Part shown: positions 1 through 64,000 of the stretch, piece by piece
Numbering within the stretch: position 1 is the stretch's first letter
Layout of the letters: each line of letters starts with the position of its first letter
From: an uncultured Gammaproteobacteria bacterium
GTDB taxonomy: Bacteria > Patescibacteriota > Patescibacteriia > Veblenbacterales > UBA10138
DNA: 64,000 nucleotides
NCBI GenBank assembly: GCA_964453605.1
Contig: CAYVOI010000001.1
Coordinates: 241,627-305,626 of the forward strand
Direction: 5' to 3'
Notes under the pieces: model-generated
Told to the model about the DNA's origin: nothing
The model's database searches: none
Seen by the model: the letters and a program-made list of their open reading frames with translations, nothing else
Program-made: the position numbers and the translations under genes

Positions 1-422
1 TACAGTCCGTTGAAACCAGTCTTGTTCAAGAAGATTAGATGAGCCGTTTTGCCGATAGAGCCATCTCTCAACGAGTTGTATTTGCTGCGCATCTCATAGT
101 AAAACTCGCTTTGCTCTTCGTCTGATTTTGCGTGATAAGCGTTTTGTATTTGTCGCAGAAGTTTTACCAATTCGTTTGTTCTATTCTGAACGTGTTTGTA
201 TGCAGCAATAAGCGTAGTGTTGATGTCATTCAAAACCGCTTCTTTTGGCTGTACATCAAAGAACACTGCGCCACCGCCCAGGAAGGGTTCAAAGTAACGA
301 TTGAACTTCAAAGGATAGAAATTACGAAGTTGCGGCAGGAGTTGTGTTTTACCCCCTACCCATTTCACGAATGGTTTTGCCGTCCTCTTCTTCAATTTTG
401 GTTTTGTGATGGTCATTGTCAT
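1..422 (-). CDS. DNA adenine methyltransferase, Dam/D12 family; N-terminal part only, the gene runs off the window start
   Basis: Minus-strand translation from ATG 422..420 gives MTMTITKPKLKKRTAKPFVKWVGGKTQLLPQLRNFYPLKFNRYFEPFLGGGAVFFDVQPKE... The KWVGGK and F-x-GGG motifs are typical of D12-class N6-adenine MTases. It is masked in the ORF track by the antisense ORF 132..608. Confidence 0.7.
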   Translation of the reverse strand, partial: MTMTITKPKLKKRTAKPFVKWVGGKTQLLPQLRNFYPLKFNRYFEPFLGGGAVFFDVQPKEAVLNDINTTLIAAYKHVQNRTNELVKLLRQIQNAYHAKSDEEQSEFYYEMRSKYNSLRDGSIGKTAHLIFLNKTGFNGL

Positions 423-436
423 AGTGTTGAAGCCAG

Positions 437-619
437 CTACTTTTTGGATTTCTCGTCATCTCTTCCTTGTTTGAGAAAATCCTTTATGTCCTGGTCGGTA
501 AAGCGCCATTTACCGAGTTTTGAACCTTTGAGCCAGCCTTTTGCCATATACCTGAATAGCGTTCGCTCTTTGACGCCAAGCACCTTCTCCAACTGTTTCA
601 ATGTGTAGGTTTTTAGCAT
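437..619 (-). CDS. Small HTH DNA-binding protein, excisionase/AlpA-like
   Basis: 60 aa: MLKTYTLKQLEKVLGVKERTLFRYMAKGWLKGSKLGKWRFTDQDIKDF. This is the typical phage excisionase helix-turn-helix pattern. It lies immediately upstream of the Dam gene on the same strand. Confidence 0.55.
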   Translation of the reverse strand: MLKTYTLKQLEKVLGVKERTLFRYMAKGWLKGSKLGKWRFTDQDIKDFLKQGRDDEKSKK

Positions 620-696
620 AAAACTTTTGACTTACTGGTGTCTTTATTCTACACTTGAATCAATGAGAAGGCAACTTTTGACAGGGTGCCTTATAA

Positions 697-1341
697 ATGA
701 AAATGACTATGAAAACCAAGCTGGACAATTTTACTGAACTTATCCGCGAAGGAATGCAGTATGCGGAACCAAACATAGAGGATGGAAGCTACCTAATTAA
801 AATCTATGAGGACACACTCTTTGTGAATGGATTTTCGAAGGAAGATATCGAACGGCTTTTGAATAAACTACGTGTCGATGGTCTCATCGCTTTAGTACAA
901 ATCTTCTACGCGCCAAACACTACACTTTCAAGCTATGATCCGCAGGCAAAAGTGAAAGGCAAGGCTGTTTCTGATGAAGTCTTCAATAAACCCGTATATT
1001 ACCTCCATATCAACAAAGAGAAATTGGAGCCAGTCAACTCTGATGAGCCACTTTCGTTTGACGAAGTAACTGGTGTCATTTACTTTCACGGCAAGAAGTG
1101 TGAACTACCACTAAAACAGGTTGAGTACTACGTTTTCAAAACCTTATATGCTAAACCGATTGGAACACGTGTGCCAGAAGATGACATCGAGGAAGAGATT
1201 GATTTACTAAATAGGGGTGATGAAAGTTCCTCCAGGGTTTACGATGCACGCAGGCGAATCAACAAACGCAGCAAAGAACAACTTGGAATTGAGCAACTTA
1301 TCGGATACCGAAACTCTACGTATTGGATAACCCAGTCATAG
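697..1341 (+). CDS. Hypothetical protein, mobile-element cargo
   Basis: 214-aa ORF in an AT-rich region, transcribed divergently from the HTH gene. Promoter-like TTGACT-N17-TACACT at about 627-655. Confidence 0.4.
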   Translation: MKMTMKTKLDNFTELIREGMQYAEPNIEDGSYLIKIYEDTLFVNGFSKEDIERLLNKLRVDGLIALVQIFYAPNTTLSSYDPQAKVKGKAVSDEVFNKPVYYLHINKEKLEPVNSDEPLSFDEVTGVIYFHGKKCELPLKQVEYYVFKTLYAKPIGTRVPEDDIEEEIDLLNRGDESSSRVYDARRRINKRSKEQLGIEQLIGYRNSTYWITQS

Positions 1342-1430
1342 GCAATTCTGACTCGGATTGAGTCAGTACGCTTCCATAGTCATAGGAATAGGCTTGAGAA
1401 AAGCCTGTTTTATTTTGGCTTTGAAAGTTT

Positions 1431-1682
1431 ATGACAATGACTGGATACAACACAGATGAGTTTCGCACTGCAGACCTTTCGCTGACTGCGGCTCTTTGCG
1501 TTTCTGGCTTTGTCGTTGAAGAGATGGAGAGGGTTAGTCCCAGTAGGTCGGTCTTCATCTTCCAGGACACTACCGAACTTCAAGAAGCTGTGAGCCGCTA
1601 TTGGCGAGCAGATTTGAGAGTTGAGCCTCAAGCGCTATTCAACCAACTCAAAGTCTTAAAAGCGCGAATCTACGAGCGATGA
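1431..1682 (+). CDS. Hypothetical protein
   Basis: 83-aa ORF in a run of co-oriented small genes. Confidence 0.3.
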   Translation: MTMTGYNTDEFRTADLSLTAALCVSGFVVEEMERVSPSRSVFIFQDTTELQEAVSRYWRADLRVEPQALFNQLKVLKARIYER

Positions 1683-1876
1683 TTTCTGACGCTTCACTAC
1701 AAGAGTTTAAGGAGATTTGGAAAGAAGAGATTGGTACTGAAATCTCCGATGAACAAGCAATGGAAGAAGCTACGCAGCTTTTGACGCTCTTTGATGCGAT
1801 TTACCGACCCATCAAGAAGCAATGGCTTAATGACGATGACTATGGAATCCACAAGCGACAATCTCAAGCGGTATAA
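1679..1876 (+). CDS. Hypothetical protein
   Basis: 65-aa acidic ORF; its start overlaps the previous stop (ATGA). Confidence 0.3.
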   Translation: MISDASLQEFKEIWKEEIGTEISDEQAMEEATQLLTLFDAIYRPIKKQWLNDDDYGIHKRQSQAV

Positions 1877-2741
1877 GCCTGAACCGCGAGAAGTCGGTTC
1901 AAAAGACGATTCCACAAAGGAACCGTTTATTCCTTTTGGTCGCTACCTCACAGAACACTACCGCGGTCACAAAATAACATATCGAGAGCTTGAGCTTTAC
2001 CTTTGGATGCGTCTACACGCCAATAAGTTTGGCATCGCTGACATAAGTACGGGCAAAATCCTCGACGACTTACATCATTTCAAAAGTGTTGATTACATCA
2101 CAAAGACTTTGAGGTCGTTGCGAAGGAAGAGGTACATCAGTTATCAGGATCGCAAAGGACACCGACGTTCGTTCGATGTCCGTTTTGATTACTGGCTTGG
2201 AGAAGGCGGCATAGTATGGACTCTTGGCAATGAAGGTAGGTACGAACTCCGAGGTGAAAATCTATCCTCAAACAGTACTGAAATGGATGTTACTCCGAGG
2301 TCAGATACTCAAACTCCGAAGTTGAACGGGCAAGAACAAGCTGAAAACAATGCTTTGCCCGCAGTAGTTGTCCGAGGTGATAAGAACGATAAGGAGATTG
2401 AGAAGGAGAATAGAGATTACTCGTCGTCGACGCCTTTAAGAGAAAAGAAGACTTGGAAAGAGATTCCAACGCTCGGTTTCAAGTGGAAGGACGATAACGA
2501 GAAGCGATGCTATGAAATTGCAATCGAAGTCGACGATGAGTATATGGATTACATCTTGAGTAGGCTTTACCACAAATACGGTGGCATCGAAGTCATAGAG
2601 GAAGGCTACAAGCGCTTCGAAGAAGGAATGCGAGCTGCCGACAATAATCTTGATGACATCGGAATCACCGCCGCCTTCTTCAATCACTTCCTTGAAGGAG
2701 CATTAAGCGATAACAGGCTCAAAATACTTGGGCGGTTTTGA
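1830..2741 (+). CDS. Hypothetical protein, possible winged-helix replication/regulatory protein; start uncertain
   Basis: About 300-aa ORF with several candidate ATG starts at 1794-1842. Basic/acidic mixed composition. Confidence 0.35.
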   Translation: MTMTMESTSDNLKRYKPEPREVGSKDDSTKEPFIPFGRYLTEHYRGHKITYRELELYLWMRLHANKFGIADISTGKILDDLHHFKSVDYITKTLRSLRRKRYISYQDRKGHRRSFDVRFDYWLGEGGIVWTLGNEGRYELRGENLSSNSTEMDVTPRSDTQTPKLNGQEQAENNALPAVVVRGDKNDKEIEKENRDYSSSTPLREKKTWKEIPTLGFKWKDDNEKRCYEIAIEVDDEYMDYILSRLYHKYGGIEVIEEGYKRFEEGMRAADNNLDDIGITAAFFNHFLEGALSDNRLKILGRF

Positions 2742-2787
2742 ATACTATGAAAATCCAATCAAACACAATTATGCACCTATACCCCCT

Positions 2788-2814
2788 TGTCAGGGTTTTA
2801 CAGGGTGCTATAAT
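2788..2814 (+). promoter_or_regulatory. Near-consensus sigma70-like promoter (TTGTCA-N15-TATAAT)
   Basis: TTGTCA at 2788-2793 and TATAAT at 2809-2814. An 8-bp inverted repeat GTCGTCCC..GGGACGAC follows at about 2955-2990. Confidence 0.3.
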
Positions 2815-2990
2815 TAAATTGCGTCCTACAAGTTTGAATATAAGCACAGGGTATTTGCCTTTTTTGGCTCCAGGTGAGCAAAGAGGGGCGACTATCCTCC
2901 GCATCTGGGGTGCCTTGTGCATTTCAGACTTGTGGGACGCAGGCTCTGGTCGTCCCTCTTTGTCGTTAGTGGGACGACGGGCATACATCT

Positions 2991-3449
2991 ATGACCCGCG
3001 ACCCCAACTCAAAAGAAGACACTCAAGTAGTGTTCTTCAAAAACAATCCTATCACTCCAAAGAAGAGCCAGTTCCTCCAAAGGATCGGATGGTTCTGGTA
3101 TTTGATTTCGGTTGTTGTTTTACTTCGACTCCTTCAAGTCACGGAGAACTTTTGGCTCACTCTTGCCGCCAGCATAGCGGTGGTGTTTGCGTTTCGATGG
3201 CGAAAAATCGTAGAGGAGATAGACGAGGACATAAAACGTCACGGAACCAGAAACGCACTGACCACGGTTATCAACATACTTTTCATAAAAATTGTTATTT
3301 ACGCAATCGGTCTCTCCTTCCTTTTCACGCTTGCTATGCCACTTGCCTGCAACATTCAAGACTCAATGGGTATCAAGTTCTTCTCGAATAGATTTTGCGA
3401 GAACAGCTTTACTAACCTTAAATATCAACTTTATGAAAACAGATATTAA
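2991..3449 (+). CDS. Hypothetical membrane protein
   Basis: 152-aa ORF with hydrophobic segments; overlaps the recombinase start by a few codons. Confidence 0.3.
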   Translation: MTRDPNSKEDTQVVFFKNNPITPKKSQFLQRIGWFWYLISVVVLLRLLQVTENFWLTLAASIAVVFAFRWRKIVEEIDEDIKRHGTRNALTTVINILFIKIVIYAIGLSFLFTLAMPLACNIQDSMGIKFFSNRFCENSFTNLKYQLYENRY

Positions 3450-5121
3450 AAACAACAAAATCAATTACATCTCCTACACCCGCAAAAGTACAGAGGGCGA
3501 GGATAGACAAACACTCTCGCTCGAAGACCAGAAGCGAGAGCTTGATGAGCTAATTAGCAAAGAGGGTCTGAAGGTCTCTGAAAGTTTTACTGGGAAAGTG
3601 AAAGGTGAAAGCCAGTCCGCACACAAGAGAGGGCGACCGATTTTCAATCACATAATGCAACAGATTGAGAGAGGAAAAGCGAACGGTCTGATTGTGTACC
3701 ACCCAAACCGTATTGCCCGTAATGCTTTCGATGGCGGTCTTGTCATCACGTTGATGGACGAAGGTAAGTTGCTCGAAATTAAAACTCCCACCAAAACATA
3801 CGTGAACAACCCAGACGACAAGTTTTGGTTACAGTTGGAGTTCGGTATGGCAAAGAAGTCATCTGATGATAACGGTGTCGCAGTGACCAGAGGCATTAAG
3901 ACAAAATTGATGGCTGGATGGTATCCTTCACGCGCTCCACTTGGTTACCTCAACACAAAGAATTACGAAGAGAAGGGTAAGAACTTCATTCTCAAAGATA
4001 CAGAGCGCTACGATTCGGTTCGTCGAATGTGGGACTTGATGCTTACGGGAAACTATACTCCTCCGCAGATTGTTCAAATTGCTAACAACGAGTGGAAGTT
4101 CAAAACACGTCCTACCAAACGTCACCCAGGACTCAAGCCACTTTCGCGCAGCAACATCTACAAAATCTTTACCAATCCGTTCTACTACGGTTACTTTGAA
4201 TACGGCAAGGAAGGTTCAAAGCAGTTATACAAAGGCAGTCACGAGCCTATGATTACAGAAAAGGAGTACGACATCGTACAGAAGTTACTCGGACGACTGG
4301 GCAGACCACGCGCCCAAAAACATCGCTTTGCTTTCACAGGATTGATGAGATGCGGTAACTGCGGCGCAATGATTACCGCCGAGGAAAAGGTAAAACATCA
4401 GAAGAATGGCAACATCCATCACTACGTGTATTATCGCTGCACAAAACAGAAGGATGAAAAATGCCCAGAGAAGGCAATCGAGTTGAAAGAATTGAGTTCG
4501 CAGATTGATGAAGCTATTGGAAAGTTCACTATATCCGAGCGCTTTAAGAATTGGGCAATCAAAGACTTGCACCAGATACGCCAAACTGAAGCCCAAACAC
4601 ACGAAGCTGCTCTCAAGAGCACTGAACGCGACCACTTGCGCATTACGCAGCAGTTACACAATCTTTTGCTCAAGCATTCTTCACCAGAGAATAGCGAAGG
4701 ACAGTTGATGTCGGATGCAGAATATCAGGATGTGCGCACGAGCTTGCTAAAGCAGAAATCTGCGCTTGAGTCACGAATCACTACTCAAAACAAGGAAATT
4801 GACGAGTGGGTTGCATTAAGCGAACGCACCTTCAATTTTGCCCGCTACGCACGAACTTGGTTTGCCCAGGGCGATATGAACACCAAGAGAGCGATATTCG
4901 CCTGCATAGGTTCGCACCTCATAGTCAAAGACCGAAAAATAGCAGTTACCCTTCGTCCAGTGTTCCAAACAATCTTTGAAGCATTGCCAAAAACACAACC
5001 TGCAATTTCCGAGATTAGAACCTCTCTTGAACTTGCACTTTCAGCTTCAAATAACGAAAAAGACGCCCTTTCGGGGCAGTCTATTTCTACTTGGCGGAGA
5101 GGATGGGATTCGAACCCATGA
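3433..5121 (+). CDS. Large serine recombinase (resolvase/integrase family)
   Basis: MKTDIKNNKINYISYTRKSTEGEDRQTLSLEDQKRELDEL... shows an N-terminal serine-recombinase catalytic domain (Y-x-R-x-S-T, IVYHPNRIARN). A recombinase domain follows, then Cys clusters (CGNCGAM...YYRC) and a coiled-coil C-terminus. Its 3' end overlaps the 3' end of tRNA-Ser(GCT). Confidence 0.85.
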   Translation: MKTDIKNNKINYISYTRKSTEGEDRQTLSLEDQKRELDELISKEGLKVSESFTGKVKGESQSAHKRGRPIFNHIMQQIERGKANGLIVYHPNRIARNAFDGGLVITLMDEGKLLEIKTPTKTYVNNPDDKFWLQLEFGMAKKSSDDNGVAVTRGIKTKLMAGWYPSRAPLGYLNTKNYEEKGKNFILKDTERYDSVRRMWDLMLTGNYTPPQIVQIANNEWKFKTRPTKRHPGLKPLSRSNIYKIFTNPFYYGYFEYGKEGSKQLYKGSHEPMITEKEYDIVQKLLGRLGRPRAQKHRFAFTGLMRCGNCGAMITAEEKVKHQKNGNIHHYVYYRCTKQKDEKCPEKAIELKELSSQIDEAIGKFTISERFKNWAIKDLHQIRQTEAQTHEAALKSTERDHLRITQQLHNLLLKHSSPENSEGQLMSDAEYQDVRTSLLKQKSALESRITTQNKEIDEWVALSERTFNFARYARTWFAQGDMNTKRAIFACIGSHLIVKDRKIAVTLRPVFQTIFEALPKTQPAISEIRTSLELALSASNNEKDALSGQSISTWRRGWDSNP

Positions 5122-5183
5122 GGCGCTGTTTAGGCGCCACGGTTTAGCAAACCGTTGCCTTAAGCCACTCGGCCACCTCTCCC
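5092..5183 (-). tRNA. tRNA-Ser (anticodon GCT)
   Basis: Minus-strand sequence GGAGAGGTGGCCGAGTGGCTTAAGGCAACGGTTTGCTAAACCGTGGCGCCTAAACAGCGCCTCATGGGTTCGAATCCCATCCTCTCCGCCA. Perfect 7-bp acceptor stem, long variable arm, GTTCGAATC T-loop, encoded CCA. Confidence 0.85.
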
Positions 5184-5189
5184 TATGCT

Positions 5190-5582
5190 TTAAAGATTTT
5201 CTGACAGAAATTTTTTCAGAGCTCCCAGATCTTTTTTCTCTGGGTCGTAATAGTACGATGTGATACCAAGTAATTGAGCACTTTTTACCGCATTTGGGTT
5301 ATGTTCAAAGTAGATGACTTCGTCTTTGTTTAAATCATACCGCTGTAACAATATTTCAAAGTATTTAGGGTCAGTTTTTTCCGGGTCGTGTTTTAAGGTG
5401 AACACCTCGTAGGGCATTTTATCCAGGCCGAATTTCTTGAATTCTTCATCATTTGCACCTGTCAAAATTATTTTTTTGTTCGGAAGAGTTTCGAGTAAAC
5501 TATGCATTGCTTCAAATATTTCAAAACCTTCATTTACCCTAACTACGAATCCGTCAATGGCATCAACTAAAATAGTTTTCAT
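5190..5582 (-). CDS. Short HAD-like hydrolase-domain protein
   Basis: 130 aa; MKTILVDAIDGFVV resembles HAD motif I. AT-rich, wedged between two tRNA-Ser genes. Confidence 0.4.
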   Translation of the reverse strand: MKTILVDAIDGFVVRVNEGFEIFEAMHSLLETLPNKKIILTGANDEEFKKFGLDKMPYEVFTLKHDPEKTDPKYFEILLQRYDLNKDEVIYFEHNPNAVKSAQLLGITSYYYDPEKKDLGALKKFLSENL

Positions 5583-5608
5583 ATAGTTACCTTATAGGCG
5601 GGGGCTAG

Positions 5609-5700
5609 TGGCGGAGGGCACAGGATTCGAACCTGTGTGAGGCTCTCGCCCCAACTGGTTTTCAAGACCAGCGCCTTAAGCCACTCAGCGACCTCTCCAC
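5609..5700 (-). tRNA. tRNA-Ser-like (anticodon TGA) with a mismatched acceptor stem; possible pseudo-tRNA
   Basis: Minus strand GGAGAGGTCGCTGAGTGGCTTAAGGCGCTGGTCTTGAAAACCAGTTGGGGCGAGAGCCTCACACAGGTTCGAATCCTGTGCCCTCCGCCA. The D-arm is nearly identical to tRNA-Ser(GCT), but the acceptor 5' GGAGAGG versus 3' GCCCTCC gives two mismatches. Confidence 0.55.
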
Positions 5701-5701
5701 G

Positions 5702-6016
5702 TTAATTCAATTTACTGTACAGCTTTTTAAATTTGTCTTTTTTATAGCATACCAGGAACCTGTCTTTGTACCTGAGCCCCTGCGCCGTAGCGCCGAGGCA
5801 GAACCCTAGCACTATGGGGTTGTAGATATGACTCAGTACAAGTGTAACACCGAGTGCTAGTGCCCATATCCAGTGGTGCAGGTGAATGTAGTATGCGCCG
5901 AAGCTTAGGCGTAGCGATTGGTGTATGTTGTCTCCCGCGACTTTGCCAGCCGTGAGGCTGAACAACAGGTAGGTAGCAAGCGCGGCGAGCGCAATAGGTA
6001 GGGCAGAGTGCAGCAT
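5702..6016 (-). CDS. Small hydrophobic membrane protein
   Basis: 104 aa with 3 predicted TM-like hydrophobic stretches. Alternative ORF 5742..6059 is arginine-rich and less plausible. Confidence 0.4.
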   Translation of the reverse strand: MLHSALPIALAALATYLLFSLTAGKVAGDNIHQSLRLSFGAYYIHLHHWIWALALGVTLVLSHIYNPIVLGFCLGATAQGLRYKDRFLVCYKKDKFKKLYSKLN

Positions 6017-6043
6017 GGGGTTTATGGTGGCGGAGGGGGGTGG

Positions 6044-6073
6044 CCCTGAAGTAGAGCATAGCTCACTTCAGGG
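6044..6073 (+). repeat. Conserved hairpin repeat CCCTGAAGT-N12-ACTTCAGGG, copy 1
   Basis: Perfect 9-bp inverted repeat. The same stem recurs at 12085..12114 and, with one mismatch, at 43816..43847. Confidence 0.5.
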
Positions 6074-6126
6074 TAAAATTCGAACCTTACTGCGGTGTAA
6101 TAGTTTTTCGCGACCCCGTACGAGAG

Positions 6127-6213
6127 CGGTGGGGGCGAGATTCGAACTCGCGGTCCGTTTGAGCGGACTCCGGTTTTCAAGACCGGTGCACTAAACCACT
6201 ATGCGACCCCACC
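6127..6213 (-). tRNA. tRNA-Ser (anticodon TGA), class II
   Basis: Minus strand GGTGGGGTCGCATAGTGGTTTAGTGCACCGGTCTTGAAAACCGGAGTCCGCTCAAACGGACCGCGAGTTCGAATCTCGCCCCCACCG. Perfect acceptor stem, 3-bp D-stem, long variable arm, G73 discriminator. Confidence 0.7.
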
Positions 6214-6396
6214 GCTCTTCTACGGGGCAAGCTGTCCGATTAAACCACTCTCGCACCCCTCCCTAGCCAAAAAATTGCTACCCCAGTATAGCCACCAAGG
6301 TCAGGAGTGTCAACGTTACCACTTAGGCATTTATTGACGGTAAACAGAAGATGCTTTACCCTTCATACTACAAAGCCAATACAAAAGGAGTCCGCC

Positions 6397-6585
6397 ATGG
6401 AACAGTCAGCAACATCGACATCCGATAAAGACTGTACCTGTCCAAAGAACTGCGATTGCCAAAATCCGCCGCCGTTTCACTGGGATGGGCAGGATGGTAT
6501 TTATCACATCAGTAATATGTGTCCTATACATAACGAAAACCCCCTCGCGAGTGAGGATTGTCCTGTACATAACAATAACCTCTAA
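6397..6585 (+). CDS. Cysteine/histidine-rich small protein, metallothionein-like
   Basis: 62 aa MEQSATSTSDKDCTCPKNCDCQNPPPFHWDGQDGIYHISNMCPIHNENPLASEDCPVHNNNL. Contains a CxCxxxCxC motif. SD AAAAGGAG lies 7 nt upstream of the ATG. Confidence 0.5.
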   Translation: MEQSATSTSDKDCTCPKNCDCQNPPPFHWDGQDGIYHISNMCPIHNENPLASEDCPVHNNNL

Positions 6586-6640
6586 GAGGGTGATTGCTTT
6601 GAGCCATAACCACCTGGTTCCCCGGGTGGTTTTTCATTTT

Positions 6641-7354
6641 CTACCCCTTAGCTACCGTGAGACCCCAGACTTCATGCGCTCCCGCGGCTTTGAGCGCCCG
6701 GGCACAGGCTTCGAGCGTGGCGCCTGAGGTGTAGACATCGTCTACCACCACAAACGTTTTCCCGTTTACGTTTGCTCCGGGCACTACCGTAAACGCTTCG
6801 CGTACATTTTCGGCACGCTCCTCATTAGTCAATTTATTTTGTGGTTTAGTGTGACGCACCCGCTCAAGTACTCGGACTAGTGGAAGTTTAGCCTGCTCAT
6901 GCACAAAGTGAGCTAAGAGTTCAGCTTGGTTAAAGTTTCGCTGCCGGAGCTTGCGCGCCGTAAGTGGTACGGGCACGAGCTGCCACTCGCTCCGTGGGGT
7001 GCCGTGCCAGGCTGGGGGCAGGTCAAAGGCCTTAAGCGTAGCAGTTAGAATATTGCCTAAGGGGACCGTAAGTTCTTTCAGGCCGTCGTACTTTAGGTTG
7101 TGTATCAGCTCTCGTACCAATGGGTTACCGTAGTACTGGGCTACCCACACGCCGTGTAGGGCTTTGTCAGCCCTGCACTCAGCGCAAAATGCGCCAAGCT
7201 CGCTGGGCTCGCCACAGCTGGGGCAGGTGAGCTGGCGGGGGAAGTGGAGGCTGGCTAGGCAGGCAGTGCAGCAGTAACTACCATAGCGGCCGCAACCCAA
7301 ACAGCGGCGGGGGAACAGCGCGTCTACGAGCCAGTTCCACCAGCCGGTCAGCAT
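6641..7354 (-). CDS. comF: ComF-family competence protein (phosphoribosyltransferase domain)
   Basis: N-terminal double CxxC zinc finger and C-terminal PRTase motif VVVDDVYTSGATL. Confidence 0.8.
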   Translation of the reverse strand: MLTGWWNWLVDALFPRRCLGCGRYGSYCCTACLASLHFPRQLTCPSCGEPSELGAFCAECRADKALHGVWVAQYYGNPLVRELIHNLKYDGLKELTVPLGNILTATLKAFDLPPAWHGTPRSEWQLVPVPLTARKLRQRNFNQAELLAHFVHEQAKLPLVRVLERVRHTKPQNKLTNEERAENVREAFTVVPGANVNGKTFVVVDDVYTSGATLEACARALKAAGAHEVWGLTVAKG

Positions 7355-7363
7355 ACCTCACCC

Positions 7364-9880
7364 TTACTCCAAGGTTATCGTACCGTCCTTAGCCGCTTTG
7401 ATAGTTACCTTGGTTGGCGTTTTTTGGAGGTGGAGCAGTTTGTGGGTTATGGGGTCTTCCACCTGTTCCTGCAGGAAGCGGCGGATGCCGCGAGCACCCT
7501 CGTCTGGCGAAAACGTTTTTTTGGCAATGGCCGCTGCCACCCCACGCCCTAAAGTCACTTCGAGCTTCAGTTTTTGTGCTTTGAGGCGCTGGTTCAAGTC
7601 TGCCACCTGCAGCTTCACAATGTCTTCCAGGTTAGCCTCAGAGAGGGGGTTAAAGATGACTATGCCGTCCAAGCGGTTCAAAAACTCCGGACGGAAGAAC
7701 TTTTTAACCTCGCCCATTAAACGCTCCTTGAGTTCAGCAAAGCTCTCTTGGAATTCGGTTTTACCCTCGCCCCCAGCGCTAAAGCCGAGGCGGGCTTGGT
7801 TTCTGAGCTCTTGCAGCCCGAGGTTAGAGGTCATGAGGATGAGCGAGTTTTTGAAGTTCACCTGCTTCCCAGCCGCGTCGGTTAGGTGCCCATCTTCCAA
7901 AATTTGTAGGAGCAGGTTGAACACATCGGGGTGGGCTTTTTCCAGTTCATCAAACAGCACCACTGAGGCGGGTTTGCGCTTGATGAGGTCAGTGAGCTTG
8001 TTAGAGTCTTTGTAGCCTACGTAGCCAGCGGGCGCGCCGATGAGTTTAGAAATGTTGAACCCTTCGGCAAACTCTGACATGTCGAGGCGTATGAGCGCCG
8101 AGGGGTCACCAAACACCGTCTCGGCTACTGCTTTAGCGAGTTCCGTTTTACCAACGCCTGAAGGCCCTAGGAAAATGAATGAGCCAAGCGGTCGGTTGGG
8201 GTTGCCAAAGCCGAGGCGGCCACGGCGTATGGCCTTGGCCACGTGCGTAATAGCTTCAGCTTGCCCCACCACACGCGTGCTCAAAACGCTCTCCAGCTTT
8301 TGCAGCCGCTCGCGCTCCGGCGCCATGAGCTCGGTCACCGGCACGCCAGTAACCTGGGCTACCACTTGCGCAATTTGCTCTGGGCCAACCGTGCCTAAAC
8401 GTTGCTCCCCGCCGTGGCCCTTGCGCAGGCGCTCCAAATCAGTTTTGACTTTGGCCTCCTCTTCTTTGTAGGCGTTAGCCAGCGGGAAGTTCTCTTCTTT
8501 AATAGCGAGCTCTTTAGCCTCCGTGAGCTGCCGTAAGCGTTCACTGAGCCCACGTTCGGCCGTCAGTTGTTCGCTTGGTGCTTGTGAGGTTTTAAGGTGT
8601 GAGGCCGCTTCGTCCAGCAGGTCTATGGCCTTGTCAGGCAAGAACTTTTCTGGCACGTAGCGCTCGGACAGTCGAACCGCTGCCTCAATCGCCTCGTCGG
8701 TTATGGTAACGTGGTGGAAGTTTTCGTAGCTCGCGCGAACACCTTTTAGTACTTCCATGGTTTCTTCGGGTGTAGGTTCAGCCACCTGCACCACCTGGAA
8801 CCTGCGCTCCAGCGCGGCGTCGGATTCAATGGTCTTTTTGTACTCTTCCTGCGTGGTGGCACCAATGCAGCGGATGAGCCCTTTTGCCAAGGCTGGTTTA
8901 AGTAAGTTAGCCAGATCAAGCGTACCCGGCGCGCCGCCAGCGCCCACAATGGTGTGCACCTCGTCTATAAACAGAATAATTTCTGGGTGAGCCTTGAGTT
9001 CTTCCAGCAGTTGTTTGAGGCGGCCCTCAAACTCACCGCGGTACATGGTGCCTGCCACCATGAGCCCCAGGTCCAGAGCGTAGATTTTTTTGTCGCGGAG
9101 AAAATCAGGCACCGCGCCCTCAGCTATGCGGCGCGCCAACCCTTCCACAATGGCGGTCTTGCCCACCCCGGGGTCGCCGAGGAGCAGGGGATTGTTCTTG
9201 GTGCGCCGTGCCAGGATGTTGATGACCCTGGTGATCTCGCGTTCTCGGCCCACCACCGGGTCCAGCTTAGCGCGTGATTCTTTGGAGGTGAGGTCGGTAG
9301 CAAAAAAGTTTAAAGCTGGCGTGTCACCATCGTCCGCGCGTTCACCTTTGGCCTCGGCCACGGCAAAAGCCTCGGTGAGGTCAGGGAACTTTGAGGTTGA
9401 GCGGAGGACCGAGGTGACGTTAGACTTTAAACTCTTGAGCTCCACGTCGAGCTTGCCCCAGAGTTCTTTCACCTCTGCCTCGTCACTCACCGTGAGCGCG
9501 TAGAGCAGGTGCTCGGTGCCAATGTAGTGGTGCTGGTACTTCCAGGCGGTGAGCACGGAGCGCTCGATAATCTTTTTAACCAAAGGCGACAGGTTGCCAC
9601 CCAAAACTTCCGCCAGCTCGGGGTTACTGTTTACCACTTCAGCCACTTTTTCGACCGTGCGGATAGACTGTGGTGTGGTGCCGAGCTTTTCATGAAGTTT
9701 TAAGGTAGACAGCCCGTGCTTGTCTAGAATCTCTGCTGCCAGGCTGCCGCGTTCGGCGGCCAGCGCGAGCACCAGGTCGGTAACCTCAAGCTCGCTCCGC
9801 CCAGCGGAGAGCGCGCCTCCGCGGGCGCGAGCCAAGATTTTCTGGTAGTGGCTGGTGAATTTTGAGAGTATATCGCTCAT
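7364..9880 (-). CDS. clpC: ATP-dependent Clp protease ATP-binding subunit (ClpC-like AAA+ chaperone)
   Basis: 838 aa. Clp N-domain repeats, two Walker A sites ([18 protein letters not shown]), short middle domain, and an LGF ClpP-docking tripeptide. Confidence 0.85.
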
Positions 9881-9978
9881 AGAGCCTTATAACCTATATA
9901 ACGTTACTGGCCCGGCTTTGGTTCAACAGTAAACGTAACCTTGTATACCTATAGTATACCAGATTCCTGAGGTGCCTA

Positions 9979-10875
9979 TTACCGGTTGCTTTCCATGGCC
10001 CGAAGGGCTGTAACTCGTTCGGCAGTTGGTGGATGAGTGGAGAACAGCCTGCTGACAAAACCAGGTTCTGCACCAAACGGCGAGGAGAAGTACAGGTGAG
10101 CTGTAGCCTCAGAAAGTCTGGTAACTGGCGTGCCGTCAGCTTGTATTTTTTCTAAGGCCCGAGCTAGGCCTTCGGGGTAGCGCGTGAGGAGCGCGCCCGA
10201 AGCGTCGGCTAGGAACTCACGCCGCCGCGAGATGGCTAACTTTATCAGGTTGGCAATGAGGGGTGAAAGTAGGATGAGCACAAAACCCACAATCATAAGA
10301 ATGCCCCCGGCGTTGCCCTCGCGGTCCCGGTTGCCGCCTAAGAATCGGCCTGAGCGCATAAAGAGGTTAGAGAGTATGCTCACCAGCCCAACGAGCACAA
10401 TAACCAGTGTGCCGAGGCGAGTGTCGTAGTTTTTAATGTGGCTGAGTTCGTGTGCAATTACCCCTTCCAGTTCTTCATTCTCTAGTTTCGCGACTATGCC
10501 CTCGGTGAGCGCGATAGAGGCGTGCTCAGGGTTGCGGCCGCAGGCAAAGGCGTTCATAGCCTGGTCGGGTATCAGGTACACCTTGGGCATGGGGATGCCT
10601 TCCGCAATGCAGAGGTTTTCCACCAGCCGCCAGACATAGGGGTTTTCGGATTCAGCAGTGATGGGTACCGCACCCGACAGCCCGAGGGCTATACGGTCGC
10701 CCTGGTAGTAGCTCACCAGTGCCATCACCGTGGCCAGCACGGCAGCGAAGGTAATGGTGCCTACGTAATCACCGTTCCACGCGCCCCAGACGTAGCCCAG
10801 GGCCACAATCAAGCCAAAGAAAATAACTACCAAGAACCAGCTCTTGCGTTTGTTGGCAGCAATTTGGTTGTACAT
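9979..10875 (-). CDS. htpX: Zinc metalloprotease HtpX (M48)
   Basis: HELSHIKNYD HExxH motif, N-terminal TM helices, typical HtpX length. Confidence 0.85.
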   Translation of the reverse strand: MYNQIAANKRKSWFLVVIFFGLIVALGYVWGAWNGDYVGTITFAAVLATVMALVSYYQGDRIALGLSGAVPITAESENPYVWRLVENLCIAEGIPMPKVYLIPDQAMNAFACGRNPEHASIALTEGIVAKLENEELEGVIAHELSHIKNYDTRLGTLVIVLVGLVSILSNLFMRSGRFLGGNRDREGNAGGILMIVGFVLILLSPLIANLIKLAISRRREFLADASGALLTRYPEGLARALEKIQADGTPVTRLSEATAHLYFSSPFGAEPGFVSRLFSTHPPTAERVTALRAMESNR

Positions 10876-10921
10876 AGTTTTTCACTTATGCGAGTGGCCA
10901 AGACCACGCGCTAGCGACTAG

Positions 10922-11557
10922 CTAGAAGCTCACCTTCACTGGCTGCCGCTCAGCGTCACTGTCCACCCCAAAGAACTCACGCTTCTGAAAGCCGAACGAG
11001 TTGCCGATGATGTTGGAGGGGAACGTTTCCAGCGCCGTGTTGAGGTCCCTGACCATACCATTGTAGAATCGGCGGGCGGCTTGGATTTTGTTCTCCGTGT
11101 CGGTAAGGTCGTCCTGGAGTTTGCCAAAGTTAGCTGAAGCCTTAAGGTCGGGGTAGGCCTCGGCCACAGCGAAGAGGCTCTTCAGCGCACCCGAGAGCAT
11201 GTTCTCAGCTTGAGCCTTATCGTTCATGCTTTGCGCACCCATGGCGCGAGTTCGAGCTTCGGTTATGTCGTTAAACACTTTGCTCTCGTGCGTGGCGTAC
11301 CCTTTTACCGTTTCCACCAAGTTTGGTATCAGGTCGTAGCGGCGCTTGAGCTGCACGTCGATGTCGCTCCAACCTTCGGCCGAGCGGTTTTTGAGCGAGA
11401 CCAAACGGTTGTAGGTAGCAATGGCCCAAATGATAACCAGAACTACAATGGCGATAACAATAGTGGTTGGTGACATAAGTTTACGGTAAAGGTTTAGTGA
11501 CGCTTTTGGTGTTCCAGCGTCAAGAACCAACTTTAGCATTTCTAGGTGAAAAATCAA
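10922..11557 (-). CDS. lemA: LemA family protein
   Basis: 211 aa, N-terminal TM segment, LemA-like coiled region. Forms the canonical lemA-htpX pair. Confidence 0.8.
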   Translation of the reverse strand: MIFHLEMLKLVLDAGTPKASLNLYRKLMSPTTIVIAIVVLVIIWAIATYNRLVSLKNRSAEGWSDIDVQLKRRYDLIPNLVETVKGYATHESKVFNDITEARTRAMGAQSMNDKAQAENMLSGALKSLFAVAEAYPDLKASANFGKLQDDLTDTENKIQAARRFYNGMVRDLNTALETFPSNIIGNSFGFQKREFFGVDSDAERQPVKVSF

Positions 11558-11641
11558 GCAGGTTTTGTTCGTTGTATGTAGTGGTGGCGGTTTATTTTAG
11601 CTTGTTTTAGCTGAAATTTAAGGCCTATAAGCGGCTATCCC

Positions 11642-11670
11642 TTGACAAATTACTTAGGCTGCGCTATAGT
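11642..11670 (+). promoter_or_regulatory. Near-consensus sigma70-like promoter (TTGACA-N17-TATAGT)
   Basis: TTGACA 11642-11647 and TATAGT 11665-11670. It faces a roughly 600-nt ORF-poor, hairpin-rich region. Confidence 0.4.
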
Positions 11671-12014
11671 AATCAGTTACTGCAAAACTGCGCAGTAGCA
11701 CCAGGAGCAGCCGAAAATCGGCTGACCAGATGGAAAACCCTTACGGAAAACAAACAAGGAGAGTGCCCTAATGGCCTCGTACCCAACTGGTTTCATCTAG
11801 TTTAACAACCCATCGTCGTTCTTCCCGTCGATCATACTAGTCGAACAGTCAAACAACCAACGCCGGAACGCGATGAAAAAATTTCCCAACGGGTTTACGT
11901 AGCGTATGCGCTACATAGGGGGACATCGACAACTTGTCCCCCACGCGCCTAAGTTCATCTGAGTCTCATGTAAGAAGGTGACTTTAGGGGTGTTCATTAC
12001 CAATGGTTGCTCCG

Positions 12015-12250
12015 CAACCGCCCCGATGACCGTCGGGGTGAGAGCGAAGCTCTCAGTTGTCTCTACTACCCTGGGAGGGGAGAACCCTGAAGTAGGCTTT
12101 CAGCCACTTCAGGGCAAGGGGATATGCTAAGGCCAGAGCCGGTTTACACTGGCTCTAACCGGAGGTATATTCCTGGCACGCTGGCCTTCGGGCTTAAGGC
12201 GAGCCATTCTCCTACAGGGTTGTAGTGACAATTAATTCAAGTACCAAAAT
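12015..12250 (+). ncRNA. Structured RNA leader/ncRNA, paralog copy 1
   Basis: Shares ordered hairpins with 38245..38500: CCCCGA-N6-TCGGGGTGAG, then GAGnGCGnAGCnCTC, a GCC-UUCG-GGC tetraloop hairpin, and an AT-rich tail before a strong SD. Confidence 0.35.
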
Positions 12251-12266
12251 AAAAAATGGAGGGTGT

Positions 12267-12446
12267 ATGGAAACAACAAAAATTGTCGTTACGCGACGCA
12301 GTGCTGATTACCACGCGTGCATCAAAGGTCACCCGGAAATTTGGGGTTGTGGGGCATCAATTGCCGAGGCAGTTGGCAATTTGGTTCAAACGCACAGAAC
12401 CGAGTTCAATCTCGAATTTGAGGCTGACATGCCCGATCCCGTGTGA
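12267..12446 (+). CDS. HicB-like (UPF0150) small antitoxin-fold protein
   Basis: 59 aa METTKIVVTRRSADYHACIKGHPEIWGCGASIAEAVGNLVQTH matches the H-x-C-x-x-x-P-x-x-G-x-G-x-S-x-x-EA pattern of the HicB N-terminal domain. Strong SD GGAGGGTG. Confidence 0.45.
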   Translation: METTKIVVTRRSADYHACIKGHPEIWGCGASIAEAVGNLVQTHRTEFNLEFEADMPDPV

Positions 12447-12529
12447 ATTTTCTGTTGACTGTTAGTTGGAACGCCGTATGGTTTCGCCCAGCGGCTTTTC
12501 TTTTTTACTCATTCTGCTAGGCTCTAACT

Positions 12530-13634
12530 ATGCAAGAAGCTGAGCTTGTTCGTAACCTTCGCGCGCTGAAGACCAGAGTCGAGGATGCGCGGAACTGGCT
12601 TTGACCCAGAAAGGGTAAGGGCCAGGTTGGCCGCGCTCGAGGCTGAGATGTCAGCCCCTGAGTTCTGGGCTGATCAGAACCGAGCTAGAGCCGTAACCGC
12701 TGAGCACGACGGCGCTAAAACTGAGCTTGAAGCCTGGGAGAAGTTGCAGCGGGAAGTTGGTGATGCTCTAGAGCTTGCGAGTGCTGACCAAGCTGACCAA
12801 TCGGTTTCTCTCCGTGATGATTTAGAAAAAGTGTACGGCGCTCTACTCAAGCGAGTAGAGGCTTTTGAGTTTAAAAAGTTGCTCGGGCAAAAGTACGACG
12901 AGGCCAATGTGCTACTCGCTGTACACGCTGGCGCTGGCGGCACTGACGCGCAAGACTGGGCTGAGATGCTCCGGCGCATGTACCTCCGGTACGCTGACCA
13001 AATGGACTGGCACGCTGAAGTGGTGGACGAGTCGCGAGGTGGTGAGGCGGGCATCAAGAGCTCTCTCCTCAAAATTACTGGTCGTTATGCTTATGGATAT
13101 TTAAAATGCGAAGCCGGTGTGCACCGCCTGGTGCGCATTTCCCCGTTCGACGCTGAGAAAATGCGCCACACCTCATTCGCGCTCGTGGAGGTGCTGCCTG
13201 AGCTGCCAGAGGTGGGCGAGGTGGAGCTGGACCTTAAAGATTTGCGTATTGATACGTTCATGTCCTCAGGGCACGGCGGGCAAAGCGTAAACACCACGTA
13301 CTCAGCGGTACGCATTGTCCACATTCCAACTGGCATCACGGTCACCTGCCAGAATGAACGTTCACAAATGCAGAACAAAGAAACCGCCATGAAGTACCTG
13401 CGGGCCAAGCTGTGGCAGCTCGAGTGGGGTAAGCAGCAAGCTGAAAAGCAAAAACTCAGGGGAGAGTTCAAGAGTGCGGAGTGGGGGAACCAGGCTCGGT
13501 CGTACGTTTTGCACCCTTACAAGTTGGTGAAAGACCACCGCACCGAGTTTGAAACCACCAACCCTGATGTTGTACTCAACGGTGAGCTTACGCCGTTTAT
13601 AGAAGCCAGGCTTAAGCAGCTGGCGACCGCCTAA
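12530..13634 (+). CDS. prfB: Peptide chain release factor 2, with programmed +1 ribosomal frameshift
   Basis: Frame 0 runs from ATG 12530 (MQEAELVRNLRALKTRVEDARNWL) into CTT TGA C at 12599-12605. The +1 frame from 12603 continues through SPF and GGQ motifs to 13634. CDS is join(12530..12601,12603..13634). Confidence 0.9.
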
Positions 13635-13643
13635 GCTAAACCT

Positions 13644-15077
13644 ATGGGTGAAGTTGTTATTCCACGAGTACCTTCTCTTCACCCAGCACAAACGTTCCGC
13701 TGGGTTACCTTAGGGTTGGTAGCCGGTTTTGCCGCTAGTGTGGTTGTACGTTTGCCTTGGCAGATGTGTGTGCTGGCAGTGGCCTTGGTAGTTACATTTA
13801 TTTTGCTGCAGCGACAGCTGAGAGCGGTGGGGTTGCTGACGCTTGGATGTTTGTTGGCGTTGCTCAGGACAAGTTTTCTGACCTCCCCACCCCCACCGTC
13901 GTTTTTCGTTGGACCGCAGCAGTTTGAAGCTAAAATTGTAGAGGAGCCTAAAGTTTCTGAGCGTTCACGGCGCTACGTAGTGCAGCCTGAAGCGTCAGCC
14001 GTGGGGCAGGTGGTGCTCGTTACTTTGCCGTACCCAGGCTATCGCTATGGCGACCGCCTCAGAGTGAGTTGTAAAAACGTGGAGGTGGTTGACTTTGCTG
14101 GCTACACTAATCAAGGCGTGTGGCGGCAGTGTACGTTTCCAGATTTGGAGCTAGTAGCTAGGTCAGGGTGGAGTTTGCGGGGTTCGCTACTCGAGCTTAA
14201 GTACGGAGTTGGTGCTTACATGCAGAACTTGCTCAATGAACCGTACGCGGCGCTGGCTGCGGGCATGCTCTGGGGCGACTACAGTAAACTACCTCAGTCT
14301 ACCATCGACGCCTTTCGCCGGACTGGCACCTCACACCTCCTGGCCGTGTCTGGGTACAACGTCATGGTGCTGTCGGAAATTCTGTTCACCGTGCTTATTG
14401 CGGTAGGCCTTTGGCGCAAGCAGGCGAGCTGGGTAGTGGTTGGTGTGCTGATTTTGTTTACCTTGTTCACTGGCGCTGAGGCGTCAGTAGTTAGGGCAGC
14501 TATTATGGCGTCGCTTCTCATTGCCGCGCGTCTCTTGGCCCGCAAACCTGACCGAGTGAATGTGCTTCTTGGCACCGCCGCCGCCATGTTGCTCTTTGGC
14601 CCGCGGCTGGTGCTTGACCTAGGCTTTCAGCTCAGCTTTGGCGCCATGGCCGGGTTGATGTTTGTGGCGCCGGTGTTTGAGCAGCAGTTCAGTTTACTGC
14701 CAGAAGTTTGGGGCCTCAGGCAGTCGGTAGCCCAGACCATGGCCGCGACAGTTGTAACACTGCCTATTATTCTCGTGCGGCTAGACCAACTCAGCCTGGT
14801 GAGTCCGTTTGCTAACGTGCTGCTCGGGCCGGTGGTTGTTCTGGTGTTTGCCCTTGGCTTACCCCTTTTGGTGCTCGGGATGGTGCAGTGGCTGGCAGCG
14901 CCGTTAGCTTGGGCGCTCACTGCCGTGCTCTACTACGTTATTACAGTGGTAGAGTCGCTCGCCAGTTTGCCCTGGGCCTGGACGCAGGGTAGTGCTGTGG
15001 CTTGGATAGCGGTAGTAATGCTGTATGCTGTAGGCGCCTGGTGGCTCTGGCCGCGACCTGAGGGTGCCAAGAAGTAG
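13644..15077 (+). CDS. comEC: ComEC/Rec2 family competence membrane protein
   Basis: 477 aa, polytopic membrane protein with the SHLLAVSGYNV competence-domain motif. No beta-lactamase domain. Confidence 0.8.
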   Translation: MGEVVIPRVPSLHPAQTFRWVTLGLVAGFAASVVVRLPWQMCVLAVALVVTFILLQRQLRAVGLLTLGCLLALLRTSFLTSPPPPSFFVGPQQFEAKIVEEPKVSERSRRYVVQPEASAVGQVVLVTLPYPGYRYGDRLRVSCKNVEVVDFAGYTNQGVWRQCTFPDLELVARSGWSLRGSLLELKYGVGAYMQNLLNEPYAALAAGMLWGDYSKLPQSTIDAFRRTGTSHLLAVSGYNVMVLSEILFTVLIAVGLWRKQASWVVVGVLILFTLFTGAEASVVRAAIMASLLIAARLLARKPDRVNVLLGTAAAMLLFGPRLVLDLGFQLSFGAMAGLMFVAPVFEQQFSLLPEVWGLRQSVAQTMAATVVTLPIILVRLDQLSLVSPFANVLLGPVVVLVFALGLPLLVLGMVQWLAAPLAWALTAVLYYVITVVESLASLPWAWTQGSAVAWIAVVMLYAVGAWWLWPRPEGAKK

Positions 15078-15146
15078 ACGCCTTGTCAGCACCTTGCTTT
15101 GTGTTATTATGAGGTGGCTAATAATTTAATTTTTTCATTAGACCGT

Positions 15147-16250
15147 ATGGCTAAATCTGCTCAGAGCGAAGTGATTCATGATTTTGCCAGCTTTCCAGTT
15201 TTCAAAACCAAGGTAGAGGGTAGCCCTCGCTTTAACCTCAACGACCCGGCCGAACGTAAGAAGTACTTTGAACTCAAAATGGGTGCTGAGCTCAAGGCCA
15301 TGAAGCAGTACCTCGACGATGGTAAAACGTTCGTGGCCCTGCTCTTAGGGAAAAAGAACTCGGGCAAGGGTACCTACTCCAAGTTGTTCATGGAAGCAGT
15401 GGGGAGCGACAGGATTGGTCACATTTCTATTGGTGACATTGTCCGCGATGCTCATGCTATGGCGCAAACTGAGGCCGGCCAAGCTGAACTAGTTGAATTT
15501 TTGCGTAAAAACTACCGCGGGTTTCACTCACCAGAGGAAACCATTGACCTTATCTTGGGCAGGAACCAGTCCTCGCTCATTTCCTCAGAGCTCATTGTTG
15601 GCCTTATTAAGTACGAAATTTCCAAGCGGCCTCGGCAGGCCCTGTTCATCGATGGTTTCCCCCGTGCCCTGGACCAAATGAGCTACGCCATGTACCTCAA
15701 AGAGATAATTGGCTATCGTGCCGACCCCGACCTGTTGGTATTCATTAGCCTCCCGAGTTCGGTTATCAACGAGCGCATTAAATACCGCGTCATCTGTCCC
15801 ATCTGTAAAACACCTCGGAATCTGAAGCTCATGGCCACGCGCCAGGCTGGGTATGATGAGGCTACCAAGCAGTTCTATCTTATGTGTGATAACCCCAGCT
15901 GTAATGGCGCGCGTATGGTACCAAAAGAGGGTGATGAGTTGGGTATAGAGCCTATTCGGGAGCGGTTAGAGCTCGATGATAAGATCATGCGCCACCTTCT
16001 GAAGCTCCACGGTATTCCTAAGGTGTACCTCAGGAACGCTATTCCGGTGGACGAGGCAGCTGATAAGGTTGATGACTACGAAATCACCCCCGGCTACAGC
16101 TATGAACAAGCATCTGATGGCTCAGTAAAGATTAACGAGTCACGCTGGGTGATTAAAGATGACGAGGGGCGGGACAGCTATAGCTTGCTACCCCCGCCGA
16201 TTGTGGTAGCACTGGTGAAGCAGATGACCAAGGCACTTGGTCTAAGGTAG
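15147..16250 (+). CDS. Divergent adenylate/nucleoside-monophosphate-kinase-like protein with a long C-terminal extension
   Basis: GKKNSGKGTYSKLF P-loop; ISIGDIVRDA resembles ISTGDMFRDN of Adk; lid-like CPICK...C..C cluster. 367 aa versus 210 aa for the canonical adk in this window. Confidence 0.5.
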   Translation: MAKSAQSEVIHDFASFPVFKTKVEGSPRFNLNDPAERKKYFELKMGAELKAMKQYLDDGKTFVALLLGKKNSGKGTYSKLFMEAVGSDRIGHISIGDIVRDAHAMAQTEAGQAELVEFLRKNYRGFHSPEETIDLILGRNQSSLISSELIVGLIKYEISKRPRQALFIDGFPRALDQMSYAMYLKEIIGYRADPDLLVFISLPSSVINERIKYRVICPICKTPRNLKLMATRQAGYDEATKQFYLMCDNPSCNGARMVPKEGDELGIEPIRERLELDDKIMRHLLKLHGIPKVYLRNAIPVDEAADKVDDYEITPGYSYEQASDGSVKINESRWVIKDDEGRDSYSLLPPPIVVALVKQMTKALGLR

Positions 16251-16256
16251 TTTTAT

Positions 16257-16709
16257 ATGGCGACAGATGAGAAGAAGCGCGTAGGGGCAGGCTTTGGTGT
16301 TATCCTAGAACGCGACGGCAAAATTCTTTTAGGTCTGCGGCACCCCGACCCCGACAAGGCTGATTCAGCTTTCCGTAGCGCCGGCGAGTGGTGGTTGCCC
16401 GGCGGGAAGTTGGAATGGGGAGAAAGTTTTGAGGCCGGTGCGGCCCGCGAGGTCAAAGAAGAAACTAGCATTACCATCGAAAACCCTAAGGTTATCTCGG
16501 TTCACAATTGTAAGAACGAGCACGCCCACTTTATGACCGTTGGGCTCGTGACTCATACGTGGCAGGGAGAAGCCCGGGTAATGGAACCAGATGAAATAGT
16601 GCAGTGGGAATGGTTTGGCCTCAACAGCTTGCCTCAGCCCAGGTATTTTCCTAGTTTTGAGGTCATAGAAAATTACGTACAAGGTAAATTCTATATATCG
16701 AGGCCATAA
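16257..16709 (+). CDS. NUDIX hydrolase
   Basis: Nudix box GGKLEWGESFEAGAAREVKEETSI. Confidence 0.8.
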   Translation: MATDEKKRVGAGFGVILERDGKILLGLRHPDPDKADSAFRSAGEWWLPGGKLEWGESFEAGAAREVKEETSITIENPKVISVHNCKNEHAHFMTVGLVTHTWQGEARVMEPDEIVQWEWFGLNSLPQPRYFPSFEVIENYVQGKFYISRP

Positions 16710-16823
16710 GTAGCCCTCGTTAACCCACAGCACCTATCAGCTACAAGCGTGCCGAGAAGACATGGTGTTCTAGTGTGAAACGTGCTACACTATAGCTACC
16801 TTAGCAGTTAACGTTTATGTACT

Positions 16824-17174
16824 ATGGGTAAAGAGTATAGCCGAGAAATGTATGAGCAGGCCGAGGGCAAAGTTCATAGCCTGGAAGAGAGGGGCCAGCA
16901 GCTAGCTGCGGAAATTCAGCGGGATATAGAGGAACATGGCGTACGAGGCTACTTGAAGCATGCCATGAACTTAAACATTCTGCGAACTAATCTTGAAGTT
17001 GGGCAAATCTACCAAGCGGAGGCCAAACGTGCTCAAGTTCTTGAAGCGGGGGAGGCTGAAGCGGTAGAGCTTAATAATGAGCACGCCCGGCTCCAGCAGA
17101 AGGTAGCTGAGGCTCTAGGCCAGTTGGCACAGTTTGAAAAAGATAAGCTGGGCATGCACGTCGAAGAGACATGA
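16824..17174 (+). CDS. Hypothetical coiled-coil protein
   Basis: 116 aa, Glu/Ala/Gln-rich heptad-like sequence. Followed by a strong terminator. Confidence 0.4.
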   Translation: MGKEYSREMYEQAEGKVHSLEERGQQLAAEIQRDIEEHGVRGYLKHAMNLNILRTNLEVGQIYQAEAKRAQVLEAGEAEAVELNNEHARLQQKVAEALGQLAQFEKDKLGMHVEET

Positions 17175-17197
17175 TGGTTTAAACTATGGTGTGGTTC

Positions 17198-17228
17198 AAC
17201 GTGCCCCTGCGGGGGCACGTTTTGGTTT
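17198..17228 (+). terminator. Rho-independent terminator
   Basis: AACGTGCCCC-tgcg-GGGGCACGTT followed by TTGGTTT. Confidence 0.55.
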
Positions 17229-17605
17229 ACCGTTTGACAGCCCGAGTAGTTGTGCTACTATACCCCAATACCTTATAGGTTTATGGCTAACTTCAGCCAC
17301 AAGTCGGTCCGCACTACCCAGGTTGTTTGCTTTAGCCTGGTGCTTTGCCTGTGCCTGGAGCGGCTTGGAACTATGAGGTAGATTTCGAAAGCAAAACCCT
17401 CACGCAAATTCCTGAGCCGCCCCTTACCGGAGCGGCTCACGTGTTGTAACAGCGCTTTTTAACAACTAAATCATCAACTCAATCAGGCTACTGTTAGAGA
17501 AAGGAGGAGCACGAAGGGCACTACATGCCCAAACGAGCCAACCCAGCTATTCACTACATCACCACCAACGCTGAGTGGCAGAGCCACTCAAGAAAGGAGC
17601 AGTAC

Positions 17606-17881
17606 ATGCCACACCCGAACGGAGAGCTTGTGACCCAAGCGATGCCAGAGCGCACGTTAGCAGCTCCGCGCCAGCTATCAGCCCCCGGCTACACCAGTCC
17701 CCATGAAATTGGTCGCCACTGTGTTGTGAATATTGGCGGCACCGACCAAGTAGTGTGCTTCTACATGCACTGTGCTGTAACCGGAACGGTTGATAACCTG
17801 AAAAACTTTCTTTTGCAGCCCTGCCAGCGCCGTCGCGGCGACGAAGAAACGCGTGACAGCTGGGGAAACGTTCGACCTTGA
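17606..17881 (+). CDS. Hypothetical small protein
   Basis: 91 aa; SD AAAGGAG 6 nt upstream of ATG 17606. Confidence 0.4.
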   Translation: MPHPNGELVTQAMPERTLAAPRQLSAPGYTSPHEIGRHCVVNIGGTDQVVCFYMHCAVTGTVDNLKNFLLQPCQRRRGDEETRDSWGNVRP

Positions 17882-17892
17882 AAGGAGCCACC

Positions 17893-18084
17893 ATGAAAGC
17901 GGATAAGCACTGTGCCAGTTGTAACTTTCCTATCGACGACGCGGTTGAAACCTGTGCCTACTGCGGCCACCCGCAAGGCACCCGCCCACTCGACGTGGAG
18001 TGTCCTGACATTCCACACGAACCCAACCCGCCACCGCGGCCGCCCCACGAGAATGAGTTGCCCCGCTACGTTGGCTGCATCTGA
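17893..18084 (+). CDS. Small zinc-ribbon protein
   Basis: 63 aa MKADKHCASCNFPIDDAVETCAYCGHPQGT... (CxxC...CxxC) with a Pro-rich tail. SD AAAGGAG 5 nt upstream. Confidence 0.45.
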   Translation: MKADKHCASCNFPIDDAVETCAYCGHPQGTRPLDVECPDIPHEPNPPPRPPHENELPRYVGCI

Positions 18085-18132
18085 CCCGCTTCACCCCCCT
18101 ACTGTTCAACCCGAACCTAAAAGGAGTAAACA

Positions 18133-18414
18133 ATGACCACGTGCATAAGAAAGATATGCCGCACCTGCAAGCGTTCACCAACCAATCTTGAGACCAACTA
18201 CTGCCAACACTGCGAGCGGTACACCGGTTTTGTACCCGATAGGCGCGCTGAAGAGCTCTACGAAGTTTGCACCCAGTGCGCCCACCCGCGTTTTTCACGA
18301 GGTAACGGCCAGTGTACAGCAGCCCACCCGCTCGCCACCGAGTTTAGGTGGATGAACGTCTTAGAGCACCGCTCACTCCGCCAGCAGCTCGCTGAACCCG
18401 AAGTCACCGAATAG
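18133..18414 (+). CDS. Small zinc-ribbon protein, two CxxC pairs
   Basis: 93 aa with CRTC...CQHC and CTQC motifs. SD AAAAGGAG upstream. Confidence 0.45.
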   Translation: MTTCIRKICRTCKRSPTNLETNYCQHCERYTGFVPDRRAEELYEVCTQCAHPRFSRGNGQCTAAHPLATEFRWMNVLEHRSLRQQLAEPEVTE

Positions 18415-18469
18415 CCCAATCACCCACCACCAACCCGCGGGGTCTAGCTCCGCAGAAAGGAACTAGTAC

Positions 18470-18919
18470 ATGGAAAGCACCACCGCCCGGACGGCTGAGC
18501 TGTACCAGCTCTGGAAAGCATCATGCAATGCACTTCGGCAGTTGCGGGCCGACAAGCAGGTGCTCGCCAAGAAGCAGTGCGTGCTCAGCCAAGAGCTCAT
18601 TGCCCTTCGCTCGCGTAGCAAAGCAGAGCAGGAACTGCTCAGGGTTCGCACAGCCGAGCTCAGGCAGAGCATCGATAACCATACGGCCAGCTACCAGCAG
18701 CACATTCGTACCCACCGCCGGCTCTGCCGAACCATCGAAGCCACGCTCGGCTCGGGCACCATTGGCACCTGGGTTAGCACCCTACTCGTTCTCACCGCCC
18801 CGCAGCCTGAACCAGAGCCGTCGCCGGCTGAACAGCAAATGAAGCCAATTGTACTTTCGAAAAGTCCGGATTCTAACTACGGCCGCAGCGGCGGACTGTA
18901 CTGGGACGGCTACGCTTAA
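18470..18919 (+). CDS. Hypothetical coiled-coil protein with one hydrophobic segment
   Basis: 149 aa; SD GAAAGGAA upstream. Terminator GGTTTCCAC-AAC-GTGGAAGCC plus T-run at about 18944-18985. Confidence 0.45.
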   Translation: MESTTARTAELYQLWKASCNALRQLRADKQVLAKKQCVLSQELIALRSRSKAEQELLRVRTAELRQSIDNHTASYQQHIRTHRRLCRTIEATLGSGTIGTWVSTLLVLTAPQPEPEPSPAEQQMKPIVLSKSPDSNYGRSGGLYWDGYA

Positions 18920-19203
18920 CACCAACCCATTATCACTCATTTTTTTAAAAAGGTTTCCACAACGTGGAAGCCTTTTATTTTCTTGGTTCTTTTAAACTCC
19001 ACGGTTCATCAAACATTCATGCTTGTACTGAAGTGTTCGTTGGCTCAAGGTGAGGGCAAACAAAAAACGAATCTTTATTCAAAGAAAGGAGGAAAAACCA
19101 GCGAAAAAAGGGACAAAGTTTTGTCCCTTTTTATTTTTTCGCTAAGTTCCAGCTTGTGTATAAAAAAATGGCTAACGTTAGCCACCAGATTCATTTTTCG
19201 CGA

Positions 19204-19475
19204 TTGACAAAACACTTCACTTGCGCTACACTGGTAGTAGCTCTTCCACATGCTTGATACCAATTGAGCTCTATACATATATGCCATGGGGTTCGCATAG
19301 CTAACGCCTCCGGGCGACAGCTGAGAACGCCACGCGGCAGTGTGGTAGGGGAGTAACGGGACGTTTGATGGGAGTGAGGAACACGCTCTCATCCGCACCC
19401 AGCTTCCCTAAGCCCAGCCCAACTGGAGTCTAGGAACTCCAATTCGTATCAAGCCCTGGTAGGGCTTTTAATTTT
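19204..19475 (+). ncRNA. Candidate small ncRNA unit: consensus promoter to intrinsic terminator, no ORF
   Basis: TTGACA 19204-19209, N17, TACACT 19227-19232. Terminator AGCCCT-GGT-AGGGCT plus TTTTAATTTT at 19452-19475. About 235 nt between them with no ORF longer than 10 codons. Confidence 0.3.
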
Positions 19476-19525
19476 GCCCAAATATTGCTACAGTGCCAGA
19501 GCTCAATACCCGTATTGAGCACTCT

Positions 19526-19653
19526 GGTCGGGGTGTGGTGTACCCCGAAGAATCCGCCAGTCGGCGGATTTACGGGGCAGGCATGCACCCGAGGGGGCGA
19601 GAGCGAGCTGGCGTAGCTCTCGCGGGCAGTTACATTGAAAAAGTATCCATGGT
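19526..19653 (+). pseudogene. Degenerate 5' fragment of tRNA-Pro with hairpin insertions
   Basis: Starts with the same 19 nt as the tRNA-Pro 5' end (GGTCGGGGTGTGGTGTACC). Retains ATGCACCC but has a nested hairpin inserted in the D-loop and no T-arm or acceptor 3' half. Confidence 0.4.
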
Positions 19654-19728
19654 CGGGGTGTGGTGTACCGGTAACATGCACCCTTGGGGTGGGTGTGACA
19701 GCGGGTTCGACTCCCGCCACCCCGACCA
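19654..19728 (+). tRNA. tRNA-Pro (anticodon GGG)
   Basis: CGGGGTGTGGTGTACCGGTAACATGCACCCTTGGGGTGGGTGTGACAGCGGGTTCGACTCCCGCCACCCCGACCA. 7-bp acceptor, CACCC/GGGTG anticodon stem with loop TTGGGGT, TTCGACT T-loop, encoded CCA. Confidence 0.8.
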
Positions 19729-19762
19729 TGGATATTTGGAAGACAGCGGGCATTGCCCAGGA

Positions 19763-19800
19763 GGGTGTGACGGTGGGTTCGACTCCCACTACCCCGACTA
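19763..19800 (+). repeat. Partial direct repeat of the tRNA-Pro 3' half (att-like remnant)
   Basis: GGGTGTGACGGTGGGTTCGACTCCCACTACCCCGACTA versus the tRNA GGGTGTGACAGCGGGTTCGACTCCCGCCACCCCGACCA. A third acceptor-end-like copy, CCTCCACCCCGACCA, sits at 19942-19956. Confidence 0.5.
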
Positions 19801-20025
19801 AGCACATTCGTTTAGGAGACAGAGGGGCGTAAAGCCCTCGCGTAAAGCGACGTGGTCGCCACGCGACTTTACGTCGGGGGCCACGCCCTCTAGGAGGTTC
19901 GATTTACCCCGTAGGGATACGAAGTATCTCCTGCGGGGCTCCCTCCACCCCGACCAGAGATCATAGATATGATGAAACCCGACTCGCATCGCAAGCCGGG
20001 TTTCGTTGTTTGAAGTTAGTGCTTT

Positions 20026-20478
20026 TTAGCTCGGTACCAGAGCCAGGCCTTGGGAGTGACAGATGCTGAAGGCGGGGTGTTTCTCGCCAATTTCACGTAA
20101 GACCTCTTCGGTCTGTTTTCGCCAACGCGAGTCGCAGGGTTTAGCGTTGGTAACTTTAAAGCATTCAAGCGCTTCGGTCTTAGTTTTGAAAAGTGCGATG
20201 ATGGCAAATGTACCATCTCCCCAGTAGCGAGTGTTTACCTTTTCAATGTTGCGTTCGATGCCAGCAAGTGGGCTGGTCATCGCGTATTTTTCTGGGAAGA
20301 ATACAATAAGCTGTTTGCAAATCGCTACCATTGTGCCACCCTGCAGCTGGTACCCCACAGGAGGAGAATTGCTGTCTCCGTGAACGGCGATTTTCTTGAC
20401 CGAAGGGTACCCATTCTTGCCCTGAGCTTTGGCATGGTAAACAGAAGTTTTTGTTACCGCAAAGAATTCTTTCAACAT
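20026..20478 (-). CDS. Hypothetical protein
   Basis: 150-aa ORF with reasonable codon usage; no recognisable motif. Confidence 0.4.
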   Translation of the reverse strand: MLKEFFAVTKTSVYHAKAQGKNGYPSVKKIAVHGDSNSPPVGYQLQGGTMVAICKQLIVFFPEKYAMTSPLAGIERNIEKVNTRYWGDGTFAIIALFKTKTEALECFKVTNAKPCDSRWRKQTEEVLREIGEKHPAFSICHSQGLALVPS

Positions 20479-20620
20479 TTTGACCTCCTTTTCAGGCCTA
20501 ATTTAAGGGACTATGTGGCGGTTATATTTGCCACGACCTTAGCATAGTAGCTTGTGTTTGTCAACCAAAAAACGCCAGGTTGGTGGCGCTCGTCTCGTAT
20601 GGGTTAGAAGGATAGTAGAG

Positions 20621-20797
20621 CTATGCTATAGCCTTGGCCAGTGTTTTGATGCAGCGGGTGCACATCCACAGGCGCTTGCCGCCAACCGTTTTGTACTGGA
20701 GGTTCAAGTGCTGGCGCTTGATGGTGGAGATGTTGGAGTGGCTGCGGGAGTTGGCCTTGTTGTAGCCTCGGCCACAGCGTTCACAAATTCGTGCCAT
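20621..20797 (-). CDS. rpmB: 50S ribosomal protein L28
   Basis: Minus-strand 58 aa MARICERCGRGYNKANSRSHSNISTIKRQHLNLQYKTVGGKRLWMCTRCIKTLAKAIA. It matches the L28 C-x-x-G-(8)-N-x-x-SHSN...NLQ pattern. Below the ORF-track length cutoff. Confidence 0.75.
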   Translation of the reverse strand: MARICERCGRGYNKANSRSHSNISTIKRQHLNLQYKTVGGKRLWMCTRCIKTLAKAIA

Positions 20798-20856
20798 AGG
20801 TATGGTAGTATTACTTACGTCCCACGTAGTCTAGCACCTTTGCTAACTTAGTCAAG

Positions 20857-21009
20857 TATGCCCGGTATGACAACTTTAGCTACGCTCACCATTCTGGCCC
20901 GATTTACCGACAAAGCATTAGTTTTCTATGTCAAGGTTATTGTTTAGTGCTAACCCAAACCACTTGGCTCGCGTAAGCGTGCCAGGCTAAAGTTGCTCTA
21001 CCGGGTATG
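20857..21009. mobile_element. TATG-flanked miniature inverted-repeat element, copy G
   Basis: TATGCCCGGTATGACAACTTTAGCTACGCTC...GCTAAAGTTGCTCTACCGGGTATG. Same terminal architecture as the six copies in the r-protein operon. The terminal ATG is the M50 peptidase start. Confidence 0.6.
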
Positions 21010-21654
21010 GACTTCACCCTCCCCCTACTGTTTTTCTTCTTCATCATTATTCCGTCCTCCATTTTGCACGAGTACGCGCACGGTTGGGTGGCGGATAAGC
21101 TTGGCGACCCTACCCCGAGGCTCAGTGGCCGGCTGACGCTGAACCCGTTGCCGCACATAGACCCTATGGGTACCCTGCTTTTGCCCTTAGGTCTGTTCCT
21201 CTTGACTCGCGGCAGCTTTCTCTTCGCCTACGCTAAGCCCGTGCCGTTTAACCCGCTGGCTCTCCGATGGCAGCGATGGGGGAGCGCGGCGGTGGCCATG
21301 GCCGGCCCGCTTACTAATTTGGCCGTGGCGTTTATTTGCGGCACGTTGCTCCAGGTGGCCCCCTTAAGTAACTGGAGCGTGCTTCTAGTCATAATAACCT
21401 ACGCCAACATTATGCTGGCGGTGTTTAACCTAGTGCCTATTCCGCCGCTCGACGGCTCTAAGATTCTCTACACCCTGCTGCCGGACCGCTACTACGCGGC
21501 CAAGGTGTGGCTGGAGCGGTACGGGTACTTTATACTTATCTTTTTTATCTTCTTCCTTTTTTCCGCTGTGCTTTCGCCTGTTATCCACTGGTTGTTCCAG
21601 TTGGCCGCTGGCCGCGTAGGTGAGCTGATACTGTTCCAAGGCCTGGGGGCTTGA
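21007..21654 (+). CDS. Site-2 protease family zinc metalloprotease (M50)
   Basis: HEYAHGWVA HExxH motif in a TM helix and the FNLVPIPPLDGSKIL LDG motif. Confidence 0.7.
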   Translation: MDFTLPLLFFFFIIIPSSILHEYAHGWVADKLGDPTPRLSGRLTLNPLPHIDPMGTLLLPLGLFLLTRGSFLFAYAKPVPFNPLALRWQRWGSAAVAMAGPLTNLAVAFICGTLLQVAPLSNWSVLLVIITYANIMLAVFNLVPIPPLDGSKILYTLLPDRYYAAKVWLERYGYFILIFFIFFLFSAVLSPVIHWLFQLAAGRVGELILFQGLGA

Positions 21655-21743
21655 CGACAGTAGAGCCTCCTGGTATGCTACGGGCGGAGGAATTGAGCTT
21701 GCATTAGCAGTTTATTTTTTTTACCGCTCGAAATAGTTAAGGT

Positions 21744-22160
21744 ATGCCGACTATCAACCAGCTCGTTCGCCGCTCTAGGCAGAGCTTAAAGCGAAAATCC
21801 AAGACGCCAGCGCTGGAGCCTGTCTTCAATACGCTTAAGCGCAAGCGCACCATGCTACAAAAAGGTAGCCCGTTTAAGCGTGGTGTGTGTGTAAAGGTAA
21901 CCACAACTACCCCAAAGAAACCGAACTCGGCGCTTCGCAAGATTGCCCGTGTCCGCCTCTCCAATGGTATGGAAGTTACGGCCTACATTCCTGGCATTGG
22001 CCACAACTTGCAAGAGCACTCTATTGTTATGATCCGCGGTGGCAGGGTAAAGGACTTGCCAGGTGTTCGCTACCATATTGTACGTGGTGTGTATGACACC
22101 TCGGGTGTGGAAGGTCGCAAGCAGGGTCGCTCGGTGTACGGTGTTAAGAAACCTTCCTAA
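21744..22160 (+). CDS. rpsL: 30S ribosomal protein S12
   Basis: [25 protein letters not shown]...; 138 aa. Confidence 0.95.
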
Positions 22161-22165
22161 ACTCT

Positions 22166-22633
22166 ATGCGTGGTAAGAAACAAGCACCTAAGCGCGCCAT
22201 TTTGCCTGACCCACGGTACCAGAGTGTGGTCGTGGCGAAGTTTGTGAACAATATTATGGAGCGCGGTAAGAAAACCGTGGCCCGTAAGATTGTGTACAGT
22301 GCGTTCGATATTTTGGCACAAAAGACCAAGCAAGACCCCAGGGACATTTTTGATTTAGCCATGAAGAACGTGGCCCCGCAGGTAGAGGTGCGGAGCCGCC
22401 GTGTTGGCGGTGGTAACTACCAGGTGCCGGTGGAAGTTAGGGGCGACCGCAAGCAGATGCTCGCTATGCGCTGGATAATCGACGCAGCCAGCGCCAAGAA
22501 GGGCAGGCCCATGCACCAGAAGTTGGCTGAAGAGCTCATGGCCGCCTCGCAGAACGAGGGCGAAGCCATAAAGAAGAAACTCGACGTGCACCGCATGGCC
22601 GAGGCCAACCGCGCCTTCGCGCACTTTGCCTAA
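22166..22633 (+). CDS. rpsG: 30S ribosomal protein S7
   Basis: 155 aa. Its position after rpsL and conserved S7 length and N-terminus. Confidence 0.95.
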   Translation: MRGKKQAPKRAILPDPRYQSVVVAKFVNNIMERGKKTVARKIVYSAFDILAQKTKQDPRDIFDLAMKNVAPQVEVRSRRVGGGNYQVPVEVRGDRKQMLAMRWIIDAASAKKGRPMHQKLAEELMAASQNEGEAIKKKLDVHRMAEANRAFAHFA

Positions 22634-22639
22634 ACTTTT

Positions 22640-22870
22640 ATGCCAGACGCGCCGGCTGAGACGAAGGTTTGTCCGAAGTGTGGGGGAGTGATGGAACAAG
22701 GTAAGATTAAACCAGTGAGTCAAGTTCCAGGTTTACTCGTTGGTTCAGCGACCGTTGGCAGTCAAAGGTGGTTTAATGGTTCAGAACCAGCAGATGTAAA
22801 GCATGGTCAAAGGATCCAAGCTTTTGCCTGTACCAAGTGCGGGTATTTGGAATCTTACTTAGAAAAGTAA
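22640..22870 (+). CDS. Small zinc-ribbon protein inserted between rpsG and fusA
   Basis: 76 aa with CPKCGG ... CTKCGY. Confidence 0.45.
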
Positions 22871-22907
22871 TAGGTTTTATCAGTCAGACATTCGTACTGA
22901 ATTTTTT

Positions 22908-24992
22908 ATGCCTCGTGAATACTCTCTCGAGAACACCCGTAACATAGGCGTTATCGCTCACATCGACGCTGGCAAAACCACCGTCAGCGAGCGCATTTTG
23001 TTCTACACCGGTAAAAAGCACAAGATTGGTGAGGTGCACGAAGGTGACACCACCATGGACTGGATGGAGCAAGAGCGCGAGCGCGGCATCACCATCACCG
23101 CGGCGGCTACGACCTGCTTTTGGAAGAACACGCGCATAAACCTTATCGACACGCCAGGGCACATTGACTTCACGGTCGAGGTAAAGCGCAGTTTGCGTGT
23201 GCTCGATGGTGGTGTGGTGGTGTTCGACGGTGTAGCTGGCGTGGAGCCACAGTCAGAAACCAACTGGCGCTACGCTGATGACTACAAGGTGCCGCGCATT
23301 TGTTTTATAAACAAAATGGACCGCATGGGTGCGGACTTTTACGCTGATGTGGCTAGCATTCACGAGCGTCTGACCAAGCGTGCTTACCCGGTGCAGCTCC
23401 CTATTGGTGCCGCTGAGACATTTGCTGGCATTATCGACCTGCTGACGCGCAAAGCTGTTATCTACAAAGACGACCTGGGCAAGGAGTGGGACGAAACCGA
23501 CGTGCCAGAAGACATGAAGGCTAAAGTTGAAGAGTGGCGCCACAAGCTGGTGGAGGCGATTGCCGAGCACGACGACAAGTTGTTGCACCTCTACCTCGAA
23601 GGTAAGGCCGAGGAAATTCCTGTAGCCGATCTTAAGCGCGTGCTGCGTCAGGCCTGCATAGCCAACAGCATCGTGCCTATTTTCTGCGGGAGTGCTTTGA
23701 AGAACAAGGGTGTGCAGTTCTTACTCGACGGTGTGGCTGACTATCTGCCCTCTCCTTTGGACATTCCGGCAGTTAAAGCTACTAATCCTAAAACCGGTGA
23801 GCCTATAGAGCGCCACGCCTCAGACACTGAACCCTTTACCGCCTTGGCGTTTAAAATTGCCACTGACCCGTTTGTGGGGAAGCTCGCCTTCTTCCGCGTA
23901 TACTCTGGTGTGCTTAAAGCTGGTTCTTATGTTTTGAATTCATCAACTGGCGAGAAAGAGCGCATTTCAAGAATCGTTCGACTCCACGCCAACTCGCGTG
24001 AGGACGTAGCGGAGGTTTACGCTGGTGAAATCGCTGCCGCGGTCGGGCTTAAGGCCACCACCACCGGCAATACGCTCTGTGATCCTGAAAGCCCAGTGCT
24101 GCTCGAGTCCATTGTCTTCCCCGAGCCAGTTATTTCGCTCGCTATTGAACCCAAGACCAAGGTGGATCAGGAGAAAATGGGTGTGGCGCTGCAGAAGCTC
24201 GCTGAAGAGGACCCCACCTTCCGCGTGCGCTCGAACGAGGAAACTGGACAGCTCATTATTTGGGGTATGGGCGAGCTGCACCTCGACATTATTGTCGACC
24301 GCATGAAACGCGAGTTCAAGGTAGAGGCTAACGTGGGTAAGCCGCAGGTGGCGTACAAAGAAACCATCACCCGTACTGCTCAGGCCGAAGGTAAGTACAT
24401 TCGGCAAACTGGTGGTCATGGTCAGTACGGCCACTGCTGGATTCGCGTGGAGCCACAGACGGAAAAGGGTAAGGGCTTTGAGTTCTTGGACGAAATTAAG
24501 GGGGGCACTGTTCCGCGCGAGTTCATCAAGCCGATTCAAAAAGGCGTGGAAGAGGCCATGGACAACGGTGTGCTGGCTGGCTACCCCATAGTCGACGTTA
24601 AGGTGGCCGTGTACGACGGTAGCTACCACGATGTCGACTCTTCGGAGGCCGCCTTCAAGATCGCCGGCTCCATGGCATTCCAAGCTGCCTTTAAGCTAGC
24701 GGGGCCAGCCATACTTGAGCCGATTATGAAAGTGGAAGTGATAACGCCTGAGGCCAACATGGGTGATGTGATTGGCGACCTTAACTCCAAGCGCGGGCAG
24801 ATACGGGAAATGCGCGATCGCACGGGCCTCAAGGTGGTAGATGCTGAAGTGCCTTTGAGCGAGATGTTCGGCTACGCCACCAATCTCCGCTCCATGACGC
24901 AAGGCCGCGGCAGCTACACCATGGAGTTTGACCACTACGCCGAGGTACCGCGGCACGTGGCTGAGGCTATCATTGGTCAGGGTAAAAAGTAG
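22908..24992 (+). CDS. fusA: Elongation factor G
   Basis: 694 aa, [10 protein letters not shown]-domain, full EF-G domain series. Confidence 0.95.
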
Positions 24993-24996
24993 AGCC

Positions 24997-25317
24997 ATGG
25001 CAGTACTGGTGGACCTAGATCAGCTGGCACGTATTTTTGGGCGACAAGGTGAGCGCGTGGTGCTGGTACTGCCGAGTGGTGACAGCGTAGTGCTGGTGCC
25101 CTTGTCAGAGTACGAACAGCTGGTCGGTGGTACACGTGCCCAAGCCAAACCAGTTACCCTCGAAGCACAGCCTCGCCGCAGCCCAGGCCGTCGGCCAGCC
25201 CCTAAACCCATTGAGCCAATGCCAGCCCAGACTAAGTCAGAATCTCCAGAGTCTATAGATCCGCTGCAGGGGGGTCTCTCCGATGACGACCAGTACTTCC
25301 CCGAGCCTCTGGAATAG
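24997..25317 (+). CDS. Phd/YefM-like antitoxin-fold protein with a Pro-rich tail
   Basis: MAVLVDLDQLARIFGRQGERVVLVLPSGDSVVLVPLSEYEQL resembles the YefM/Phd N-terminal motif. The C-terminal half is low complexity. Confidence 0.35.
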   Translation: MAVLVDLDQLARIFGRQGERVVLVLPSGDSVVLVPLSEYEQLVGGTRAQAKPVTLEAQPRRSPGRRPAPKPIEPMPAQTKSESPESIDPLQGGLSDDDQYFPEPLE

Positions 25318-25475
25318 GCTCCGGCCCAGCGGGACTTGTCAAAGTTTTACCCCCGTGCTAGAGTGAACAAGCATTCTTGGCCTAAAAGGGCCACTTTACC
25401 AAAACTTTAACCCTAATTATTTACGTTTCGTTGAGGCGTTTAACCTCTCGAAACCTAAGCTTTAAGCCAACCCCT

Positions 25476-26678
25476 ATGGCAGATAAGTTCGATCGCAGCA
25501 AGCCGCACGTCAACGTTGGTACTATTGGCCACGTCGACCACGGCAAGACCACCCTCACCGCAGCTTTGCTGCAGGTGCTCAAAGTTACTGGCCACAAGTC
25601 GCAAGACAAGAGCGTGGACCAGATTGACAACGCGCCTGAGGAAAAGGCACGTGGTATTACCATCAACACTGCTCACGTGGAGTACGAGAGCGACAAGCGC
25701 CACTACGCGCACGTCGACTGTCCTGGCCACGCTGACTACGTGAAGAACATGATAACCGGTGCCGCGCAGATGGACGGTGCTATTTTGGTGGTGTCGGCCG
25801 CTGACGGCCCCATGCCCCAGACTCGCGAGCACATCCTGCTCGCGAGGCAGGTAGGCGTGCCGTACATTGTGGTGTTCTTGAACAAGGTAGACATGGTCGA
25901 CGAAAAAGACCTAGTGGACCTGGTAGAAGAGGAAGTCAGGGACCTTTTGAAGAAGTACGAGTTCCCTGGCGACAAGACCCCCATTATCCGCGGGTCCGCT
26001 CTTAAGGCGCTCGAGGCAGCTGCTGCTGGTAAGAAGGACGACCCGGCACTCCAGCCTGTACTCGACCTGGTGAAGGCACTGGATGAGTACATCCCTGAGC
26101 CAGTGCGCGACACTGACAAGCCGTTCCTGATGCCGATTGAGGACATTTTCTCTATCGAAGGCCGTGGTACCGTGGTGACTGGTCGTATTGAGCGTGGGTT
26201 AGTGAAACTGAACGACGAAGTAGAAATTGTGGGTCTCCGCGCTACGCAGAAGACCGTTATCACCGGTATTGAAATGTTCAACAAGCAGCTCGACGAGGGC
26301 CGCGCCGGTGACAACGCTGGGCTCTTGCTCCGTGGTACCAAGAAAGAAGACGTGGAGCGCGGGCAGGTGCTCGCCAAGCCAGGGAGTGTGACCCCGCACA
26401 CCGAGTTCGAGGCTGAGGTCTACATCCTCACCAAGGAGGAAGGTGGCCGCCACACGCCGTTCCTTAAAGGTTACAAGCCCCAGTTCTACATCCGCACCAC
26501 CGACGTGACTGGTGAAGTTGGCCTGCCGGCTGGTGCCGAAATGGTTATGCCTGGTGACCGCGTGAACATTACCGTGAAGCTTATTACCCCCGTGGCTCTG
26601 GAAGAGAAGATGCGTTTCGCCATTCGCGAGGGTGGCCGCACGGTGGGCGCTGGGGTGGTAGCCAAGATCACCAAGTAA
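25476..26678 (+). CDS. tuf: Elongation factor Tu
   Basis: [31 protein letters not shown]...; 400 aa. Confidence 0.95.
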
Positions 26679-26725
26679 CCCTTACTCGGTTTCCGTTCCC
26701 CGTTCTTTCCTAAAGTCTACAGTCC

Positions 26726-27097
26726 ATGACGACGCGAGCAGACACAACCCACGCCAAGGTGGCCCACACGCAGGCCCCGGAAGAGGAAGAGTCACGCTCG
26801 CGTCTTCGTATCCGCATCCGCGCCTACGACCACAAGATTATCGACCAGTCCGTCCGGACCATTCTCGACACCGTCCTCCGGTCCGGCGCCAAGGTGATGG
26901 GACCTATACCGCTTCCGACGGAGAAAACCCGCTTCACCGTGAACAGCTCCTCGTTCATCGATAAGAACGCTCGCGAGCAGTACGAAATGCGGGTGCACAA
27001 GCGGCTCTTAGACATCGTAGACCCAACCCCCAAGACCATCGACGCTCTAACCAACCTCAGCTTACCAGCAGGGGTTGACCTAGAGATTAAGATGTAG
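26726..27097 (+). CDS. rpsJ: 30S ribosomal protein S10
   Basis: [15 protein letters not shown]... with a short N-terminal extension. Confidence 0.9.
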
Positions 27098-27311
27098 TAG
27101 AGTTACAACGTTCTTGAAATCCTTCTAAAACTTCCCCTACGTGTAGCCTTAGCACTGCGACGGTGGCCCTAAAGACCACACCTACAGCTGCCAAAGCCCA
27201 CACCTACGGAGTTCCTCTCACTTCTCACCACCTTACCCCGACATTCTTGTATGACAACCGTTTACCGGAGTTTTGGAGTTGTGGGTAGGTAAACGGTTTT
27301 TGTTTAGAGCT

Positions 27312-27457
27312 TATGCCCAGCATGACAACTTCGCTAGTGCTCGATTCAACCACCATGTATAACAACCTTATGTTTCGTATAAAGTCTTTATTCACTAACC
27401 ATTCGCTTACTTCTCCTCGCACTGAGGTGGTTGAGCGAAGTTGCTCTGCTGGGTATG
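27312..27457. mobile_element. TATG-flanked miniature inverted-repeat element, copy A
   Basis: TATGCCCAGCATGACAACTTCGCTAGTGCTCG...GAGCGAAGTTGCTCTGCTGGGTATG. Terminal inverted repeat CCCAGCA/TGCTGGG, flanking direct TATG. Its 3' ATG is the rplC start. A terminator lies just upstream at about 27258-27308. Confidence 0.6.
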
Positions 27458-28063
27458 TCTAAGTTCATCCTCGCCACCAAAGTCAGCATGTCACGTACCT
27501 TCAAAGCCGATGGTACGTCTGTGGCTGTGACGACGCTTAAGGCTGAGCCTATGGTGGTGACCCAGGTGAAAACTGCAGACAAAGACGGCTACCAAGCCGT
27601 GCAGGTGGGGGCTGGCTCTCGGCGCAAGGTTTCAAAGAGCGTGGCTGGTCACGTGAAACCTACAGGCAAAACGTTCCGTCGCCTGAAAGAGTTCCGGATG
27701 ATAGGAGAGTTCCAGGTTGGCCAGAGTGTCGACCTTACGCAATTTGCACCAGGGGATAAGGTGAACGTAGTTGGTGTTTCCAAAGGTAAGGGGTTCCAGG
27801 GTGTGGTGAGGCGTCACGGGTTCCACGGTCACCCGCCAACCCACGGTCACAAAGATCAGGAGCGCAGGTCAGGCTCTATTGGCGCTGGTGGTTTACAACA
27901 CGTGCGCAAGGGTATGCGCATGGCCGGCCGCATGGGTGGTGATCGCATTACCGTGCACAACCTGGAGGTAGTAGCCGTAGCGCCCGAGAAGCACGAGCTC
28001 ACCTTAAAAGGTGCCGTGCCAGGGGCCAGGCACGGTTTGCTTATGGTAACTAGCGTAAAGTAG
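27455..28063 (+). CDS. rplC: 50S ribosomal protein L3
   Basis: MSKFILATKVSMSRTFKADG...; the ORF-track N-terminus MSEVALLG is derived from the inserted element. Confidence 0.9.
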   Translation: MSKFILATKVSMSRTFKADGTSVAVTTLKAEPMVVTQVKTADKDGYQAVQVGAGSRRKVSKSVAGHVKPTGKTFRRLKEFRMIGEFQVGQSVDLTQFAPGDKVNVVGVSKGKGFQGVVRRHGFHGHPPTHGHKDQERRSGSIGAGGLQHVRKGMRMAGRMGGDRITVHNLEVVAVAPEKHELTLKGAVPGARHGLLMVTSVK

Positions 28064-28067
28064 TTTT

Positions 28068-28703
28068 ATGGCAACGTCGTCTCTCCAAGTGGTAGATAGC
28101 AAAGGCCAGGCGGTCAAACAGGTGGAGCTGCCCTCCACGGTGCTTGAGCGCAAGGTCAAACCTTCCGTGGTACACCAGGTGGTGGTCGGGTATGCTGCCA
28201 ACCGTCGCGCCGGTACGGCACACACCAAAGACCGCAGTGAAGTGTCGGGTGGTGGTAAGAAGCCGTGGAAGCAGAAGGGGACTGGGCGGGCTCGCCAGGG
28301 CTCTATTCGCGCACCTCAGTGGGTGGGCGGTGGAGTTGTGTTTGGCCCACGCAATACCCGTAACTACAGCCACCGGCTGACTGATGAGCTGAAACACTCA
28401 GCCCTCGCCATGGTTGTAGCTGACGCGCTTCGCTCTGGCAATGTTACGGTGGTAGATTCGTTCCCGACTGAACCAAAGACCAAAGTGTTCGCGGCTTTTC
28501 TTAAAGCGGTGCAGCCAGCTGGCACCAAGCGCTCCCTCGTACTTCTTACGGAAGGGGAACGCGAGATGAGGCGCGGCCTACAAAACTTACCCAACACTGG
28601 TGTGATGGCCGTTAAACAGCTTAACGCTTATGATGGCTTAAGCTTCCCGCGCTGGGTGGTATCGCAACTCGGGCTCACTGAACTTCTCAAAGCAATTCGC
28701 TAA
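28068..28703 (+). CDS. rplD: 50S ribosomal protein L4
   Basis: 211 aa L4 family with KQKGTGRARQGS. Confidence 0.9.
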   Translation: MATSSLQVVDSKGQAVKQVELPSTVLERKVKPSVVHQVVVGYAANRRAGTAHTKDRSEVSGGGKKPWKQKGTGRARQGSIRAPQWVGGGVVFGPRNTRNYSHRLTDELKHSALAMVVADALRSGNVTVVDSFPTEPKTKVFAAFLKAVQPAGTKRSLVLLTEGEREMRRGLQNLPNTGVMAVKQLNAYDGLSFPRWVVSQLGLTELLKAIR

Positions 28704-28708
28704 CTTGT

Positions 28709-29047
28709 ATGGCATTACTCGGACGCAAAAAGTCAGTTGCAGGTACAGCTACCACCGCCTCAACCGGCAAGCCCATGCTGGGGGTTACCTTAGTGCCGCT
28801 CGTTTCGGAAAAGAGCAGCCGTTTGCAGGCGCAAGGACAGTACACCTTTGCCACCGCGCCAACTGCGACTAAGGTGATGGTTAAGAAAATGGTGGAGCGC
28901 GCTTACAACGTGCACGTAGTAGGAGTAAACAGTGTCAGGCTGCCTCGTAAGTTTGTACGCCGCGGCCGCAGCCAAGGCACAACTAAAATCCGCAAGCACT
29001 TTGTAGTTCGCTTAAAGACAGGTGAGTCTATCGCCGTTAAAGTTTAA
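28709..29047 (+). CDS. rplW: 50S ribosomal protein L23
   Basis: 112 aa; operon position and L23-like core. Real start may be the internal M. Confidence 0.85.
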   Translation: MALLGRKKSVAGTATTASTGKPMLGVTLVPLVSEKSSRLQAQGQYTFATAPTATKVMVKKMVERAYNVHVVGVNSVRLPRKFVRRGRSQGTTKIRKHFVVRLKTGESIAVKV

Positions 29048-29051
29048 GCCG

Positions 29052-29197
29052 TATGCCCAGCATGACAACTTCGCTAGCGCTCCTACCAACCACTATGTGC
29101 CAGAACCTTATGCTTCGTACACAGACCTTATTCACTAACCACCAACTTACTCCCACTCGCGCTTGGGTGGTTGAGCGAAGTTGCTCTGCCGGGTATG
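29052..29197. mobile_element. TATG-flanked miniature inverted-repeat element, copy B
   Basis: 146 nt, TATGCCCAGCATGACAACTTCGCTAGCGCTCC...GAGCGAAGTTGCTCTGCCGGGTATG. Identical to copy E over its full length. Its 3' ATG is the rplB start. Confidence 0.65.
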
Positions 29198-30034
29198 CCA
29201 GTTAAACTCTACCGACCAACAACCCCAGGCCGCCGGCACGCCGGCATTCTGACCGCCGAGCTTACCAACAAGCGGCCGGAGCGTTCTCTGGTACGCGGGG
29301 GCAGGTCTAAGGCCGGGCGCAATTTCCAGGGTAAAATAACCACCCGTCATCGTGGTGGTGGTGTGAAGCGCTTGCTCAGAATGCTCGACAGCCGCCGCGA
29401 CAAGTACGGCGTGACTGCACGCGTCGTAGCCCTTGAGTACGACCCCGGCCGAACAGCCAACTTGGCGCTCCTCAGTTACCGCGATGGCGAAAAGCGCTAC
29501 ATTTTGGCGCCGGAAGGTTTGCGCGTGGGCCAGGAAGTGGTTTCGGCCAAAACAGCGGTGGAGGCTAAAGTCGGCAACCGCTTGCCCTTTAAGTTTATTC
29601 CCGCCGGGTTACAAGTGCACGACATTGAACTGACGCCTGGTCAGGGTGGCGCCATGGTGCGCTCGGCAGGAAGTTGGGCTACGTTTATGTCTATCGAAGG
29701 TGATCAGGCCAGGTTGAAGCTCCCCTCGGGTGAAGTACGCAGCGTGTCGGTGGATTGTCTCGCGACCATTGGGCAAGTGGGGAACATTGATCATGCCAAC
29801 GTGCGCCTGGGCAAAGCTGGGCGCCGTCGCCACCTCGGCTTCCGTCCGTCAGTTCGTGGTAAAGCTATGAACCCGGTGGACCACCCACATGGTGGCGGTG
29901 AAGGGCACAACCCCATTGGTATGAAGCACCCCAAGACACCCTGGGGTAAACCCGCACTCGGCGTGCCGACACGCAAGCGAACCAAGGCTTCCAACCGTTT
30001 CATTATTTCTCGCCGCCCCAAGCGGACTAAGTAA
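29195..30034 (+). CDS. rplB: 50S ribosomal protein L2
   Basis: [17 protein letters not shown]... and HPHGGGEG motif. Confidence 0.95.
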
Positions 30035-30039
30035 TTCCT

Positions 30040-30399
30040 ATGTCACGTAGCTTAAAGAAAGGTCCGTTTGTAGACCCCAAGCTCCTCCAGAAAATGGCCA
30101 AGGTAAAGGTGGGTGATAAAACCGTCATCAAAACCTGGTCACGGGATTCCACCATCACTCCTGAAATGGTTGGGTTCACCTTTGGTGTGCATAATGGCAA
30201 AACCCACGTGGCCGTGCTCGTAGTGGAGAACATGGTCGGGCATAAGCTCGGGGAGTTTTCTCCAACTCGTAAGTTCCAGGGCCATGGCGGTAAGATGGCT
30301 AAAGAGCAGGCTCTGGCAGCTGCCGCCGCAGCCGATGCTGCCAAAGCAGCTGCTCAGGCGCCAGCGGCCGAGGCTAAGAAAGAACCAGCTAAGAAGTAA
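30040..30399 (+). CDS. rpsS: 30S ribosomal protein S19, with Ala-rich C-terminal extension
   Basis: [16 protein letters not shown]... plus about 30 extra residues [21 protein letters not shown]. Confidence 0.9.
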
Positions 30400-30405
30400 A
30401 CTTTT

Positions 30406-30762
30406 ATGGACGTTTCAGCTAAACTCATGTTCTTTAGGGCCTCGCCCCGCAAGGTGAAGTTGGTGATAGACACCGTGCGCCGTATGCCTTTGGGTAAGGC
30501 TCTACAGCAGCTCAGCGTGCTGCCGCAGGCGGCAGCTAAGCCCGTGGCCAAGTTGCTCGCTTCGGCCGCCGCCAATGCTACTAATAACTTAAAGCTCGAT
30601 CGCAGCGCCTTGTGGGTGAAGCAGATTACCGTAGGCCAGGGTCCTCGGCTTAAGCGCTGGCGGCCACGGGCTATGGGTCGTGCTACACCTATACACCGCC
30701 CCACCTCGCACCTCAAGGTAGTCCTGAGCGACGAGAAGGCTAAGGTTATTCGGACGCGCTAA
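30406..30762 (+). CDS. rplV: 50S ribosomal protein L22
   Basis: 118 aa, L22 family, operon order. Confidence 0.9.
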   Translation: MDVSAKLMFFRASPRKVKLVIDTVRRMPLGKALQQLSVLPQAAAKPVAKLLASAAANATNNLKLDRSALWVKQITVGQGPRLKRWRPRAMGRATPIHRPTSHLKVVLSDEKAKVIRTR

Positions 30763-30773
30763 TTTATACACCT

Positions 30774-31460
30774 ATGGGTCACAAAGTTCATCCTAAAGTA
30801 TTCCGTCTCGGTACCGTCTACACCTGGAAGTCCAAGTGGGTCGGCCGTCGTGACTACCGCGAGCTGTTAGAAGCCGATGTCCGCCTGAGGCGTTGGCTCA
30901 AGAAAAAGCTCCGTGGTTCTTCTGTTTCGCAAATCGAGGTGGAGCGCGGTGCTTCAACGCTGACCGTTACCATCTACACGGCTAAACCAGGGTTGGTTAT
31001 CGGTCGTGGTGGCGCGCAGGTGGAAGAGCTGAAGAAAGAGCTTAAGGCCAAGTTCATGAAACCCGGACAGAACTTCCAACTCAATATTCAGGAAGTGGCT
31101 AACCCCATGATGTCGGCAGAAATTGTGGCTGAGAACATGGCCCTGGAGCTCGAGAAGCGCTTGCCATTTAGGCGCGTGATGAAACAGGCTATGGACCAGG
31201 TGATGAAGGCCGGGGCTTTAGGGGTCAAGGTTATGATCGGTGGGCGCCTGAACGGTTCAGAAATCGCCCGCAGCGAAAAACTCAGCATCGGTAAGGTGCC
31301 GCTCCACACCATTCGCGCCGAAGTGGACTACTCTCGCACCACTGCGCACATGACCTATGGGGTTTTGGGTGTGAAGGTCTGGATAAATCGCGGTGAGGTG
31401 TTTGCTCCCAGCCGTCCTATTACGGTCGCTCAGGTGCGCGCCGCTAGCCGTGATCGCTAA
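30774..31460 (+). CDS. rpsC: 30S ribosomal protein S3
   Basis: [13 protein letters not shown]...; 228 aa. Confidence 0.95.
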
Positions 31461-31471
31461 GGAACACTTTT

Positions 31472-31888
31472 ATGTTGATACCGAAGAAAGTTAAATACCG
31501 TAAGACCCACCGGGGTGACCAGATCCGCGGGGTAGCACTTCGCAAAGCGACGTTAAGCTTTGGTAGCTTTGGCCTCAAAACCTTAGAAGCTGGTTGGATA
31601 ACCTCCCGCCAGATCGAGGCCGCCAGGCGCGCCATTACTGGCCACCTCCAGCGCCGGGGTAAAGTGTGGATCCGCATTTTCCCCGACAAGTCGGTAACGG
31701 TGAAGGGTAATGAAATTCGCATGGGCGGTGGTAAGGGCGCTGTGGACCACTACGTGGCTCCCGTGAAGCCCGGTACTGTGCTGTTTGAAATGGACGGCGT
31801 AACCCACGAGCTGGCGCGCGAAGCCCTAAGGCTCGCTGCCCACAAGATGCCCGTGAAGACCACTCTCATTAGCCGCCAGTCAGCCTAA
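31472..31888 (+). CDS. rplP: 50S ribosomal protein L16
   Basis: [15 protein letters not shown]... Confidence 0.95.
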
Positions 31889-31897
31889 ACCTTACCT

Positions 31898-32110
31898 ATG
31901 TCGAACCAGAAGTCCGAGCAGAAGAAACAGCTCTTTGCCCTCGAGGCGCCCCAAGCCACAGAGCAGCTTATGGCTGCCCGCCTGGAGCTGCAGAGTCTCC
32001 GCGCTAAGGCCGCTGGGTCAGACCTTAAGAACGTCCGCGCTATCCGTAAGGTTCGCACCACCATTGCCCGTTTAGCTACACGCCTCAAGCAGCTTCAAGC
32101 TACCAAGTAA
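31898..32110 (+). CDS. rpmC: 50S ribosomal protein L29
   Basis: 70 aa coiled helical protein in the L29 position. Confidence 0.85.
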   Translation: MSNQKSEQKKQLFALEAPQATEQLMAARLELQSLRAKAAGSDLKNVRAIRKVRTTIARLATRLKQLQATK

Positions 32111-32114
32111 CTCC

Positions 32115-32261
32115 TATGCCCAGCATGACAACTTTGCTAGAGCTCGCGGCCACGGCTAACACTACCACCCCTATGTACTCTACTGCTCATACAATTACCA
32201 TTAACGACTCGCAGCCAAGCTCGCTCCATTGGGGCCGAGCAAAGTTGCCAGCTCAGGTATG
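32115..32261. mobile_element. TATG-flanked miniature inverted-repeat element, copy C (more diverged)
   Basis: TATGCCCAGCATGACAACTTTGCTAGAGCTCGCGG...GAGCAAAGTTGCCAGCTCAGGTATG. Its 3' ATG is the rpsQ start. Confidence 0.55.
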
Positions 32262-32510
32262 ACTACCAAACCCATTAAACGTCAGCTCGAAGGTGAAGTA
32301 GTGTCCGACCGCGCCAACAAAACACGCGTGGTGTTGGTTTCTCGTGTGCAGGTGCACCCCAAGTACGGCAAACGGTTCCGCACCTCAGAGCGCTACCAGG
32401 CACACGACGAACAGAACACCTACAAGGTGGGGGACAGGGTAGTGATTGAGGAAACCCGGCCGTACTCCAGGACCAAGCGGTTCCGCATTATTTCAAAGGT
32501 TAAGGCGTAA
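32259..32510 (+). CDS. rpsQ: 30S ribosomal protein S17
   Basis: MTTKPIKRQLEGEVVSDRANKTRVV... Confidence 0.9.
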   Translation: MTTKPIKRQLEGEVVSDRANKTRVVLVSRVQVHPKYGKRFRTSERYQAHDEQNTYKVGDRVVIEETRPYSRTKRFRIISKVKA

Positions 32511-32526
32511 TACTGTTTAGATCCCT

Positions 32527-32898
32527 ATGGTCCAACTCCGTTCCATGCTCAAAGTGGCCGACAACACTGGCGCCCGCAAGGTGCAGTGCATTAAGGTGTT
32601 AGGCGGCTACCAGAAGCGCTACGCTAAGCTCAGCGATATTATTACCGTGGTGGTGAAAGACGCTCAACCCCACGGCATGGTGAAGAAGAGCGACGTGCTC
32701 CACGCTGTGCTCGTACGCACACACAAAGAGTACCGCCGCCCCGACGGCTCCTACATTCGCTTTGACGACAACGCTGTGGTTATTATCGACAAGAAGACCA
32801 AAGAACCCAAAGGTACTCGCATCTTCGGCCCGGTGGCCAGGGAGCTCAGGGCCAAGGGTTTTCAGAAGATTATTTCCCTAGCGCCTGAAGTGCTGTAA
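32527..32898 (+). CDS. rplN: 50S ribosomal protein L14
   Basis: [27 protein letters not shown]. Confidence 0.95.
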
Positions 32899-32908
32899 CG
32901 CCCCGTTT

Positions 32909-33235
32909 ATGAACCTCAAGGTAAAAAAGAACGACACCGTAGTAGTTATCTCTGGCCGTGATAAGGGCAAGCAGGGTAAGGTTACCCAGGTGTTCCCGCG
33001 TGAGGCCATGGTAGTGGCTGAAGGTATCAACCTCCGGGTGAAACACCTCAAGGCTCGCTCGGGCAGCCAGAGTGGCAACAAGGTGCAGTACGCTGCCCCA
33101 ATCAGTGCCGCCAAGGTTATGGTGGTCTGCCCCCAGTGCTCTAAACCTACGCGCGTGAGGATGCTGAAAGCCGAAGACGGTCGGATAATCCGGAGCTGCC
33201 ACCGCTGCCAGCAACCACTAACGAGCGCTGCCTAA
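32909..33235 (+). CDS. rplX: 50S ribosomal protein L24, with C-terminal CxxC...CxxC zinc-ribbon extension
   Basis: KOW-domain N-terminus VISGRDKGKQGKV plus CPQC...CHRC tail. Confidence 0.9.
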   Translation: MNLKVKKNDTVVVISGRDKGKQGKVTQVFPREAMVVAEGINLRVKHLKARSGSQSGNKVQYAAPISAAKVMVVCPQCSKPTRVRMLKAEDGRIIRSCHRCQQPLTSAA

Positions 33236-33245
33236 CTGTTGCCTT

Positions 33246-33806
33246 ATGACTACGAAACAGGTTGATCTCAAAGCCGAATACCAGAGTAAGGTTGTGCCTC
33301 AGCTCAAGCAAGAGTTTGGCTACAAGAACACCATGGCCGTGCCGAAGCTCCTTAAGGTGAGCCTCAACGTTGGCTTTGGCCAAGTGGCGCGCGACCCAAA
33401 GCTCCAAGAAGTGGCGGTTAAGACTTTAGGTCGCATCACCGGCCAAAAGCCAGTGGTCACGCTGGCCCGTAAATCCATTTCCAATTTCAAAATCCGCCAG
33501 GGTATGCCGGTCGGGGCCATGGTAACACTCAGGGGCAAACGCATGTACGACTTTTTAACTAAGCTTACCCGTGTGGCGTTGCCTCGCGTGAGGGACTTCC
33601 GCGGCTTGCCGCCCAATTCAGTTGATGCCCGGGGTAACCTCTCCATTGGTTTCCGTGAGCACACGGTGTTCCCCGAAATCCGTGCTGACGAGTTGGAAGG
33701 TTTGCACGGCCTAGAAGTTTCCATTTCAACCACGGCCGGCAGCAAAAACCCTGGTAAGCGGCTGTTTGAACTCCTCGGTTTCCCTTTTAGCCAACCCAAC
33801 GCCTAA
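33246..33806 (+). CDS. rplE: 50S ribosomal protein L5
   Basis: 186 aa L5 family. Confidence 0.95.
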
Positions 33807-33811
33807 GTTGT

Positions 33812-34006
33812 ATGTCTACTACTGCTCAAGAGAACAAATCACGCGCCTCCCTCACGAACCCGAAGTACTCCACGCGCATCGTGCGTCGGTGTTGGCGCTG
33901 TGGCCGTAAGCACGGCTACATGCGGAAGTTCAACCTCTGCCGTATTTGTTTCCGGGAACTCGCGAACAACGGTGAAATTCCAGGCATTACCAAGGCCAGC
34001 TGGTAG
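33812..34006 (+). CDS. rpsN: 30S ribosomal protein S14, Zn-ribbon type Z
   Basis: 64 aa with [20 protein letters not shown]. Confidence 0.9.
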
Positions 34007-34023
34007 CCCAACTTTCCACTCCT

Positions 34024-34410
34024 ATGACAGACCCCATTAGCGACATGCTCACACGTATCAGGAACGCTATCCTCGTGAAAAAGCCCGAGGTGGTGGTGCC
34101 GTACTCCAGGCTCAAAGCTAACTTGGCACAGATTTTGGTGCACGAAGGGTACCTCGAGTCGGTGAGCGAGGTAGAGGCTCCGTTCCGCTCCCTGAAGCTC
34201 AAACTCTCCTACCAAGCTGGTCAGTCAGCCATCCGGAATTTGAAGCGCGTTTCCACCCCAGGCCGCAGAACGTACGCCAAGGCGCCTGAGCTGCCACGCG
34301 TGCTCTCTGGACTTGGTATTGCCATTATTTCTACCTCCCAAGGCCTCATGACGAACCGCGATGCCCGAGCCAAGAAGCTTGGTGGTGAGGTTATTTGCGA
34401 AATCTACTAG
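34024..34410 (+). CDS. rpsH: 30S ribosomal protein S8
   Basis: MTDPISDMLTRIRNA... Confidence 0.9.
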   Translation: MTDPISDMLTRIRNAILVKKPEVVVPYSRLKANLAQILVHEGYLESVSEVEAPFRSLKLKLSYQAGQSAIRNLKRVSTPGRRTYAKAPELPRVLSGLGIAIISTSQGLMTNRDARAKKLGGEVICEIY

Positions 34411-34557
34411 TATGCCCGGCATGACAACTTCGCTGGAGCTCGCGGCCGCAGTATTCAGTAACACTACTATGTACAATACTTCTGTCATTCGTATTACCAT
34501 TAACACGCAGCCTGGCTCGCTCCCAAGCGGACGAGCGAAGTTGCTAGCCCAGGTATG
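34411..34557. mobile_element. TATG-flanked miniature inverted-repeat element, copy D
   Basis: TATGCCCGGCATGACAACTTCGCTGGAGCTCGCGG...GAGCGAAGTTGCTAGCCCAGGTATG. Its 3' ATG is the rplF start. Confidence 0.6.
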
Positions 34558-35109
34558 TCACGCTTAGGTAAGCTCCCCATCACCATACCCTCCGGCGTTC
34601 AGGTAACGCCTAAAGAAACCGAGGTCGCCTTCAAAGGCCCTAAGGGTGAGTTTGTGCAAGCTCTGCCGCCACAGGTTAAGGTTGCCCTGGAAGGCACCAC
34701 CTTGACCGTGCTCGCTCCAGCCTCAGATTCAAGCGAGGCCAGGGCGCTGTGGGGCCTGGCTCGGCAGCTCCTCCAGAATGCGGTTACCGGTGTGGCTCAA
34801 GGCTTTACCAAAAAGCTTGAGCTCTCGGGTATTGGGTTTAAGGCTGCAGTAGAGGGTAAAGACCTCGTGCTTAACCTTGGCTTTTCTCACCCGGTCCGCT
34901 TTGCGGTGCCCCAGGGCGTTGCTATCACCGTGGAAAAGAACAACCTCATCACCGTTACCGGCGCTTCTAAGCAGCAGGTGGGGCAGGTAGCCGCAGAAAT
35001 TCGTTCACTCAAGAAGCCAGAGCCCTACAAGGGTAAGGGCATTAAGTACGCCGATGAGACCATTCGCCGCAAGGCTGGTAAGGTCGTTAAGGCCGCTGGC
35101 GCAAAGTAA
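34555..35109 (+). CDS. rplF: 50S ribosomal protein L6
   Basis: MSRLGKLPITIPSGVQV... Confidence 0.9.
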   Translation: MSRLGKLPITIPSGVQVTPKETEVAFKGPKGEFVQALPPQVKVALEGTTLTVLAPASDSSEARALWGLARQLLQNAVTGVAQGFTKKLELSGIGFKAAVEGKDLVLNLGFSHPVRFAVPQGVAITVEKNNLITVTGASKQQVGQVAAEIRSLKKPEPYKGKGIKYADETIRRKAGKVVKAAGAK

Positions 35110-35114
35110 CCACC

Positions 35115-35260
35115 TATGCCCAGCATGACAACTTCGCTAGCGCTCCTACCAACCACTATGTGCCAGAACCTTATGCTTCGTACACAGACCTTATTCACTA
35201 ACCACCAACTTACTCCCACTCGCGCTTGGGTGGTTGAGCGAAGTTGCTCTGCCGGGTATG
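35115..35260. mobile_element. TATG-flanked miniature inverted-repeat element, copy E (identical to copy B)
   Basis: 146/146 identity with 29052..29197. Its 3' ATG is the rplR start. Confidence 0.65.
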
Positions 35261-35614
35261 CCTAAGTCTATTCTCAAACCACGTACCATTCGCCACCGCC
35301 GTCTGCGTTCGCACTTGGCGGGCACAGCAAAGCGGCCACGCCTAGCTGTTTGGCGGAGCCTCCGGCGCATTACTGCCCAGCTCATTAACGACGACACTCG
35401 CCGTACGCTCGCTGCGGCTTCAAGCCAAGAGCTCACGGGCGCGGCCAAGAAGGCTAAGCCGGTGGAGCAAGCTATGGCAGTAGGGAAGATGATCGCCGAG
35501 CGCGCTAAGGCCAAAGGTGTCACAACGGTGGTGTTTGACCGCGGTGGCCAGGCGTACCACGGCCGCGTAAAGGCGCTAGCTCAGGGTGCGCGTGAGGGCG
35601 GTTTACAGTTCTAA
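35258..35614 (+). CDS. rplR: 50S ribosomal protein L18
   Basis: [17 protein letters not shown]... L18 family. Confidence 0.9.
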
Positions 35615-35628
35615 CACATTATATTCGT

Positions 35629-36171
35629 ATGCCACAGAACATGGGACAACAGCGAGGTAGGGGTCAGGGCGCGGGCGGCCGCGGTGGTTTTGGTGGTCGC
35701 GGTGGCCGTGGGCCACGCCGTGACCGGGTGGAGGATGAGTTTGACCAGCGCGTTGTAGAGCTAGCACGCGTCACCCGCGTGATGGCCGGTGGTAAGCGCA
35801 TGCGCTTTAGGGCCTTGGTGGTTTTGGGCAACAAAAAGGGCCGTGTCGGCGTTGGTTTGGCTAAGGGAGCTGACGTGAGCCTCGCCGTCGAGAAGGCCGC
35901 TACTAAAGCCCGCAAGAGTCTGGTGCAAGTGCCCCTGAAAGAGGGTACGTTCCCGCACGAAATTACGGTTAAGTACAAGAGCGCTCGCGTGATGTTGAAA
36001 CCAGCCAGGGTTGGTACGGGTATTATCGCCGGCGGCCCGGTACGTGTGGTGCTAGAAATGGCGGGTGTGCCGAACGTGGTCAGCAAGACGTTGGGTTCCC
36101 CCAATAAGATTAACAACATTCGGGCTGTGTTTAAGGCCTTCTCGCAGATGAAGCCTATTAAGGCCGCCTAA
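35629..36171 (+). CDS. rpsE: 30S ribosomal protein S5
   Basis: Gly/Arg-rich N-terminus followed by the S5 dsRBD and C-terminal domains. No rpmD (L30) follows. Confidence 0.9.
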   Translation: MPQNMGQQRGRGQGAGGRGGFGGRGGRGPRRDRVEDEFDQRVVELARVTRVMAGGKRMRFRALVVLGNKKGRVGVGLAKGADVSLAVEKAATKARKSLVQVPLKEGTFPHEITVKYKSARVMLKPARVGTGIIAGGPVRVVLEMAGVPNVVSKTLGSPNKINNIRAVFKAFSQMKPIKAA

Positions 36172-36174
36172 CCC

Positions 36175-36324
36175 TATGCCCGGCATGACAACTTCGCTGG
36201 AGCTCGCTTCGGCCACGGCAGGTAAAGAAATTCTTATGCTCTATAAGTTAAACTTCAGTACTACCATTAATATGCAGCTCCGCTCGCTCCCTAGTGGCCG
36301 AGCGAAGTTGCTCTGCTAGGTATG
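36175..36324. mobile_element. TATG-flanked miniature inverted-repeat element, copy F
   Basis: TATGCCCGGCATGACAACTTCGCTGGAGCTCGC...GAGCGAAGTTGCTCTGCTAGGTATG. Its 3' ATG is the rplO start. Confidence 0.6.
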
Positions 36325-36807
36325 TCACTTACCCTCCAAAACCTCAAACCCGCTCACGGGTCGCAACGCAACCGCAAGCGCTTGGGCCGAGGTAACGCCT
36401 CAGGCCATGGTGCCTACTCTACCCGCGGTATCAAGGGTCAGCGCGCTCGCCAAGGCGGGCGTAAGGGCTTAACCCAGCTGGGGGCCAAGCACTTTATTTC
36501 CCACCTGCCCAAAGTTCGCGGGTTCCAGAGCTTTAAGGCTAAACCCCAGGTGGTAAACATTGCCGACCTTACCAAGGTTACCCCCGATAGCACTGTGGAC
36601 GCCCGCGTGTTGGTAAGTTTAGGCTTGATTCGCGACCACCGTGTGGCGGTAAAACTCATTGGCAGTGCTAAGTTGCCCAAGCTCACCATTACCGTACAGG
36701 CAGCTACCGAGGGTGTGCGCGCAGCCGTGGCGGCCGCTGGTGGCACGCTGGAGCTTAAACCCCTTGCCGCCACCACTAAGACTGCTACAGTTACTTCAGC
36801 GGAGTAG
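36322..36807 (+). CDS. rplO: 50S ribosomal protein L15
   Basis: MSLTLQNLKPAHGSQRNRKRLGRG... Confidence 0.9.
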   Translation: MSLTLQNLKPAHGSQRNRKRLGRGNASGHGAYSTRGIKGQRARQGGRKGLTQLGAKHFISHLPKVRGFQSFKAKPQVVNIADLTKVTPDSTVDARVLVSLGLIRDHRVAVKLIGSAKLPKLTITVQAATEGVRAAVAAAGGTLELKPLAATTKTATVTSAE

Positions 36808-36829
36808 ACTTTCGCCTTCAACCTGAATT

Positions 36830-38107
36830 ATGTGGGCCAAGCTTGAGCAGATAGTAAAAACGCCTGACCTGAGGAACAACCTGTTCTTCGTGCTCGGGTG
36901 TTTAGTGGTGTTCCGCCTGGCGGCTCACCTGCCCATACCAGGCGTGAACCCCATAGCGCTTAGGAACTTTTTTGGTTCGAGCCAGCTCCTGGGGTTGTTG
37001 AACCTCTTCTCGGGCGGGGGCTTACAGAACTTCTCGGTGGTTATGTTGGGTGTGGGGCCCTACATTACCGCGTCCATCATCATGCAGCTCCTCACTATGA
37101 TCGTGCCGCGCCTAGAGGAGATTTCCAAAGACGGTGAAGCTGGCCAGCAGCGCATCAACCAGTACACGCGCTGGCTCACCGTGCCCCTAGCTGCTCTCCA
37201 AGCCTATAGCTTCATCGTGCTCCTTAAGAACCAGGGCGGTGGGCAGATTATCGGGAGCCTGACCCCGTGGCAACTTGGCACCAGCATTGTTACCATCACT
37301 GCCGGTACCATATTCCTCATGTGGCTGGGGGAGCTTATTTCCGAACGCAAAGTGGGGAACGGCGTTTCGCTCATTATTTTTGCCGGCATTGTGGCTACCA
37401 TCCCCACGCACCTGGAGCAGGCTCTGGCGACCTACGACTCGTCCCAGCTCCCGAGCCTTATCGTGTTTATGGCGGTGGCGCTCATTACTGTTATTAGCGT
37501 AGTCGTAGTCACTGAAGCCCAGCGCAACATTCCCGTAACCTACGCTCGCATGGTCAAGGGCCCCCGTACCTACGGCGGCGCCACCACCTTCTTGCCGCTC
37601 AGGTTGCTTCAGGCCGGTGTTATCCCCATCATCTTCGCCATCTCTGTCATACTGTTCCCGCCTATGGTGGCAAACTTTTTGGTAAAGTCGCAGGCGGCCT
37701 GGCTCGCCAGCGCTGCCCAGTACACCATTACCTTGTTCCAAAATCAGACGTTCTACGCCATTGCCTACTTTGTGCTCGTCTTTGGCTTTACCTACTTCTA
37801 CACAGCGGTCATTTTCAAACCTGATCAAATTGCCGAGAATTTGCAGAAGCAAGGCGGCTTTATCCCAGGGATACGGCCGGGGGGGAGTACCACTGAGTAC
37901 CTGGGACAGGTTATGAACCGTATTATTTTCCCTGGTGCCTTGTTCCTCGGGCTCATTGCCGTGCTCCCCTTGGTTATGCGTGGCGCTACCGGCAGCCAGC
38001 TCCTCGTTATTGGTGGCACCTCGCTCCTTATCGTGGTGTCGGTAGTCATTGAAACCGTGCGGCAGATAAACGCGCAACTTGTAATGCGCGACTACGACGA
38101 GCTGTAG
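36830..38107 (+). CDS. secY: Preprotein translocase subunit SecY
   Basis: 425 aa, 10 TM segments, conserved SecY motifs. Confidence 0.95.
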   Translation: MWAKLEQIVKTPDLRNNLFFVLGCLVVFRLAAHLPIPGVNPIALRNFFGSSQLLGLLNLFSGGGLQNFSVVMLGVGPYITASIIMQLLTMIVPRLEEISKDGEAGQQRINQYTRWLTVPLAALQAYSFIVLLKNQGGGQIIGSLTPWQLGTSIVTITAGTIFLMWLGELISERKVGNGVSLIIFAGIVATIPTHLEQALATYDSSQLPSLIVFMAVALITVISVVVVTEAQRNIPVTYARMVKGPRTYGGATTFLPLRLLQAGVIPIIFAISVILFPPMVANFLVKSQAAWLASAAQYTITLFQNQTFYAIAYFVLVFGFTYFYTAVIFKPDQIAENLQKQGGFIPGIRPGGSTTEYLGQVMNRIIFPGALFLGLIAVLPLVMRGATGSQLLVIGGTSLLIVVSVVIETVRQINAQLVMRDYDEL

Positions 38108-38127
38108 GTTGTTGCCATTTTCGACCA

Positions 38128-38162
38128 CGAAATCCTTGGCTAACGCCAAGGATTTTTTGTTT
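38128..38162 (+). terminator. Rho-independent terminator after secY
   Basis: AAATCCTTGGC-taac-GCCAAGGATTT followed by TTTTGTTT. Confidence 0.6.
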
Positions 38163-38244
38163 ATTGTTCTACAGTCTGTTCCACAACCCTTGACTTTTTG
38201 GCGGTTTTGGACTATGTTTAATAGTTCTTTAATAATGGCTGCTT

Positions 38245-38500
38245 CGTCAGCCACCCCGACAGTCATCGGGGTGAGCGCGGAGCGCTCAATAGCTCATTCG
38301 CACCCTCCTGCAGGGAGCCCCAAACTACGTAACGAGTTCGGGGTGGAGGAACAGGCGGTACGTAACTGCTTAGGGTTGGAGTAGTCTGGCCTTGGGCAGA
38401 TGGCGTACTGCTGGTACACCAGCCTTCGGGCATAAGGTGTGCCAGTTCACCTTCAGGATGGTGCGGGTGAGTAATTAACTATTGAAATAAAATAAACAGA
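38245..38500 (+). ncRNA. Structured RNA leader/ncRNA, paralog copy 2
   Basis: Promoter TTGACT-N17-TATGTT at 38190-38218. Ordered hairpins CCCCGA-N6-TCGGGGTGAG and GAGCGCGGAGCGCTC, a GCC-UUCG-GGC hairpin, and an AT-rich tail shared with 12015..12250. Confidence 0.35.
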
Positions 38501-38513
38501 AAGGAAAAACAAA

Positions 38514-38681
38514 GTGAAAGCCAAATTTATTATTGGGGTGATTCTCTTCACTGCGGGGGTCGTCTTGAACCTCTACCATCGTATTAGCACTGGGGAATGG
38601 GCCGATTACAATGTACTGTTACTTATGGGCATTGGTATCATGCTCATCAGCATAGGCAATAAAATTTTCAAATTGAAGTAA
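38514..38681 (+). CDS. Small hydrophobic protein (GTG start)
   Basis: 55 aa VKAKFIIGVILFTAGVVLNLYHRISTGEWADYNVLLLMGIGIMLISIGNKIFKLK with two TM-like segments. AAAGGA upstream. A terminator follows at about 38712-38751. Confidence 0.3.
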   Translation: MKAKFIIGVILFTAGVVLNLYHRISTGEWADYNVLLLMGIGIMLISIGNKIFKLK

Positions 38682-38777
38682 TAATTTGTGCCTAAGCGGG
38701 TGAATAGATTTAAAGAAGGTCACAGAACATCGTGGCCTTCTTTTTATTTTCCAGTCAAGTAAGGTAAACTGTACTGT

Positions 38778-39410
38778 ATGGTAAATCGGTTTACATTATT
38801 AGGCCCCCAGGGGTCAGGGAAGGGCACGCAGGCCAAGGTTCTAGCAGAACGCTTGGGCGTGCCGCATATTTCTACTGGTGACATGTTCCGCGATAACATC
38901 GCCCGTGGTACTTCCTTAGGCCTTAGGGCCAAGGAGCTTATTGAGCATGGTACCCTGGTGCCCGACGACCTCACCAATGCACTGGTGGAAGAGCGCCTCA
39001 AACAGCCTGATGCCCGGAACGGTTTTGTGCTGGACGGGTTCCCTCGGAACATGGCGCAAGCTGAGTTTTTGACGAAACTCCAGCCTGAGGTTCGCGCTAT
39101 TAACCTTGAGCTCTCAGATGATGAAGCGGTTAAGCGCATCGCTGGCCGCAGGACCTGTGAGCAGTGCGGGGCTATTTTTCACCTTGAGTTCAATCCGCCA
39201 AAGGTGCAGGGAGTTTGTGACAAGTGCGGCGGTAAGCTGGTGGAACGCTCAGACGATACCGAAAGCTCCGTTCGGCGTAGGCTTAAGGACTACCACACCG
39301 CTACCGAGCCGCTACTCGAGTACTACCGCAGTCACGGCGCCCTAACTTCGGTGAACGGCGCTCCCGCTATTTCTGAAGTTACTAAGCTTATCGAGCAGGC
39401 GGTGGGGTAG
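38778..39410 (+). CDS. adk: Adenylate kinase
   Basis: GPQGSGKGTQ P-loop, ISTGDMFRD, and a Zn lid (C-x2-C...C-x2-C). Confidence 0.9.
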   Translation: MVNRFTLLGPQGSGKGTQAKVLAERLGVPHISTGDMFRDNIARGTSLGLRAKELIEHGTLVPDDLTNALVEERLKQPDARNGFVLDGFPRNMAQAEFLTKLQPEVRAINLELSDDEAVKRIAGRRTCEQCGAIFHLEFNPPKVQGVCDKCGGKLVERSDDTESSVRRRLKDYHTATEPLLEYYRSHGALTSVNGAPAISEVTKLIEQAVG

Positions 39411-39415
39411 CAGCG

Positions 39416-39731
39416 TATGCCCAGTAACAAAACTTCGCATGTTCTTCTATACCTACCTACTTCAGAGCGCTAAAGACGGTAAGCACTATATCGGCTTTAC
39501 AAAAGATTTACGCGGTCGGATTGAAGAACACAATGCAGGTAAGAGTTTTGCAACGAGACCTCGGGTGCCATTAGTCCTTGTTTACTATGAAGCGTGTCGA
39601 AGTGAACAAGATGCCAAACAGCGGGAGAAGTACCTCAAAACTACAGCCGGCCGTAGGTTCCTGGCCAAGCGTCTTCGACGTTTTCGATTGCTGAGTTTGG
39701 CATCTTGGTGAAGTTATTGTTACTGGGTATG
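39416..39731. mobile_element. 316-bp TATG-flanked inverted-repeat element carrying a GIY-YIG nuclease gene
   Basis: TATG-CCCAGTAACAAAACTTCGC...GGTGAAGTTATTGTTACTGGG-TATG. The 11-bp perfect TIR CCCAGTAACAA/TTGTTACTGGG and subterminal AACTTCGC/GAAGTT blocks are homologous to the ends of the 146-bp elements. The terminal ATG is the map start. Confidence 0.55.
39439..39711 (+). CDS. GIY-YIG nuclease family protein (YhbQ/UPF0213-like)
   Basis: MFFYTYLLQSAKDGKHYIGFTKDLRGRIEEHNAGKSFATRPRVPLVLVYYEA..REKYLK shows the YxY...YIG...R..EH.N core of the GIY-YIG fold. 90 aa. Confidence 0.8.
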   Translation: MFFYTYLLQSAKDGKHYIGFTKDLRGRIEEHNAGKSFATRPRVPLVLVYYEACRSEQDAKQREKYLKTTAGRRFLAKRLRRFRLLSLASW

Positions 39732-40496
39732 TCGAGTTTAGTAAAAACTAAAGCCGAAGTTGCCACCATGCGTGCGGGGGGTAAAATTTTAGCCCAAGTT
39801 TTAGCCGAAGTTGCCGCGGTGGTACAGCCTGGCGTTACCACGGGCGAGCTCAATAAGCTGGCGGAGACAAGGCTTCGTGCCCTGGGCGCTACGCCATCAT
39901 TTTTAAACTACGGTGCTGAAGCAGGTAACCCATTCCCGGCTACGTTGTGCACTTCAGTTAACAACGCGGTGGTACACGGTATACCCTCTGACTACCAGCG
40001 TTTAGTGGAAGGGGATATTGTAGGTCTTGATATAGGCTGCTGGTACGATGGGCTCTGCACCGATATGGCCGTCACTGTACCGGTTGGTAAGGTATCAGCT
40101 GAAGCACAGAAGCTTATAGCAGTTACCAAAGAAGCGCTTAAACTTGGCTTAGCACAGGTAAAAGCTGGCGCTAAGTCCGGGGACGTTGGTAGTGCTGTAC
40201 AGGCTTACGTTGAGAAAAATGGGTTTTCAGTAGTTAGGCAGCTGGTGGGGCATGGGGTTGGGCGTGCGGTGCATGAGGAGCCCCAGGTGCCTAACTTTGG
40301 CCGCAAGGGAACTGGCACTGTCCTTGAAGCAGGTATGACGATTGCCGTGGAGCCTATGGTAAATCAAGGCGAGGCAGAGGTGGAAACCCTGGACGACGGT
40401 TGGACCGTGGTAACCTCTGACGGGAGCTTTTCAGCCCACTTCGAGCACACCGTGCTGGTGACCCCTAAGGGTTGTGATATTTTGACTGTGGTATGA
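39729..40496 (+). CDS. map: Methionine aminopeptidase type I
   Basis: Pita-bread fold with metal ligands (D..D..H..E..E); operon position after adk. Confidence 0.9.
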   Translation: MSSLVKTKAEVATMRAGGKILAQVLAEVAAVVQPGVTTGELNKLAETRLRALGATPSFLNYGAEAGNPFPATLCTSVNNAVVHGIPSDYQRLVEGDIVGLDIGCWYDGLCTDMAVTVPVGKVSAEAQKLIAVTKEALKLGLAQVKAGAKSGDVGSAVQAYVEKNGFSVVRQLVGHGVGRAVHEEPQVPNFGRKGTGTVLEAGMTIAVEPMVNQGEAEVETLDDGWTVVTSDGSFSAHFEHTVLVTPKGCDILTVV

Positions 40497-40885
40497 AAAT
40501 TTTGAGTATTGATTACGGTGAGCGGCGGGTGGGGTTGGCGGTGGGGGATACCGAAACCAAGTTGGCGTTGCCTTATGGCACTCTGGAACGGCTGAGCGAC
40601 GAGACGCTCATAGTGCAGCTGGAACAGATTGTGGCTGAAGAGGGTATTGAGCGTATTGTAGTTGGTGAACCGTTGGGGACTGACGGTCGTAGCACTGCTC
40701 AAACTGAAAGCGCTCGCGAGTTCGCGCTAGGGCTCAAAGCGCAGGTGGCAGTGCCTGTAGAGTTGTTTGACGAGCGCTTTACCAGTCAGCGCGCCGACGC
40801 GGCCGGAGGCTCGGGCGGTAAGGTGCGCGGGCGCGATGAACTGGCGGCTATGTTCTTGCTGCAGGATTATCTGGAGCGTAACTAA
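40493..40885 (+). CDS. ruvX: Holliday-junction resolvase-like protein YqgF/RuvX
   Basis: MKILSIDYGERRVGLAVGD... RNase H-like YqgF signature. Confidence 0.85.
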   Translation: MKILSIDYGERRVGLAVGDTETKLALPYGTLERLSDETLIVQLEQIVAEEGIERIVVGEPLGTDGRSTAQTESAREFALGLKAQVAVPVELFDERFTSQRADAAGGSGGKVRGRDELAAMFLLQDYLERN

Positions 40886-40888
40886 CCT

Positions 40889-41920
40889 ATGGCGCTGTCG
40901 GTTGCAGCCATAACGTTAGCCTTTGTACTCACGGCGGAGCTCACGTTCTACGTACGGCACTGGGCCTGGCGCCGTAACATTGTTGATGAACCTAACCTGC
41001 CGCGGAAAGTCCACACTCAAGCTACTGCGCTCCTCGGGGGCGTGTCTATTTACGTAAGCGTCAGCCTGGTCGCCTTGACGTTCGCCCTTACCACCCATGC
41101 GATTATTGGTAAAGACATAAGCTGGGCGCAGCTCCTGGCAGTGACTTTCGGGGGTGGGCTTATTATGTACGGCGGCTGGCGCGACGATGCCTTTGGCTTG
41201 TCGGCAGGGAGGCAGCTCGTGTGGCCCATCTTGGCGGCCCTGGTCGCGGTGGCAGCTGGCATTGGCCCTAAGGTGTTGAGTAGCCCGTGGGGTGGGTTTG
41301 TGCACCTTGGCGCAGTGGCCTCAGCCGCCCTAGCGTTCGCCTGGCTCATGGGTATGATGTACACCACCAAGCTCCTTGATGGGTTGGACGGCCTGGCTAC
41401 CGGCATTAGCGCCATCGGTAGCTTTATTATTTTTGGGCTAACGCAGTTCACACCGTTCTACCAACCATCAGTTGGTTTGCTGGCGCTAGCACTTGGTGGG
41501 GCTGCTTTAGGGTTTTTAGTCTGGAACTGGCACCCTGCTAAAATTTTCCTTGGAGAAGGAGGAAGCCTATACTTAGGTTTCATGCTCGGCGTGCTCTCCA
41601 TAATATCCGGCGCTAAAATAGCCACCGCGCTCTTGGTTATGGGTATTCCCATCCTTGACGTGGCTTGGGTCATAGTACGCCGGTTGTTTTGGGATAAAAA
41701 GAGTTTGGTGGAAGGCGACAGGAAACACCTGCACTACCGCCTGCTCGACGTTGGTCTTTCTCACCAACAGGCCGTTTTACTCCTCTATGCCTTGGCGACA
41801 ACTTTTGGGGTCGCCTCATTATTTTTAGGTACCACAGGTAAGGTCGTAGCTCTTGGGTTGTTATTGGGTGTGATGTTTACGCTAGGCGTGGTTACCGTTT
41901 CTCGTTTGCAAAAAAAATAG
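40889..41920 (+). CDS. Polyprenyl-phosphate N-acetylhexosamine-1-phosphate transferase (MraY/WecA family)
   Basis: KLLDGLDGLATG and NWHPAKIFLGEGGSLYLGF motifs; 10-11 TM segments. Confidence 0.75.
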   Translation: MALSVAAITLAFVLTAELTFYVRHWAWRRNIVDEPNLPRKVHTQATALLGGVSIYVSVSLVALTFALTTHAIIGKDISWAQLLAVTFGGGLIMYGGWRDDAFGLSAGRQLVWPILAALVAVAAGIGPKVLSSPWGGFVHLGAVASAALAFAWLMGMMYTTKLLDGLDGLATGISAIGSFIIFGLTQFTPFYQPSVGLLALALGGAALGFLVWNWHPAKIFLGEGGSLYLGFMLGVLSIISGAKIATALLVMGIPILDVAWVIVRRLFWDKKSLVEGDRKHLHYRLLDVGLSHQQAVLLLYALATTFGVASLFLGTTGKVVALGLLLGVMFTLGVVTVSRLQKK

Positions 41921-41972
41921 GCCCCAACGTGTTTCCATTGGAGCCTAGTACTTCTACCTCACCATCGCACCA

Positions 41973-42440
41973 TCAGGCGCGCTTGCGTTGCTTGTTCTGG
42001 AGCTGATTGACCCGCTGGACGCCAATCTCGTACCCCTGGTCGAGGATCGTGTCCTTCGCGCCGATCTCCCTCAGCTTCCGCCGGATTTCTTCGAGGTCAA
42101 GGGCCCCGGCGTTGCGCGCGACCGCATCGGCCACCTGCTCCCGGAAGAAATCGGTCATCTTGACCCCGGTGGGTTTGAGTTTCACGAGTTTGTGGACAAG
42201 AGTGTCGAAGTGGATCCAGTCGTACTTGATGATCGCGTCGCTCATGGCCTCGAGGGTCTCCTTGACGCATCCGTTAGTGTCCTGTAGGTGCAGGCAGTTA
42301 TCGTGGATTGGGTCAGGCGTCTGGTCGTCCGCCACCCGGTGGCCACCAGGGGTAGTTACCTTGATCGGGGTTCTTGACCCGTTGCGGCTCTGGGCGTTCA
42401 ACCGTAGGATGAGGTCGGGAAAAACGTGCAGTTCTTTCAT
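41973..42440 (-). CDS. Hypothetical protein
   Basis: 155-aa ORF with no recognisable motif. Confidence 0.4.
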   Translation of the reverse strand: MKELHVFPDLILRLNAQSRNGSRTPIKVTTPGGHRVADDQTPDPIHDNCLHLQDTNGCVKETLEAMSDAIIKYDWIHFDTLVHKLVKLKPTGVKMTDFFREQVADAVARNAGALDLEEIRRKLREIGAKDTILDQGYEIGVQRVNQLQNKQRKRA

Positions 42441-42661
42441 GGCATCTCCTGTGTATGGTGGATGGGGTTATGTTAATTAGTTATGTTTGTTACTTAAAAA
42501 ACTTATTTTCAAATTCTTTTCACTATATACTAAATAAATAAGGGTGTCAAGAAATGAACTGCAAAGGTTCCGAAGGGGCCACGGTTGACCCCAGGATTGA
42601 CAGGATTACCTGTATTAAGTACTATAATTGGGCAGTGTTTCAGAGTTTATTCATGAATCTT

Positions 42662-42973
42662 ATGTCTACTATTGCAGTAGTAAAAACCGGCGGGAAGCAG
42701 TACGTGGTCCGCGAGGGCGATGTGCTGAAGGTGGAAAAGCTCGCCGCAGCTGATGGTACAATAGTCTTTACTGATGTATTGCTCAAGGCCGCAGCTGATG
42801 GTAGTTCAGTAGAGCTCGGGCAACCGCGTGTTAAGGCTACCGTAACCGGCAGCGTCACCAAGCAGGGCCGTGCCAAGAAGGTTTTGGTGGTGCACTACAA
42901 GGCCAAGGTGAGGTACCACAAGAAGTACGGCCACCGTCAGCCATTCACCGAGGTTAAGATCGATAAACTATAA
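42662..42973 (+). CDS. rplU: 50S ribosomal protein L21
   Basis: MSTIAVVKTGGKQYVVREGDVLKVEKL... The ORF-track start at 42554 is an upstream artefact. Confidence 0.85.
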   Translation: MSTIAVVKTGGKQYVVREGDVLKVEKLAAADGTIVFTDVLLKAAADGSSVELGQPRVKATVTGSVTKQGRAKKVLVVHYKAKVRYHKKYGHRQPFTEVKIDKL

Positions 42974-43013
42974 AAGCCTTAGGAGGGCGCTTACCATTAA
43001 GCTGCAAACGCTT

Positions 43014-43097
43014 ATGACATGTACTAAGTGTGGTCAAGAGGGCTGCGCTTGCGACACGAGCGGCGAGTGCAACTGCAACGAGAGCTGCCCTTGTTAG
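43014..43097 (+). CDS. 27-aa cysteine-rich microprotein, metallothionein-like
   Basis: MTCTKCGQEGCACDTSGECNCNESCPC with 9 Cys in 27 residues and a CxCxxxCxC motif. Sits between rplU and a strong terminator. No SD. Confidence 0.4.
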   Translation: MTCTKCGQEGCACDTSGECNCNESCPC

Positions 43098-43106
43098 TTT
43101 GGTCCT

Positions 43107-43143
43107 AGAAAAAACAGTCCGCCCACAGGGGCGGACTGTTTTT
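43107..43143. terminator. Bidirectional rho-independent terminator
   Basis: AAAAAA-CAGTCCGCCC-acag-GGGCGGACTG-TTTTT, between the plus-strand rplU unit and minus-strand recR. Confidence 0.65.
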
Positions 43144-43152
43144 ATGTTCCTG

Positions 43153-43761
43153 TTACACTTCCCGCCGGCCGGTGAGAGCGCTCTCCAAAGTTACCTCGTC
43201 AGCGTACTCCAGGTCAGCCCCTACCGGCAGGCCTTGGGCCAGGCGGGTGACCTTAATGCCCAACGGTTTTATCAGCTGCGCCAGGTAGAGTGCCGTGGTT
43301 TCGCCATCTAGGTTGGGGTTAAGGGCTAGTATAACTTCCTTAACCCCGTTAGCTTTGAGTCGCTGAGTCAAGGCTGGCACCGTCAGCTTGTCAGGTGTCA
43401 CCCCCTCCAGTGGGCTCACTAAGCCCCCGAGCACATGGTAGCGCCCGTGGAAGGCGCCGGTTTTCTCTAAGACCGGTATGTTCTGGCTCTCGGCCACTAC
43501 GCAAATAGTCGTTTTGTCCCGCCTTTGGTCAGTGCAAATAGGGCAGGGGTTTTGGTCCGTAAAGCGGTGACACTCTGAGCACGTTGTGACCTGCTCTTGT
43601 ACGTGCCGTAAGCTCTGGGCCATAGCTTCAAGCTCCTCTTTGGGCTGTTTCAAGAGGTAGTACACTAGGCGTTCAGCGGTTTTAGGGCCAATGCCAGGTA
43701 GCTTGGTGAACTCTTGCAGCAGCTGCTCAAGTGCGCGCGGGGTAGGGGACATGGAAAACAA
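43153..43761 (-). CDS. recR: Recombination protein RecR
   Basis: C4 zinc finger CSECHRFTDQNPCPIC plus Toprim domain; 202 aa. Confidence 0.9.
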   Translation of the reverse strand: MFSMSPTPRALEQLLQEFTKLPGIGPKTAERLVYYLLKQPKEELEAMAQSLRHVQEQVTTCSECHRFTDQNPCPICTDQRRDKTTICVVAESQNIPVLEKTGAFHGRYHVLGGLVSPLEGVTPDKLTVPALTQRLKANGVKEVILALNPNLDGETTALYLAQLIKPLGIKVTRLAQGLPVGADLEYADEVTLESALTGRREV

Positions 43762-43864
43762 AATTCAAAGCAGGTTAGTGTCTTAAGTATATCGGAAATA
43801 TTGGTCATTGCGAAGCCCTGTAGTTGTGCGACGCACATACTTCAGGGCGTGCTATACTAACTCT

Positions 43865-44338
43865 ATGTCCAAAGTCCTCATTGTCTACGGCACCAACTCG
43901 TCCAACACCTACGTTACGGCTGGTCTGGTAGCCAGCGAGCTGAAGGCGGGAGGTTTTGAGGTTACGGTGGTGCCAGCCAGCGAGGCCAGTGCGGCTACCC
44001 TCGAGCCGTACGATTTGGTAGTACTTGGCTCATGCACCTGGAGCAAACCCGCACCCGACGGCCATGAACTGCAGGGGCAGCTGCAAGAGCTGTTTGAGCA
44101 CTTTGCCGAAGGCCTCAAGGGCAAAGAGTTTCCGGGTAAAAAGTTTGCTGTGTTTGGCTTAGGCGACAGCCGCTACACAGAATTTTGTGCGGCAGCTGAT
44201 AAGCTTGAACAGCTGGTTAAAGATGTGAAAGGCGAACAGGTAGGCCCGAGCCTTAGGGTAGATGGTATGCCCCAGAAACAAGAAGAGGTTATAAAAACCT
44301 GGGCCAGGGGTATTGCTCAAGCCTTCCAAGCTGCCTAA
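43865..44338 (+). CDS. Flavodoxin
   Basis: MSKVLIVYGTNSSNTYVTAG FMN-phosphate loop; 157 aa. Confidence 0.8.
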   Translation: MSKVLIVYGTNSSNTYVTAGLVASELKAGGFEVTVVPASEASAATLEPYDLVVLGSCTWSKPAPDGHELQGQLQELFEHFAEGLKGKEFPGKKFAVFGLGDSRYTEFCAAADKLEQLVKDVKGEQVGPSLRVDGMPQKQEEVIKTWARGIAQAFQAA

Positions 44339-44344
44339 TGCTCA

Positions 44345-44935
44345 CTATTGAGTAGAGCGTTTGAGGTGTGGTGCTATGTCTGTGCTGGTGCATCCGCCCC
44401 ACAGGCCTAAGTGTTTTGTTCGTGCTTCCTCTTGTGCGGCGTGGAACTCGGCTTCATGAGCCACGTCCGGCGGATAGGGGTAGGCATACGCATAGCCCTG
44501 GCGCACCAGCTCTAAGTTTACAAATACATCACCCTGGTAGACGTAGCGCAGGAACCGGTCATACTTGTCCCGGTCCTCGACGTCGGCCACCAGTGTAACC
44601 TCTTTACCCTCTACCAGTTCTTTGTTCTGCTTTGATGCTTCTTTGCCAAAGCACTGGACTGGTTTTCTGGGGTCCACTGTTTCTGGTGTATCTATGCCTA
44701 TGTAGCGCACACGGTCGCCACTCGTTAGCTCAACGGTATCACCATCTACCACGCGCGCTACCGTAGCCTTGCCCTGGTAGCCATCGGGCAGCCTGGGGCC
44801 GGCGAGGGGCAGGTGCGTGCCGGCTGGCAACTGAACACCGCTCTGCCACAGCAGCAGTAGCACTACCGCAATAAATCCAGCGCCGTAGATAGTGGTTCGT
44901 TTTAGCGTAAGCATAGTAGGGGGTGCTGCCCGCAT
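44345..44935 (-). CDS. Thermonuclease (SNase-like) with N-terminal membrane anchor
   Basis: ATVARVVDGDTVELTSGDRVRYIGIDTPE... is the staphylococcal nuclease homologue signature. Confidence 0.7.
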   Translation of the reverse strand: MRAAPPTMLTLKRTTIYGAGFIAVVLLLLWQSGVQLPAGTHLPLAGPRLPDGYQGKATVARVVDGDTVELTSGDRVRYIGIDTPETVDPRKPVQCFGKEASKQNKELVEGKEVTLVADVEDRDKYDRFLRYVYQGDVFVNLELVRQGYAYAYPYPPDVAHEAEFHAAQEEARTKHLGLWGGCTSTDIAPHLKRSTQ

Positions 44936-45011
44936 TGACAGCGGAGGTGCCTGCTACTAGGATAGCGCTATAAGCGTTCTTTTCAAACACACCTAACAAC
45001 TGAGGACTGCC

Positions 45012-45302
45012 ATGAGCCGAAAAAAGTATGAACACCCCCCGCATGAGCAGCTGCTTAAGCGTCTGCAGCACCAGTACACCATCTACGCCACGTCGGAAGA
45101 TGAACACCAGGTGCTGTACGCACAGCTCAAAATAAAAGACCTGTGCCGCCAGCTCCGTGAGGTCGAACTCCCAGCGCGTGTGGTGGCGAAATGCATTAGG
45201 GCGCTCGAGCGCCTGCAGGCTAGCCCCCGCCTGCTGGAGGTACGGTACCCCGAAGGCGAAGCGGCCCTAGTAGAAACTATTTCATTTTTGAGTGCAACCT
45301 AA
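45012..45302 (+). CDS. Hypothetical protein
   Basis: 96-aa ORF ending at a bidirectional terminator AAAAAGCCTCGTAACCCACGAGGCTTTTT (45301-45329). Confidence 0.35.
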   Translation: MSRKKYEHPPHEQLLKRLQHQYTIYATSEDEHQVLYAQLKIKDLCRQLREVELPARVVAKCIRALERLQASPRLLEVRYPEGEAALVETISFLSAT

Positions 45303-45354
45303 AAAGCCTCGTAACCCACGAGGCTTTTTACGTCGTTAAAAGCCATTTTGAGTT

Positions 45355-45663
45355 CTACTTGCTCATCCCCGGCATGTTGATGCCACCGGCCGCGCGCACC
45401 TTTTCTGCCATCACCTTCTGTACCTTTTTATTGGCCTCGCCAATAGCGTCCTTAAGTGCCTTTTCAAGTTCTGTCTTCTTAGCCGGCTGGAGCATCTCAG
45501 GGTCTATCTCAATACCCTCTACTTCTTGATTGCCGCTCATCTTCACCTTGACTTTACCCCAGGCGGCACTCGTTTCTATGTGCTCAGTAGCGAGCATGCC
45601 TTGAATGGTTTTAGCTTGGCTCCGGAGGTCTTTTATCTCTTTGAGTTTGGAAAACATGGACAT
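45355..45663 (-). CDS. ybaB: Nucleoid-associated protein YbaB/EbfC
   Basis: 102 aa; MSMFSKLKE...GGINMPGM matches the family. Confidence 0.85.
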   Translation of the reverse strand: MSMFSKLKEIKDLRSQAKTIQGMLATEHIETSAAWGKVKVKMSGNQEVEGIEIDPEMLQPAKKTELEKALKDAIGEANKKVQKVMAEKVRAAGGINMPGMSK

Positions 45664-45691
45664 AAGGTTTTGGTAAAGAAACAGTTAAAAG

Positions 45692-47086
45692 TTAGGCTAG
45701 TGGTTGAGGCGGGGGAGCGGCCATGGACTTTTCCAAGTTGCGGAAGGTGACGCGGTCCTGGTCAAAGAAGAGTTTAATAACGCCGGTGGGGCCGTTACGG
45801 TGTTTGGCAATGTGAATTTCCGTGAGGTTCCGCTCATCCGCCCCGAGCTCGTCTATTTGGTAGCCCTTGTCGGCTGCTTTGCGGTAGATGAACAGCACCA
45901 CGTCGGCGTCTTGCTCAATAGAGCCTGACTCCCTAAGGTGGGCAAGTTTGGGAATAGCCGGTTTGCTCATTTCCACCGCGCGCGAAAGCTGCGACAGCGC
46001 CAGCACTGGCACATTGAGTTCACGGGCCAAGGCCTTAAGGCCGCGGGTTATTTCCGAAATTTCTTGCACGCGGTTTTCGCTGTTCCGGCCTTCCATAAGC
46101 TGTAGGTAATCAACCAGCACCAGCCCCAGGCCGTGTTCAGCCTGCAGCCGCCTGGCTTTGGTGCGAATTTCCATAACGTTGGCGGTGGCGGAGTCGTCTA
46201 TAAATATCGGCGCCTCCGACAGCACGCCCATGGCGTGGCCAATGCGGGGGAAGTCGTCTTCGCGTTCCGAGAGTTTGCCTGTGCGCATGCGCCACATATC
46301 TACCCCAGCCTCGGCGCTGAGGAGCCTATCCACCAGTTGCTCCTTAGACATTTCCAGGGAGAATATTCCGACCGGTACCTTTTGCTTGGTGGCAACTGAC
46401 CGTGCGATGTCAAGCGCTAGGGACGTTTTACCCACCGATGGTCTGGCTGCCAGTACCACCAGGTCGCTCTTCTGTAAGCCTGCCAGCAGGTTGTCGAGCG
46501 CGGTAAAGCTGGTGGGGAGTCCGCGGAGCTTGCCTGACTCTTTGTGGAGCTCGTCGATACGGTCAAAGGCTTCATTCAGGACCGACTTTATGGGTATAAA
46601 GTTCTGCTTGTAGTACTTCTGGCTCACGGCGTAGAGTTTGCGCTCGGCCTCATCGAGCAGGTTTTCGGTGTCCTCGGTTTCTTGGTACCCCAAGCCGGTT
46701 ATATCGGCCGCCGCTTGCAACAGTTTACGGAGAGTGCTCTTGCGCTGTACCAACTTAGCATAGTGCACTACGTGGCTTGAGGTGGGCACGGCGTTGGCAA
46801 GTTCGGTGAGGTAGCTGTGCCCGCCTATTTGTTGCAGCTGGCCTTTTTCCTGCAGCTTGCTGGAGAGTGATAAAATGTCAATCGGCTCACGTGCTTCATA
46901 CAGATCGCGCATGGCTTCAAAAATCATACCATGCGCATCGCGGTAGAAATCCGAAGGCTCTATAATGTCCGCCACTTTTATGATGGCGTCTTTGTCTATA
47001 AGCAGTGAGCCTAAGGTGGAAGCCTCGGCCTCTAGGTTTTGCGGCGGTAGCTTGTCGACTGAGCGGTTACTTGGTGCAGCTGACAT
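45692..47086 (-). CDS. dnaB: Replicative DNA helicase DnaB
   Basis: 464 aa; Walker A ARPSVGKTS and an H-x-R-N-G-P-T-G-like C-terminal motif. Confidence 0.9.
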   Translation of the reverse strand: MSAAPSNRSVDKLPPQNLEAEASTLGSLLIDKDAIIKVADIIEPSDFYRDAHGMIFEAMRDLYEAREPIDILSLSSKLQEKGQLQQIGGHSYLTELANAVPTSSHVVHYAKLVQRKSTLRKLLQAAADITGLGYQETEDTENLLDEAERKLYAVSQKYYKQNFIPIKSVLNEAFDRIDELHKESGKLRGLPTSFTALDNLLAGLQKSDLVVLAARPSVGKTSLALDIARSVATKQKVPVGIFSLEMSKEQLVDRLLSAEAGVDMWRMRTGKLSEREDDFPRIGHAMGVLSEAPIFIDDSATANVMEIRTKARRLQAEHGLGLVLVDYLQLMEGRNSENRVQEISEITRGLKALARELNVPVLALSQLSRAVEMSKPAIPKLAHLRESGSIEQDADVVLFIYRKAADKGYQIDELGADERNLTEIHIAKHRNGPTGVIKLFFDQDRVTFRNLEKSMAAPPPQPLA

Positions 47087-47212
47087 AAGTAGGTTTATTG
47101 TAAGTACTTAGTGTGCTTAAAGCAAGATTGCTGAATACACAATTTGTTCACACCGGTTGTGTGTATTCGTTCGACAAGTAGAAGCAAATTATTTACACTA
47201 GTCTTGCCCTTT

Positions 47213-47725
47213 ATGGACAACGATTACGTAATTTTCGATGTTGAAACCACGGGCATGAAGCCCGAGGAGGGCCATGCTATTGTGGAATTGGCGGCCCAGC
47301 GCGTTAGCGGTAGGGACGTGGTGGATACATTTCAGAGCATAGTAAACCCTGGCCGCTTGGTGGACCCTGAAGCTGCGGCCGTGCACGGCATAACCGACGC
47401 CGTAATTGCAGCCGAGGGCAAGCCACTCATAGAGGTGGTGCCGGCGTTCATGCTGTTTAGCGAAGGCGCGACATTGGTGGCGCACAACATTCGCTTTGAC
47501 CTTGGGTTCATGAACCACCATTTGAAAGCCCTTGGCTTGCCGCCGCTTGGTAACCCACTGCTCGACACACTCGACCTCGCGCGGCAGAAAGTGCTGGTCG
47601 CCAGCTACGCGCTGGGGTACTTAGCTAAGCATTTTGCAATTCCTCAACCCACTGCCCACCGCGCGCTCGCTGATGTGGAAGTAACTCGACAACTCCTGTT
47701 TAAGTTGCTGGACTTGAAAAAATAA
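47213..47725 (+). CDS. DnaQ-like 3'-5' exonuclease (DEDDh)
   Basis: MDNDYVIFDVETTGM Exo I motif and the HRALADVEV Exo III motif. Confidence 0.8.
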   Translation: MDNDYVIFDVETTGMKPEEGHAIVELAAQRVSGRDVVDTFQSIVNPGRLVDPEAAAVHGITDAVIAAEGKPLIEVVPAFMLFSEGATLVAHNIRFDLGFMNHHLKALGLPPLGNPLLDTLDLARQKVLVASYALGYLAKHFAIPQPTAHRALADVEVTRQLLFKLLDLKK

Positions 47726-47738
47726 TACCAGAAAATTT

Positions 47739-48485
47739 ATGGGAGAACCGAATAATTTTGGCTCAGTCAGTGTTGATTACAATGCTGCCCGCCGTGGGTA
47801 TCCAGGAGAACTTTATAGCTACCTTCACTCTTTAGTCCAACAGGTCACTCCCAATACTCTTGACATTGGCTGCGGAACAGGCATCTCAACTCGTGAGTTA
47901 CAACAGTATGGTTTTAATGTTGTCGGAGTTGATAAAGACCCTGTAATGCTTGAGGCGGCAAGGCAGCGGGGAGGTAACATTTCGTATCTGGTTGCACCGG
48001 CAGATACATTACCTTTTTCAGCAGAGCAATTTGATGTTGGTGTTGCATTCACCGCTTTCCATTGGTTCAACAATCTAGAATCATTGATGGAAATAAGGCG
48101 TGTGTTAAGGCGGGGAGGGGTTTTCTTTGCTGCACTCAAGGGTAACCGTAAGACTGCTGAGACCAAAGATTTTATGGCTGGTTATGAAGCCATACTTGAA
48201 AAGTATGCCGGTAAAAATTTTGATAGCACCAAGAATCATTTTAATACAGGTCTTCTAGCTAAACTATTCACCAATATTACGGAAAAGTCTTTCTACCTAG
48301 ATGAACGCTATACTACTGATGAAGCCTTGACGCTTATTCGTTCACTGAGTATTTGGAATCTAGTTTCTGAGGCAGATAAGCCAAATATGTTACAAGAGCT
48401 TGAAATTTTTTACAAGGGTCACTTAGTCGATGGTTTCGTAGTGAGAAGGCGGGAAATATTTACCATCGTTGCCTATAAGGAATAA
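47739..48485 (+). CDS. Class I SAM-dependent methyltransferase
   Basis: LDIGCGTGISTREL motif I; AT-richer than the surrounding genes. Confidence 0.75.
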   Translation: MGEPNNFGSVSVDYNAARRGYPGELYSYLHSLVQQVTPNTLDIGCGTGISTRELQQYGFNVVGVDKDPVMLEAARQRGGNISYLVAPADTLPFSAEQFDVGVAFTAFHWFNNLESLMEIRRVLRRGGVFFAALKGNRKTAETKDFMAGYEAILEKYAGKNFDSTKNHFNTGLLAKLFTNITEKSFYLDERYTTDEALTLIRSLSIWNLVSEADKPNMLQELEIFYKGHLVDGFVVRRREIFTIVAYKE

Positions 48486-48561
48486 TTAGTACGTGCTTAT
48501 TTAGTCTCGGACTTGAAAAAGTAAGTGAAAGCTACTATAGTTCACACGCAGTTCTTTACAC

Positions 48562-48637
48562 GGGTCCATAGCTCAGTTGGTAGAGCAGCGGCCTTTTAAG
48601 CCGTGTGTCCTGGGTTCGATCCCCAGTGGACCCACCA
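48562..48637 (+). tRNA. tRNA-Lys (anticodon TTT)
   Basis: GGGTCCATAGCTCAGTTGGTAGAGCAGCGGCCTTTTAAGCCGTGTGTCCTGGGTTCGATCCCCAGTGGACCCACCA. Confidence 0.85.
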
Positions 48638-48651
48638 CCCGTATTAAGACT

Positions 48652-49185
48652 ATGCGTACGTACGACGAGTTGCTTGATGTAGTAGACGAAAATGACCAGG
48701 TTGTTGGTCGAGACACCCGCGAGAACATCCACAAGCTAGGACTCCTTCACCGAGAAATTTGGGTATGGATAGCTAATGACCGCGGTGAAATTGCTTTCCA
48801 GCGCCGTAGTCCAGACAAAGATACATTTCCTAACATGCTCGATGCTTCGGTTGGCGGGCACGTTGACCTTGGTATGGATTACGCTGCAACCGCTTGCAAA
48901 GAGTTAGAAGAAGAAACGGGAATCAAGGCCTCGAAGGACGAGTTGCTGTTTGTGGGGATGATGAGAAAAAGCGGGCACGATAAGGTAACAGGAAAAACTA
49001 ATAATGTTATACGCGCCGTGTATTTTTATAAACTGAAAGAGAGAGAGAGTTTAGTGGCTGAAAAAGGAAAGGCGACAGGATTTGAGTATTGGGCTATAGA
49101 TAAACTTAAAAATTTGTCCCAAGAAGAAAGGGCTCAATTTGTGCCTACAGCATTGGATGAGGCCATGCACTTAAAGCTGGTTTAG
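48652..49185 (+). CDS. NUDIX hydrolase
   Basis: GGHVDLGMDYAATACKELEEETGI Nudix box. The ORF-track start overlaps tRNA-Lys; the real start is MRTYDE. Confidence 0.75.
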   Translation: MRTYDELLDVVDENDQVVGRDTRENIHKLGLLHREIWVWIANDRGEIAFQRRSPDKDTFPNMLDASVGGHVDLGMDYAATACKELEEETGIKASKDELLFVGMMRKSGHDKVTGKTNNVIRAVYFYKLKERESLVAEKGKATGFEYWAIDKLKNLSQEERAQFVPTALDEAMHLKLV

Positions 49186-49201
49186 GTGTACTATAGGTAT
49201 T

Positions 49202-49360
49202 ATGAGAAACTATGCTTCAAAGAGTATTCGTAAAGTTACTCGCTACCGCACGCCGGCAACCTTTAAGATGAAGGCCACCTTGGCGCCGGGCAAAGCGAAA
49301 ACCAACCCGCCGTACCAGCCACCCGGCCGCGGGCGCAAGACCAACATTGGCCGTGCTTAG
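49202..49360 (+). CDS. Small basic protein (52 aa), uncharacterised
   Basis: MRNYASKSIRKVTRYRTPATFKMKATLAPGKAKTNPPYQPPGRGRKTNIGRA. Followed by a strong bidirectional terminator at 49370-49402. No SD. Confidence 0.3.
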   Translation: MRNYASKSIRKVTRYRTPATFKMKATLAPGKAKTNPPYQPPGRGRKTNIGRA

Positions 49361-49410
49361 TTGAGTATTAAAAAGTCCTCCCCGAACGGGGAGGACTTTT
49401 GTGGTTTCAG

Positions 49411-50217
49411 CTAGTAGATTTCAAACGTCAGGTTTACATTCACCGTTACGTCTTGGCTACCAGCTTGCACTTCGGGTGCGGGAGCCGCGTCAGTCTTCAT
49501 CATACCCATACCTGCAGCATAGGGAATAGGGTAGGGCGGTGGCGTGTTGGCGCTTTCAGAGAACGACCGCACTTTCCCTAAGCGTACCCCCGCGGCCTTA
49601 GCGAGCACCTCGGCCTTGGCGCGGGCTTTCTCTATGGCCTGGAGCCTGGCTTGCTGCTGGTAGGTGTCGGGGTCGTCTATGGTAAAGCTGAGCTGGCCCA
49701 CCTGGTTGGCACCGCGCTCCAGCGCGCCAGCTAAAATGTCACCCACCTTGTCTAGGGAGCGGACTTTAACTTCCACCGCCTGGGTGAGCTGGTAGCCGTC
49801 TAAGTTCTGCTTGCCAGTCTGGGGGACGTAGGAGTAGGTGGGGTAGAGGTTGTACTGTGTAGTGCGAACGTCTTTGTCCTCTATCTTTTGTTGTTTAAGG
49901 TAGTCCACCACCTGGTTCATCTTTTTCGTGTTGTCAGCTTGCACGGCTGCCACACTTGGGCCACGGCTCTCTACTGATAGGGAAATAACCCCTACGTCGG
50001 GAATAGCCGTTACCTTACCTTCGGCGCTCACCGCGATAGTGTCGTTGGTGCTAGTTGGGCTTTGCCAGTGTTGCAAGTTCTTCCAATCAATACCCGCTTG
50101 GAAGGCACGGTCCAAACCAAAGGCTGCCAGCCAGGCAATAAAGAGTATCGAAATAACAGCCCTGACACCTAGGGGAATGTGTTCCCAGCAGGACTTTCTC
50201 TCCGTCGTAGTATCCAT
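49411..50217 (-). CDS. SIMPL-domain (DUF541) protein
   Basis: N-terminal TM segment, then SIMPL-like repeats (..VSAEGKV.A.PD.. and GYQLTQAVEVKV). Confidence 0.7.
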   Translation of the reverse strand: MDTTTERKSCWEHIPLGVRAVISILFIAWLAAFGLDRAFQAGIDWKNLQHWQSPTSTNDTIAVSAEGKVTAIPDVGVISLSVESRGPSVAAVQADNTKKMNQVVDYLKQQKIEDKDVRTTQYNLYPTYSYVPQTGKQNLDGYQLTQAVEVKVRSLDKVGDILAGALERGANQVGQLSFTIDDPDTYQQQARLQAIEKARAKAEVLAKAAGVRLGKVRSFSESANTPPPYPIPYAAGMGMMKTDAAPAPEVQAGSQDVTVNVNLTFEIY

Positions 50218-50391
50218 AGCACGTTGCGTTAAAGAGTTAGTGTAGGTAGTGTACTAAAAGCTGCTATGCTTGTCACCCGCGTTGACCATTTGCTCACAGT
50301 TTTCTATACTACGTGAGCATATTCTTACTCTACGTAACGCCCCAGCAACTTGCTCTGTTTCAAGTTACTGAGCTAACAGGAGAACATTGTT

Positions 50392-51174
50392 ATGGGTGAA
50401 CAGAACCAGAGCGTAATGAGCCAGTGGACCCAGGGGAATGTCTTAAAGCTAGTGGGCTTGTTGCTCATGGGCGCTATTGTGATAGTGGCTATTCTCCGCG
50501 ACCGCATAGTGAACCAGCCCCAAGCCCAAGTGTCGGTAGCGGGTGTGGGGAGGGTTTCGTACCAGCCTGACCAAGCTACCGTGACCTTGGGCGTGCAGGT
50601 TGATAAGGTGTTCACGGCTGACGGCGCTCTGCGGCAGCTGAATGACAAGGTAGGTAAGGTGGTAGCGGCAGTTAAGGCAGCCGGCATAGACGATAAAGAT
50701 ATAGAGACAGAAGCTTACACTTTGTACCCGCAGTACAACTACGTTAACGGTGTGCAAATTCCAGCGGGCTACAGCGCCAACCAGCAGCTTAGTGTAAAGG
50801 TGCGGAACCTTGGAGCAAACAACAGTAACGTTTCGGCGGTGGTAGCTGCCGCTACGCAAGCCGGCGCCAACCAGGTAACCGGCATTGCCTTTGACGTGTC
50901 GAACCTGGAGACCTTAAAGCAGCAGGCGAGGGTGCAAGCGATTGCCGACGCCAAGAGCAAAGCAGGTGCGCAGGCTCAAGCGGCCGGGGTACGTTTAGGT
51001 GAAATTTTGGGTTGGTGGGAGAACGTGGTGCAGTCGCCTGACGCAGAGCTCTACGGTGGTGCGGCTGATGGCAAGGGTGGTGCTGGCATAGGCGGTGCGG
51101 CGCCAACGCCAGTCGTGCCCTCAGGCAACCAGGAGATCATAATTCAGGAGAGCCTGAACTATAAAATAGATTAA
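50392..51174 (+). CDS. SIMPL-domain (DUF541) protein, divergent paralog
   Basis: Same architecture and motif order as 49411..50217 (GYSANQQLSVKV, QARVQAIADAKSKA). Confidence 0.7.
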   Translation: MGEQNQSVMSQWTQGNVLKLVGLLLMGAIVIVAILRDRIVNQPQAQVSVAGVGRVSYQPDQATVTLGVQVDKVFTADGALRQLNDKVGKVVAAVKAAGIDDKDIETEAYTLYPQYNYVNGVQIPAGYSANQQLSVKVRNLGANNSNVSAVVAAATQAGANQVTGIAFDVSNLETLKQQARVQAIADAKSKAGAQAQAAGVRLGEILGWWENVVQSPDAELYGGAADGKGGAGIGGAAPTPVVPSGNQEIIIQESLNYKID

Positions 51175-51188
51175 CCGCGGCTGCTCCG

Positions 51189-51746
51189 ATGGCGTCTTTA
51201 CCACAGGAGGTAGTGCAAGCCAAAGAGCGTCAAGTGTCGAGGCTCTTTAAGCTAAGCTTATTGCTGAAAGGTGCGGTTGCTTTGCTCCAGCTGGTGGGTG
51301 GTGTGGCTTTGTACCTGGTGGCGCTGGTGGAGGCAGGGCTTACCCACCTGGTATCGCGCCAGGCGCTGCTTAATTTTATAAGTGCTCTAGCGCACGAGGA
51401 GTTAACAGAAGACCCGCGCGACTACCTGGTTACCCACCTCATTGGCGTGGCGCAGAACTTAACCGCCGCCTCGTTGCACTTTGCGGCGTTCTACCTCTTG
51501 GTTCATGGTGTAGTAAAGCTGTGGTTCATCGTTGGCCTGTTCAGAAAAAAGCTGTGGTACTACCCGACAGCTATAGTTGTTTTCGGCTTGTTCATGGTGT
51601 ACCAGGTGTACCGCTTTAGTATTACGCACTCGGTACTACTCATGCTTATCACTGTAGTGGATGCGGTGGTAGTGTGGCTTACCTGGCACGAGTACAACTA
51701 CCTGCGAGGTCGTTTGCGTATTGACAGTAGTGCGCCAGTACGCTAG
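51189..51746 (+). CDS. Hypothetical membrane protein (DUF2127-like)
   Basis: 185 aa, four TM helices. Terminator at about 51829-51863. Confidence 0.45.
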   Translation: MASLPQEVVQAKERQVSRLFKLSLLLKGAVALLQLVGGVALYLVALVEAGLTHLVSRQALLNFISALAHEELTEDPRDYLVTHLIGVAQNLTAASLHFAAFYLLVHGVVKLWFIVGLFRKKLWYYPTAIVVFGLFMVYQVYRFSITHSVLLMLITVVDAVVVWLTWHEYNYLRGRLRIDSSAPVR

Positions 51747-51866
51747 GGTAGGGGTAGGTATGACACGAACGGTTTACATCTCCATGAATAATAACCAGCC
51801 CTAGGGACTGGTGTTGCTGTTTGTTTTTCAACCGGTCCCTCTTTAATAGGGGGACCGGTTTTGTAT

Positions 51867-51942
51867 TCCGGGGTAGTTGAGTTGGTACAACGCCACGCTG
51901 TTAACGTGGATACCGCAGGTTCGAGTCCTGCCCCCGGAGCCA
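51867..51942 (+). tRNA. tRNA-Asn (anticodon GTT)
   Basis: TCCGGGGTAGTTGAGTTGGTACAACGCCACGCTGTTAACGTGGATACCGCAGGTTCGAGTCCTGCCCCCGGAGCCA. Confidence 0.85.
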
Positions 51943-52077
51943 TTACAATCTGTTCTACGCGACCGGAACGCTTCCATAGGCATATCCAGTTGTAGAGGTC
52001 GTTAATAACGTCGAACCCTAGGCTTCGGCGTCATTATTGTCATCGCTGAAAATTCAGGATATATTTATCCGTAGATT

Positions 52078-52914
52078 ATGGCTAACCCATTTGAAGGCTT
52101 TATAAATAAGTTCGAACAGAGCTTACATAGTAAAGATTCTGCTATTTATAATGTTCTGGCAAATGTTTTCTCGATGCGTATCATTGGTAATAAAACCCAC
52201 GGGGATTTGGCAGAAATTGCGTTGACCGAATATGTAAACCAATACGTAGATGGGTATTCAGCTAAGCATACTGGGAAAGAAAAATTTCGTGCCAAAGAGT
52301 TTGAGGAAGATATTCGTATTAGAGAAGAAAATACAGGCGTAGAGATACCTGTCAGCATTAAAACCTATGGCGCCGGGCCGTTACAGCTTTCTACAAATAA
52401 AGACAGTTCAATGTTTAGCTGTTTGCAAAAATCGATTGGCGAACATGAGGTCACCGATCCAGTTAAAATAGAGGAGGTTTTGGGTCAGCCATGTTTTGTA
52501 AATTTTAGTGATGTAAACGTACTTCCGCTTATTTATAACGAGAAGGCCCTATCATTTAAGATAGTGATATTTAATTTAGGCAAAGCCTATCAATCGGTAC
52601 GAAAAATAAAATTTCTTCCGCCTAGAAAGTATGGCAAGGTCAAACAGACATTCCCTATTTATAAATTTTTTAATGCTAAAGACGAATACATATTTGAAGT
52701 CCGTTATGGTGATGCCAAAGCAAATGCATTACAAAGGGGAATGTGGACTCACACCGAGAATGCCCCGGGTTATTTTAAGGTGCTTTTGCATGGTACATAT
52801 AAGATTAATGAACCTCTAATAAATTTGATATCGAAAATTCTCGTGTCTCCTAAAAGCAAGCATGAAGAAATTTTGAAGCTCTTCCCGGCCTCAAAAGAGA
52901 AGTCCGTAATTTGA
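52078..52914 (+). CDS. Hypothetical protein, candidate restriction endonuclease partner of the adjacent MTase
   Basis: 278 aa in a low-GC island directly upstream of a D12-class MTase. No recognisable motif. Confidence 0.35.
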   Translation: MANPFEGFINKFEQSLHSKDSAIYNVLANVFSMRIIGNKTHGDLAEIALTEYVNQYVDGYSAKHTGKEKFRAKEFEEDIRIREENTGVEIPVSIKTYGAGPLQLSTNKDSSMFSCLQKSIGEHEVTDPVKIEEVLGQPCFVNFSDVNVLPLIYNEKALSFKIVIFNLGKAYQSVRKIKFLPPRKYGKVKQTFPIYKFFNAKDEYIFEVRYGDAKANALQRGMWTHTENAPGYFKVLLHGTYKINEPLINLISKILVSPKSKHEEILKLFPASKEKSVI

Positions 52915-52960
52915 GTTAATCCGACCCTCATTATTTATGCTATAATCATAAGTAATCATT

Positions 52961-54157
52961 ATGGATACTGAGGGTATTAAATATACAGGTTCAAAAAGGG
53001 AGATAATCCCTGTACTGCTTAAATTAATGCGCCCCCTTGGTGTGCGTACTGTTTTTGATGGGTTTTCTGGAACGACTAGAGTTTCGCAAGCTCTTAAAAA
53101 GGCTGGTTACTTAGTTTATGCGAATGATGTTGCAGTTTGGTCTAAAGTTTTTGGTTACTGTTACTTGTTGAATAAAAAATCAGCCGCGTATTATCAAAAG
53201 ATAATAGATAAGTTAAACAGTCTCCCGGGTAGAGCGGGGTGGTTCTCTAAACACTATGGTGGAGAGTCAAATGGCGGTAGTGCTGTTCATGAGGATGGGA
53301 AAAAAAGAATGTGGCAGCTGCATAATACAATGAAGTTAGATTCGATTCGATCCGAGATTGACAATTTAGCCAATAATGAAATTGAAAGGTCGGTATTGTT
53401 GACGAGTTTAATTTTAGCCATGGACAAGGTGGATAGTTCGGTGGGCCATCACGTTTCTTATCTAAGAGAATGGGCACCAAGGGCTTATAATACTATGCAG
53501 ATGAAGGTGCCAGAATTAATAATTGACGACAAAGATCATCGTATTTTCTGTGATGATATTTTTAATGTGTTGGAAGGTGTTGAAGTTGATTTAGCCTACT
53601 ACGATCCTCCGTATGGCTCTTCCAATGAGTTAATGCCGCCATCCAGAGTACGTTATGCTTCTTATTACCATCTTTGGAAGACCGTATGTTTGAATGATGA
53701 GCCTAGATTAGTTGGCAAGGCTAACCGTCGTGAGGATGCAAGTGATTTAATTGCCGGTTCCATATTTGAAGAATACCGCAAAGATAGTACAGGTAGATAT
53801 TTAGTAATGGATGCAATTGAGAAACTTATTAAAAACACCAAAGCGAAGTACGTCATTTTGTCATACAATAATCATGGTCGCGCGACTTTTGATGGTATAC
53901 TTGAAGTAATTAGGAATCTGAAGCTCAAGTGCTCCATCTTTGAGATGGACTATAAGAAAAACGTCATGTCGCAAATGGCCTGGACAAATAAATGGTTAAA
54001 TGGTGGCTCTTCGCAAGATATCGGAAATAAGGAGTTTCTGTTTTTGATGCAAAAGAAGAAGTCCCTTAGTTTTAATATAGGTGCTAGTTTTACAGTAGAA
54101 AAAATAAGCCTACGAGAGCCCGCTACTGTGAATCAACAGAAACTCGCGCTGTTTTAG
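52961..54157 (+). CDS. DNA adenine methyltransferase, D12/Dam class
   Basis: KYTGSKREI (like KWAGGK), FDGFSGTTRV motif I, YYDPPYGSS motif IV; 398 aa; low GC. Confidence 0.75.
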   Translation: MDTEGIKYTGSKREIIPVLLKLMRPLGVRTVFDGFSGTTRVSQALKKAGYLVYANDVAVWSKVFGYCYLLNKKSAAYYQKIIDKLNSLPGRAGWFSKHYGGESNGGSAVHEDGKKRMWQLHNTMKLDSIRSEIDNLANNEIERSVLLTSLILAMDKVDSSVGHHVSYLREWAPRAYNTMQMKVPELIIDDKDHRIFCDDIFNVLEGVEVDLAYYDPPYGSSNELMPPSRVRYASYYHLWKTVCLNDEPRLVGKANRREDASDLIAGSIFEEYRKDSTGRYLVMDAIEKLIKNTKAKYVILSYNNHGRATFDGILEVIRNLKLKCSIFEMDYKKNVMSQMAWTNKWLNGGSSQDIGNKEFLFLMQKKKSLSFNIGASFTVEKISLREPATVNQQKLALF

Positions 54158-54218
54158 TCGACATTATCTAACTATTCCAATATAGCTCAGGCTTATCGCC
54201 GGAGGTTACTATATAGGT

Positions 54219-54539
54219 ATGGCCCCAAAAGCAATCGCCGGTGGTGTGGCGCACGCCTTACCCACGGATTTACGAAAAGCCCTCTCTCCCGATAGAGCGG
54301 CCTTGGTAGTCTGGCAAGACCTCACACCACTAGCGCGTAACGAGTGGATCTGCTGGACTATGTACGTCAAGAAAGCAGAAACGCGTAAGGAGCACGTGGC
54401 GCGTGTAGTGCAGGAGCTTAAACAGGGTATGCGCCGGCCGTGCTGTTGGCTGGGTTGTATTCATCGCACGGACAAGCAGATAAGCCCTTCGGTGCGGGCA
54501 GTGCTCAATAGGCAATCTCACAGATTTAAGAAAACATAG
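54219..54539 (+). CDS. Hypothetical protein
   Basis: 106-aa ORF. Confidence 0.35.
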   Translation: MAPKAIAGGVAHALPTDLRKALSPDRAALVVWQDLTPLARNEWICWTMYVKKAETRKEHVARVVQELKQGMRRPCCWLGCIHRTDKQISPSVRAVLNRQSHRFKKT

Positions 54540-54642
54540 GTCTGCCTAGAGTACGTCACTCGCGCCTACCACGCCGCTGGATTTTTGATGGGTGCAAAGA
54601 AACGTTACACAACCGTAAGCGTTGCTTATAGCGCCTTAGCCT

Positions 54643-55998
54643 ATGTGGTATCATGCTTTTATGCGCGCCCCAAGGATTAGCAGAGCTACCACGTGGCTTA
54701 CGGCCATGTTGTTTGCGGTACAGCTTGGGGTTGTACCAGTGTTAGCTGACCAGCCGAACTCTCAGGCTGAGCGGGCGCAGCTGCAGCAGCAGCTCCAGGT
54801 TATTGAGCAGCAGATTGCTGAGTACGCCCAGCAGCTGGCGGTAACCAAAACCCAGAAGAACACCCTGACCAACAAAATAAAACAACTTAAGACCCAGCAA
54901 GCCGCTTTACTCTTACAGATTAAAGCCACGGCTCTTAAGATAAGCGTGCTGGAAGGGCAAATTGGTGATACGGTTGGAGCCATTGACCAGGCCACTACCC
55001 GTTTGGAGACACTGCGCGGACAGCTCGGGCAGTTTGTGGTACGGCTTGAGCAGCAAGACGATACGCCGCTCTGGTACCGCGTGGCCACCACCGCTACCTT
55101 GTCAGATGTATTCAGCAACGTGCAGAGCTACGTGCAGGTAGTGGGGGCTTTACAACAGCTGATGCAGCAGGTAACGGCCACCAAAGCCCAGCTCGAGGTG
55201 CAGCACCAGGTGCTCTCGGGCCAGCAAGACGAAGCGCAAAATTTGCTCTCTATAAAAACCTTGCAGCAACAGAAGGTTGCTGACACGGTAAAAGAGCAGA
55301 ACACCTTACTCCAGGAAACCAAGGGTCGGGAGAGCGCGTACCAGAGCACCCTCAGTAATGCCAAGGCGCAGGCTGCTGCTATCCGCAGCCGCATTTACCA
55401 GCTCTTAGACGTTAGTACCCAGATAACCTTTGGTCAGGCGTACCAAATTGCGAGTTGGGTTAGTGACCAAACTGGCGTGCGGCCAGCGTTCTTGCTTGCT
55501 ATTTTAACGCAAGAGTCGTCCTTAGGGCGGAACGTAGGTACGTGCAACCGTTTAGGGGACCCGCCAGAAAAGCATTGGCAGGCGATTATGAAACCTGATC
55601 GCGACCAGCAGCCGTTTTTGCAGATAACACGCGAGCTCGGCATGGACCCTGACGTTACCCCGGTGTCCTGCCCTATGCGCAACAAAGACGGCAGCCAGCT
55701 GGGCTGGGGTGGCGCCATGGGGCCGGCGCAGTTTATCCCTTCCACCTGGCTTGGGTACCGCGGCAAGGTGACTGCCTTTACCGGTAAAGCTACCGCGAAC
55801 CCGTGGGACATTCGTGACGCGTTTGTAGCTGCGGCTATAAAACTTAAAAATGATGGAGCCGATGGCACACCCACGGGCGAGTGGAATGCGGCTATGCGCT
55901 ACTTTAGCGGCAGCACCAACCCGGCCTACCGGTTCTACGGCGACAACGTGGCCAAACTGGCCGAAGGCTACCAGGCCGACATCAACCAGCTGAAGTGA
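54643..55998 (+). CDS. Secreted coiled-coil protein with C-terminal lytic-transglycosylase-like domain
   Basis: Signal/TM N-terminus and about 250 aa of Gln-rich coiled coil. The C-terminal ILTQESSLG (catalytic E-S) and GAMGPAQFIPSTW resemble the SLT domain. Confidence 0.5.
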   Translation: MWYHAFMRAPRISRATTWLTAMLFAVQLGVVPVLADQPNSQAERAQLQQQLQVIEQQIAEYAQQLAVTKTQKNTLTNKIKQLKTQQAALLLQIKATALKISVLEGQIGDTVGAIDQATTRLETLRGQLGQFVVRLEQQDDTPLWYRVATTATLSDVFSNVQSYVQVVGALQQLMQQVTATKAQLEVQHQVLSGQQDEAQNLLSIKTLQQQKVADTVKEQNTLLQETKGRESAYQSTLSNAKAQAAAIRSRIYQLLDVSTQITFGQAYQIASWVSDQTGVRPAFLLAILTQESSLGRNVGTCNRLGDPPEKHWQAIMKPDRDQQPFLQITRELGMDPDVTPVSCPMRNKDGSQLGWGGAMGPAQFIPSTWLGYRGKVTAFTGKATANPWDIRDAFVAAAIKLKNDGADGTPTGEWNAAMRYFSGSTNPAYRFYGDNVAKLAEGYQADINQLK

Positions 55999-56066
55999 TT
56001 CTTGGGTATTCCTGATTGGTTCCTACTGTTACGTTTTGTGTTTCTAGTGTAGACTGTCTAGTACTT

Positions 56067-56867
56067 ATGAATAGTATTGAGGTTCAAAACTTAACCAAGA
56101 AGTTCGGCGACTTTACTGCCGTAGACAACGTTTCGTTTAGCGTTCCTGCGGGCGAGCTGTTTGCCTTTTTAGGGCCTAATGGCGCTGGTAAGTCCACCAC
56201 TATTAAAATGCTGACCACACTCTTGCACCCAACGTCCGGCTCCATAGCCGTACACGGCCACAGTCCGGTAACCCAGGCTAACGCAGTCAGGCAATCCTTT
56301 GGTATTGTGTTCCAAGACCCAAGCCTGGACGACGAGCTCACGGCTCAGGAGAACATGGAGTTCCACGGTGTGCTCTATAGCGTGCCGCCTCGGCTCCGGC
56401 GCGAACGTACCGAGCAGCTCTTAAAATTTGTAGACCTGTGGGACCGCCGCAACAGCTTGGTGAAAGAGTTTTCCGGCGGCATGAAGCGCCGTTTGGAAAT
56501 AGCGCGCGGGCTCTTACACCACCCGAAAGTTATGTTCCTGGACGAGCCTACGCTTGGCCTTGACCCCCAAACCCGTAACCACATGTGGAGCTACCTGCAG
56601 GAACTTAACAAAACAGAAGGCATTACCGTGTTCTTTACCACGCACTACATGGAAGAGGCCGAGCGTGTGGCGCAGCGCATTGCCATTATCGACCACGGCA
56701 AGGTGGTGGCGAGCGGCACAGCTCAAGAGCTCAAACAGCAAACGGGCAAAGCTTCGCTCGAGGACGCGTTCCTCGCGCTCACGGGTAAGACTATTCGCGA
56801 AGAAGAGGGTGGCCCTATGGACACCCTACGCCAGATGAGCCGGCTATGGCGGGGCACTAAACGCTAG
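56067..56867 (+). CDS. ABC transporter ATP-binding protein
   Basis: GPNGAGKST Walker A, LSGGMKRRL signature, FLDEPT Walker B. Confidence 0.85.
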   Translation: MNSIEVQNLTKKFGDFTAVDNVSFSVPAGELFAFLGPNGAGKSTTIKMLTTLLHPTSGSIAVHGHSPVTQANAVRQSFGIVFQDPSLDDELTAQENMEFHGVLYSVPPRLRRERTEQLLKFVDLWDRRNSLVKEFSGGMKRRLEIARGLLHHPKVMFLDEPTLGLDPQTRNHMWSYLQELNKTEGITVFFTTHYMEEAERVAQRIAIIDHGKVVASGTAQELKQQTGKASLEDAFLALTGKTIREEEGGPMDTLRQMSRLWRGTKR

Positions 56868-56871
56868 TGCT

Positions 56872-57618
56872 ATGAACACCATCTACATTTTGTGGTTGAG
56901 GCAGTTGAAGCGGTACTTACGTTCCAGGTCGCGCATGATTGGCAGTTTAGGGCAGCCGCTACTCTTTCTGCTGGCGCTAGGCTATGGCCTGGGGCCAGTG
57001 TTCCAGCGCGCGGGGCAGGGGAACTACTTACAGTTCTTGGCGCCAGGCATTATTGGTATGGGGATTATTTTTACCTCCATATTTTCTGGTATTGAAATTA
57101 TTTGGGACCGACAGTTTGGGTTCTTAAAAGAAACTATGGTGGCGCCAGTGTCGCGCTTTAATATTATGCTGGGGCGCACGCTCGGGGGCGCTACCGTTGC
57201 CGCCATTCAGGGTGTAGTGGTGTTTTTGATAGCCCTGGCCGCCGGGTTCAGGCCGTACTCGTGGGGCCTGGTGCCCCTCGCCATAGTGTTCATGGTGCTG
57301 GTGGCACTACTCTTTACTGCGTTTGGCACGGCGCTTGCTGCCCGGCTCCAGGACATGCAGGGGTTTCAGCTCATTATGAACTTTATTGTGATGCCCTTGT
57401 TCTTCCTCTCGGGCGCGTTGTTCCCGTTAGAGAGCGCGCCTAAAGTGCTCGCCATCCTGGCGGCGTTTGATCCGCTGTCCTACGGCGTGGACGCTTTTCG
57501 CGTGCTACTCATTAACCAATCACACTTTGGTTTAGGGGTGGATGTAACGGTGCTCAGTTTAGTTACACTTGCGTTCTTAGGGCTAGGCAGTTACCTGTTT
57601 TCAAAAATAGAAATTTAG
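56872..57618 (+). CDS. ABC-2 family transporter permease
   Basis: 248 aa, 6 TM segments, immediately downstream of the ATPase. Confidence 0.8.
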   Translation: MNTIYILWLRQLKRYLRSRSRMIGSLGQPLLFLLALGYGLGPVFQRAGQGNYLQFLAPGIIGMGIIFTSIFSGIEIIWDRQFGFLKETMVAPVSRFNIMLGRTLGGATVAAIQGVVVFLIALAAGFRPYSWGLVPLAIVFMVLVALLFTAFGTALAARLQDMQGFQLIMNFIVMPLFFLSGALFPLESAPKVLAILAAFDPLSYGVDAFRVLLINQSHFGLGVDVTVLSLVTLAFLGLGSYLFSKIEI

Positions 57619-57627
57619 TCGGGAATA

Positions 57628-57663
57628 CAAAACCATCCGCCAATCGGCGGATGGTTTTTCTTG
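57628..57663. terminator. Bidirectional rho-independent terminator
   Basis: AAAACCATCCGCC-gatt-GGCGGATGGTTTTTCTTGTT. Confidence 0.6.
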
Positions 57664-57669
57664 TTAGAA

Positions 57670-57882
57670 CTACATCATCGAGTTGCAGCACTTGCACATG
57701 CCCGAGGTGAGCTTGGTTACGCCTGCAATCAGGAGGAACAGGGGCCACAAAATGTCTACCGTGGCGTGGGTCATGGCGCCTAAGCCCTTCAGCAGGAACA
57801 CGAGGGCGATTAACGTTATCATGCCGGGCACCACCTTGTGGTGTGGGCAGGGGCACTTTTGACCTGGCATCATTTGGTCCAT
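57670..57882 (-). CDS. Small Cys-containing membrane protein
   Basis: 70 aa; strong SD AAAGGAGGTG upstream on the minus strand; CPCPHH and CKCC motifs flank one TM helix. Confidence 0.5.
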   Translation of the reverse strand: MDQMMPGQKCPCPHHKVVPGMITLIALVFLLKGLGAMTHATVDILWPLFLLIAGVTKLTSGMCKCCNSMM

Positions 57883-57982
57883 TGAGATGCACCTCCTTTC
57901 TTGCTTACGTATGAACTGTTGGTGTAAGTATACACCAGTTCTAGCGCAAGGTCACCTGGTGCTATACTATCGTTACAGATAT

Positions 57983-58378
57983 ATGGAACAACCCAAGGTA
58001 CACAGCAAGGGTTTGCGCGAGTTCTACTTCTGGGCAGGCATTGTAGCCACCTTTGCTTACCGCATTATTATTGTGCTCACAGGCTACCCGGGGTGGCTTA
58101 AGTTCACCTGGTACGTTGGCACTGTTGGCTTTGTGCTCTACTTTGTTCACCGCTACCAAGTTTCTGAGCGCCGTGCCAAGCTTATTCATGAGCACACACT
58201 GGCGCAGAAGGTTTCAGGACTTTCCGAACTGAGTAAAGACGACAAAGCCGCTATGAGCTACGTGTTCCAAACGCTCGAGAGTAGTAAAGAAAAATGGAAC
58301 TATATTTTTATTTTTATCATGTCGGGCCTGGCGCTGGTGTGGGGGATAGTGACCGACGTAACTGCTTGGATGAAGTAA
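57983..58378 (+). CDS. Hypothetical membrane protein
   Basis: MEQPKVHSKGLREFYFWAGIVATF...; -10 TATACT 15 nt upstream; terminator at 58425-58470. Confidence 0.45.
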   Translation: MEQPKVHSKGLREFYFWAGIVATFAYRIIIVLTGYPGWLKFTWYVGTVGFVLYFVHRYQVSERRAKLIHEHTLAQKVSGLSELSKDDKAAMSYVFQTLESSKEKWNYIFIFIMSGLALVWGIVTDVTAWMK

Positions 58379-58483
58379 TTATTAACCAATCTCAAAAACA
58401 AGGCTTGGTAGACTTTGAATATCTACAAAAAACATCCCCTTCCTTAATTACTTCAGAAGGGGATGTTGTATAGAGCAATAATG

Positions 58484-59206
58484 CTATTTGGCAACAGCCG
58501 CATAACGAATTGGCTGTGCCTTTTTTTTGATTTTTTGGGTTAACCCAACGGTCCGGACACCATGGCTGCAAAGATATGGGAAAAAATGTCCACTGCTACC
58601 TTGTATTACCTCTTTATCCAAGGAGATAATTGCGAATTTTCTCTGTAGACCAGGATAGCGCTTACCGATAGCAAGCAGTTCCGCAATATTCGCAGGGCGA
58701 TATCCCAGCCTATCTAGTTCAGCAATAATCTGGTGGCGGTCTAAGCCCCGATAACCAACTTCATGGTTTTCTAGGTTGACTAAAAAAATTTCTGTGTCAA
58801 CCTCGCCATTCCCTGAAATTGGAAAATTCGAGGCATTGATCGTGTCATGAATTTTTCCATACTTGCCACCTTGAAGCATTTCCTCAAGCGACTGATTATA
58901 GTTCACTGACACAGTGACTGATCTTATTTTCCAGTCGTCCGTACTGTTGCCTGGTAGTTGTGGAGTAACTGCAGGCTCCTCGTCGACTACGTTACTTTTT
59001 TTTACCAGCGTCAGTTCCTTGCCTTCCACCAATGCCGTAAGAGCGAGACGTAAATTCCCAATCAGCGCCTTTTTCTTGTTTGTTTTCAGAGCCCTTATCA
59101 GCGTGCTTATTTCCGAAGTTCCAAAATCAGCAATGATTGTTGTGATGGCTTTAACAATCATACTAAACAATTTCAGGAACTCCGAGGTCGTTTCTTGTCG
59201 GTCCAT
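58484..59206 (-). CDS. Hypothetical protein (AT-rich)
   Basis: 240-aa ORF whose composition is distinct from its neighbours. Confidence 0.4.
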   Translation of the reverse strand: MDRQETTSEFLKLFSMIVKAITTIIADFGTSEISTLIRALKTNKKKALIGNLRLALTALVEGKELTLVKKSNVVDEEPAVTPQLPGNSTDDWKIRSVTVSVNYNQSLEEMLQGGKYGKIHDTINASNFPISGNGEVDTEIFLVNLENHEVGYRGLDRHQIIAELDRLGYRPANIAELLAIGKRYPGLQRKFAIISLDKEVIQGSSGHFFPYLCSHGVRTVGLTQKIKKKAQPIRYAAVAK

Positions 59207-59359
59207 GGTTCCCTCTCTTAGAGTAGAGTGATGTATGTTTGTTTATTAAAATTTTTAAAGAACATTATATATTATCACTAAATTAACGTTGTGTCAATAG
59301 CTCTGTTGTTGCCATAAGTAAAAGCACTCCCGCTGAATAGCGGGAGTGCTTGATTTATA

Positions 59360-60631
59360 CTAACGCCTCCGGAAGGAGGTGTGGGGGTGCCTACTGCGAC
59401 TGGGCCCTCGACCGTGACGGCGGTGGCTATGGTCGTGGGGTAGGGCTGGCCGGTCAGGTGGCAGCTCAGGGAGCTTTGAAATAGGGAGCATAATGCGCAC
59501 CAGCTTTTCGATGCTCCTGACGTCGTTACCCTGCTCAGGCGTGGCGAAGGAAATAGCGCGCCCGGGGTGCCCCGCGCGGCCCGTGCGGCCAATACGGTGG
59601 ACGTAGTCCTCCGGATTATCCGGCAGGTCAAAGTTTATCACGAGTTCAATACCAATTACGTCTATACCTCGAGCAGCAATGTCGGTAGCTATGAGCACGC
59701 GGTACTTGCCGGCTTTAAACCCGTCCAGCGCGTCGCGGCGTTGAGCAAGCGAGCGGTTGGAGTGAATTTCTGCTGCCGTCACGCCCATAGCTTTAACAGC
59801 GCGGGTGACGTTCTTGGCGCCGAACTTGGTGCGGCAGAATACCAGCACCGTGCCTTGGTACTGTTGCAGGAGCTTGTCGAGCAGGCGGCGCTTGGCGTCT
59901 TTTCTGACTACGAACAGCTCTTGCGTTACGAGTTCAGCCGCAGTGCCAGCACGGGCAATTTCCACGCGCACGGGAAGCGCCATGTGCTGAGTGGCCAGGC
60001 GGACAATGTCGTCGGGCATGGTGGCTGAGAATAGCATAGTTTGTCGGTCGGCTGGCTTAGGCACAGCGTGCAAAATTATTTTAAGCTGGGGTGCAAAGCC
60101 CATGTCGAGCATGCGGTCAGCTTCGTCAAGTACAAGTATTTTGACTGCGGAGAGGTTAACACTATGGCGCTCGAGGTGGTCAATGAGTCTGCCAGGTGTG
60201 GCGATTATTATGTGTGGTCTACGCGATAAGCTCTTGAGTTGCTTGTTTATGTCCTCACCGCCAATGAGCACCGAAGTGCGGAGGCCCAAAGGTGTGCCCA
60301 CCTGTCGCAAAGCTTCATCCACCTGGAGCGCCAGCTCGCGCGTGGGCAGCACTACCAGCCCCAGGCCCTTCACCTGTGCCAGGCGCTGCAGCATGGGCAG
60401 GCCAAAGGCCATGGTCTTGCCCGTGCCGGTTTGGGCAATGCCAATAATGTCCTTGCCTTGGATAAGGAGAGGAATGGATTTGCGCTGAATGGGTGTGGGC
60501 TCTACAAACCCTAAGCGCTCAATAGCTTGGAGTAGCTTAGGTGCTAACCCTAGGCCGTAGAAGTCTGAGCTGGTTGGTTCTGCTGCTGTCATAGTGCTAG
60601 AGCTAACGTGACCCGATGCCGCTCGCGTCAC
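59360..60631 (-). CDS. DEAD-box ATP-dependent RNA helicase
   Basis: GTGKTMAF, DEAD, SAT and HRIGRTGR motifs with an Arg-rich C-terminal tail. Start may be at 60592. Terminator at 59318-59356. Confidence 0.85.
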   Translation of the reverse strand: MTRAASGHVSSSTMTAAEPTSSDFYGLGLAPKLLQAIERLGFVEPTPIQRKSIPLLIQGKDIIGIAQTGTGKTMAFGLPMLQRLAQVKGLGLVVLPTRELALQVDEALRQVGTPLGLRTSVLIGGEDINKQLKSLSRRPHIIIATPGRLIDHLERHSVNLSAVKILVLDEADRMLDMGFAPQLKIILHAVPKPADRQTMLFSATMPDDIVRLATQHMALPVRVEIARAGTAAELVTQELFVVRKDAKRRLLDKLLQQYQGTVLVFCRTKFGAKNVTRAVKAMGVTAAEIHSNRSLAQRRDALDGFKAGKYRVLIATDIAARGIDVIGIELVINFDLPDNPEDYVHRIGRTGRAGHPGRAISFATPEQGNDVRSIEKLVRIMLPISKLPELPPDRPALPHDHSHRRHGRGPSRSRHPHTSFRRR

Positions 60632-60773
60632 GTTAAGTTCATGACAGGTTGCCGGAGGCTCGAGTCGTCCTTGAAAACGGTCAAGGACAGTTGGGCTTGA
60701 GTGTAGCAGCCGGGGCCCTACCTGTCAACGGGTGCCTCTAGCTTCATGCGATGTGTGCTACTATGCATAGCGT

Positions 60774-61403
60774 ATGGACCTTAAGGCTATCATTGAAGCC
60801 GTTGGCTATGTTGGTCTCTTCAGTATCATCTTTGCTGAGTCCGGGCTCCTCGTTGGCATTGTGTTCCCGGGCGACAGCGTGCTCTTTACCGCTGGGTTCT
60901 TAGCGAGCCAGGGCTTGTTCAGCATTGGCTGGCTTATTGTGGTGTGCTTCGTGGCTGCCGTAGCCGGTGACAGTGTAGGGTACGCCTTCGGCCGCAGGGT
61001 TGGTAAGCGCTTCTTTGTCTATGAGCGGTCACGTTGGCTGAATCCGGCCAACGTGAGTCGGGCCCAAGGCTTCTACCAGCGTCACGGCGGTAAGACCATC
61101 ATTCTGGCCCGCTTCTTGCCAGGCATACGGACGTTAGCGCCCATACTGGCTGGAGTGGGGGAAATGCACTACCTAACCTTTTTGGGTTTCAACCTCATAG
61201 GGGGTGTGCTGTGGGCTATCGGGCTCACCGCGCTTGGCTACCTGCTTGGTAACGTTATACCAGACGCTGATCGCTACATTATTACCATCGTGCTGGGGAT
61301 TGTGGTACTCTCAACGTTGCCGACGCTGGTGCCGGTCATGAGTTCAAAAGAGCGGCGGCAGAAATTGCTTGCCTACCTCAGGAGCTGGTGGCACAAGCCC
61401 TAG
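60774..61403 (+). CDS. DedA family membrane protein
   Basis: ILARFLPGIRTLAPILAG DedA signature. Confidence 0.8.
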   Translation: MDLKAIIEAVGYVGLFSIIFAESGLLVGIVFPGDSVLFTAGFLASQGLFSIGWLIVVCFVAAVAGDSVGYAFGRRVGKRFFVYERSRWLNPANVSRAQGFYQRHGGKTIILARFLPGIRTLAPILAGVGEMHYLTFLGFNLIGGVLWAIGLTALGYLLGNVIPDADRYIITIVLGIVVLSTLPTLVPVMSSKERRQKLLAYLRSWWHKP

Positions 61404-61454
61404 CTTGCGCAGGGCTTTATTTTTTCTCCTACGTTTGCTACAGTTGCAACGTCT

Positions 61455-62708
61455 ATGGCTACACCAGTAAAGAACGGTTGCCCTGATTGCGGGCCTACGC
61501 CTACCTCCCACGCCCTGGCCTGGTGGACAGCGGTTTTGGATTGGGTGTTTGAACCCTACGCTAACTTCCTCCAGCGCATTTGGCTAAAGTGTAAGCCGCG
61601 GGTACTTAAACTCCCACTCGACCGCATTGCCTTCCGTAGCATGCACTGGGCCGAGAAGCTACACCTAGGTAAGGTAGTGACTGATATTAAACCCGACCAT
61701 AACCTTAGGCTCCGGGTGCTCTGGCAAGAAGCCAAGCGCCGCGGCATAGCGCTCTACGAGTTTAGACCCTTTGGCCGTTCCGTTGACCTTATGGTAGCTA
61801 AGCGGGGTAGTGAACTATTTGCTTTTGACGGTTTACCTCGGCCGCGCGGAGTACCTGGCGACGGCGCCGAGTGGATGGATGACAAGGCCATCATGCGACA
61901 GAAGTTCACCGAGGCTAACATACCGATTGCACGCGGTGGTATGTTTGTACTTGTGAAGCGCGCGCTCCAGTGCTTTGATGAGCTCGGCGGCCCAGTTATT
62001 GTTAAGCCTCGCGTGGGCTCGCGCTCCAGGCACACGCACATTCACATCACTACGCGGAGCGGCCTGGTGCAAGCTTTTTATTCCGCCCAGCAGCTCTGCC
62101 CCTGGGTGGTGGTGGAGGAAGAGCTGCAAGGCCCAGTCTTCCGCGCTACGGTGGTGGCCGGTAAATTAATTGGTGTAGCCCGCCGCGACATGCCCCAGGT
62201 GGTAGGTGATGGCGTAAGCACCGTTGGTGAGTTGGTAGCCCAGGCCAACGCTCACCCTGGCCGCGACCACGACATTTTCTATAAGCTGCCCGGTGAGACT
62301 GAACTCAAGGACGAGCTCACACGCCAAAACCTAACCTGGGGCTCGGTCCCTGAGGAGCAGCAGGTCGTCATGCTCGGCTCGAAGGTAAACCGTGGTATTG
62401 GCGGCGTGACTACCGATGTTACGGCTGAGGTGCACCCTGAGAACGTCGCCCTGTTCGAGCGTATTGCACAGGTAGTAGCCGACCCTATCATCGGTATAGA
62501 TTTCATCGCCAGGCACCTTCGTGACCCGTGGCACAGCCAAAGCGCCGTTGGCGTTATAGAGTGCAACAGCTTACCGTTTATCGATTTGCATCACTACCCC
62601 TTGAGCGGTACGCCGCGCAACGCGGCGGGCGCTATTTGGGACTTGGTGTGGCCCGAACGCGCACCTTCACCGGCTCAGCCTGGATCAGCCGTGCCAGCAG
62701 AGGCGTGA
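61455..62708 (+). CDS. ATP-grasp domain protein (RimK/cyanophycin-synthetase-like)
   Basis: VIVKPRVGSRSRHTHI and a later GIDFI-like ATP-grasp C-terminal subdomain. Confidence 0.55.
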   Translation: MATPVKNGCPDCGPTPTSHALAWWTAVLDWVFEPYANFLQRIWLKCKPRVLKLPLDRIAFRSMHWAEKLHLGKVVTDIKPDHNLRLRVLWQEAKRRGIALYEFRPFGRSVDLMVAKRGSELFAFDGLPRPRGVPGDGAEWMDDKAIMRQKFTEANIPIARGGMFVLVKRALQCFDELGGPVIVKPRVGSRSRHTHIHITTRSGLVQAFYSAQQLCPWVVVEEELQGPVFRATVVAGKLIGVARRDMPQVVGDGVSTVGELVAQANAHPGRDHDIFYKLPGETELKDELTRQNLTWGSVPEEQQVVMLGSKVNRGIGGVTTDVTAEVHPENVALFERIAQVVADPIIGIDFIARHLRDPWHSQSAVGVIECNSLPFIDLHHYPLSGTPRNAAGAIWDLVWPERAPSPAQPGSAVPAEA

Positions 62709-63093
62709 GGTACTCGGTCCCCGGCGTCATACCCCGTTCGAAGACGTGCTTCATGGGGTGGCTCTCGGTCGAAAACTCACGGTGGCCCCTAACTTCACCA
62801 TCGTTAAACACACGCACGTGGTACTGGTAGACCTGGTCTACCAGTTTGCGCATGTTTAGGGTTTCGTCCGGGTCTATCCAGGCCAGGTAGTCGTCACTAA
62901 ACCCCGCTGCTCTAAGGGCAGCCCGCACCTGGCGGTCGGTAACCTCTTGTTTCAGCCAGCCTAAAGAAAACCGCTGGCGGTCGTCGTGCCGCATGAACCC
63001 CAGGAACATCAAGGTGTCGCGGGTAGTGGGGAAGAGCGGTTCAAACAGGTGCCAGAGTAATGACTTCAGGCGTTCGAAGAACGTAATAGGCAT
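62632..63093 (-). CDS. Hypothetical protein
   Basis: 153-aa ORF converging on and overlapping the ATP-grasp gene's 3' end by 77 nt. Confidence 0.3.
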   Translation of the reverse strand: MPITFFERLKSLLWHLFEPLFPTTRDTLMFLGFMRHDDRQRFSLGWLKQEVTDRQVRAALRAAGFSDDYLAWIDPDETLNMRKLVDQVYQYHVRVFNDGEVRGHREFSTESHPMKHVFERGMTPGTEYLTPLLARLIQAEPVKVRVRATPSPK

Positions 63094-63206
63094 ACCGTGG
63101 GTAGAACTGGTCTCACCAGCATACCCTGGCTACCCTGCGTTGACAAATTATTCGTCCCGCTGTACCATTTGGTACTACCAAACCAAAAACATACATAGGA
63201 AAAAAA

Positions 63207-63839
63207 ATGCACAAACCATCAAACTATATACGGCTAGGTAGCCGTAATTTGTACGTCGGGCAGCGAGTGTACCACGACGTGTTCGGCACCGCTGGCCAGG
63301 TTCAGCAGGTTATCCGTCAGGGTAATGAGTTCAGGGTTGTGGTGGCCTTCGACCCGCCGGTCGGAAACAAACAGCTGTTACTTTCAACACGGGAGCCGGC
63401 TGCGCGCGACCACCTCTGGGTTTCACCCCCAGCTGCTCAAGCCTCCCTGCCGAAACCCGTACCCAGCGGCCTGCCGGCTGTTAAGCCGGACCTGGCGGTG
63501 GCCGAGCGGGAAGCAGATCTGATTCAAGGCGCTCTTGACTGGGCTGAAGACTACTTCAGACAGCACTACCTTGGTCAGGGGCGCGTAGGCTACGACGAGC
63601 TTGTGCAGTTCTTGCTCGAGCAGGCCAGCACGAACGCCGTTGACGTACGCAAGTCGCTTGAGCTGGTTTTGAAACACGGTCGCGACGTTCCGCGTAGCTA
63701 CGTAGACGCATTCTTTCTGAACGTCAAGCAGCTCATACGAGCTCACCGTGACTATGCTGGTTTTACGCAAGCGCTCGTCGGGTTAGTGGTGCACTACCGC
63801 CGCCGTAGAAAAACACCCCGCCCACCAACAGTGAGCTAG
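63207..63839 (+). CDS. Hypothetical protein
   Basis: 210-aa ORF with an Arg/Pro-rich C-terminus. Confidence 0.35.
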   Translation: MHKPSNYIRLGSRNLYVGQRVYHDVFGTAGQVQQVIRQGNEFRVVVAFDPPVGNKQLLLSTREPAARDHLWVSPPAAQASLPKPVPSGLPAVKPDLAVAEREADLIQGALDWAEDYFRQHYLGQGRVGYDELVQFLLEQASTNAVDVRKSLELVLKHGRDVPRSYVDAFFLNVKQLIRAHRDYAGFTQALVGLVVHYRRRRKTPRPPTVS

Positions 63840-64000
63840 CCCCTGCCCGTGCCACGGCTATTATGCAACCCCCGGTGATATACATCGGGGGTATTTTTTG
63901 CAAACTTTAGCTAAAAATGGTACAGTTTGTTAGCTATGGACTACGTTTTCACCAACCAGCTCAAAGGCTATGTAGGTAAAGAGGTAATGCTTAAGGGCTG

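What the first reader, a model, noticed from the sequence alone, without database searches (positions are those of the whole stretch)
19204..19475. Stand-alone promoter-to-terminator unit of about 235 nt with no ORF, a candidate sRNA
A near-perfect sigma70 promoter (TTGACA-N17-TACACT) and an intrinsic terminator (AGCCCT-GGT-AGGGCT plus TTTTAATTTT) bracket about 235 nt. The longest ORF within is under 10 codons. The unit is preceded by two further terminators at 18944-18985 and 19106-19139 in an AT-rich gap.
Basis: seen in the sequence. Interest (0 to 1): 0.5.

Follow-up and report, generated by a model that had tools for sequence, protein, structure and literature searches.

The report
New structured RNA beside tRNA-Pro
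This is a real, previously uncatalogued gene for a highly folded non-coding RNA of about 230 nt, which a small group of ultra-small (Patescibacteria) bacteria keep directly in front of their proline tRNA gene; its function is not known.

Summary
A TTGACA-N17-TACACT promoter (19204-19232) and a hairpin plus U run (19451-19469) bracket about 231 nt with no conserved ORF. Each signal alone is at chance level. The support comes from conservation. I found 10 distinct full-length copies in related Patescibacteria contigs. Each has its own TTGAC(A/G/T)-or-TTGATT / N17-18 / TAnnnT promoter with an unconserved spacer. Each starts with AGCYCU about 7 nt after the -10 element, and each lies 45-330 nt upstream of tRNA-Pro(GGG).

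The RNA folds into a long rod made by its own 5' and 3' ends, which carries a multi-helix junction. On the 10-sequence alignment 82% of pair cells are paired, against 32-49% in slid controls. Twenty-six pairs show compensatory double changes, and 0 of 500 shuffles reach the observed values.

No Rfam 15 family matches any copy tested at E<=5-10, so it is not 6S, SRP, RNase P, Y RNA, a T-box or a group I intron. It is absent from the phage, plasmid and viral collections and from sister lineages at this locus.

The function is inferred only. My best guess is a stable, end-protected protein-binding or structural RNA. A read-through attenuator for tRNA-Pro is the main rival. It is a new RNA family.

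The parts
19105..19132 (+). Strong upstream terminator hairpin (A run, GC stem, T run). It insulates the RNA promoter, and an equivalent hairpin sits about 100 nt before the -35 element in all 8 loci aligned.
19135..19184 (.). Conserved upstream block. It contains TTTTTCGCTAAG (TTTTTGGCTAA in the relatives), CAGCTTGTGTATAAAA (TGTGNATAA is the DnaA-box consensus read on the other strand; 19155-19163) and the palindrome TGGCTAACGTTAGCCA (19169-19184). Presumed regulator-binding sites.
   Evidence: function inferred
19204..19209 (+). -35 hexamer TTGACA
   Evidence: Eight of ten homologs have TTGAC(A/G/T); L096 and L108 have TTGATT.
19227..19232 (+). -10 hexamer TACACT. The 17-nt spacer is not conserved in sequence.
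19239..19469 (+). The RNA gene itself, about 231 nt. The predicted +1 is A19239, and the RNA ends in the U run 19466-19469 (a second U run lies at 19472-19475).
   Evidence: CM R1 gives 239.6 bits, E=4e-60. MFE -99.6 kcal/mol, z=-4.9 on the + strand against -2.0 on the - strand.
19239..19260 (+). P1 5' strand: P1a AGCUCU 19239-19244, P1b CCA 19246-19248, P1c GCUUGAUAC 19252-19260
   Evidence: helices 1-3, 90-93% of cells paired, 3 pairs with compensatory changes. L096 has matched insertions on both strands.
19263..19273 (+). Near-invariant motif AUUGAGCUCUA (9 of 10 identical; L108 has AUUGAACUCUA). It pairs either locally (P2, with CUCAAU, in 6-7 homologs but not in the window) or with 19437-19444 to extend P1.
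19287..19332 (+). P3 arm: UGG/CCA, GUUC/GAAC, UAGCU/AGCUG and CGCC/GGCG, capped by a stable tetraloop (UCCG here; UGCG, CUUG and others in the relatives)
   Evidence: helices 5-7, 8 pairs with changes on both sides
19336..19420 (+). P4 arm, a long irregular hairpin. The base is GG-C/G-CC (19336-19338 with 19417-19420), followed by UAGGGGAGU/GCUUCCCUA, GGG/CCC and GAUGGGAGUG/CGCUCUCAUC, with loop AGGAACA.
   Evidence: helices 8-11, 14 pairs with changes on both sides
19424..19441 (+). P5 hairpin UGGAGU-CUAGGA-ACUCCA. The 3' strand plus AAU (AGGAACUCCAAU) is near-invariant, whereas the 5' strand is degenerate in L093 and L106.
19446..19466 (+). P1 3' strand: GUAUCAAGC 19446-19454, UGG 19457-19459, AGGGCU 19461-19466. 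It overlaps the local terminator hairpin AGCCCU(19452-19457)/AGGGCU(19461-19466).
19654..19728 (+). tRNA-Pro(GGG), the invariable downstream neighbour of the RNA (10 of 10 copies)

Best explanation
window:19239-19469 (+) is a gene for a non-coding, highly structured RNA of about 231 nt. It belongs to a family absent from Rfam 15. So far the family is found only in a narrow, patchy set of Patescibacteria (CPR) genomes.

Supported by comparison:
- It has its own conserved sigma70-type promoter, with upstream sequence blocks that look like regulator-binding sites.
- The first nucleotides of the transcript pair with the last ones before a U run. This gives a terminal rod of about 20-27 bp (P1).
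- P1 carries a multi-helix junction (variable P2, then P3, P4 and P5). The junction-proximal strands are almost invariant, while the distal helices evolve by compensatory changes.
- It always lies just upstream of, and on the same strand as, tRNA-Pro(GGG).

Inferred:
- The local 3' hairpin plus U run terminates most transcripts.
- The released RNA then closes P1, so both ends are protected.
- Where the tRNA lacks a recognisable promoter of its own, some read-through makes an RNA-tRNA precursor that RNase P would separate.

Most likely mechanism, inferred at about 35-40%: a stable RNA that works through its folded junction as a protein-binding or scaffold RNA (an RNP component or a sequestering RNA), not through antisense pairing.

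My confidence that it is a genuine structured ncRNA gene is about 0.9. The 0.55 given below covers the whole statement, including the mechanism.
For: Homologs:
- Sequence search: nhmmer hit in L010, E=1.8e-7. A metagenome pattern scan gave L083 and L087.
- Synteny walking from the M50 protease gave L091, L093, L094, L095, L096, L106/L107 and L108.
- CM R1 scores all 10 full-length copies at 102-240 bits. It finds nothing else in the loci searched with it apart from weak reverse-strand echoes and one 18-bit hit.

Promoter: the -35 and -10 elements and their spacing are conserved while the spacer is not, and the RNA starts AGCYCU 6-7 nt after the -10 element in all copies.

Structure:
- MFE z=-4.9 on the + strand against -2.0 on the - strand.
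- On A9, 82.4% of cells are paired, against 32-49% when partners are slid.
- 26 pairs have changes on both sides, against 9-17 in slid controls.
- The covariation score is 0.285, against at most 0.13, and 0 of 500 shuffles reach the observed value on all five measures.
- L096 has matched insertions on both P1 strands.
- P3 is capped by interchanging UNCG and CUUG tetraloops.

Not coding: the longest ORFs differ in strand, place and length among the copies.

Not a known family: no Rfam hit over the unit at E<=10 in the window or at E<=5 in five homolog loci. The same scan finds a canonical T-box and the tRNAs.

Not mobile: no match in the phage or plasmid collections or in viral contigs.

Against antisense action: complements of the invariant motifs occur at chance level, and no site is conserved in the relatives.
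Against: - No expression data, so the transcript, its ends and its stability are all predicted.
- No partner protein was identified. The neighbouring small ORFs are orphans with no Pfam, PHROG or PADLOC match, and they are not conserved across all loci.
- There are only 10 sequences, from two or three sub-clades. The alignment used for the pair counts was fitted to the model, so many of the counted cells are inherited rather than independent events.
- The strict coupling to tRNA-Pro, the overlap of P1 with the terminator, and the alternative pairings would also fit a cis-acting role.
- The narrow, patchy distribution argues against a core housekeeping RNP.
Confidence: 0.55

Rival explanations
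1. A cis-acting leader or attenuator, riboswitch-like. The structured domain senses something (a metabolite, a protein or tRNA-Pro itself) and sets how much transcription reads through its terminator into tRNA-Pro(GGG).
For: - It is always upstream of tRNA-Pro(GGG) on the same strand (10 of 10).
- No promoter-like site lies between the RNA and the tRNA in the window, L093, L096 and L087 by the criteria that find one in L083, L091, L094 and L010.
- L093 lacks the local terminator hairpin and has only a 52-nt gap.
- The terminator's 3' arm AGGGCU can pair either with AGCCCU (the terminator) or with the RNA's 5' end.
- The strand ACUCCAAU has two alternative partners. In L108 a C-to-U change in it is compensated in both partners.
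- The two states are within about 5 kcal/mol of each other in 8 of 10 copies.
Against: - Four loci have a good separate tRNA promoter.
- The distance to the intact tRNA varies from 52 to 330 nt and can hold inserted tRNA fragments.
- P1 is far longer and more stable than riboswitch P1 helices (my knowledge).
- No known riboswitch or T-box model matches, although a canonical T-box is detected in L010.
- The triple compensation is a single evolutionary event.
Confidence: 0.2
2. A trans-acting base-pairing sRNA. Its exposed conserved motifs (AUUGAGCUCUA, and AGGAACUCCAAU with an anti-Shine-Dalgarno-like CUCC) would pair with mRNAs.
For: It has near-invariant segments of 11-12 nt that are not needed for any single helix. 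In the window, two wobble-compatible 11-nt complements lie in upstream genes (15967, 17065) and one 10-nt complement lies in the tRNA leader (19497).
Against: - The complements occur at chance frequency: 10 against 13.8 expected, and 5 against 1.9 expected with 4 of 100 shuffles as high.
- None of the window's nearby sites is present in any of the nine other loci.
- The excess fits a codon effect (GAG-CTC-AAx), which is my inference.
- About 65 conserved base pairs are far more structure than a seed-type sRNA needs.
Confidence: 0.1
3. A very divergent member of a universal RNA class (6S, SRP, RNase P, or Y RNA/YrlA) that Rfam models fail to recognise in this lineage.
For: The size, the strong promoter, the terminal rod formed by the 5' and 3' ends, and the small-genome host. 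Whether this lineage has canonical copies of these RNAs could not be checked, because none lies within the 64-kb window.
Against: - No hit at all, even at E<=10, in six copies.
- The topology is multi-branched, with P3 and P4 separately supported by covariation. It is not the 6S rod and not SRP helix 8.
- No GNRA-capped SRP domain IV and no RNase P CR-I/CR-V sequences are visible (read; consensus from my knowledge).
- No TROVE/Ro gene appears in any gene table or in the Pfam scan of neighbours.
- The RNA is absent from the same locus in sister lineages, some of which have more similar M50 proteins than L010 has.
Confidence: 0.07
4. An RNA that acts on its own, either by self-assembly or as a ribozyme, in the way proposed for the large ornate RNAs ROOL, GOLLD, OLE and raiA. 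It would use the invariant self-complementary GAGCUC for dimerisation.
For: It has an invariant junction core, a 6-nt palindrome GAGCUC inside the most conserved motif, a complex multi-helix fold, and a tRNA gene as neighbour. ROOL and GOLLD often sit near tRNA genes (my knowledge).
Against: - L108 has GAACUC, which breaks the palindrome.
- The RNA is much smaller than ROOL or GOLLD.
- There is no Rfam similarity.
- Nothing here tests assembly or catalysis.
Confidence: 0.06
5. Not an RNA gene. The conservation would reflect a small protein gene or a DNA-level element, such as a regulatory region or an attachment site for an element that targets tRNA-Pro.
For: tRNA-Pro fragments nearby show that the locus has been rearranged. 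The upstream DNA motifs are conserved.
Against: - There is no conserved reading frame.
- Changes are compensatory across helices up to 220 nt apart.
- The strand asymmetry of folding and the promoter and U run are placed exactly at the ends of the conserved block.
- There is no integrase and no match in the mobile-element collections.
Confidence: 0.02

Closest known systems
Orphan complex ncRNA genes of bacteria (raiA motif RNA, ROOL, GOLLD, OLE)
   Same: A stand-alone gene, a multi-helix junction with invariant core nucleotides, distal helices that evolve by covariation, unknown biochemical function, and a tRNA gene next door. The tRNA neighbourhood of ROOL and GOLLD is from my knowledge.
   Different: No sequence or structure match to any of them in Rfam 15. 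It is only about 231 nt. It has been seen only in one narrow Patescibacteria group, and it is tied to one particular tRNA, Pro(GGG).
6S RNA (ssrS)
   Same: Size class of about 200 nt, a strong sigma70-type promoter, and a long closing stem formed by the 5' and 3' ends.
   Different: It is not a rod with a central bubble. P3 and P4 are separate arms supported by covariation, and P2 and P5 are additional hairpins. There is no Rfam 6S hit. The distribution is narrow.
Bacterial Y RNA / YrlA
   Same: A terminal stem made by both ends with a conserved sequence, which could be a protein-binding site, plus a branched effector module.
   Different: No Rfam hit. No T-loop- or D-loop-like tRNA mimicry was recognised. 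No Ro/Rsr (TROVE) gene appears in any of the loci.
T-box and other transcription-attenuating leader RNAs
   Same: A structured domain is followed by a hairpin and U run. The 3' arm of that hairpin has an alternative partner. There is a tRNA theme, and the two conformations are close to iso-energetic.
   Different: It is followed by a tRNA gene, not an ORF. It has no T-box sequence or Stem I features, whereas the Rfam T-box model does find a canonical T-box in L010. P1 is about 20-27 bp. Several tRNAs have their own promoter.
Group I introns of Patescibacteria tRNA genes (PMC13011429)
   Same: The same phylum, a similar size, and a location next to a tRNA gene.
   Different: It has its own conserved promoter and lies outside the tRNA. 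No Intron_gpI hit was found at E<=10. It has no flanking exon halves.

Membership tests
Stand-alone bacterial sRNA gene (generic) | Own promoter at a fixed distance from a conserved 5' end | tested here: met
   -35 TTGAC(A/G/T) in 8 of 10 copies (TTGATT in L096 and L108), N17-18 spacer, -10 TAnnnT, then AGCYCU after 6-7 nt in 10 of 10 copies. The spacer is not conserved.
Stand-alone bacterial sRNA gene (generic) | Intrinsic terminator at the 3' end | tested here: met
   A local hairpin of -7 to -10 kcal/mol plus 4-6 U in 9 of 10 copies. L093 has only the end-to-end helix plus a U run.
Stand-alone bacterial sRNA gene (generic) | No conserved ORF; changes preserve base pairs | tested here: met
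Stand-alone bacterial sRNA gene (generic) | A discrete transcript detected | not testable with these tools
   No expression data are available.
6S RNA | Match to the Rfam 6S covariance models | tested here: not met
   No hit at E<=10 (window) or E<=5 (5 homolog loci).
6S RNA | Rod: closing stem, central bubble, terminal stem | tested here: not met
   Multi-branched junction. P3 and P4 are each supported by compensatory changes.
6S RNA | Binds the RNAP holoenzyme and templates pRNA | not testable with these tools
   Biochemical assay needed.
SRP RNA | Match to the Rfam SRP models / domain IV motif with GNRA loop | tested here: not met
   No hit. No such hairpin is visible in the alignment (motif from my knowledge).
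RNase P RNA | Match to the Rfam RNase P models; conserved CR-I and CR-V forming P4 | tested here: not met
   No hit. At 231 nt it is shorter than the smallest bacterial RNase P RNAs I know of. No GGAAAGUCC-like sequence is present.
Y RNA / YrlA | Ro/Rsr (TROVE) gene nearby | tested here: not met
   No TROVE family in the gene tables of the loci or in the Pfam scan of the window neighbours.
Y RNA / YrlA | Terminal stem formed by the 5' and 3' ends | tested here: met
   P1
Y RNA / YrlA | Match to the Rfam Y RNA models | tested here: not met
T-box leader / riboswitch | Match to a known aptamer or T-box model | tested here: not met
   None matches, while the same scan scores a canonical T-box in L010 at 103 bits.
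T-box leader / riboswitch | Lies in the 5' UTR of the regulated gene | tested here: inconclusive
   It is followed by a tRNA gene. The gap is 52-330 nt, and a separate tRNA promoter is present in 4 loci and not detected in 4.
T-box leader / riboswitch | Mutually exclusive terminator and alternative pairings | tested here: inconclusive
   Alternative pairings exist, and one has a double compensation in L108. That is a single event, and no ligand is known.
Group I intron | Match to Intron_gpI; inserted within a host gene | tested here: not met
   No hit. It has its own promoter and lies outside the tRNA.
ROOL / GOLLD / OLE / raiA / HEARO | Match to the Rfam model | tested here: not met

The most novel reading that the evidence does not exclude
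The RNA is a bistable sensor domain. Its invariant strand ACUCCAAU toggles between the P5 hairpin and an extension of the terminal rod, and its 3' arm AGGGCU toggles between a terminator hairpin and the RNA's own 5' end. The chosen state would set read-through into tRNA-Pro(GGG). That would be the first riboswitch-like control of a tRNA gene, and possibly a new ligand or tRNA sensor unrelated to T-boxes.
Probability: 0.1. Interest if true: 0.85.

Novelty: new member of a known kind. Interest (0 to 1): 0.55.

Why it matters
Patescibacteria (CPR) have tiny genomes with little room for non-essential sequence, and almost nothing is known about their regulatory or structural RNAs. This is a 231-nt RNA with about 65 conserved base pairs, an invariant junction core, its own regulated-looking promoter and an unbroken link to one tRNA gene. 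That is the kind of orphan that has in the past turned out to be a riboswitch, a ribozyme or an RNP component.

The report supplies a seed alignment, a structure model and a covariance model. These make the family searchable in all CPR genomes and testable in vitro. If it proves to control tRNA-Pro, or to bind a lineage-specific protein, it would open a new piece of CPR biology. If not, it remains a well-supported addition to the catalogue of orphan structured RNAs.

Tried and rejected
- Known families: Rfam at gathering score on the whole window, at E<=10 on 18800-20100 and at E<=5 on five homolog loci. Nothing overlapped the unit.
- Mobile-element origin: blastn against phages and plasmids, and two conserved motifs scanned against viral contigs. 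No match.
- Coding potential: no conserved ORF.
- Pairing with the neighbouring tRNA-Pro: full-length duplex energies were only about 1-1.7 sd better than shuffles, with no consistent site. Not pursued.
- Antisense targets: complements of AGGAACUCCAAU and AUUGAGCUCUA occur at chance level or with codon-like enrichment. The three near-perfect sites close to the RNA in the window are absent from all other loci.
- A conserved partner protein next to the RNA: BLAST and phmmer all-against-all of upstream ORFs showed only patchy, weak families of small Cys-rich orphan proteins. They have no Pfam, PHROG or PADLOC match.
- T-box-like reading (UGGN near the terminator, invariant CCC): rejected. UGGU is UGGA in the L010 clade, and the CCC is held in helix P4a, which has a compensatory change.
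- A sigma54 promoter or a second sigma70 promoter in the upstream block: not conserved across clades (read).
- Group I intron: prompted by PMC13011429. There is no model hit, and the RNA has its own promoter.
- Literature searches for CPR 6S or other structured RNAs found nothing on this RNA.

Full report
**1. The observation**

The window reads as a Patescibacteria (CPR) chromosome. It carries a ribosomal-protein operon, EF-G, EF-Tu, ComEC and an M50 site-2 protease. The nearest public relatives of the M50 protein are 'Patescibacteria group bacterium' MAGs.

The pattern scan finds these signals at the stated place:
- TTGACA-N17-TACACT at 19204-19232, 10 of 12 matches.
- A hairpin AAGCCCTGGTAGGGCTT at 19451-19467 followed by TTAATTTT.
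- The two upstream terminators, at 18948-18976 and 19105-19132.

The gap 18920-19238 is 37.6% GC, against 52.5% for the window. Taken alone these motifs are at chance level: 2 promoter-like sites against 1.5 expected, and 7 terminator-like sites against 3.6 expected.

The statement 'no ORF over 10 codons' is true only for ATG starts on the + strand. A 30-aa TTG ORF on the + strand and a 107-aa GTG ORF on the - strand overlap the unit.

**2. Conservation**

No Rfam 15 family reaches its gathering score here. Nothing overlaps 19204-19475 even at E<=10 with relaxed filters. There is no similar DNA in the phage or plasmid collections.

Homologs came from three routes:
- I anchored on the M50 gene 1.5 kb downstream and fetched 80 related loci. 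nhmmer found one homolog of the unit, in L010, in the same position upstream of tRNA-Pro and M50. The M50 proteins there are only 49% identical.
- A scan of metagenome contigs for the conserved 5' motif gave two more, L083 and L087.
- Looking up contigs that encode M50 proteins of graded identity gave L091, L093, L094, L095 (partial), L096, L106/L107 and L108.

A covariance model (R1) scores the 10 distinct full-length copies at 102-240 bits. Apart from reverse-strand echoes and one 18-bit hit, it finds nothing else in the loci searched with it. nhmmer with a four-sequence profile likewise found no further copy in the loci held at that point.

Sister Patescibacteria either have a plain tRNA-Pro(GGG) near M50 without this RNA (L002, L003, L006, L008, L011, L014), or have neither at this locus (L099-L105, L110, L111). 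The family is therefore real but narrow and patchy.

**3. It is a transcription unit**

- In all ten loci a -35 hexamer (TTGAC(A/G/T) in eight, TTGATT in L096 and L108) and a TAnnnT -10 element are kept 17-18 nt apart. The spacer sequence between them is free to vary.
- The conserved block begins AGCYCU 6-7 nt after the -10 element.
- At the other end, all copies finish with GGGCU followed by 4-6 U. Nine of the ten have a local hairpin of -7 to -10 kcal/mol.
- No reading frame is shared. The longest ORFs differ in strand, position and length from copy to copy.

**4. Structure**

The + strand folds at -99.6 kcal/mol (z=-4.9). The - strand gives z=-2.0. Folds of the individual homologs share one architecture.

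- **P1** is formed by the two ends of the RNA:
  - P1a, AGCUCU 19239-19244 with AGGGCU 19461-19466.
  - P1b, CCA 19246-19248 with UGG 19457-19459.
  - P1c, GCUUGAUAC 19252-19260 with GUAUCAAGC 19446-19454.
- **P2** is a variable hairpin, AUUGAG/CUCAAU. It is absent in the window.
- **P3** spans 19287-19332 and is capped by interchangeable UNCG and CUUG tetraloops.
- **P4** spans 19336-19420 and is a long irregular arm.
- **P5** spans 19424-19441, UGGAGU/ACUCCA.

On the model-guided alignment of 10 sequences (A9):
- 82.4% of pair cells are standard pairs, against 32-49% when the 3' partners are slid by 1-3 columns.
- 26 of 67 pairs show changes on both sides, against 9-17 in the slid controls.
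- The covariation score is 0.285, against at most 0.13.
- None of 500 shuffles reaches the observed value on any of the five measures (the 8-sequence version is; an unfitted RNAalifold run is).

P1c alone has three compensatory events: C-G to U-A, U-A to C-G, and A-U to G-C. L096 has matched insertions on both strands of P1.

Caveats: the alignment was fitted to the model, the sequences fall into two or three sub-clades, and cells count sequences rather than events.

Sequence invariance is concentrated around the junction. The conserved segments are AUUGAGCUCUA (19263-19273), GAGAAC..CCA.GCGG, GCCC, and AGGAACUCCAAU.

**5. Two refinements of the 'terminator'**

The 3' arm AGGGCU has two possible partners. 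It can pair with AGCCCU to give the local hairpin, or with the first six nucleotides of the RNA to give P1a. In L093 the local hairpin is lost and only P1a remains.

Similarly, the near-invariant strand ACUCCAAU has two possible partners. It can pair with UGGAGU (P5) or with the 5' motif AUUGAG, which extends P1 by 6-7 bp.
- The extension is intact in 10 of 10 copies.
- P5 is intact in only 6 of 10.
- In L108 a C-to-U change in the shared strand is matched by G-to-A changes in both partners.
- Constrained folding puts the two states within about 5 kcal/mol of each other in 8 of 10 copies.

This hints at a conformational switch, but it rests on one evolutionary event.

**6. Context**

Every copy is followed, 45-330 nt downstream on the same strand, by tRNA-Pro(GGG).
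- A good separate tRNA promoter (TTGATT-N17-TATAGT) is present in L083, L091 and L094, and another in L010.
- By the same criteria none is found in the window, L093, L096 or L087.
- Partial co-transcription by read-through is therefore plausible in those loci.

About 100 nt upstream of the -35 element, all eight loci aligned have a strong terminator. It is followed by these elements:
- TTTTTGGCTAA.
- In the four closest relatives, CAGCTTGTGNATAAAA, which fits the DnaA-box consensus on the other strand.
- The palindrome TGGCTAACnTTAGCCA.

The palindrome recurs 1.6-2.0 kb upstream in the window, L083 and L091. There it lies next to the promoter of a run of small orphan ORFs. These look like regulator-binding sites, and they suggest the RNA is co-regulated with those ORFs.

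The ORFs have no Pfam, PHROG or PADLOC match. They form only patchy, weak families across the loci, so no partner protein can be named.

**7. What it most likely does**

Shown by comparison: a promoter-to-U-run unit, non-coding, with a conserved complex fold and a fixed tRNA-Pro neighbour.

Inferred: the local hairpin terminates most transcripts. The released RNA then closes P1, so that its 5' triphosphate end and its 3' end are buried in one rod.

An invariant junction with freely covarying arms is the signature of an RNA that works through its tertiary fold. That could mean binding a protein, binding a ligand, or catalysis.

I favour a stable protein-binding or scaffold RNA (about 35-40%), for these reasons:
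- P1 is too long for a switching helix.
- Several tRNAs have their own promoters.
- No conserved antisense targets exist. Complements of the invariant motifs are at chance level, and the window's three nearby sites are absent from the other nine loci.

The main rival is an attenuator controlling read-through into tRNA-Pro (about 20%). The remaining rivals:
- antisense sRNA, about 10%;
- divergent 6S, SRP, RNase P or Y RNA, about 7%;
- self-assembling or catalytic RNA, about 6%;
- not an RNA gene, about 2%.

**8. Comparison with known families**

The membership tests are listed separately. In short, the RNA shares the end-to-end closing stem with 6S and Y RNAs. It shares the terminator overlap with attenuating leaders, and the 'ornate orphan next to a tRNA' character with ROOL and GOLLD (from my knowledge). 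It fails the defining features that could be tested for each of these.

The recently described group I introns of Patescibacteria tRNA genes (PMC13011429) are a different thing. This RNA has its own promoter, lies outside the tRNA, and gives no intron-model hit.

**9. Verdict**

This is a genuine gene for a structured RNA that belongs to no family in Rfam 15. It is a new member of the broad kind 'orphan structured bacterial ncRNA', restricted to a small Patescibacteria group and coupled to tRNA-Pro(GGG). Its function is unknown.

Interest is 0.55. This is a solid, well-supported new family with hints of switching and of tRNA linkage, but it has no demonstrated mechanism and a narrow distribution.

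Noticed in passing
window 19527-19960 (also L083 about 5200-5560 on the - strand, L010 3367-3695, L108 about 2715-2910): Nested and fragmented tRNA-Pro copies surround the intact gene.
- A 5' half (19527-19600) carries a hairpin of about 33 nt inserted in the D loop.
- The intact tRNA (19654-19728) is flanked by a 10-bp leader/trailer helix.
- A 3' half follows at 19765-19800.
- Another T-arm/acceptor piece (19820-19958) is split by two GC-rich hairpin insertions.

The same kind of layout, including a D-loop insertion at the same place, recurs in both sub-clades. Four other loci have a plain tRNA. These may be relics of elements integrating in the anticodon loop, or a functional split tRNA-like RNA. 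Unresolved.
   Followed up: partly
window 19135-19184; alignment A7: A conserved block lies upstream of the RNA promoter. It contains TTTTTGGCTAA, a DnaA-box-like TGTGNATAA (19155-19163, with N variable among relatives) and the palindrome TGGCTAACGTTAGCCA (19169-19184). These are probably regulator-binding sites.
   Followed up: partly
window 17234-17299: A second TTGACA-N16-TACTAT promoter is followed, about 20 nt downstream, by a second copy of the palindrome (TGGCTAACTTCAGCCA, 17284-17299). It heads a long 5' UTR and four small orphan ORFs (17525-18919). The same arrangement is found in L083 and L091, which suggests a small regulon that includes the RNA.
   Followed up: partly
window 19495-19526: A hairpin, CCAGAGCUCAAU-ACCCGU-AUUGAGCACUCUGG, lies just before the tRNA-Pro 5' fragment. 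One arm is the exact complement of the RNA's invariant motif AUUGAGCUCU, and the other arm is a near copy of it. It is present only in the window, not in the relatives.
   Followed up: partly
window 5092-6262 (- strand): There are three tRNA-Ser genes (GCT, TGA, TGA) at a regular spacing of 515-517 nt. The spacers of about 430 nt share no sequence. A fourth, partial tRNA-Ser-like 22-mer lies at 6241-6262.
   Followed up: no
L010 910-1207: A canonical T-box leader (Rfam, 103 bits) is followed only by a 60-aa zinc-ribbon ORF (1309-1491), which has a homolog in L108. That is an unusual gene for a T-box to control.
   Followed up: no
L093 2011-2358 and L096 1959-2252: The small Cys-rich proteins encoded just upstream of the RNA in these two loci both end in the motif (W/F)SGCGAMC.
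   Followed up: no
L105 1-3520: In the closest relative of L010 (M50 87% identical), the place of the RNA and tRNA-Pro is taken by a restriction-modification cluster (two N6_N4 methyltransferases and an RE_BsaWI-like nuclease). This shows the locus is a site of gene turnover.
   Followed up: no

Follow-up and report, generated by a model that had tools for sequence, protein, structure and literature searches.

A tRNA-Pro(GGG) gene nested within an older, split tRNA-Pro copy in a Patescibacteria genome, and a second nested locus at tRNA-Ser(TGA)

In the 64,000-nucleotide stretch of DNA that was analysed (the window), one intact tRNA-Pro(GGG) gene lies nested within an older, split tRNA-Pro copy, whose outer leader and trailer are still complementary to each other. 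We regard this locus (about 19496-20011, + strand), with moderate confidence, as a Russian-doll tRNA gene, in which a promoter-less tRNA cassette has been inserted in the anticodon loop of a resident tRNA gene. Disrupted tRNA genes, which include genes with introns, split halves and fragments beside mobile elements, are held to be an archaeal speciality and are central to debates on the evolution of tRNA genes and on their targeting by mobile elements. The bacterium described here provides clean filled and empty alleles at two tRNA genes, and what interrupts them is little more than a further tRNA that bears a long leader/trailer stem. The occurrence of this pattern in relatives and also at a tRNA-Ser gene suggests that bacterial tRNA genes can be broken and replaced by a route not described so far, and it offers a tractable system for studying how this happens while their function is kept. 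No description of nested bacterial tRNA genes was found in the literature.

The different parts of the locus are listed in Table 1. The intact tRNA-Pro, which the initial annotation had also recognized, was identified by both ARAGORN, as tRNA-Pro(GGG), and Rfam (RF00005, 55.3 bits vs a threshold of 29); its sequence, which is the same or nearly so in relatives, is that of a functional tRNA-Pro gene. Its leader and trailer form 13 uninterrupted pairs past the acceptor stem. The outer 5' half has the same first 17 nt as the intact tRNA, and an exact 20-nt copy (TGGTCGGGGTGTGGTGTACC) is shared between 19525-19544 and 19650-19669. As reported earlier, the D loop of this 5' copy is expanded, and we find that it carries a 35-nt hairpin insert (19543-19577). 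Similar GC-rich hairpins are present in the T loop and the variable region of the outer copy. At the junction, a reading by eye indicates a 5-bp stem and a 2x3 internal loop (GA/GGA), followed by Hx and Hc, the latter forming the base of the rod that bears the inner tRNA. Downstream of the intact gene, the 3'-half copy noted previously corresponds to piece M and forms part of repeat D1 (19760-19808, 82% identical over 49 nt). When the 23-nt 3' end of the tRNA was searched for with up to 3 mismatches, it matched only at piece M (shuffles expect 0), and in the T stem of this piece a C-G pair of the intact tRNA has become T-A, both sides having changed. The long imperfect palindrome and the third acceptor end of the initial annotation were likewise found, the latter within the outer 3' piece. 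The palindrome upstream (P0) is also present, and the operator-like character ascribed to it is not upheld, as it is not conserved in relatives (L057, L011 and L055).

Table 1. Parts of the nested tRNA-Pro and tRNA-Ser loci and their positions in the window
Feature	Position	Strand	Remarks
Putative extended -10 element TGcTACAGT, whole unit	19486-19494	+	From reading of the sequence
Hairpin P0, CCAGAGCTCAATAC CC GTATTGAGCaCTCTGG	19496-19527	+	3' arm overlaps outer leader
Outer leader CTCTGGT	19522-19528	+	Inverted repeat I1; pairs with outer discriminator and trailer, 19953-19959
Outer 5' half of older tRNA-Pro: acceptor 5' strand, D stem, anticodon-stem 5' strand CACCC (19586-19590)	19529-19590	+	Repeat with intact tRNA
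Junction J1 GAGGGGG, in place of the anticodon loop	19591-19597	+	Columns invariant in alignment A3
Hairpin Hx: 7-bp stem CGAGAGC/GCTCTCG, 11-nt loop GAGCTGGCGTA	19598-19622	+	Covariation
Helix Hc, 5' strand GGGCA	19624-19628	+	Pairs with TGCCC, 19754-19758
Inner leader ATCCATGGT	19645-19653	+	Inverted repeat I2; pairs with inner discriminator, CCA and trailer
Intact tRNA-Pro(GGG), CCA encoded	19654-19728	+	ARAGORN; Rfam RF00005
Inner trailer strand CCATGGAT	19726-19733	+	Overlaps CCA; leader/trailer helix
Hc 3' strand TGCCC, then junction AGGA	19754-19762	+	Relatives have CGGA
3' piece M: anticodon-stem 3' strand GGGTG, variable loop, T arm GTGGG/CCCAC, acceptor 3' strand TACCCCG, A73; without CCA	19763-19797	+	Repeat D1
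Long imperfect hairpin, outer variable-region/T-stem position	19821-19891	+	Folds
Outer 3' piece GGAGGTTCGATT...CCTCCACCCCGACCA: T stem GGAGG/CCTCC, acceptor 3' strand, A73, CCA	19893-19956	+	T loop TTCGATT holds inserted hairpin, 19907-19938
Outer trailer CCAGAG	19954-19959	+	Pairs with CTCTGG, 19522-19527
Intrinsic-terminator-like hairpin and T run, end of unit	19974-20011	+	Inverted repeat I6; fold
Nested tRNA-Ser(TGA) locus	6028-6313	-	Second example in window
Ser-locus promoter	6285-6313	-	5' of outer piece
Outer 5' piece, tRNA-Ser(TGA)-like gene	6229-6262	-	Ser locus
Inner leader	6214-6228	-	Ser locus
Intact tRNA-Ser(TGA)	6126-6213	-	Ser locus
Inner trailer	6112-6127	-	Ser locus
Outer 3' piece: T-loop hairpin, CCCCTCC-G-CCA	6028-6093	-	Ser locus

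The earlier view of these repeats as serial copies overlooked their nested geometry. CTCTGG, which flanks the upstream copy on its 5' side, can pair with CCAGAG, which flanks the last copy on its 3' side, and hence the pieces are nested around the intact tRNA and are not merely serial. With the acceptor stem included, 14 of 14 pairs between the outer leader and trailer are Watson-Crick pairs. The inverted-repeat search recovered one helix for each layer, CTCTGGTCGGGGTG/CACCCCGACCAGAG for the outer and ATCCATGGTCGGGGTG/CACCCCGACCATGGAT for the inner, and both are also part of the minimum-free-energy fold. For the 523-nt stretch that covers the locus, the fold has a z-score of -10.1, which was equalled by none of 100 shuffles. 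The GC content of the locus (61%, vs 52.5% for the window) agrees with the GC-rich character assigned to it before. However, the accompanying claim that all frames are open on both strands is incorrect, each frame containing 1-9 stop codons, and the ORFs of 100-125 aa, which run across the tRNA on either strand, are spurious. In L001, a separate assembly of this organism, the locus is 100% identical, and it is therefore not an assembly artefact. The sequence features of the locus are real and far from chance.

The outer copy (19529-19590 with either of the 3' pieces) was not called as a tRNA by ARAGORN, or by Rfam at E <= 10. Its D loop is a hairpin lacking G18/G19, GAGGGGG, Hx and the rod stand where its anticodon loop would be, its T loop is interrupted, and its T stems are imperfect or interrupted. 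In the Rfam searches, at the gathering score and at E <= 10, only the inner tRNA was detected; weak matches to permuted tmRNA, mascRNA and other families were due to chance, and no Rfam family matched the nested scaffold, either at this locus or at 12 related loci. tRNA finders report only the inner gene, and 350 nt of flanking conserved, structured and probably transcribed RNA is missed by the RNA family libraries. The consensus scan did not call the putative -10 element, and since it also did not list the hairpin at the end of the unit, the latter may be regarded only as a putative terminator.

Other structured elements were observed in the course of this work. An unclassified 235-nt RNA adjoins the Pro locus, and structured modules are present downstream of tRNA-Gly, -Pro and -Arg genes in Patescibacteria; for 3' modules from other phyla the alignment was too heterogeneous and revealed only a closing helix. 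In the sample examined, very long leader/trailer helices are confined to tRNA-Pro genes. Within the genome of the window, leader/trailer pairing is seen only for the Pro gene and the nested Ser gene, and it was rejected as a general trait of the tRNAs of this genome. The long Pro helices, the 3' modules and the 235-nt RNA suggest that there is more undescribed structure at the stable-RNA loci of these minimal genomes.

At least five further lineages of Patescibacteria share the nested layout, including the conserved hairpin Hx. tRNA-Pro genes that are nested or flanked by fragments were found in L011, L012, L018, L024, L055, L057 and L061, and the same architecture as in the window is seen in L057, L011, L012 (with two 5' layers), L055 and L024, where it is decayed and the outer acceptor is gone. 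In L061, only 3' copies are seen because the contig ends just upstream of the tRNA. The outer 5' halves of L011 and of layers A and B of L012 carry a homologous D-loop hairpin, and L061 has a homologous T-loop hairpin with one compensatory pair (ATAC/GTAT vs ATGC/GCAT). J1 reads G(A/C)GGGGG in all relatives, and the distance from the 5' strand of the anticodon stem to its 3' partner is nearly constant (181-194 nt) even in distant lineages. Promoters lie 5' of the outer 5' halves and terminators 3' of the outer 3' halves, with clear TTGATT-N17-TAnnAT promoters in the relatives. A metagenome pattern scan gave nine matches, of which two were real and the rest were mostly chance matches to coding sequences; the ADK-linked contigs L200, L201, L204-L206, L208 and L209 contained no tRNA-Pro, and exact-protein look-ups with p150 and L28 gave no match.

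Plain tRNA genes are found in a number of close relatives (viz. L199, L211, L056, L043, L047, L202 and L207). Of these, L199 is the plain counterpart of L011: its plain tRNA-Pro lies exactly at the place of the outer halves, the leader and trailer of this plain gene are the orthologues of the outer pair in L011, and the upstream non-coding RNA is about 99% identical between the two. For the Pro gene, the nested form may have been either gained in L011 or lost in L199. The Pro junctions are not clean (5' CACCC-GAGGGGG..., 3' ...AGGA-GGGTG, for an original loop TTGGGGT), which indicates that the event is old or that the junctions were remodelled. At the nested tRNA-Ser(TGA) locus, the plain counterpart is L211 (ComF 77% identical), which has a plain tRNA-Ser(TGA) with the same promoter at the same distance. 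The outer Ser pieces end in ...CTT and restart with GAAAAACT, placing the break at anticodon position 34/35, and the inner tRNA-Ser of the window differs in sequence from that of L211. This break and the dissimilarity of the inner tRNA to that of L211 indicate the direction of the event, viz. that a foreign gene was inserted. The insert is bounded by the inverted repeats GCCCCGTAGAAGAGC and GCTCTCGTACGGGG.

These comparisons bear upon the possibility that the locus arose by local tandem triplication of a tRNA gene, after which copy 1 would have decayed in its 3' part and copy 3 in its 5' part, an origin that we consider very improbable. The repeats at the Pro locus are direct and close together (spacing of 125 and 72 nt), as a triplication would produce, the outer trailer of L018 is similar to its inner trailer, and layers A and B of L012 resemble tandem duplicates. 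However, an outer leader and trailer that are unlike the inner ones and yet complementary to each other, as illustrated by L055 (outer pair TTTAATACACTGG/CCAGTGTATTAAA, inner pair TCAACAGATTGG/CCAATCTGTTGA), are not accounted for, nor is the orthology of the outer flanks to the plain tRNA genes of L199 and L211; at the Ser locus, furthermore, the acceptor stems of the inner and outer genes differ (GGTGGGG vs GGAGGGG) and the inner gene is foreign. Triplication as the origin of the nested genes is thus largely refuted, and it is plausible only for the extra layers and copies. Both copies of Hx in L012 share a genome-specific stem (TAATCC/GGATTA), a sequence pattern that fits a within-genome duplication of layers.

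The initial annotation had interpreted the repeats as scars of site-specific integration and excision. In its classical form, this explanation states that elements with a tyrosine integrase entered the 3' part of tRNA-Pro and left it again in several rounds, their cargo later being deleted and serial attR-type copies being left behind. It can draw upon the direct repeats of the 3' part of the tRNA downstream of the gene (pieces M and the outer 3' piece), upon copies in L017 and L061 that begin at the anticodon loop (TTGGGGT GGGTG...), as those from anticodon-loop att sites would, and upon exact tRNA 3'-end copies 140-190 nt downstream of tRNA-Gly, -Pro and -Arg genes at several other Patescibacteria loci. 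However, it leaves unexplained the 5' halves upstream, their nesting with complementary flanks and the fact that the inner tRNA is complete and has a leader/trailer stem of its own; the spacers from the tRNA to the 3' repeats are merely 34 and 95 nt, the length of the unit (about 190 nt) is conserved across distant lineages, and the architecture of the Ser locus would require a second integrase specificity. Neither an integrase nor any cargo was found within about 6 kb: seven small or unknown neighbouring ORFs contained no integrase, transposase or phage family (Pfam and PHROGs), and the cluster of small genes at 16.8-18.9 kb, proposed as the residue of an element, shows no mobile-element signature. 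The site was also found on no viral contig, as four scans of viral collections, for which patterns of tRNA-Pro, the junction and tRNA-Ser were used, yielded nothing beyond chance matches and phage tRNA arrays that are unrelated. We therefore consider classical integration to be quite improbable. What stands of the earlier proposal is that the copies are remnants of events at a tRNA gene that is recurrently targeted in this bacterial group and for which plain, empty-site relatives exist; the upstream 5' half, the nested halves with complementary flanks and the anticodon-loop break are not those of classical 3'-end att repeats.

A miniature mobile element was also considered. Terminal inverted repeats enclose the insert (Hc plus the leader/trailer helix in the case of Pro), and its only cargo is a complete tRNA. 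However, no target-site duplication was seen at the Pro and Ser junctions, and no copies of Hx, as expected for a dispersed miniature element, were found elsewhere in the 64-kb window. The Hx covariance model matched only at nested Pro loci, and based upon the motif search and this model Hx was rejected as a dispersed repeat.

The covariation counts are based on only 6-7 nested Pro loci. For Hx, 6 of the 7 stem pairs change on both sides over 7 copies, with all cells paired (a result reached by 0 of 500 shuffles), and its loop is conserved. Helix Hc is perfect in 6/6 loci, with three sequence variants (two compensatory), and it is present in all four minimum-free-energy folds. Covariation is also seen in the leader/trailer stems, with helix lengths of 15-23 bp, and their G.U pairs are as expected if selection acts on the RNA made from the + strand. 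When the window is compared with L057, Hx, Hc, J1, the block GACAGAGGGGCGTAAAGCCCTCG and the flanks GAGGGGCGTAAAGCCCTCG and GGGGCCACGCCCTCTA of the long imperfect hairpin are conserved; as 4-fold degenerate sites are only 42% identical (saturated) between the two, the identity of these non-tRNA blocks indicates that the scaffold is partly constrained. In L055, a perfect 13-bp outer flank helix stands beside a badly decayed D-arm region, and 20 of the 21 outer pairs are retained. The block conservation and the L055 flank helix together indicate selection on the scaffold, for which a pure remnant view falls short. Relatives with the same arrangement and covariation, which the initial annotation had named as evidence against scars, are thus found in part: Hx, Hc and the leader/trailer stems covary and non-tRNA blocks are conserved, and in view of the saturation of neutral sites the locus is not just a set of decaying scars.

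These observations are the main points in favour of one large functional RNA, in which a tRNA-like scaffold of about 430 nt would itself be selected. Its parts would be the outer acceptor/flank helix, Hx, the G-rich single strand that replaces the anticodon, the expansions by hairpins and the 3' CCA. It could serve either as a platform for the processing or folding of the embedded tRNA-Pro, or, once the inner tRNA has been excised, as a stable two-piece tRNA-like RNA that binds a protein which recognises tRNAs, e.g. ProRS, RNase P or the CCA-adding enzyme. The strongly negative z-score of the fold and the retention of A73 or G73 and CCA by the outer 3' ends at both the Pro and Ser loci are also in accordance with this explanation. 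However, the distribution is patchy, with plain tRNAs in the seven relatives noted above, and the outer acceptor has been lost in L024. The 3' pieces differ in number and order even between the window and L057, the latter lacking the T-arm and acceptor part of piece M and the spacer that follows it (about 50 nt). Further, the outer acceptor, anticodon and T stems show no variation and hence give no covariation support, and the defects of the outer D loop and T stems, together with the failure of all detectors to call the outer copy and the lack of an Rfam match, also count against it. On balance, we consider a functional RNA as the primary explanation unlikely.

The nested geometry, its recurrence and the orthology of the outer halves to plain genes are directly supported by our results, as are the covariation of Hx, Hc and the leader/trailer stems and the constraint on several non-tRNA blocks. 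In the cassette insertion that we favour, a resident tRNA-Pro with its own promoter, terminator and complementary leader and trailer would have been interrupted in its anticodon loop by a compact insert with no promoter and no protein, consisting of a long hairpin rod tipped by a complete tRNA-Pro(GGG) and its leader/trailer stem. Function would now be provided by the inner tRNA, with the split older halves remaining at both sides and their acceptor strands and flanks pairing. The resident promoter probably drives transcription of the region from about 19500 to 20010 into a single precursor with much structure, from which the inner tRNA would be cut out by ordinary tRNA-processing enzymes. RNase P and a nuclease for 3' processing are candidates, and a nuclease specific for double strands may also act on the long leader/trailer helix. 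The extra 3' piece at 19763-19797 and the expansion of the outer loops by GC-rich hairpins are probably due to later events, as are, in some lineages, the addition of layers or the return of the locus to a plain tRNA; the likely cause is that the repeated tRNA segments recombined unequally. The insertion itself may have involved a trans-acting nuclease or recombinase, or alternatively homologous replacement after DNA uptake, in which the tRNA halves would act as homology arms. A more speculative extension, which is possible but doubtful, is that the unit is a selfish, intron-like tRNA cassette that homes into the anticodon loop of its cognate gene, borrows the promoter and is released at the RNA level by host enzymes, so that the host would never lose tRNA function. 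Layers would then form by re-homing, the outer halves may be co-opted as a scaffold or a two-piece tRNA-like RNA, and bacteria would in this way arrive at split and intron-containing tRNA genes without the use of a ribozyme.

Among known systems, genomic islands and prophages at tRNA genes are reportedly flanked by attL/attR repeats, with the integrase crossover lying in the anticodon or T loop (e.g. Williams 2002). The nested loci resemble these in that a tRNA gene is targeted and partial copies lie beside a functional gene, in the break within the anticodon stem-loop, whose symmetric stem is favoured by recombinases, and in the Hc inverted repeat (GGGCG...CGCCC), which mimics the anticodon stem. 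In contrast to att repeats, the gene here is split and not restored, both its 5' and 3' halves persist in a nested form with no integrase, the unit of about 190 nt has a complete replacement tRNA as its sole cargo, and the insert has no promoter and uses the resident one. The leader/trailer processing stems of rRNA operons, which are substrates of RNase III, are similarly long flank helices around a stable RNA (15-23 bp here, covarying and with G.U pairs); however, the present helices flank a tRNA, extend its acceptor stem and pair even with the CCA. Like tmRNA, including its two-piece permuted form, the locus could specify a large structured RNA in which the 5' and 3' ends come together as a tRNA-like domain of acceptor and T arm with a terminal CCA. 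Nevertheless, tmRNA was rejected, as ARAGORN found none, RF04321 scored 17.1 bits vs a threshold of 47, and the outer acceptor has C1-G72 and G3-C70 and lacks the alanine identity pair G3:U70; neither a tag reading frame nor pseudoknots were detected.

Group I introns are known from the anticodon loops of Patescibacteria tRNAs at position 35/36 (PMC13011429). They differ from the present inserts, as no intron core was detected here (Intron_gpI gave no match at E <= 10 in 19200-20200, nor at the gathering score in 12 related loci), the inserts are too short (about 120-190 nt), the host exons are degenerate, and release would need tRNA-processing enzymes rather than self-splicing. Nonetheless, the phylum is the same, the anticodon loop is likewise the target (34/35 at the Ser locus), and in both cases a non-coding insert relies on the host tRNA promoter and is patchily distributed among relatives. 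In archaea, disrupted tRNA genes comprise those with introns at canonical and non-canonical positions as well as split and permuted genes (PMC4033280, PMC4390854), and in Caldiarchaeum a 5' fragment of tRNA-Thr lies upstream of a recombinase-bearing insertion beside a second tRNA-Thr (PMC3293823). Unlike these, the host here is a bacterium, the "intron" is itself a tRNA, the insert has no recombinase, and the outer gene shows no sign of splicing or function. On reading by eye, no bulge-helix-bulge was evident at the junctions, where no two 3-nt bulges 4 bp apart were seen. The two groups have in common an interruption of the anticodon loop, together with extra inserts in the D loop and the T loop, part of an older gene adjoining a newer functional copy, variation among related genomes and, as in archaeal split tRNAs, halves that are joined by complementarity of the acceptor stem and flanks.

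The tRNA-Pro(GGG) locus of the window is flanked by genes for ComEC, an ADK-like kinase, Nudix, L28, M50 peptidase, S12, S7 and EF-G. All of the sequence elements that the initial annotation had listed for 19496-19956 were found to be present by ARAGORN, Rfam, repeat search and reading of the sequence (see the table of features), and an independent assembly (L001) is identical throughout the locus. The 3' end sequence of tRNA-Pro has no other site in the window, where 0 matches are expected by chance, and the folding of a 523-nt stretch has a z of -10.1 against dinucleotide shuffles. The description of all frames as open on both strands was incorrect, as every frame contains 1-9 stops. The geometry had been overlooked: the tRNA-Pro pieces are nested.

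The 5' copy has the flank CTCTGG-T-CGGGGTG, complementary to the CACCCCG-A-CCAGAG ending the last 3' piece, and the intact tRNA-Pro has separate complementary flanks of its own (ATCCATGG / CCATGGAT), unlike the outer ones; both the outer and inner flank helices are part of the minimum-free-energy structure. From 5' to 3', the locus starts with a leader and the outer 5' half (acceptor strand, D stem, 35-nt D-loop hairpin and the anticodon-stem strand CACCC), which are followed by GAGGGGG, a small hairpin referred to here as Hx, GGGCA, a linker, the inner leader, tRNA-Pro, the inner trailer, a linker, TGCCC and AGGA. Directly after AGGA lies piece M (GGGTG, variable loop, and T arm with acceptor strand), then the long hairpin, another T arm whose T loop contains a hairpin, an acceptor strand, A and CCA, and the locus is closed by a trailer and terminator. 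Tandem triplication followed by decay fails to explain this arrangement, because the outer and inner flanks differ, each pair being self-complementary, and because plain (un-nested) genes have orthologues of the outer flanks.

The best-matching loci were from Patescibacteria (candidate phyla radiation). The locus set consisted of 55 loci from a genome-collection scan with the tRNA 5' end, two more real ones from a metagenome scan with the junction motif, and further loci from contigs with homologues of the ADK-like protein. The nested architecture was seen again in several related loci. One is the closely related L057, which shares the window's gene order and whose EF-G is 92% identical; others are L011, L012 (from Kerfeldbacteria, its 5' side having two layers), L055 (from Veblenbacteria) and, in a decayed form, L024. 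In a further locus, L061, three 3' copies are present and the 5' side is lost to the contig end, and L018 is an independent case around tRNA-Pro(TGG). In each of the six complete loci, 181-194 nt separate the outer CACCC from its partner GGGTG. The extra layers and extra 3' pieces (including 19763-19797) likely resulted from unequal recombination among repeats; a genome-specific stem is common to both Hx copies of L012, and L057 is without the T-arm/acceptor part of 19763-19797 and the following spacer (~50 nt).

Hx, which is positioned directly after the invariant CCCG-N-GGGGG, has an 11-nt loop (consensus GARCNNGCGTA) and a stem in which 6 of the 7 pairs are changed on both sides with all cells paired. 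This covariation was matched by none of 500 shuffles, the pairing was lost when the register was slid, and the Hx covariance model matches only nested Pro loci. The helix at the base of the rod bearing the inner tRNA (Hc) is perfect in 6/6 loci, in the three variants GGGCG/CGCCC, GGGCA/TGCCC (window) and GGGTG/CACCC (L011), and is present in 4/4 folds. The inner leader/trailer helices are of new sequence in each lineage with the pairing kept (G.U pairs included), and they extend 8-16 uninterrupted pairs past the acceptor stem, with CCA also paired. In a sample of ~140 Patescibacteria tRNAs, such helices of at least 8 pairs were seen only at tRNA-Pro genes, nested or plain (L004, L010, L017, L018, L024, L025, L055, L056, L057, L061, L202 and the window); the nested tRNA-Ser(TGA) of the window has 5 uninterrupted pairs. 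In the outer closing helix, 14/14 (window), 18/19 (L057), 21/21 (L011) and 20/21 (L055) pairs are formed.

In one compared locus, L199, the tRNA-Pro is plain, with the leader AACATATTAGTGA and the trailer CCACTAGTATGTT. These are orthologous to the outer leader and trailer of L011, and the upstream non-coding RNA is nearly identical in both. The orthology of the flanks indicates that the outer halves of L011 are the resident gene, split by ~310 nt. Since the inner tRNA does not differ in sequence from the outer one, both gain and loss of the Pro insert fit. A second nested unit, around a tRNA-Ser, is present in the window. Here the outer Ser-like tRNA is degenerate, with the acceptor GGAGGGG/CCCCTCC, and in the relative L211, whose ComF is 77% identical, the tRNA-Ser(TGA) is plain, with the same promoter at the same distance, and resembles the outer pieces of the window and not the inner gene. 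This likeness points to a foreign tRNA-Ser with its own leader/trailer stem having been inserted in the resident anticodon loop, at position 34/35. Judged from these sequences, the Ser case settles the direction as insertion, and the inserted tRNA-Ser is predicted to be expressed from the resident promoter.

Coordinates of features in the window and, where named, in compared loci
Feature	Position	Strand	Remarks
Three tRNA-Ser (GCT, TGA, TGA)	5092-5182, 5609-5698, 6126-6213	-	~516-nt spacing, short ORFs between; only two tRNA-Ser genes at this locus in L211
Nested tRNA-Ser unit	6028-6313	-	
Promoter of this unit	6285-6313	-	
Outer Ser-like 5' piece		-	Acceptor GGAGGGG, D arm, anticodon stem, last bases ...CTT
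Leader of inner tRNA-Ser		-	15 nt, after outer 5' piece
Intact tRNA-Ser(TGA)	6126-6213	-	Acceptor GGTGGGG, unlike outer
Complementary trailer		-	After intact gene
Outer Ser 3' piece		-	GAAAAACT..., T loop with hairpin insert, CCCCTCC-G-CCA (G73, CCA)
Five small co-directional ORFs	16824-18919		68-149 aa, upstream of Pro locus
Promoter-like TTGACA-17-TACACT	19204-19232		Of ~235-nt RNA
Unclassified structured non-coding RNA	19236-19476	+	~235 nt, conserved, directly upstream of tRNA-Pro unit
GAGCTC(A/T)A	~19266-19276		RNA 5' region (ATTGAGCTCTA)
Terminator of ~235-nt RNA	19451-19467		
5' hairpin	19496-19527		
GAGCTC(A/T)A	19499-19507		In 5' hairpin of Pro unit
Exact 20-nt copy of tRNA-Pro 5' end and flank	19525-19544		125 nt upstream of original
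Intact tRNA-Pro(GGG)	19654-19728		ARAGORN and Rfam, 55.3 bits
Copy of last 49 nt of tRNA-Pro			72 nt downstream, 82% identical
Long imperfect hairpin	19821-19891		
Third acceptor end CCTCCACCCCGACCA	19942-19956		
ORF downstream of Pro locus	20026-20478		150 aa
GAGCTC(A/T)A, L011	~6480-6490		Hairpin inserted at outer T-stem/acceptor junction
T-box leader, L057	9343-9667	-	99 bits
Reverse transcriptase and bAvd genes, L211	2717-4144		Near tRNA-Ser genes; resembling diversity-generating retroelement

Between the window and L057, 42% of the fusA 4-fold degenerate sites are identical, which is essentially saturated, and the linkers of the tRNA-Pro locus could not be aligned; the blocks ATGCACCCGAGGGGGC, GCGGGC, GCCCnGGAGGGTGT and GACAGAGGGGCGTAAAGCCCTCG are identical in both. 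Since these non-tRNA blocks are identical despite saturated neutral sites, the scaffold parts that are not tRNA copies are, by this comparison, either constrained or else exchanged. In Hx, 6 of the 7 stem pairs differ between the closely related window and L057, and L024 has a second Hx-like hairpin whose loop is identical to the window's, a pattern which suggests that modules have been shuffled between copies. The main rival explanation, that the scaffold itself is a functional RNA, appears rather unlikely to us: while the covariation and conserved blocks indicate some constraint, the patchy distribution, the relatives with plain tRNA, the decay in L024 and the variation in copy number speak against an essential RNA. 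No known RNA family in Rfam matched the window locus or the related loci beyond the inner tRNA. A tmRNA is excluded by the wrong acceptor identity and lack of an ARAGORN call, and a group I intron by the undetected catalytic core and an insert that is too short.

Nested gene replacement is the best explanation of the tRNA-Pro locus, and one that we advance with moderate confidence. A promoter-less, hairpin-flanked tRNA cassette would have been inserted into the resident cognate gene at the anticodon loop, and the promoter of that gene would then give rise to a structured ~500-nt precursor containing the inner tRNA, from which this tRNA could be freed by normal tRNA processing. The outer halves would have been kept, still paired, and have gained hairpin expansions. 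Entry may have involved a trans-acting recombinase using the symmetric anticodon stem, which the Hc repeat mimics, cutting by a nuclease with repair from a filled (nested) allele, or DNA uptake followed by homologous replacement in which the invariant tRNA halves would act as homology arms. Replacement and a functional scaffold would be compatible if the remnants were co-opted. The initial annotation's proposal of integration scars stands in part; classical island or prophage att scars fit poorly, given the 5' half, the nesting and the lack of integrase and cargo. No integrase or phage-like protein was found within ~6 kb of the locus, and the scans of viral collections detected no viral contigs with the site.

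Several neighbouring features were also observed. The ~235-nt RNA adjoins tRNA-Pro in at least 10 Patescibacteria lineages; its ends pair (GCTTGATAC/GTATCAAGC), the 3' strand overlapping the terminator, 24 of its 50 pairs predicted by RNAalifold have compensatory changes, and it has no Rfam match even at E <=10. For many Patescibacteria tRNA-Gly, -Pro and -Arg genes, the 3'-terminal 12 or more nt recur as an exact copy 140-190 nt downstream (L002, L030, L032 with three tRNAs, L033, L035 and L041). These modules consist of a hairpin (often after GAGCGAG), a segment antisense to the T loop and T-stem 3' strand (e.g. GGAGAATCGAA) and a structured stretch of 75-100 nt, and are closed by the tRNA 3'-end copy, often with CCA; the antisense segment covaries with this distal copy. 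The modules match no Rfam family, and their GAGCGAG...GCGTAG resembles the Hx loop of nested Pro loci. The recurrence of GAGCTC(A/T)A at three places may be a coincidence or a shared binding site. The small ORFs on both sides of the Pro locus gave only weak zinc-ribbon matches in Pfam and PHROGs, and the content of the interval from the ADK/Nudix genes to the non-coding RNA varies among L199, L202 and L057.

In the literature, we found no account of one bacterial tRNA gene lying within the anticodon loop of another. Classical tRNA att scars are closest in kind, yet several of their defining features are lacking at this locus. The disrupted tRNA genes of archaea come close too, notably in Caldiarchaeum, where a tRNA-Thr fragment lies beside a recombinase-bearing insertion (PMC3293823). 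The group I introns in tRNA anticodon loops of Patescibacteria (PMC13011429) occupy the same niche but are a different machine.

Follow-up and report, generated by a model that had tools for sequence, protein, structure and literature searches.

Seven copies of a short repeat, all on the + strand, lie within 16 kb of the 64-kb stretch of DNA analysed here (the window), six of them in the S10/spc ribosomal-protein operon and each at the start codon of the gene that follows. Copy A (153 nt, 20857–21009) occupies a divergent promoter region beside rpmB (20797–20621, − strand), and its 3′ ATG (21007) starts an M50 peptidase gene. The other six provide the starts of rplC (copy B, 146 nt, 27312–27457, ATG at 27455), rplB (copy C, 146 nt, 29052–29197, ATG at 29195), rpsQ (copy D, 147 nt, 32115–32261, ATG at 32259), rplF (copy E, 147 nt, 34411–34557, ATG at 34555), rplR (copy F, 146 nt, 35115–35260, ATG at 35258) and rplO (copy G, 150 nt, 36175–36324, ATG at 36322). 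An earlier note on this DNA had reported seven TATG-flanked copies, with the 3′ TATG giving the ATG of the next gene, and both claims stand: all seven coordinate pairs are exact, the architecture is TATG-CCC..GGG-TATG throughout with both flanks invariant, and Pfam assigned the downstream ORFs to M50, L3, L2, S17, L6, L18 and L15. Because the N-termini of the host proteins agree with those of orthologues from element-free relatives, the 3′ ATG is the true gene start.

A nhmmer profile built from the copies recovered exactly these seven in the window (E values 2 × 10−26 to 9 × 10−36, all + strand), plus a weak match to the left end of an eighth element (element H, below), and the 5′ motif CCCRGYATGACAACTTYRC gave 13 matches at three or fewer mismatches, compared with 0.13 expected. 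The short copies resemble MITEs in size (146–153 nt), in number (n = 7 within 16 kb) and in containing no transposase-sized ORF. Copies C and F are 100% identical, with identity ending at the 5′ TATG and only 2 nt beyond the 3′ TATG; they are evidently the 146/146 identical pair that the earlier note called B and E, counting among the six in-operon copies. The remaining pairs are 65–82% identical, with poorly conserved interiors. Spacers elsewhere in the operon, previously given as 5–15 nt, are mostly 4–16 nt, but that between S10 and L3 is ~215 nt even without the element.

The terminal inverted repeats proposed earlier are real: the outermost 20 bases are complementary at 16–17 of 20 positions in copies A, B, C and F, the four that were scored, and 10 of the 25 stem pairs carry compensatory changes. 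In the predicted RNA folds (−40 to −51 kcal/mol), the two ends of the element are base-paired to one another and do not form separate subterminal hairpins, and both UAUGs are paired at the stem base, in line with the earlier suggestion that transcribed copies would form hairpins over start codons. The 3′ AUG sits in a stem of ~25 bp, with no Shine–Dalgarno sequence. With Rfam covariance models, only tRNAs reached gathering score, and nothing matched at E ≤ 1 in 20500–40000.

A full-length element carrying a GIY-YIG ORF

The earlier count of seven holds for the short copies, but it overlooked an eighth, full-length member. Element H (316 nt, 39416–39731, + strand; TATG-CCCAGTAACAAAACTTCGC...GGTGAAGTTATTGTTACTGGG-TATG) lies between the adk stop (39408–39410) and the map start (39729), has the same architecture as the seven short copies and contains a GIY-YIG nuclease ORF of 90 aa (39439–39711, + strand; Pfam PF01541). 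A 1-nt shift separates this ORF from the 5′ duplicated ATG, so the nuclease begins at an internal ATG, and the 5′ duplicated ATG opens a short ORF at 39417–39473.

By profile and structural comparison, the encoded protein belongs to the UPF0213/Slx1-like branch of the GIY-YIG superfamily. It matched PF01541 (E = 9 × 10−16; 58 bits against a cut-off of 22.6) and PDB 1zg2 (UPF0213 BH0048; E = 4 × 10−6), and a structure model (pLDDT 81) retrieved 1zg2 (BH0048) as the top Foldseek match, followed by the Slx1 nuclease domain. The conserved motif (the tyrosines of GIY and YIG, plus arginine, histidine and glutamate) is present, and residues Y6, Y17, G19, R27, H31 and E63, which vary little or not at all among 29 homologues, are all found in the window protein. 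The intron-endonuclease family was rejected as an assignment (TIGR01453, 18–21 bits against a cut-off of 56; protein of only 80–100 aa). Of 108 close homologues, every one with a named source is from CPR.

The termini of element H (CCCAGTAACAAAACTT) differ from those of the seven short copies (CCCRGCATGACAACTT), and no cognate full-length partner of the short copies was seen in the 64-kb window. Among the 20 larger flanking ORFs scanned, we found no transposase domain; the sole recombinase was a large serine recombinase beside tRNA-Ser genes.

Related insertions and empty sites

Counting of further copies and their flanks, which the earlier note proposed as a check, yielded related copies in metagenomes, where they adjoin unrelated genes of other CPR lineages. 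Approximately 27 distinct insertions are of the CCC[AG]GTA type, 26 flanked by TATG/TATG and one by CATG/CATG, and all 27 recovered insertions with these flanks lie in sense orientation on a start codon; an ORF of 75–565 aa begins at the 3′ ATG in the 24 scored computationally, and in the other three this ATG belongs to annotated genes. The elements occupy eight different junctions in the window and more than 20 different host genes elsewhere (M50, map, pyrG, ABC transporter and pilB-type genes are among those carrying the element), and a logo of the flanks shows TATG only, with no further conserved flank. In a gene-dense genome, purifying selection alone could explain the restriction to start codons, without targeting beyond TATG. 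Gene orientation and replication direction are confounded, as the cumulative GC skew climbs across the whole window.

Metagenome contigs contained at least 590 GIY-YIG relatives; of the best 80, nearly all lie within 20–26-nt inverted repeats beginning CCCNGT, and in nearly all of these 80 loci the GIY-YIG gene is the only ORF between the termini. In many full-length elements the nuclease ORF starts at the captured 5′ ATG, such that its first codons (MPGMTTS or MPSNNTS) are the left terminal repeat. For example, a Kaiserbacteria element (L087) reads TATG-CCCGGTATGACAACTTCGG..(100-aa GIY-YIG ORF from the 5′ ATG)..GAAGTTGTCATAACCGGG-TATG, with the 3′ ATG as the pyrG start, and its left end is 91–100% identical to the short copies of the window over 20–22 nt. 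Another contig (L124) carries a full-length element, in the regenerated TATG of which a short copy has then inserted. Other matched flanks include ATGA/ATGA (one more full-length copy) and TATA/TATA, TAAA/TAAA and CAAA/CAAA (77-nt forms); because the flank differs between copies yet matches on both sides, it is indicative of a true target duplication. A second subfamily, with CCCCGTTAGAG.. termini, showed no consistent duplication. No matching description of such an element was found in the full-text literature searched or in Rfam.

Orthologous junctions were compared in CPR/Patescibacteria relatives (L123, L121/L122, L218, L219, L220, L221 and L222). In L123, the closest relative found (95% identity in L5), the S8–L6, L6–L18 and S5–L15 junctions each have one TATG and lack the element, L121/L122 have empty sites at L3, L2, S17 and L15 (with a single TATG at the rplC site of L121), and L218, L219, L220 and L222 have compact, element-free junctions over the whole stretch covered, with adk and map overlapping without an element in L218/L219. 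The junction occupied by copy E (rplF) is empty in L123, L222, L220 and L218/L219, and is occupied in L221 by an independent copy whose terminal repeats are of another variant; that occupied by copy F (rplR) is empty in L123, L222 and L220, and holds a diverged copy (73% identical to F, with different termini) in L121. Because the sister genomes (L123, L121/L122, L218, L219, L220 and L222) have empty single-TATG sites, these comparisons show TATG to behave as a 4-bp target-site duplication, and the empty sister sites, the two identical copies and the different variants at the same junction across lineages show insertions that are, by this evidence, both recent and recurrent. The earlier reading of a recently mobile element with a TATG duplication is thus supported, and the segments are not conserved leaders. 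Insertion thus shown takes place at TATG, and this tetranucleotide is duplicated in the process, the 5′ ATG copy retaining the original upstream context of the host gene and the 3′ copy becoming the host start. The seven copies are very probably non-autonomous (MITE-like) members of a TIR mobile family of CPR/Patescibacteria, whose full-length form (~300–350 bp) carries a single ORF for a minimal, 80–100-aa UPF0213/Slx1-type GIY-YIG protein.

Candidate mechanism and alternatives

A T-ATG start context is found in 27 of the 28 window genes and in 22 of 24 genes in the element-free relative L218, making TATG the near-universal start-codon context in the host lineage. The earlier note missed this context, as it did the putative autonomous-type GIY-YIG parent in the window and an ORF that runs through the copies from the 5′ ATG. 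Ten copies lie between genes on the same strand, and nine of them (eight of nine distinct sequences) keep the 5′ ATG frame open until a stop located between −13 and +10 nt from the host ATG. Within the window, these through-ORFs span 27313–27462 (copy B, 49 aa), 29053–29205 (copy C, 50 aa), 32116–32262 (copy D, the stop overlapping the rpsQ start as ATGA), 34412–34567 (copy E, 51 aa), 35116–35265 (copy F, 49 aa) and 36176–36319 (copy G, with TAG 2 nt upstream of the rplO ATG). Frames stopping early are those of the in-operon L221 copy (−33 nt) and of two copies not between same-strand genes (−47 nt, and −62 nt in copy A, where the frame from 20858 stops at 20945–20947). Only 5 of 45 other frames are stop-free, some antisense frames included. 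Shuffling of the interior (~31 codons) gave a probability of an open frame of 0.19–0.37 per copy, and the resulting statistic is moderate (~2.5 × 10−5 if the eight copies are independent, ~4 × 10−3 if there are only four lineages). Since the interiors of the short copies have nothing in common with the nuclease genes beyond the ~22-nt termini, the through-ORF is not inherited coding sequence.

These patterns suggest that the through-ORF may act as a relay, melting the hairpin and keeping translational coupling: ribosomes would initiate at the native 5′ ATG, melt the ~25-bp stem that buries the host AUG, terminate, and reinitiate at the host AUG, which would make the insertion nearly neutral within tightly coupled essential operons. 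A serious possibility, at well under an even chance, is that the insertions are real and the through-ORF is non-functional, its frames being due to chance or composition and with ribosomes initiating directly on the 3′ AUG of the host gene or doing so after processing of the hairpin RNA. Such short interiors, with the per-copy probabilities above, would be compatible with chance, as would the phylogenetic relatedness of the copies and the stop-free antisense frames, and copy A and, less so, the L221 copy close early with host genes that are presumably expressed. Chance fits less well with frames that stay open to the host start in nine of ten same-strand copies despite 18–35% divergence, indels and unequal lengths, with interiors unrelated to the nuclease ORF, or with a 3′ AUG buried in a long stem without a Shine–Dalgarno sequence. 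The location in the S10/spc operon, strong predicted structure and compensatory stem changes could also indicate leader RNAs conserved as cis-acting regulators of ribosomal-protein genes, or an intron-like RNA that is cut out of the transcript; we consider this extremely improbable, as it is contradicted by empty sites in close relatives at every junction, by the same element at M50, map, pyrG, ABC transporter and pilB-type genes, and by the poorly conserved interiors and the failure to match Rfam even at E ≤ 1.

With respect to mobility, the enzyme would be the GIY-YIG nuclease, which probably recognises the hairpin or cruciform that the terminal repeats form and cleaves where repeat and TATG meet; staggered cleavage leaving the non-palindromic TATG as a cohesive end could generate both the duplication and the fixed orientation. 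In favour of such a mobiliser, the closest fold matches include Slx1, a structure-selective nuclease of branched DNA. GIY-YIG nucleases act by hydrolysing DNA, and no strand-transfer activity is known for them, so mobilisation by one would need host ligation or repair, for which we found no precedent. As a rule, it is DDE transposases that mobilise MITEs with inverted ends and short duplications. This, the lack of a known strand-transfer activity in GIY-YIG enzymes and the difference in termini between element H and the seven short copies would favour a common MITE mobilised in trans by a conventional DDE-type transposase encoded elsewhere in the genome, with the GIY-YIG gene as cargo or a hitch-hiking homing-endonuclease gene. 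We nonetheless regard that as unlikely: the GIY-YIG gene is the only ORF ever found between the termini, as seen at nearly all of the 80 best loci, the first nuclease codons are the left repeat itself, no transposase domain occurs in the 20 larger window ORFs, and strict sense orientation (27 of 27 insertions) is unusual for DDE elements. Still less probable is an IS200/IS605- or REP-type element moving by single-strand 'peel and paste', in which the left TATG would be the target and the right TATG the element's cleavage site, with no real duplication and with orientation following the replication fork. The tetranucleotide target, hairpin-forming ends, apparently precise empty sites and single leading-strand orientation would suit such an element, but the internal ORF is GIY-YIG, no HUH/Y1 transposase is associated with it or encoded by the 20 flanking ORFs scanned, the ends pair mutually rather than in separate subterminal hairpins, and the flanks vary (TATG, CATG, ATGA, TATA, TAAA, CAAA) yet are equal on both sides.

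Known systems share some of these features. The Correia elements of Neisseria, ERIC/IRU and RUP are bacterial MITEs co-transcribed with neighbouring genes and, like the copies described here, are multicopy sequences of 100–150 bp by or between genes, with TIRs, a short duplication and a long hairpin when transcribed. Unlike them, the present family duplicates a 4-bp start-codon TATG rather than TA, keeps strict gene orientation with a reading frame through the element, and has full-length relatives that carry a GIY-YIG nuclease only and no DDE transposase. Free-standing GIY-YIG homing endonuclease genes (phage T4 Seg, I-TevI family) share the catalytic domain and are likewise small selfish genes that sit between conserved genes and are expressed together with them, but a homing endonuclease recognises a long specific target, occupies a single site per genome and carries an extra DNA-binding domain, and its gene lacks terminal repeats and a duplication; here, a bare 80–100-aa domain is associated with short derivatives and with many unrelated junctions and hosts sharing only TATG, on which ground a free-standing homing endonuclease was rejected. 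IS200/IS605, their palindrome-associated derivatives and REP/RAYT are similarly very small and hairpin-dependent, with a tetranucleotide target, strand-specific orientation, apparently precise excision and abundant short derivatives; assignment to them was rejected because no HUH (Y1) tyrosine transposase was found among the ORFs scanned and the flanks, differing between copies but matching around each, act as a true duplication, and here the ends also pair mutually. Rickettsia palindromic elements and the mitochondrial 'byp' elements of Magnusiomyces lie within coding sequences and are translated in frame or bypassed. They too are selfish palindromic insertions in essential genes, with a cost neutralised by how the ribosome reads them, but the present elements lie on the start codon, which is regenerated, and are apparently read as a separate, short, coupled ORF.

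We propose tentatively, with a likelihood a little short of even, that the family may represent an unrecognised class of prokaryotic transposon. Its sole protein would be a minimal Slx1/UPF0213-type GIY-YIG nuclease making structure-guided, staggered cuts at TATG, and it would live as a translational parasite that captures the host start and hands back a regenerated ATG, with the relay ORF obligatory even in non-coding derivatives. A parent carrying only a tiny GIY-YIG nuclease gene would be a kind of bacterial mobile element for which we found no description, and, if the proposal is correct, the relay ORF would let essential, tightly coupled operons tolerate the element.

Short repeats bounded by start codons

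Seven short, TATG-flanked inverted-repeat elements (copies A–G; 146–153 nt; starting at 20857, 27312, 29052, 32115, 34411, 35115 and 36175) were recovered at exactly the coordinates assigned to them in the earlier note, all on the + strand, and the ORFs 3' of them were identified by Pfam as peptidase M50, L3, L2, S17, L6, L18 and L15, respectively. An nhmmer profile built from the seven copies found full-length matches in the 64-kb window to those seven only (E 2e-26 to 9e-36), and matched an eighth element weakly, at its left end. The 5' motif matched 13 times in the window at ≤3 mismatches (0.13 expected); of the weaker matches, those at 26512 and 57810 were dismissed as chance, and that at 39420 belongs to the full-length element H described below. 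Every copy follows the pattern TATG-CCC(A/G)G(C/T)ATGACAACTT...AAGTTGC...GG-TATG, and in structure the copies are MITEs. The identical pair, evidently the one reported previously, consists of the copies at 29052 and 35115 (100% identical; remaining pairs 65–82%), and because this identity stops at the 5' TATG and extends just 2 nt beyond the 3' TATG, the two TATGs mark the limits of the repeated unit. The first codons downstream align with those of orthologues in element-free relatives, so that host genes do start at the 3' ATG, as had been proposed.

Scans for promoters and terminators gave background-level hits, none of them meaningful within the elements. Separately, the S10–L3 spacer is long (~215–230 nt) even without an element (window ~27100–27311; 4124–4352 in the related contig L121) and ends, immediately before the L3 TATG, with a conserved terminator-like hairpin (..GGTAAACGG(T/C)TTTTGTTT), which may be an attenuator or leader.

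Empty sites in related genomes

The host belongs to the CPR/Patescibacteria, with Kerfeldbacteria providing the nearest named L5 matches (~71%). In the nearest relative recovered (L123; L5 95% identical), three of the occupied junctions carry one TATG and no element: S8–L6 (..CTACTAG TATG TCGCGC..), L6–L18 (..AAATCG TATG CCTAAG..) and S5–L15 (..AAAGTT TATG GCACTC..). The L3, L2, S17 and L15 sites are likewise empty in L121 and L122 (83%), where the L6–L18 junction holds a diverged copy with different termini, and junctions in L218, L219, L220 and L222 are compact over the whole stretch covered. In L221, S8–L6 is occupied by an independent copy whose termini are a further variant. Across family members the flanking tetranucleotide varies (TATG, CATG or ATGA, and TATA, TAAA or CAAA for 77-nt forms), always equal on both sides of a copy; in L124, the TATG that a full-length element regenerated has itself taken up a short copy. 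L218, otherwise element-free, retains a solo left end (CCCAGTAACAAAACTTTACCATGTT..; 15886–15925) downstream of the map stop and ahead of the ruvX TATG, which is evidence of past occupation followed by decay through deletion. The S8–L6 junction of L121 (11239–12000) has also received a gene of another kind, for a 253-aa membrane-anchored protein of unknown function; it starts at a TATATG immediately following the S8 stop and lacks terminal repeats.

An ancient, conserved leader RNA at these positions would be expected to lack empty sites, and is ruled out by the empty sites, the matched and varying flanks, the L124 nesting and the L218 remnant together. The same observations show that the copies are insertions with a 4-bp target duplication, and that insertion has been both recent and recurrent; the recent mobility suggested in the earlier note is thereby upheld. 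Group I and II introns and small ribozymes were rejected on size, boundary sequences and the lack of Rfam matches (tRNAs were the only hits, both at the gathering score and at E≤1). Tests against homing-endonuclease genes, IS200/IS605-REP systems and known RNA families each set the copies apart from the class in question.

A full-length form with a GIY-YIG nuclease

The earlier note's seven copies are all real, but its count missed an eighth element of the same architecture, element H (39416–39731, + strand; TATG-CCCAGTAACAAAACTTCGC...GGTGAAGTTATTGTTACTGGG-TATG), which occupies the gap from the adk stop to the map start and was matched by tblastn with a protein from a related locus (39442–39669, 63% identity, E 1e-29). 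Element H encodes a 90-aa GIY-YIG ORF (39439–39711; Pfam PF01541, E 9e-16; PDB UPF0213 BH0048, E 4e-6), the predicted model of which (pLDDT 81) is nearest to BH0048 and the Slx1 nuclease domain, with I-TevI more distant. A Kaiserbacteria contig (L087) carries a related element (TATG-CCCGGTATGACAACTTCGG...GAAGTTGTCATAACCGGG-TATG) in which a 100-aa GIY-YIG ORF (MPGMTTSDQNKFYYVYILES...) begins at the 5' TATG's own ATG and the final ATG is the pyrG start. From this design, the peptides that open the 5' ATG frame in the window's short copies (MPGMTTS/MPSMTTS) can be recognized as the translated left terminal repeat of L087-like elements; similarly, the MPSNNTSP.. that opens many database homologues is the translated left end of an H-type element. 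No full-length partner with the short copies' CCCRGCATGACAACTT termini was seen in the window.

One scan of metagenome contigs yielded at least 590 nuclease relatives, and 20–26-nt inverted repeats starting CCCNGT bracket nearly all of the best 80 of these loci. For the CCC[AG]GTA... subfamily, 27 distinct insertions were collected, flanked by TATG/TATG (26 of 27) or CATG/CATG (1 of 27); the 3' ATG opens a 75–565-aa ORF in the 24 scored computationally, and the three others precede annotated rplR, an ABC-2 membrane gene and CTP synthase. Past the TATG, the usual second-codon bias is the sole conservation in their flanks. Fusion of the nuclease ORF to the 5' duplicated ATG was seen in ~11 of ~19 distinct full-length elements, with the fused ORFs ending 9–69 nt upstream of the host ATG. 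A second subfamily (termini CCCCGTTAGAG..) uses its own internal ATG, lacks a consistent duplication and has its own 66–114-nt derivatives. The UPF0213/COG2827 protein family spans 931 clusters (50% identity) at E≤1e-10 and 6865 at E≤1e-3; neither the DNA pattern nor any nuclease relative turned up in viral collections.

A 16-mer pattern scan of genome contigs used a motif too short for specificity (most of the 120 loci are chance matches), leaving about nine informative loci (L029, L036, L048, L056, L073, L087, L088, L117 and perhaps L098). The 77-nt forms among these (L029, L048, L056 and L117) keep the asymmetry of the left (..ATGAC..) and right (..AGAGC..) arms and carry an internal GCGAAGC-type mini-hairpin; three (L048, L056 and L117) carry TAAA or CAAA duplications and lie 15–18 nt ahead of start codons, and the L029 form, with TATA flanks, has no start codon identified 3' of it. 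In a Chitinophagaceae MAG (L036, 4400–6700), a unit resembling a right end joined directly to a left one (GATACCGGG-TCAGG-CCCGGTATGACAACTTCGT) is repeated several times near a 102-aa GIY-YIG ORF, and related ends therefore seem to occur outside the CPR, in Bacteroidota. Assemblies of one population (L124–L133) break into N runs just past the GIY-YIG element's right end; evidently, metagenome assemblies are fragmented by the repeats, which also shift downstream ABC-2 gene calls.

Elsewhere in the window, a low-GC block (1–6230; 0.43–0.46) carries a 562-aa large serine recombinase (3433–5121) adjoining three − strand tRNA-Ser genes (5092–5182, 5609–5698 and 6126–6213; spacing ~515 nt), and has the look of an island integrated at tRNA-Ser, its attachment tRNAs duplicated. 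The last of these tRNAs is enclosed by an extra 12–14-bp inverted repeat (6114–6227; CCCCGTACGAGAGC / GCTCTTCTACGGGG), the tip of which, CCCCGT, resembles the termini of the second GIY-YIG subfamily. A very low-GC patch adjoining tRNA-Asn (51867–54200; 0.38), with an unknown 278-aa ORF (52078–52914) and a D12-class N6-adenine DNA methyltransferase (52961–54157), is possibly an acquired restriction-modification module.

Start codons, translation and mobility

T-ATG serves as the initiation context throughout the lineage, regardless of the elements: it occurs at 27 of 28 gene starts in the window (21700–40900) and at 22 of 24 in L218, in both cases with an upstream pyrimidine run and no Shine–Dalgarno sequence. 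Stop-to-start spacers in these stretches are 0–16 nt. The window contains 257 and 142 TATGs on its two strands, and all eight occupied ones are sense-orientation start codons. Selection against intragenic insertion could produce this pattern with no targeting beyond TATG, and the fixed orientation could reflect a non-palindromic cohesive end, asymmetric target recognition, strand bias (GC skew climbs across the entire window) or selection.

As the earlier note anticipated, hairpins are predicted over the start codons (~25-bp stems, −40 to −51 kcal/mol, both UAUGs paired). Read from the 5' ATG, the frame through each element (the through-ORF) meets its first stop −13 to +10 nt from the host ATG in copies B–G and in the L121, L124 and L073 copies, ending, for example, as ATGA in copy D and TAG-GT-ATG in copy G; it stops at −33 in the L221 copy, at −62 in copy A (in a divergent promoter region) and at −47 in the L088 copy, which lies away from a gene start. 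Other frames are stop-free in just 5 of 45 cases, and shuffled interiors gave a probability of openness of 0.19–0.37 per copy (jointly ~2.5e-5 if eight copies are independent, ~4e-3 if they represent four lineages). Short copies and nuclease genes have only their ~22-nt termini in common, for which reason an origin of the copies by in-frame deletion from the nuclease ORF was rejected; because the interiors share no likeness with those genes, the through-ORF is not inherited coding sequence. Ribosomes would start at the native 5' AUG, read through the element, melt the stem and terminate beside the host AUG, keeping translational coupling; the reading-frame evidence for such a relay is suggestive.

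The GIY-YIG nuclease is the sole ORF ever found within these ends, its model resembles a structure-selective nuclease, and a scan of 20 flanking ORFs in the window found no conventional transposase. We infer that it is the mobilizing enzyme; to our knowledge, no GIY-YIG enzyme transposes DNA. The duplication, the precise empty sites and the fixed orientation would all follow from a cut at the base of a hairpin or cruciform that is staggered by 4 nt across TATG.

There is a substantial chance that the elements are a new class of transposon, and full-text literature searches, covering few subscription papers, returned no account of terminal-repeat GIY-YIG elements or of MITEs that duplicate a start codon. 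Bacterial insertion sequences are classed by a few transposase chemistries (DDE, DEDD, HUH, serine and tyrosine); if true, an element that has terminal repeats, a target duplication and miniature derivatives of its own, and a bare GIY-YIG nuclease as its one gene, would represent another. We know of no accepted function for small UPF0213/COG2827 GIY-YIG proteins, many of which a selfish-element role would account for. The copies also interfere with gene calling in metagenome-assembled CPR genomes (through false small ORFs, wrongly set starts and assembly breaks) and provide sensitive strain-level markers. Their insertion logic is unusual, in that a start codon is borrowed and then returned, within a minimal genome's most conserved and most highly expressed operon, and, if the relay ORF is real, they would offer a natural, testable system for termination-reinitiation and Shine–Dalgarno-independent initiation in CPR bacteria.
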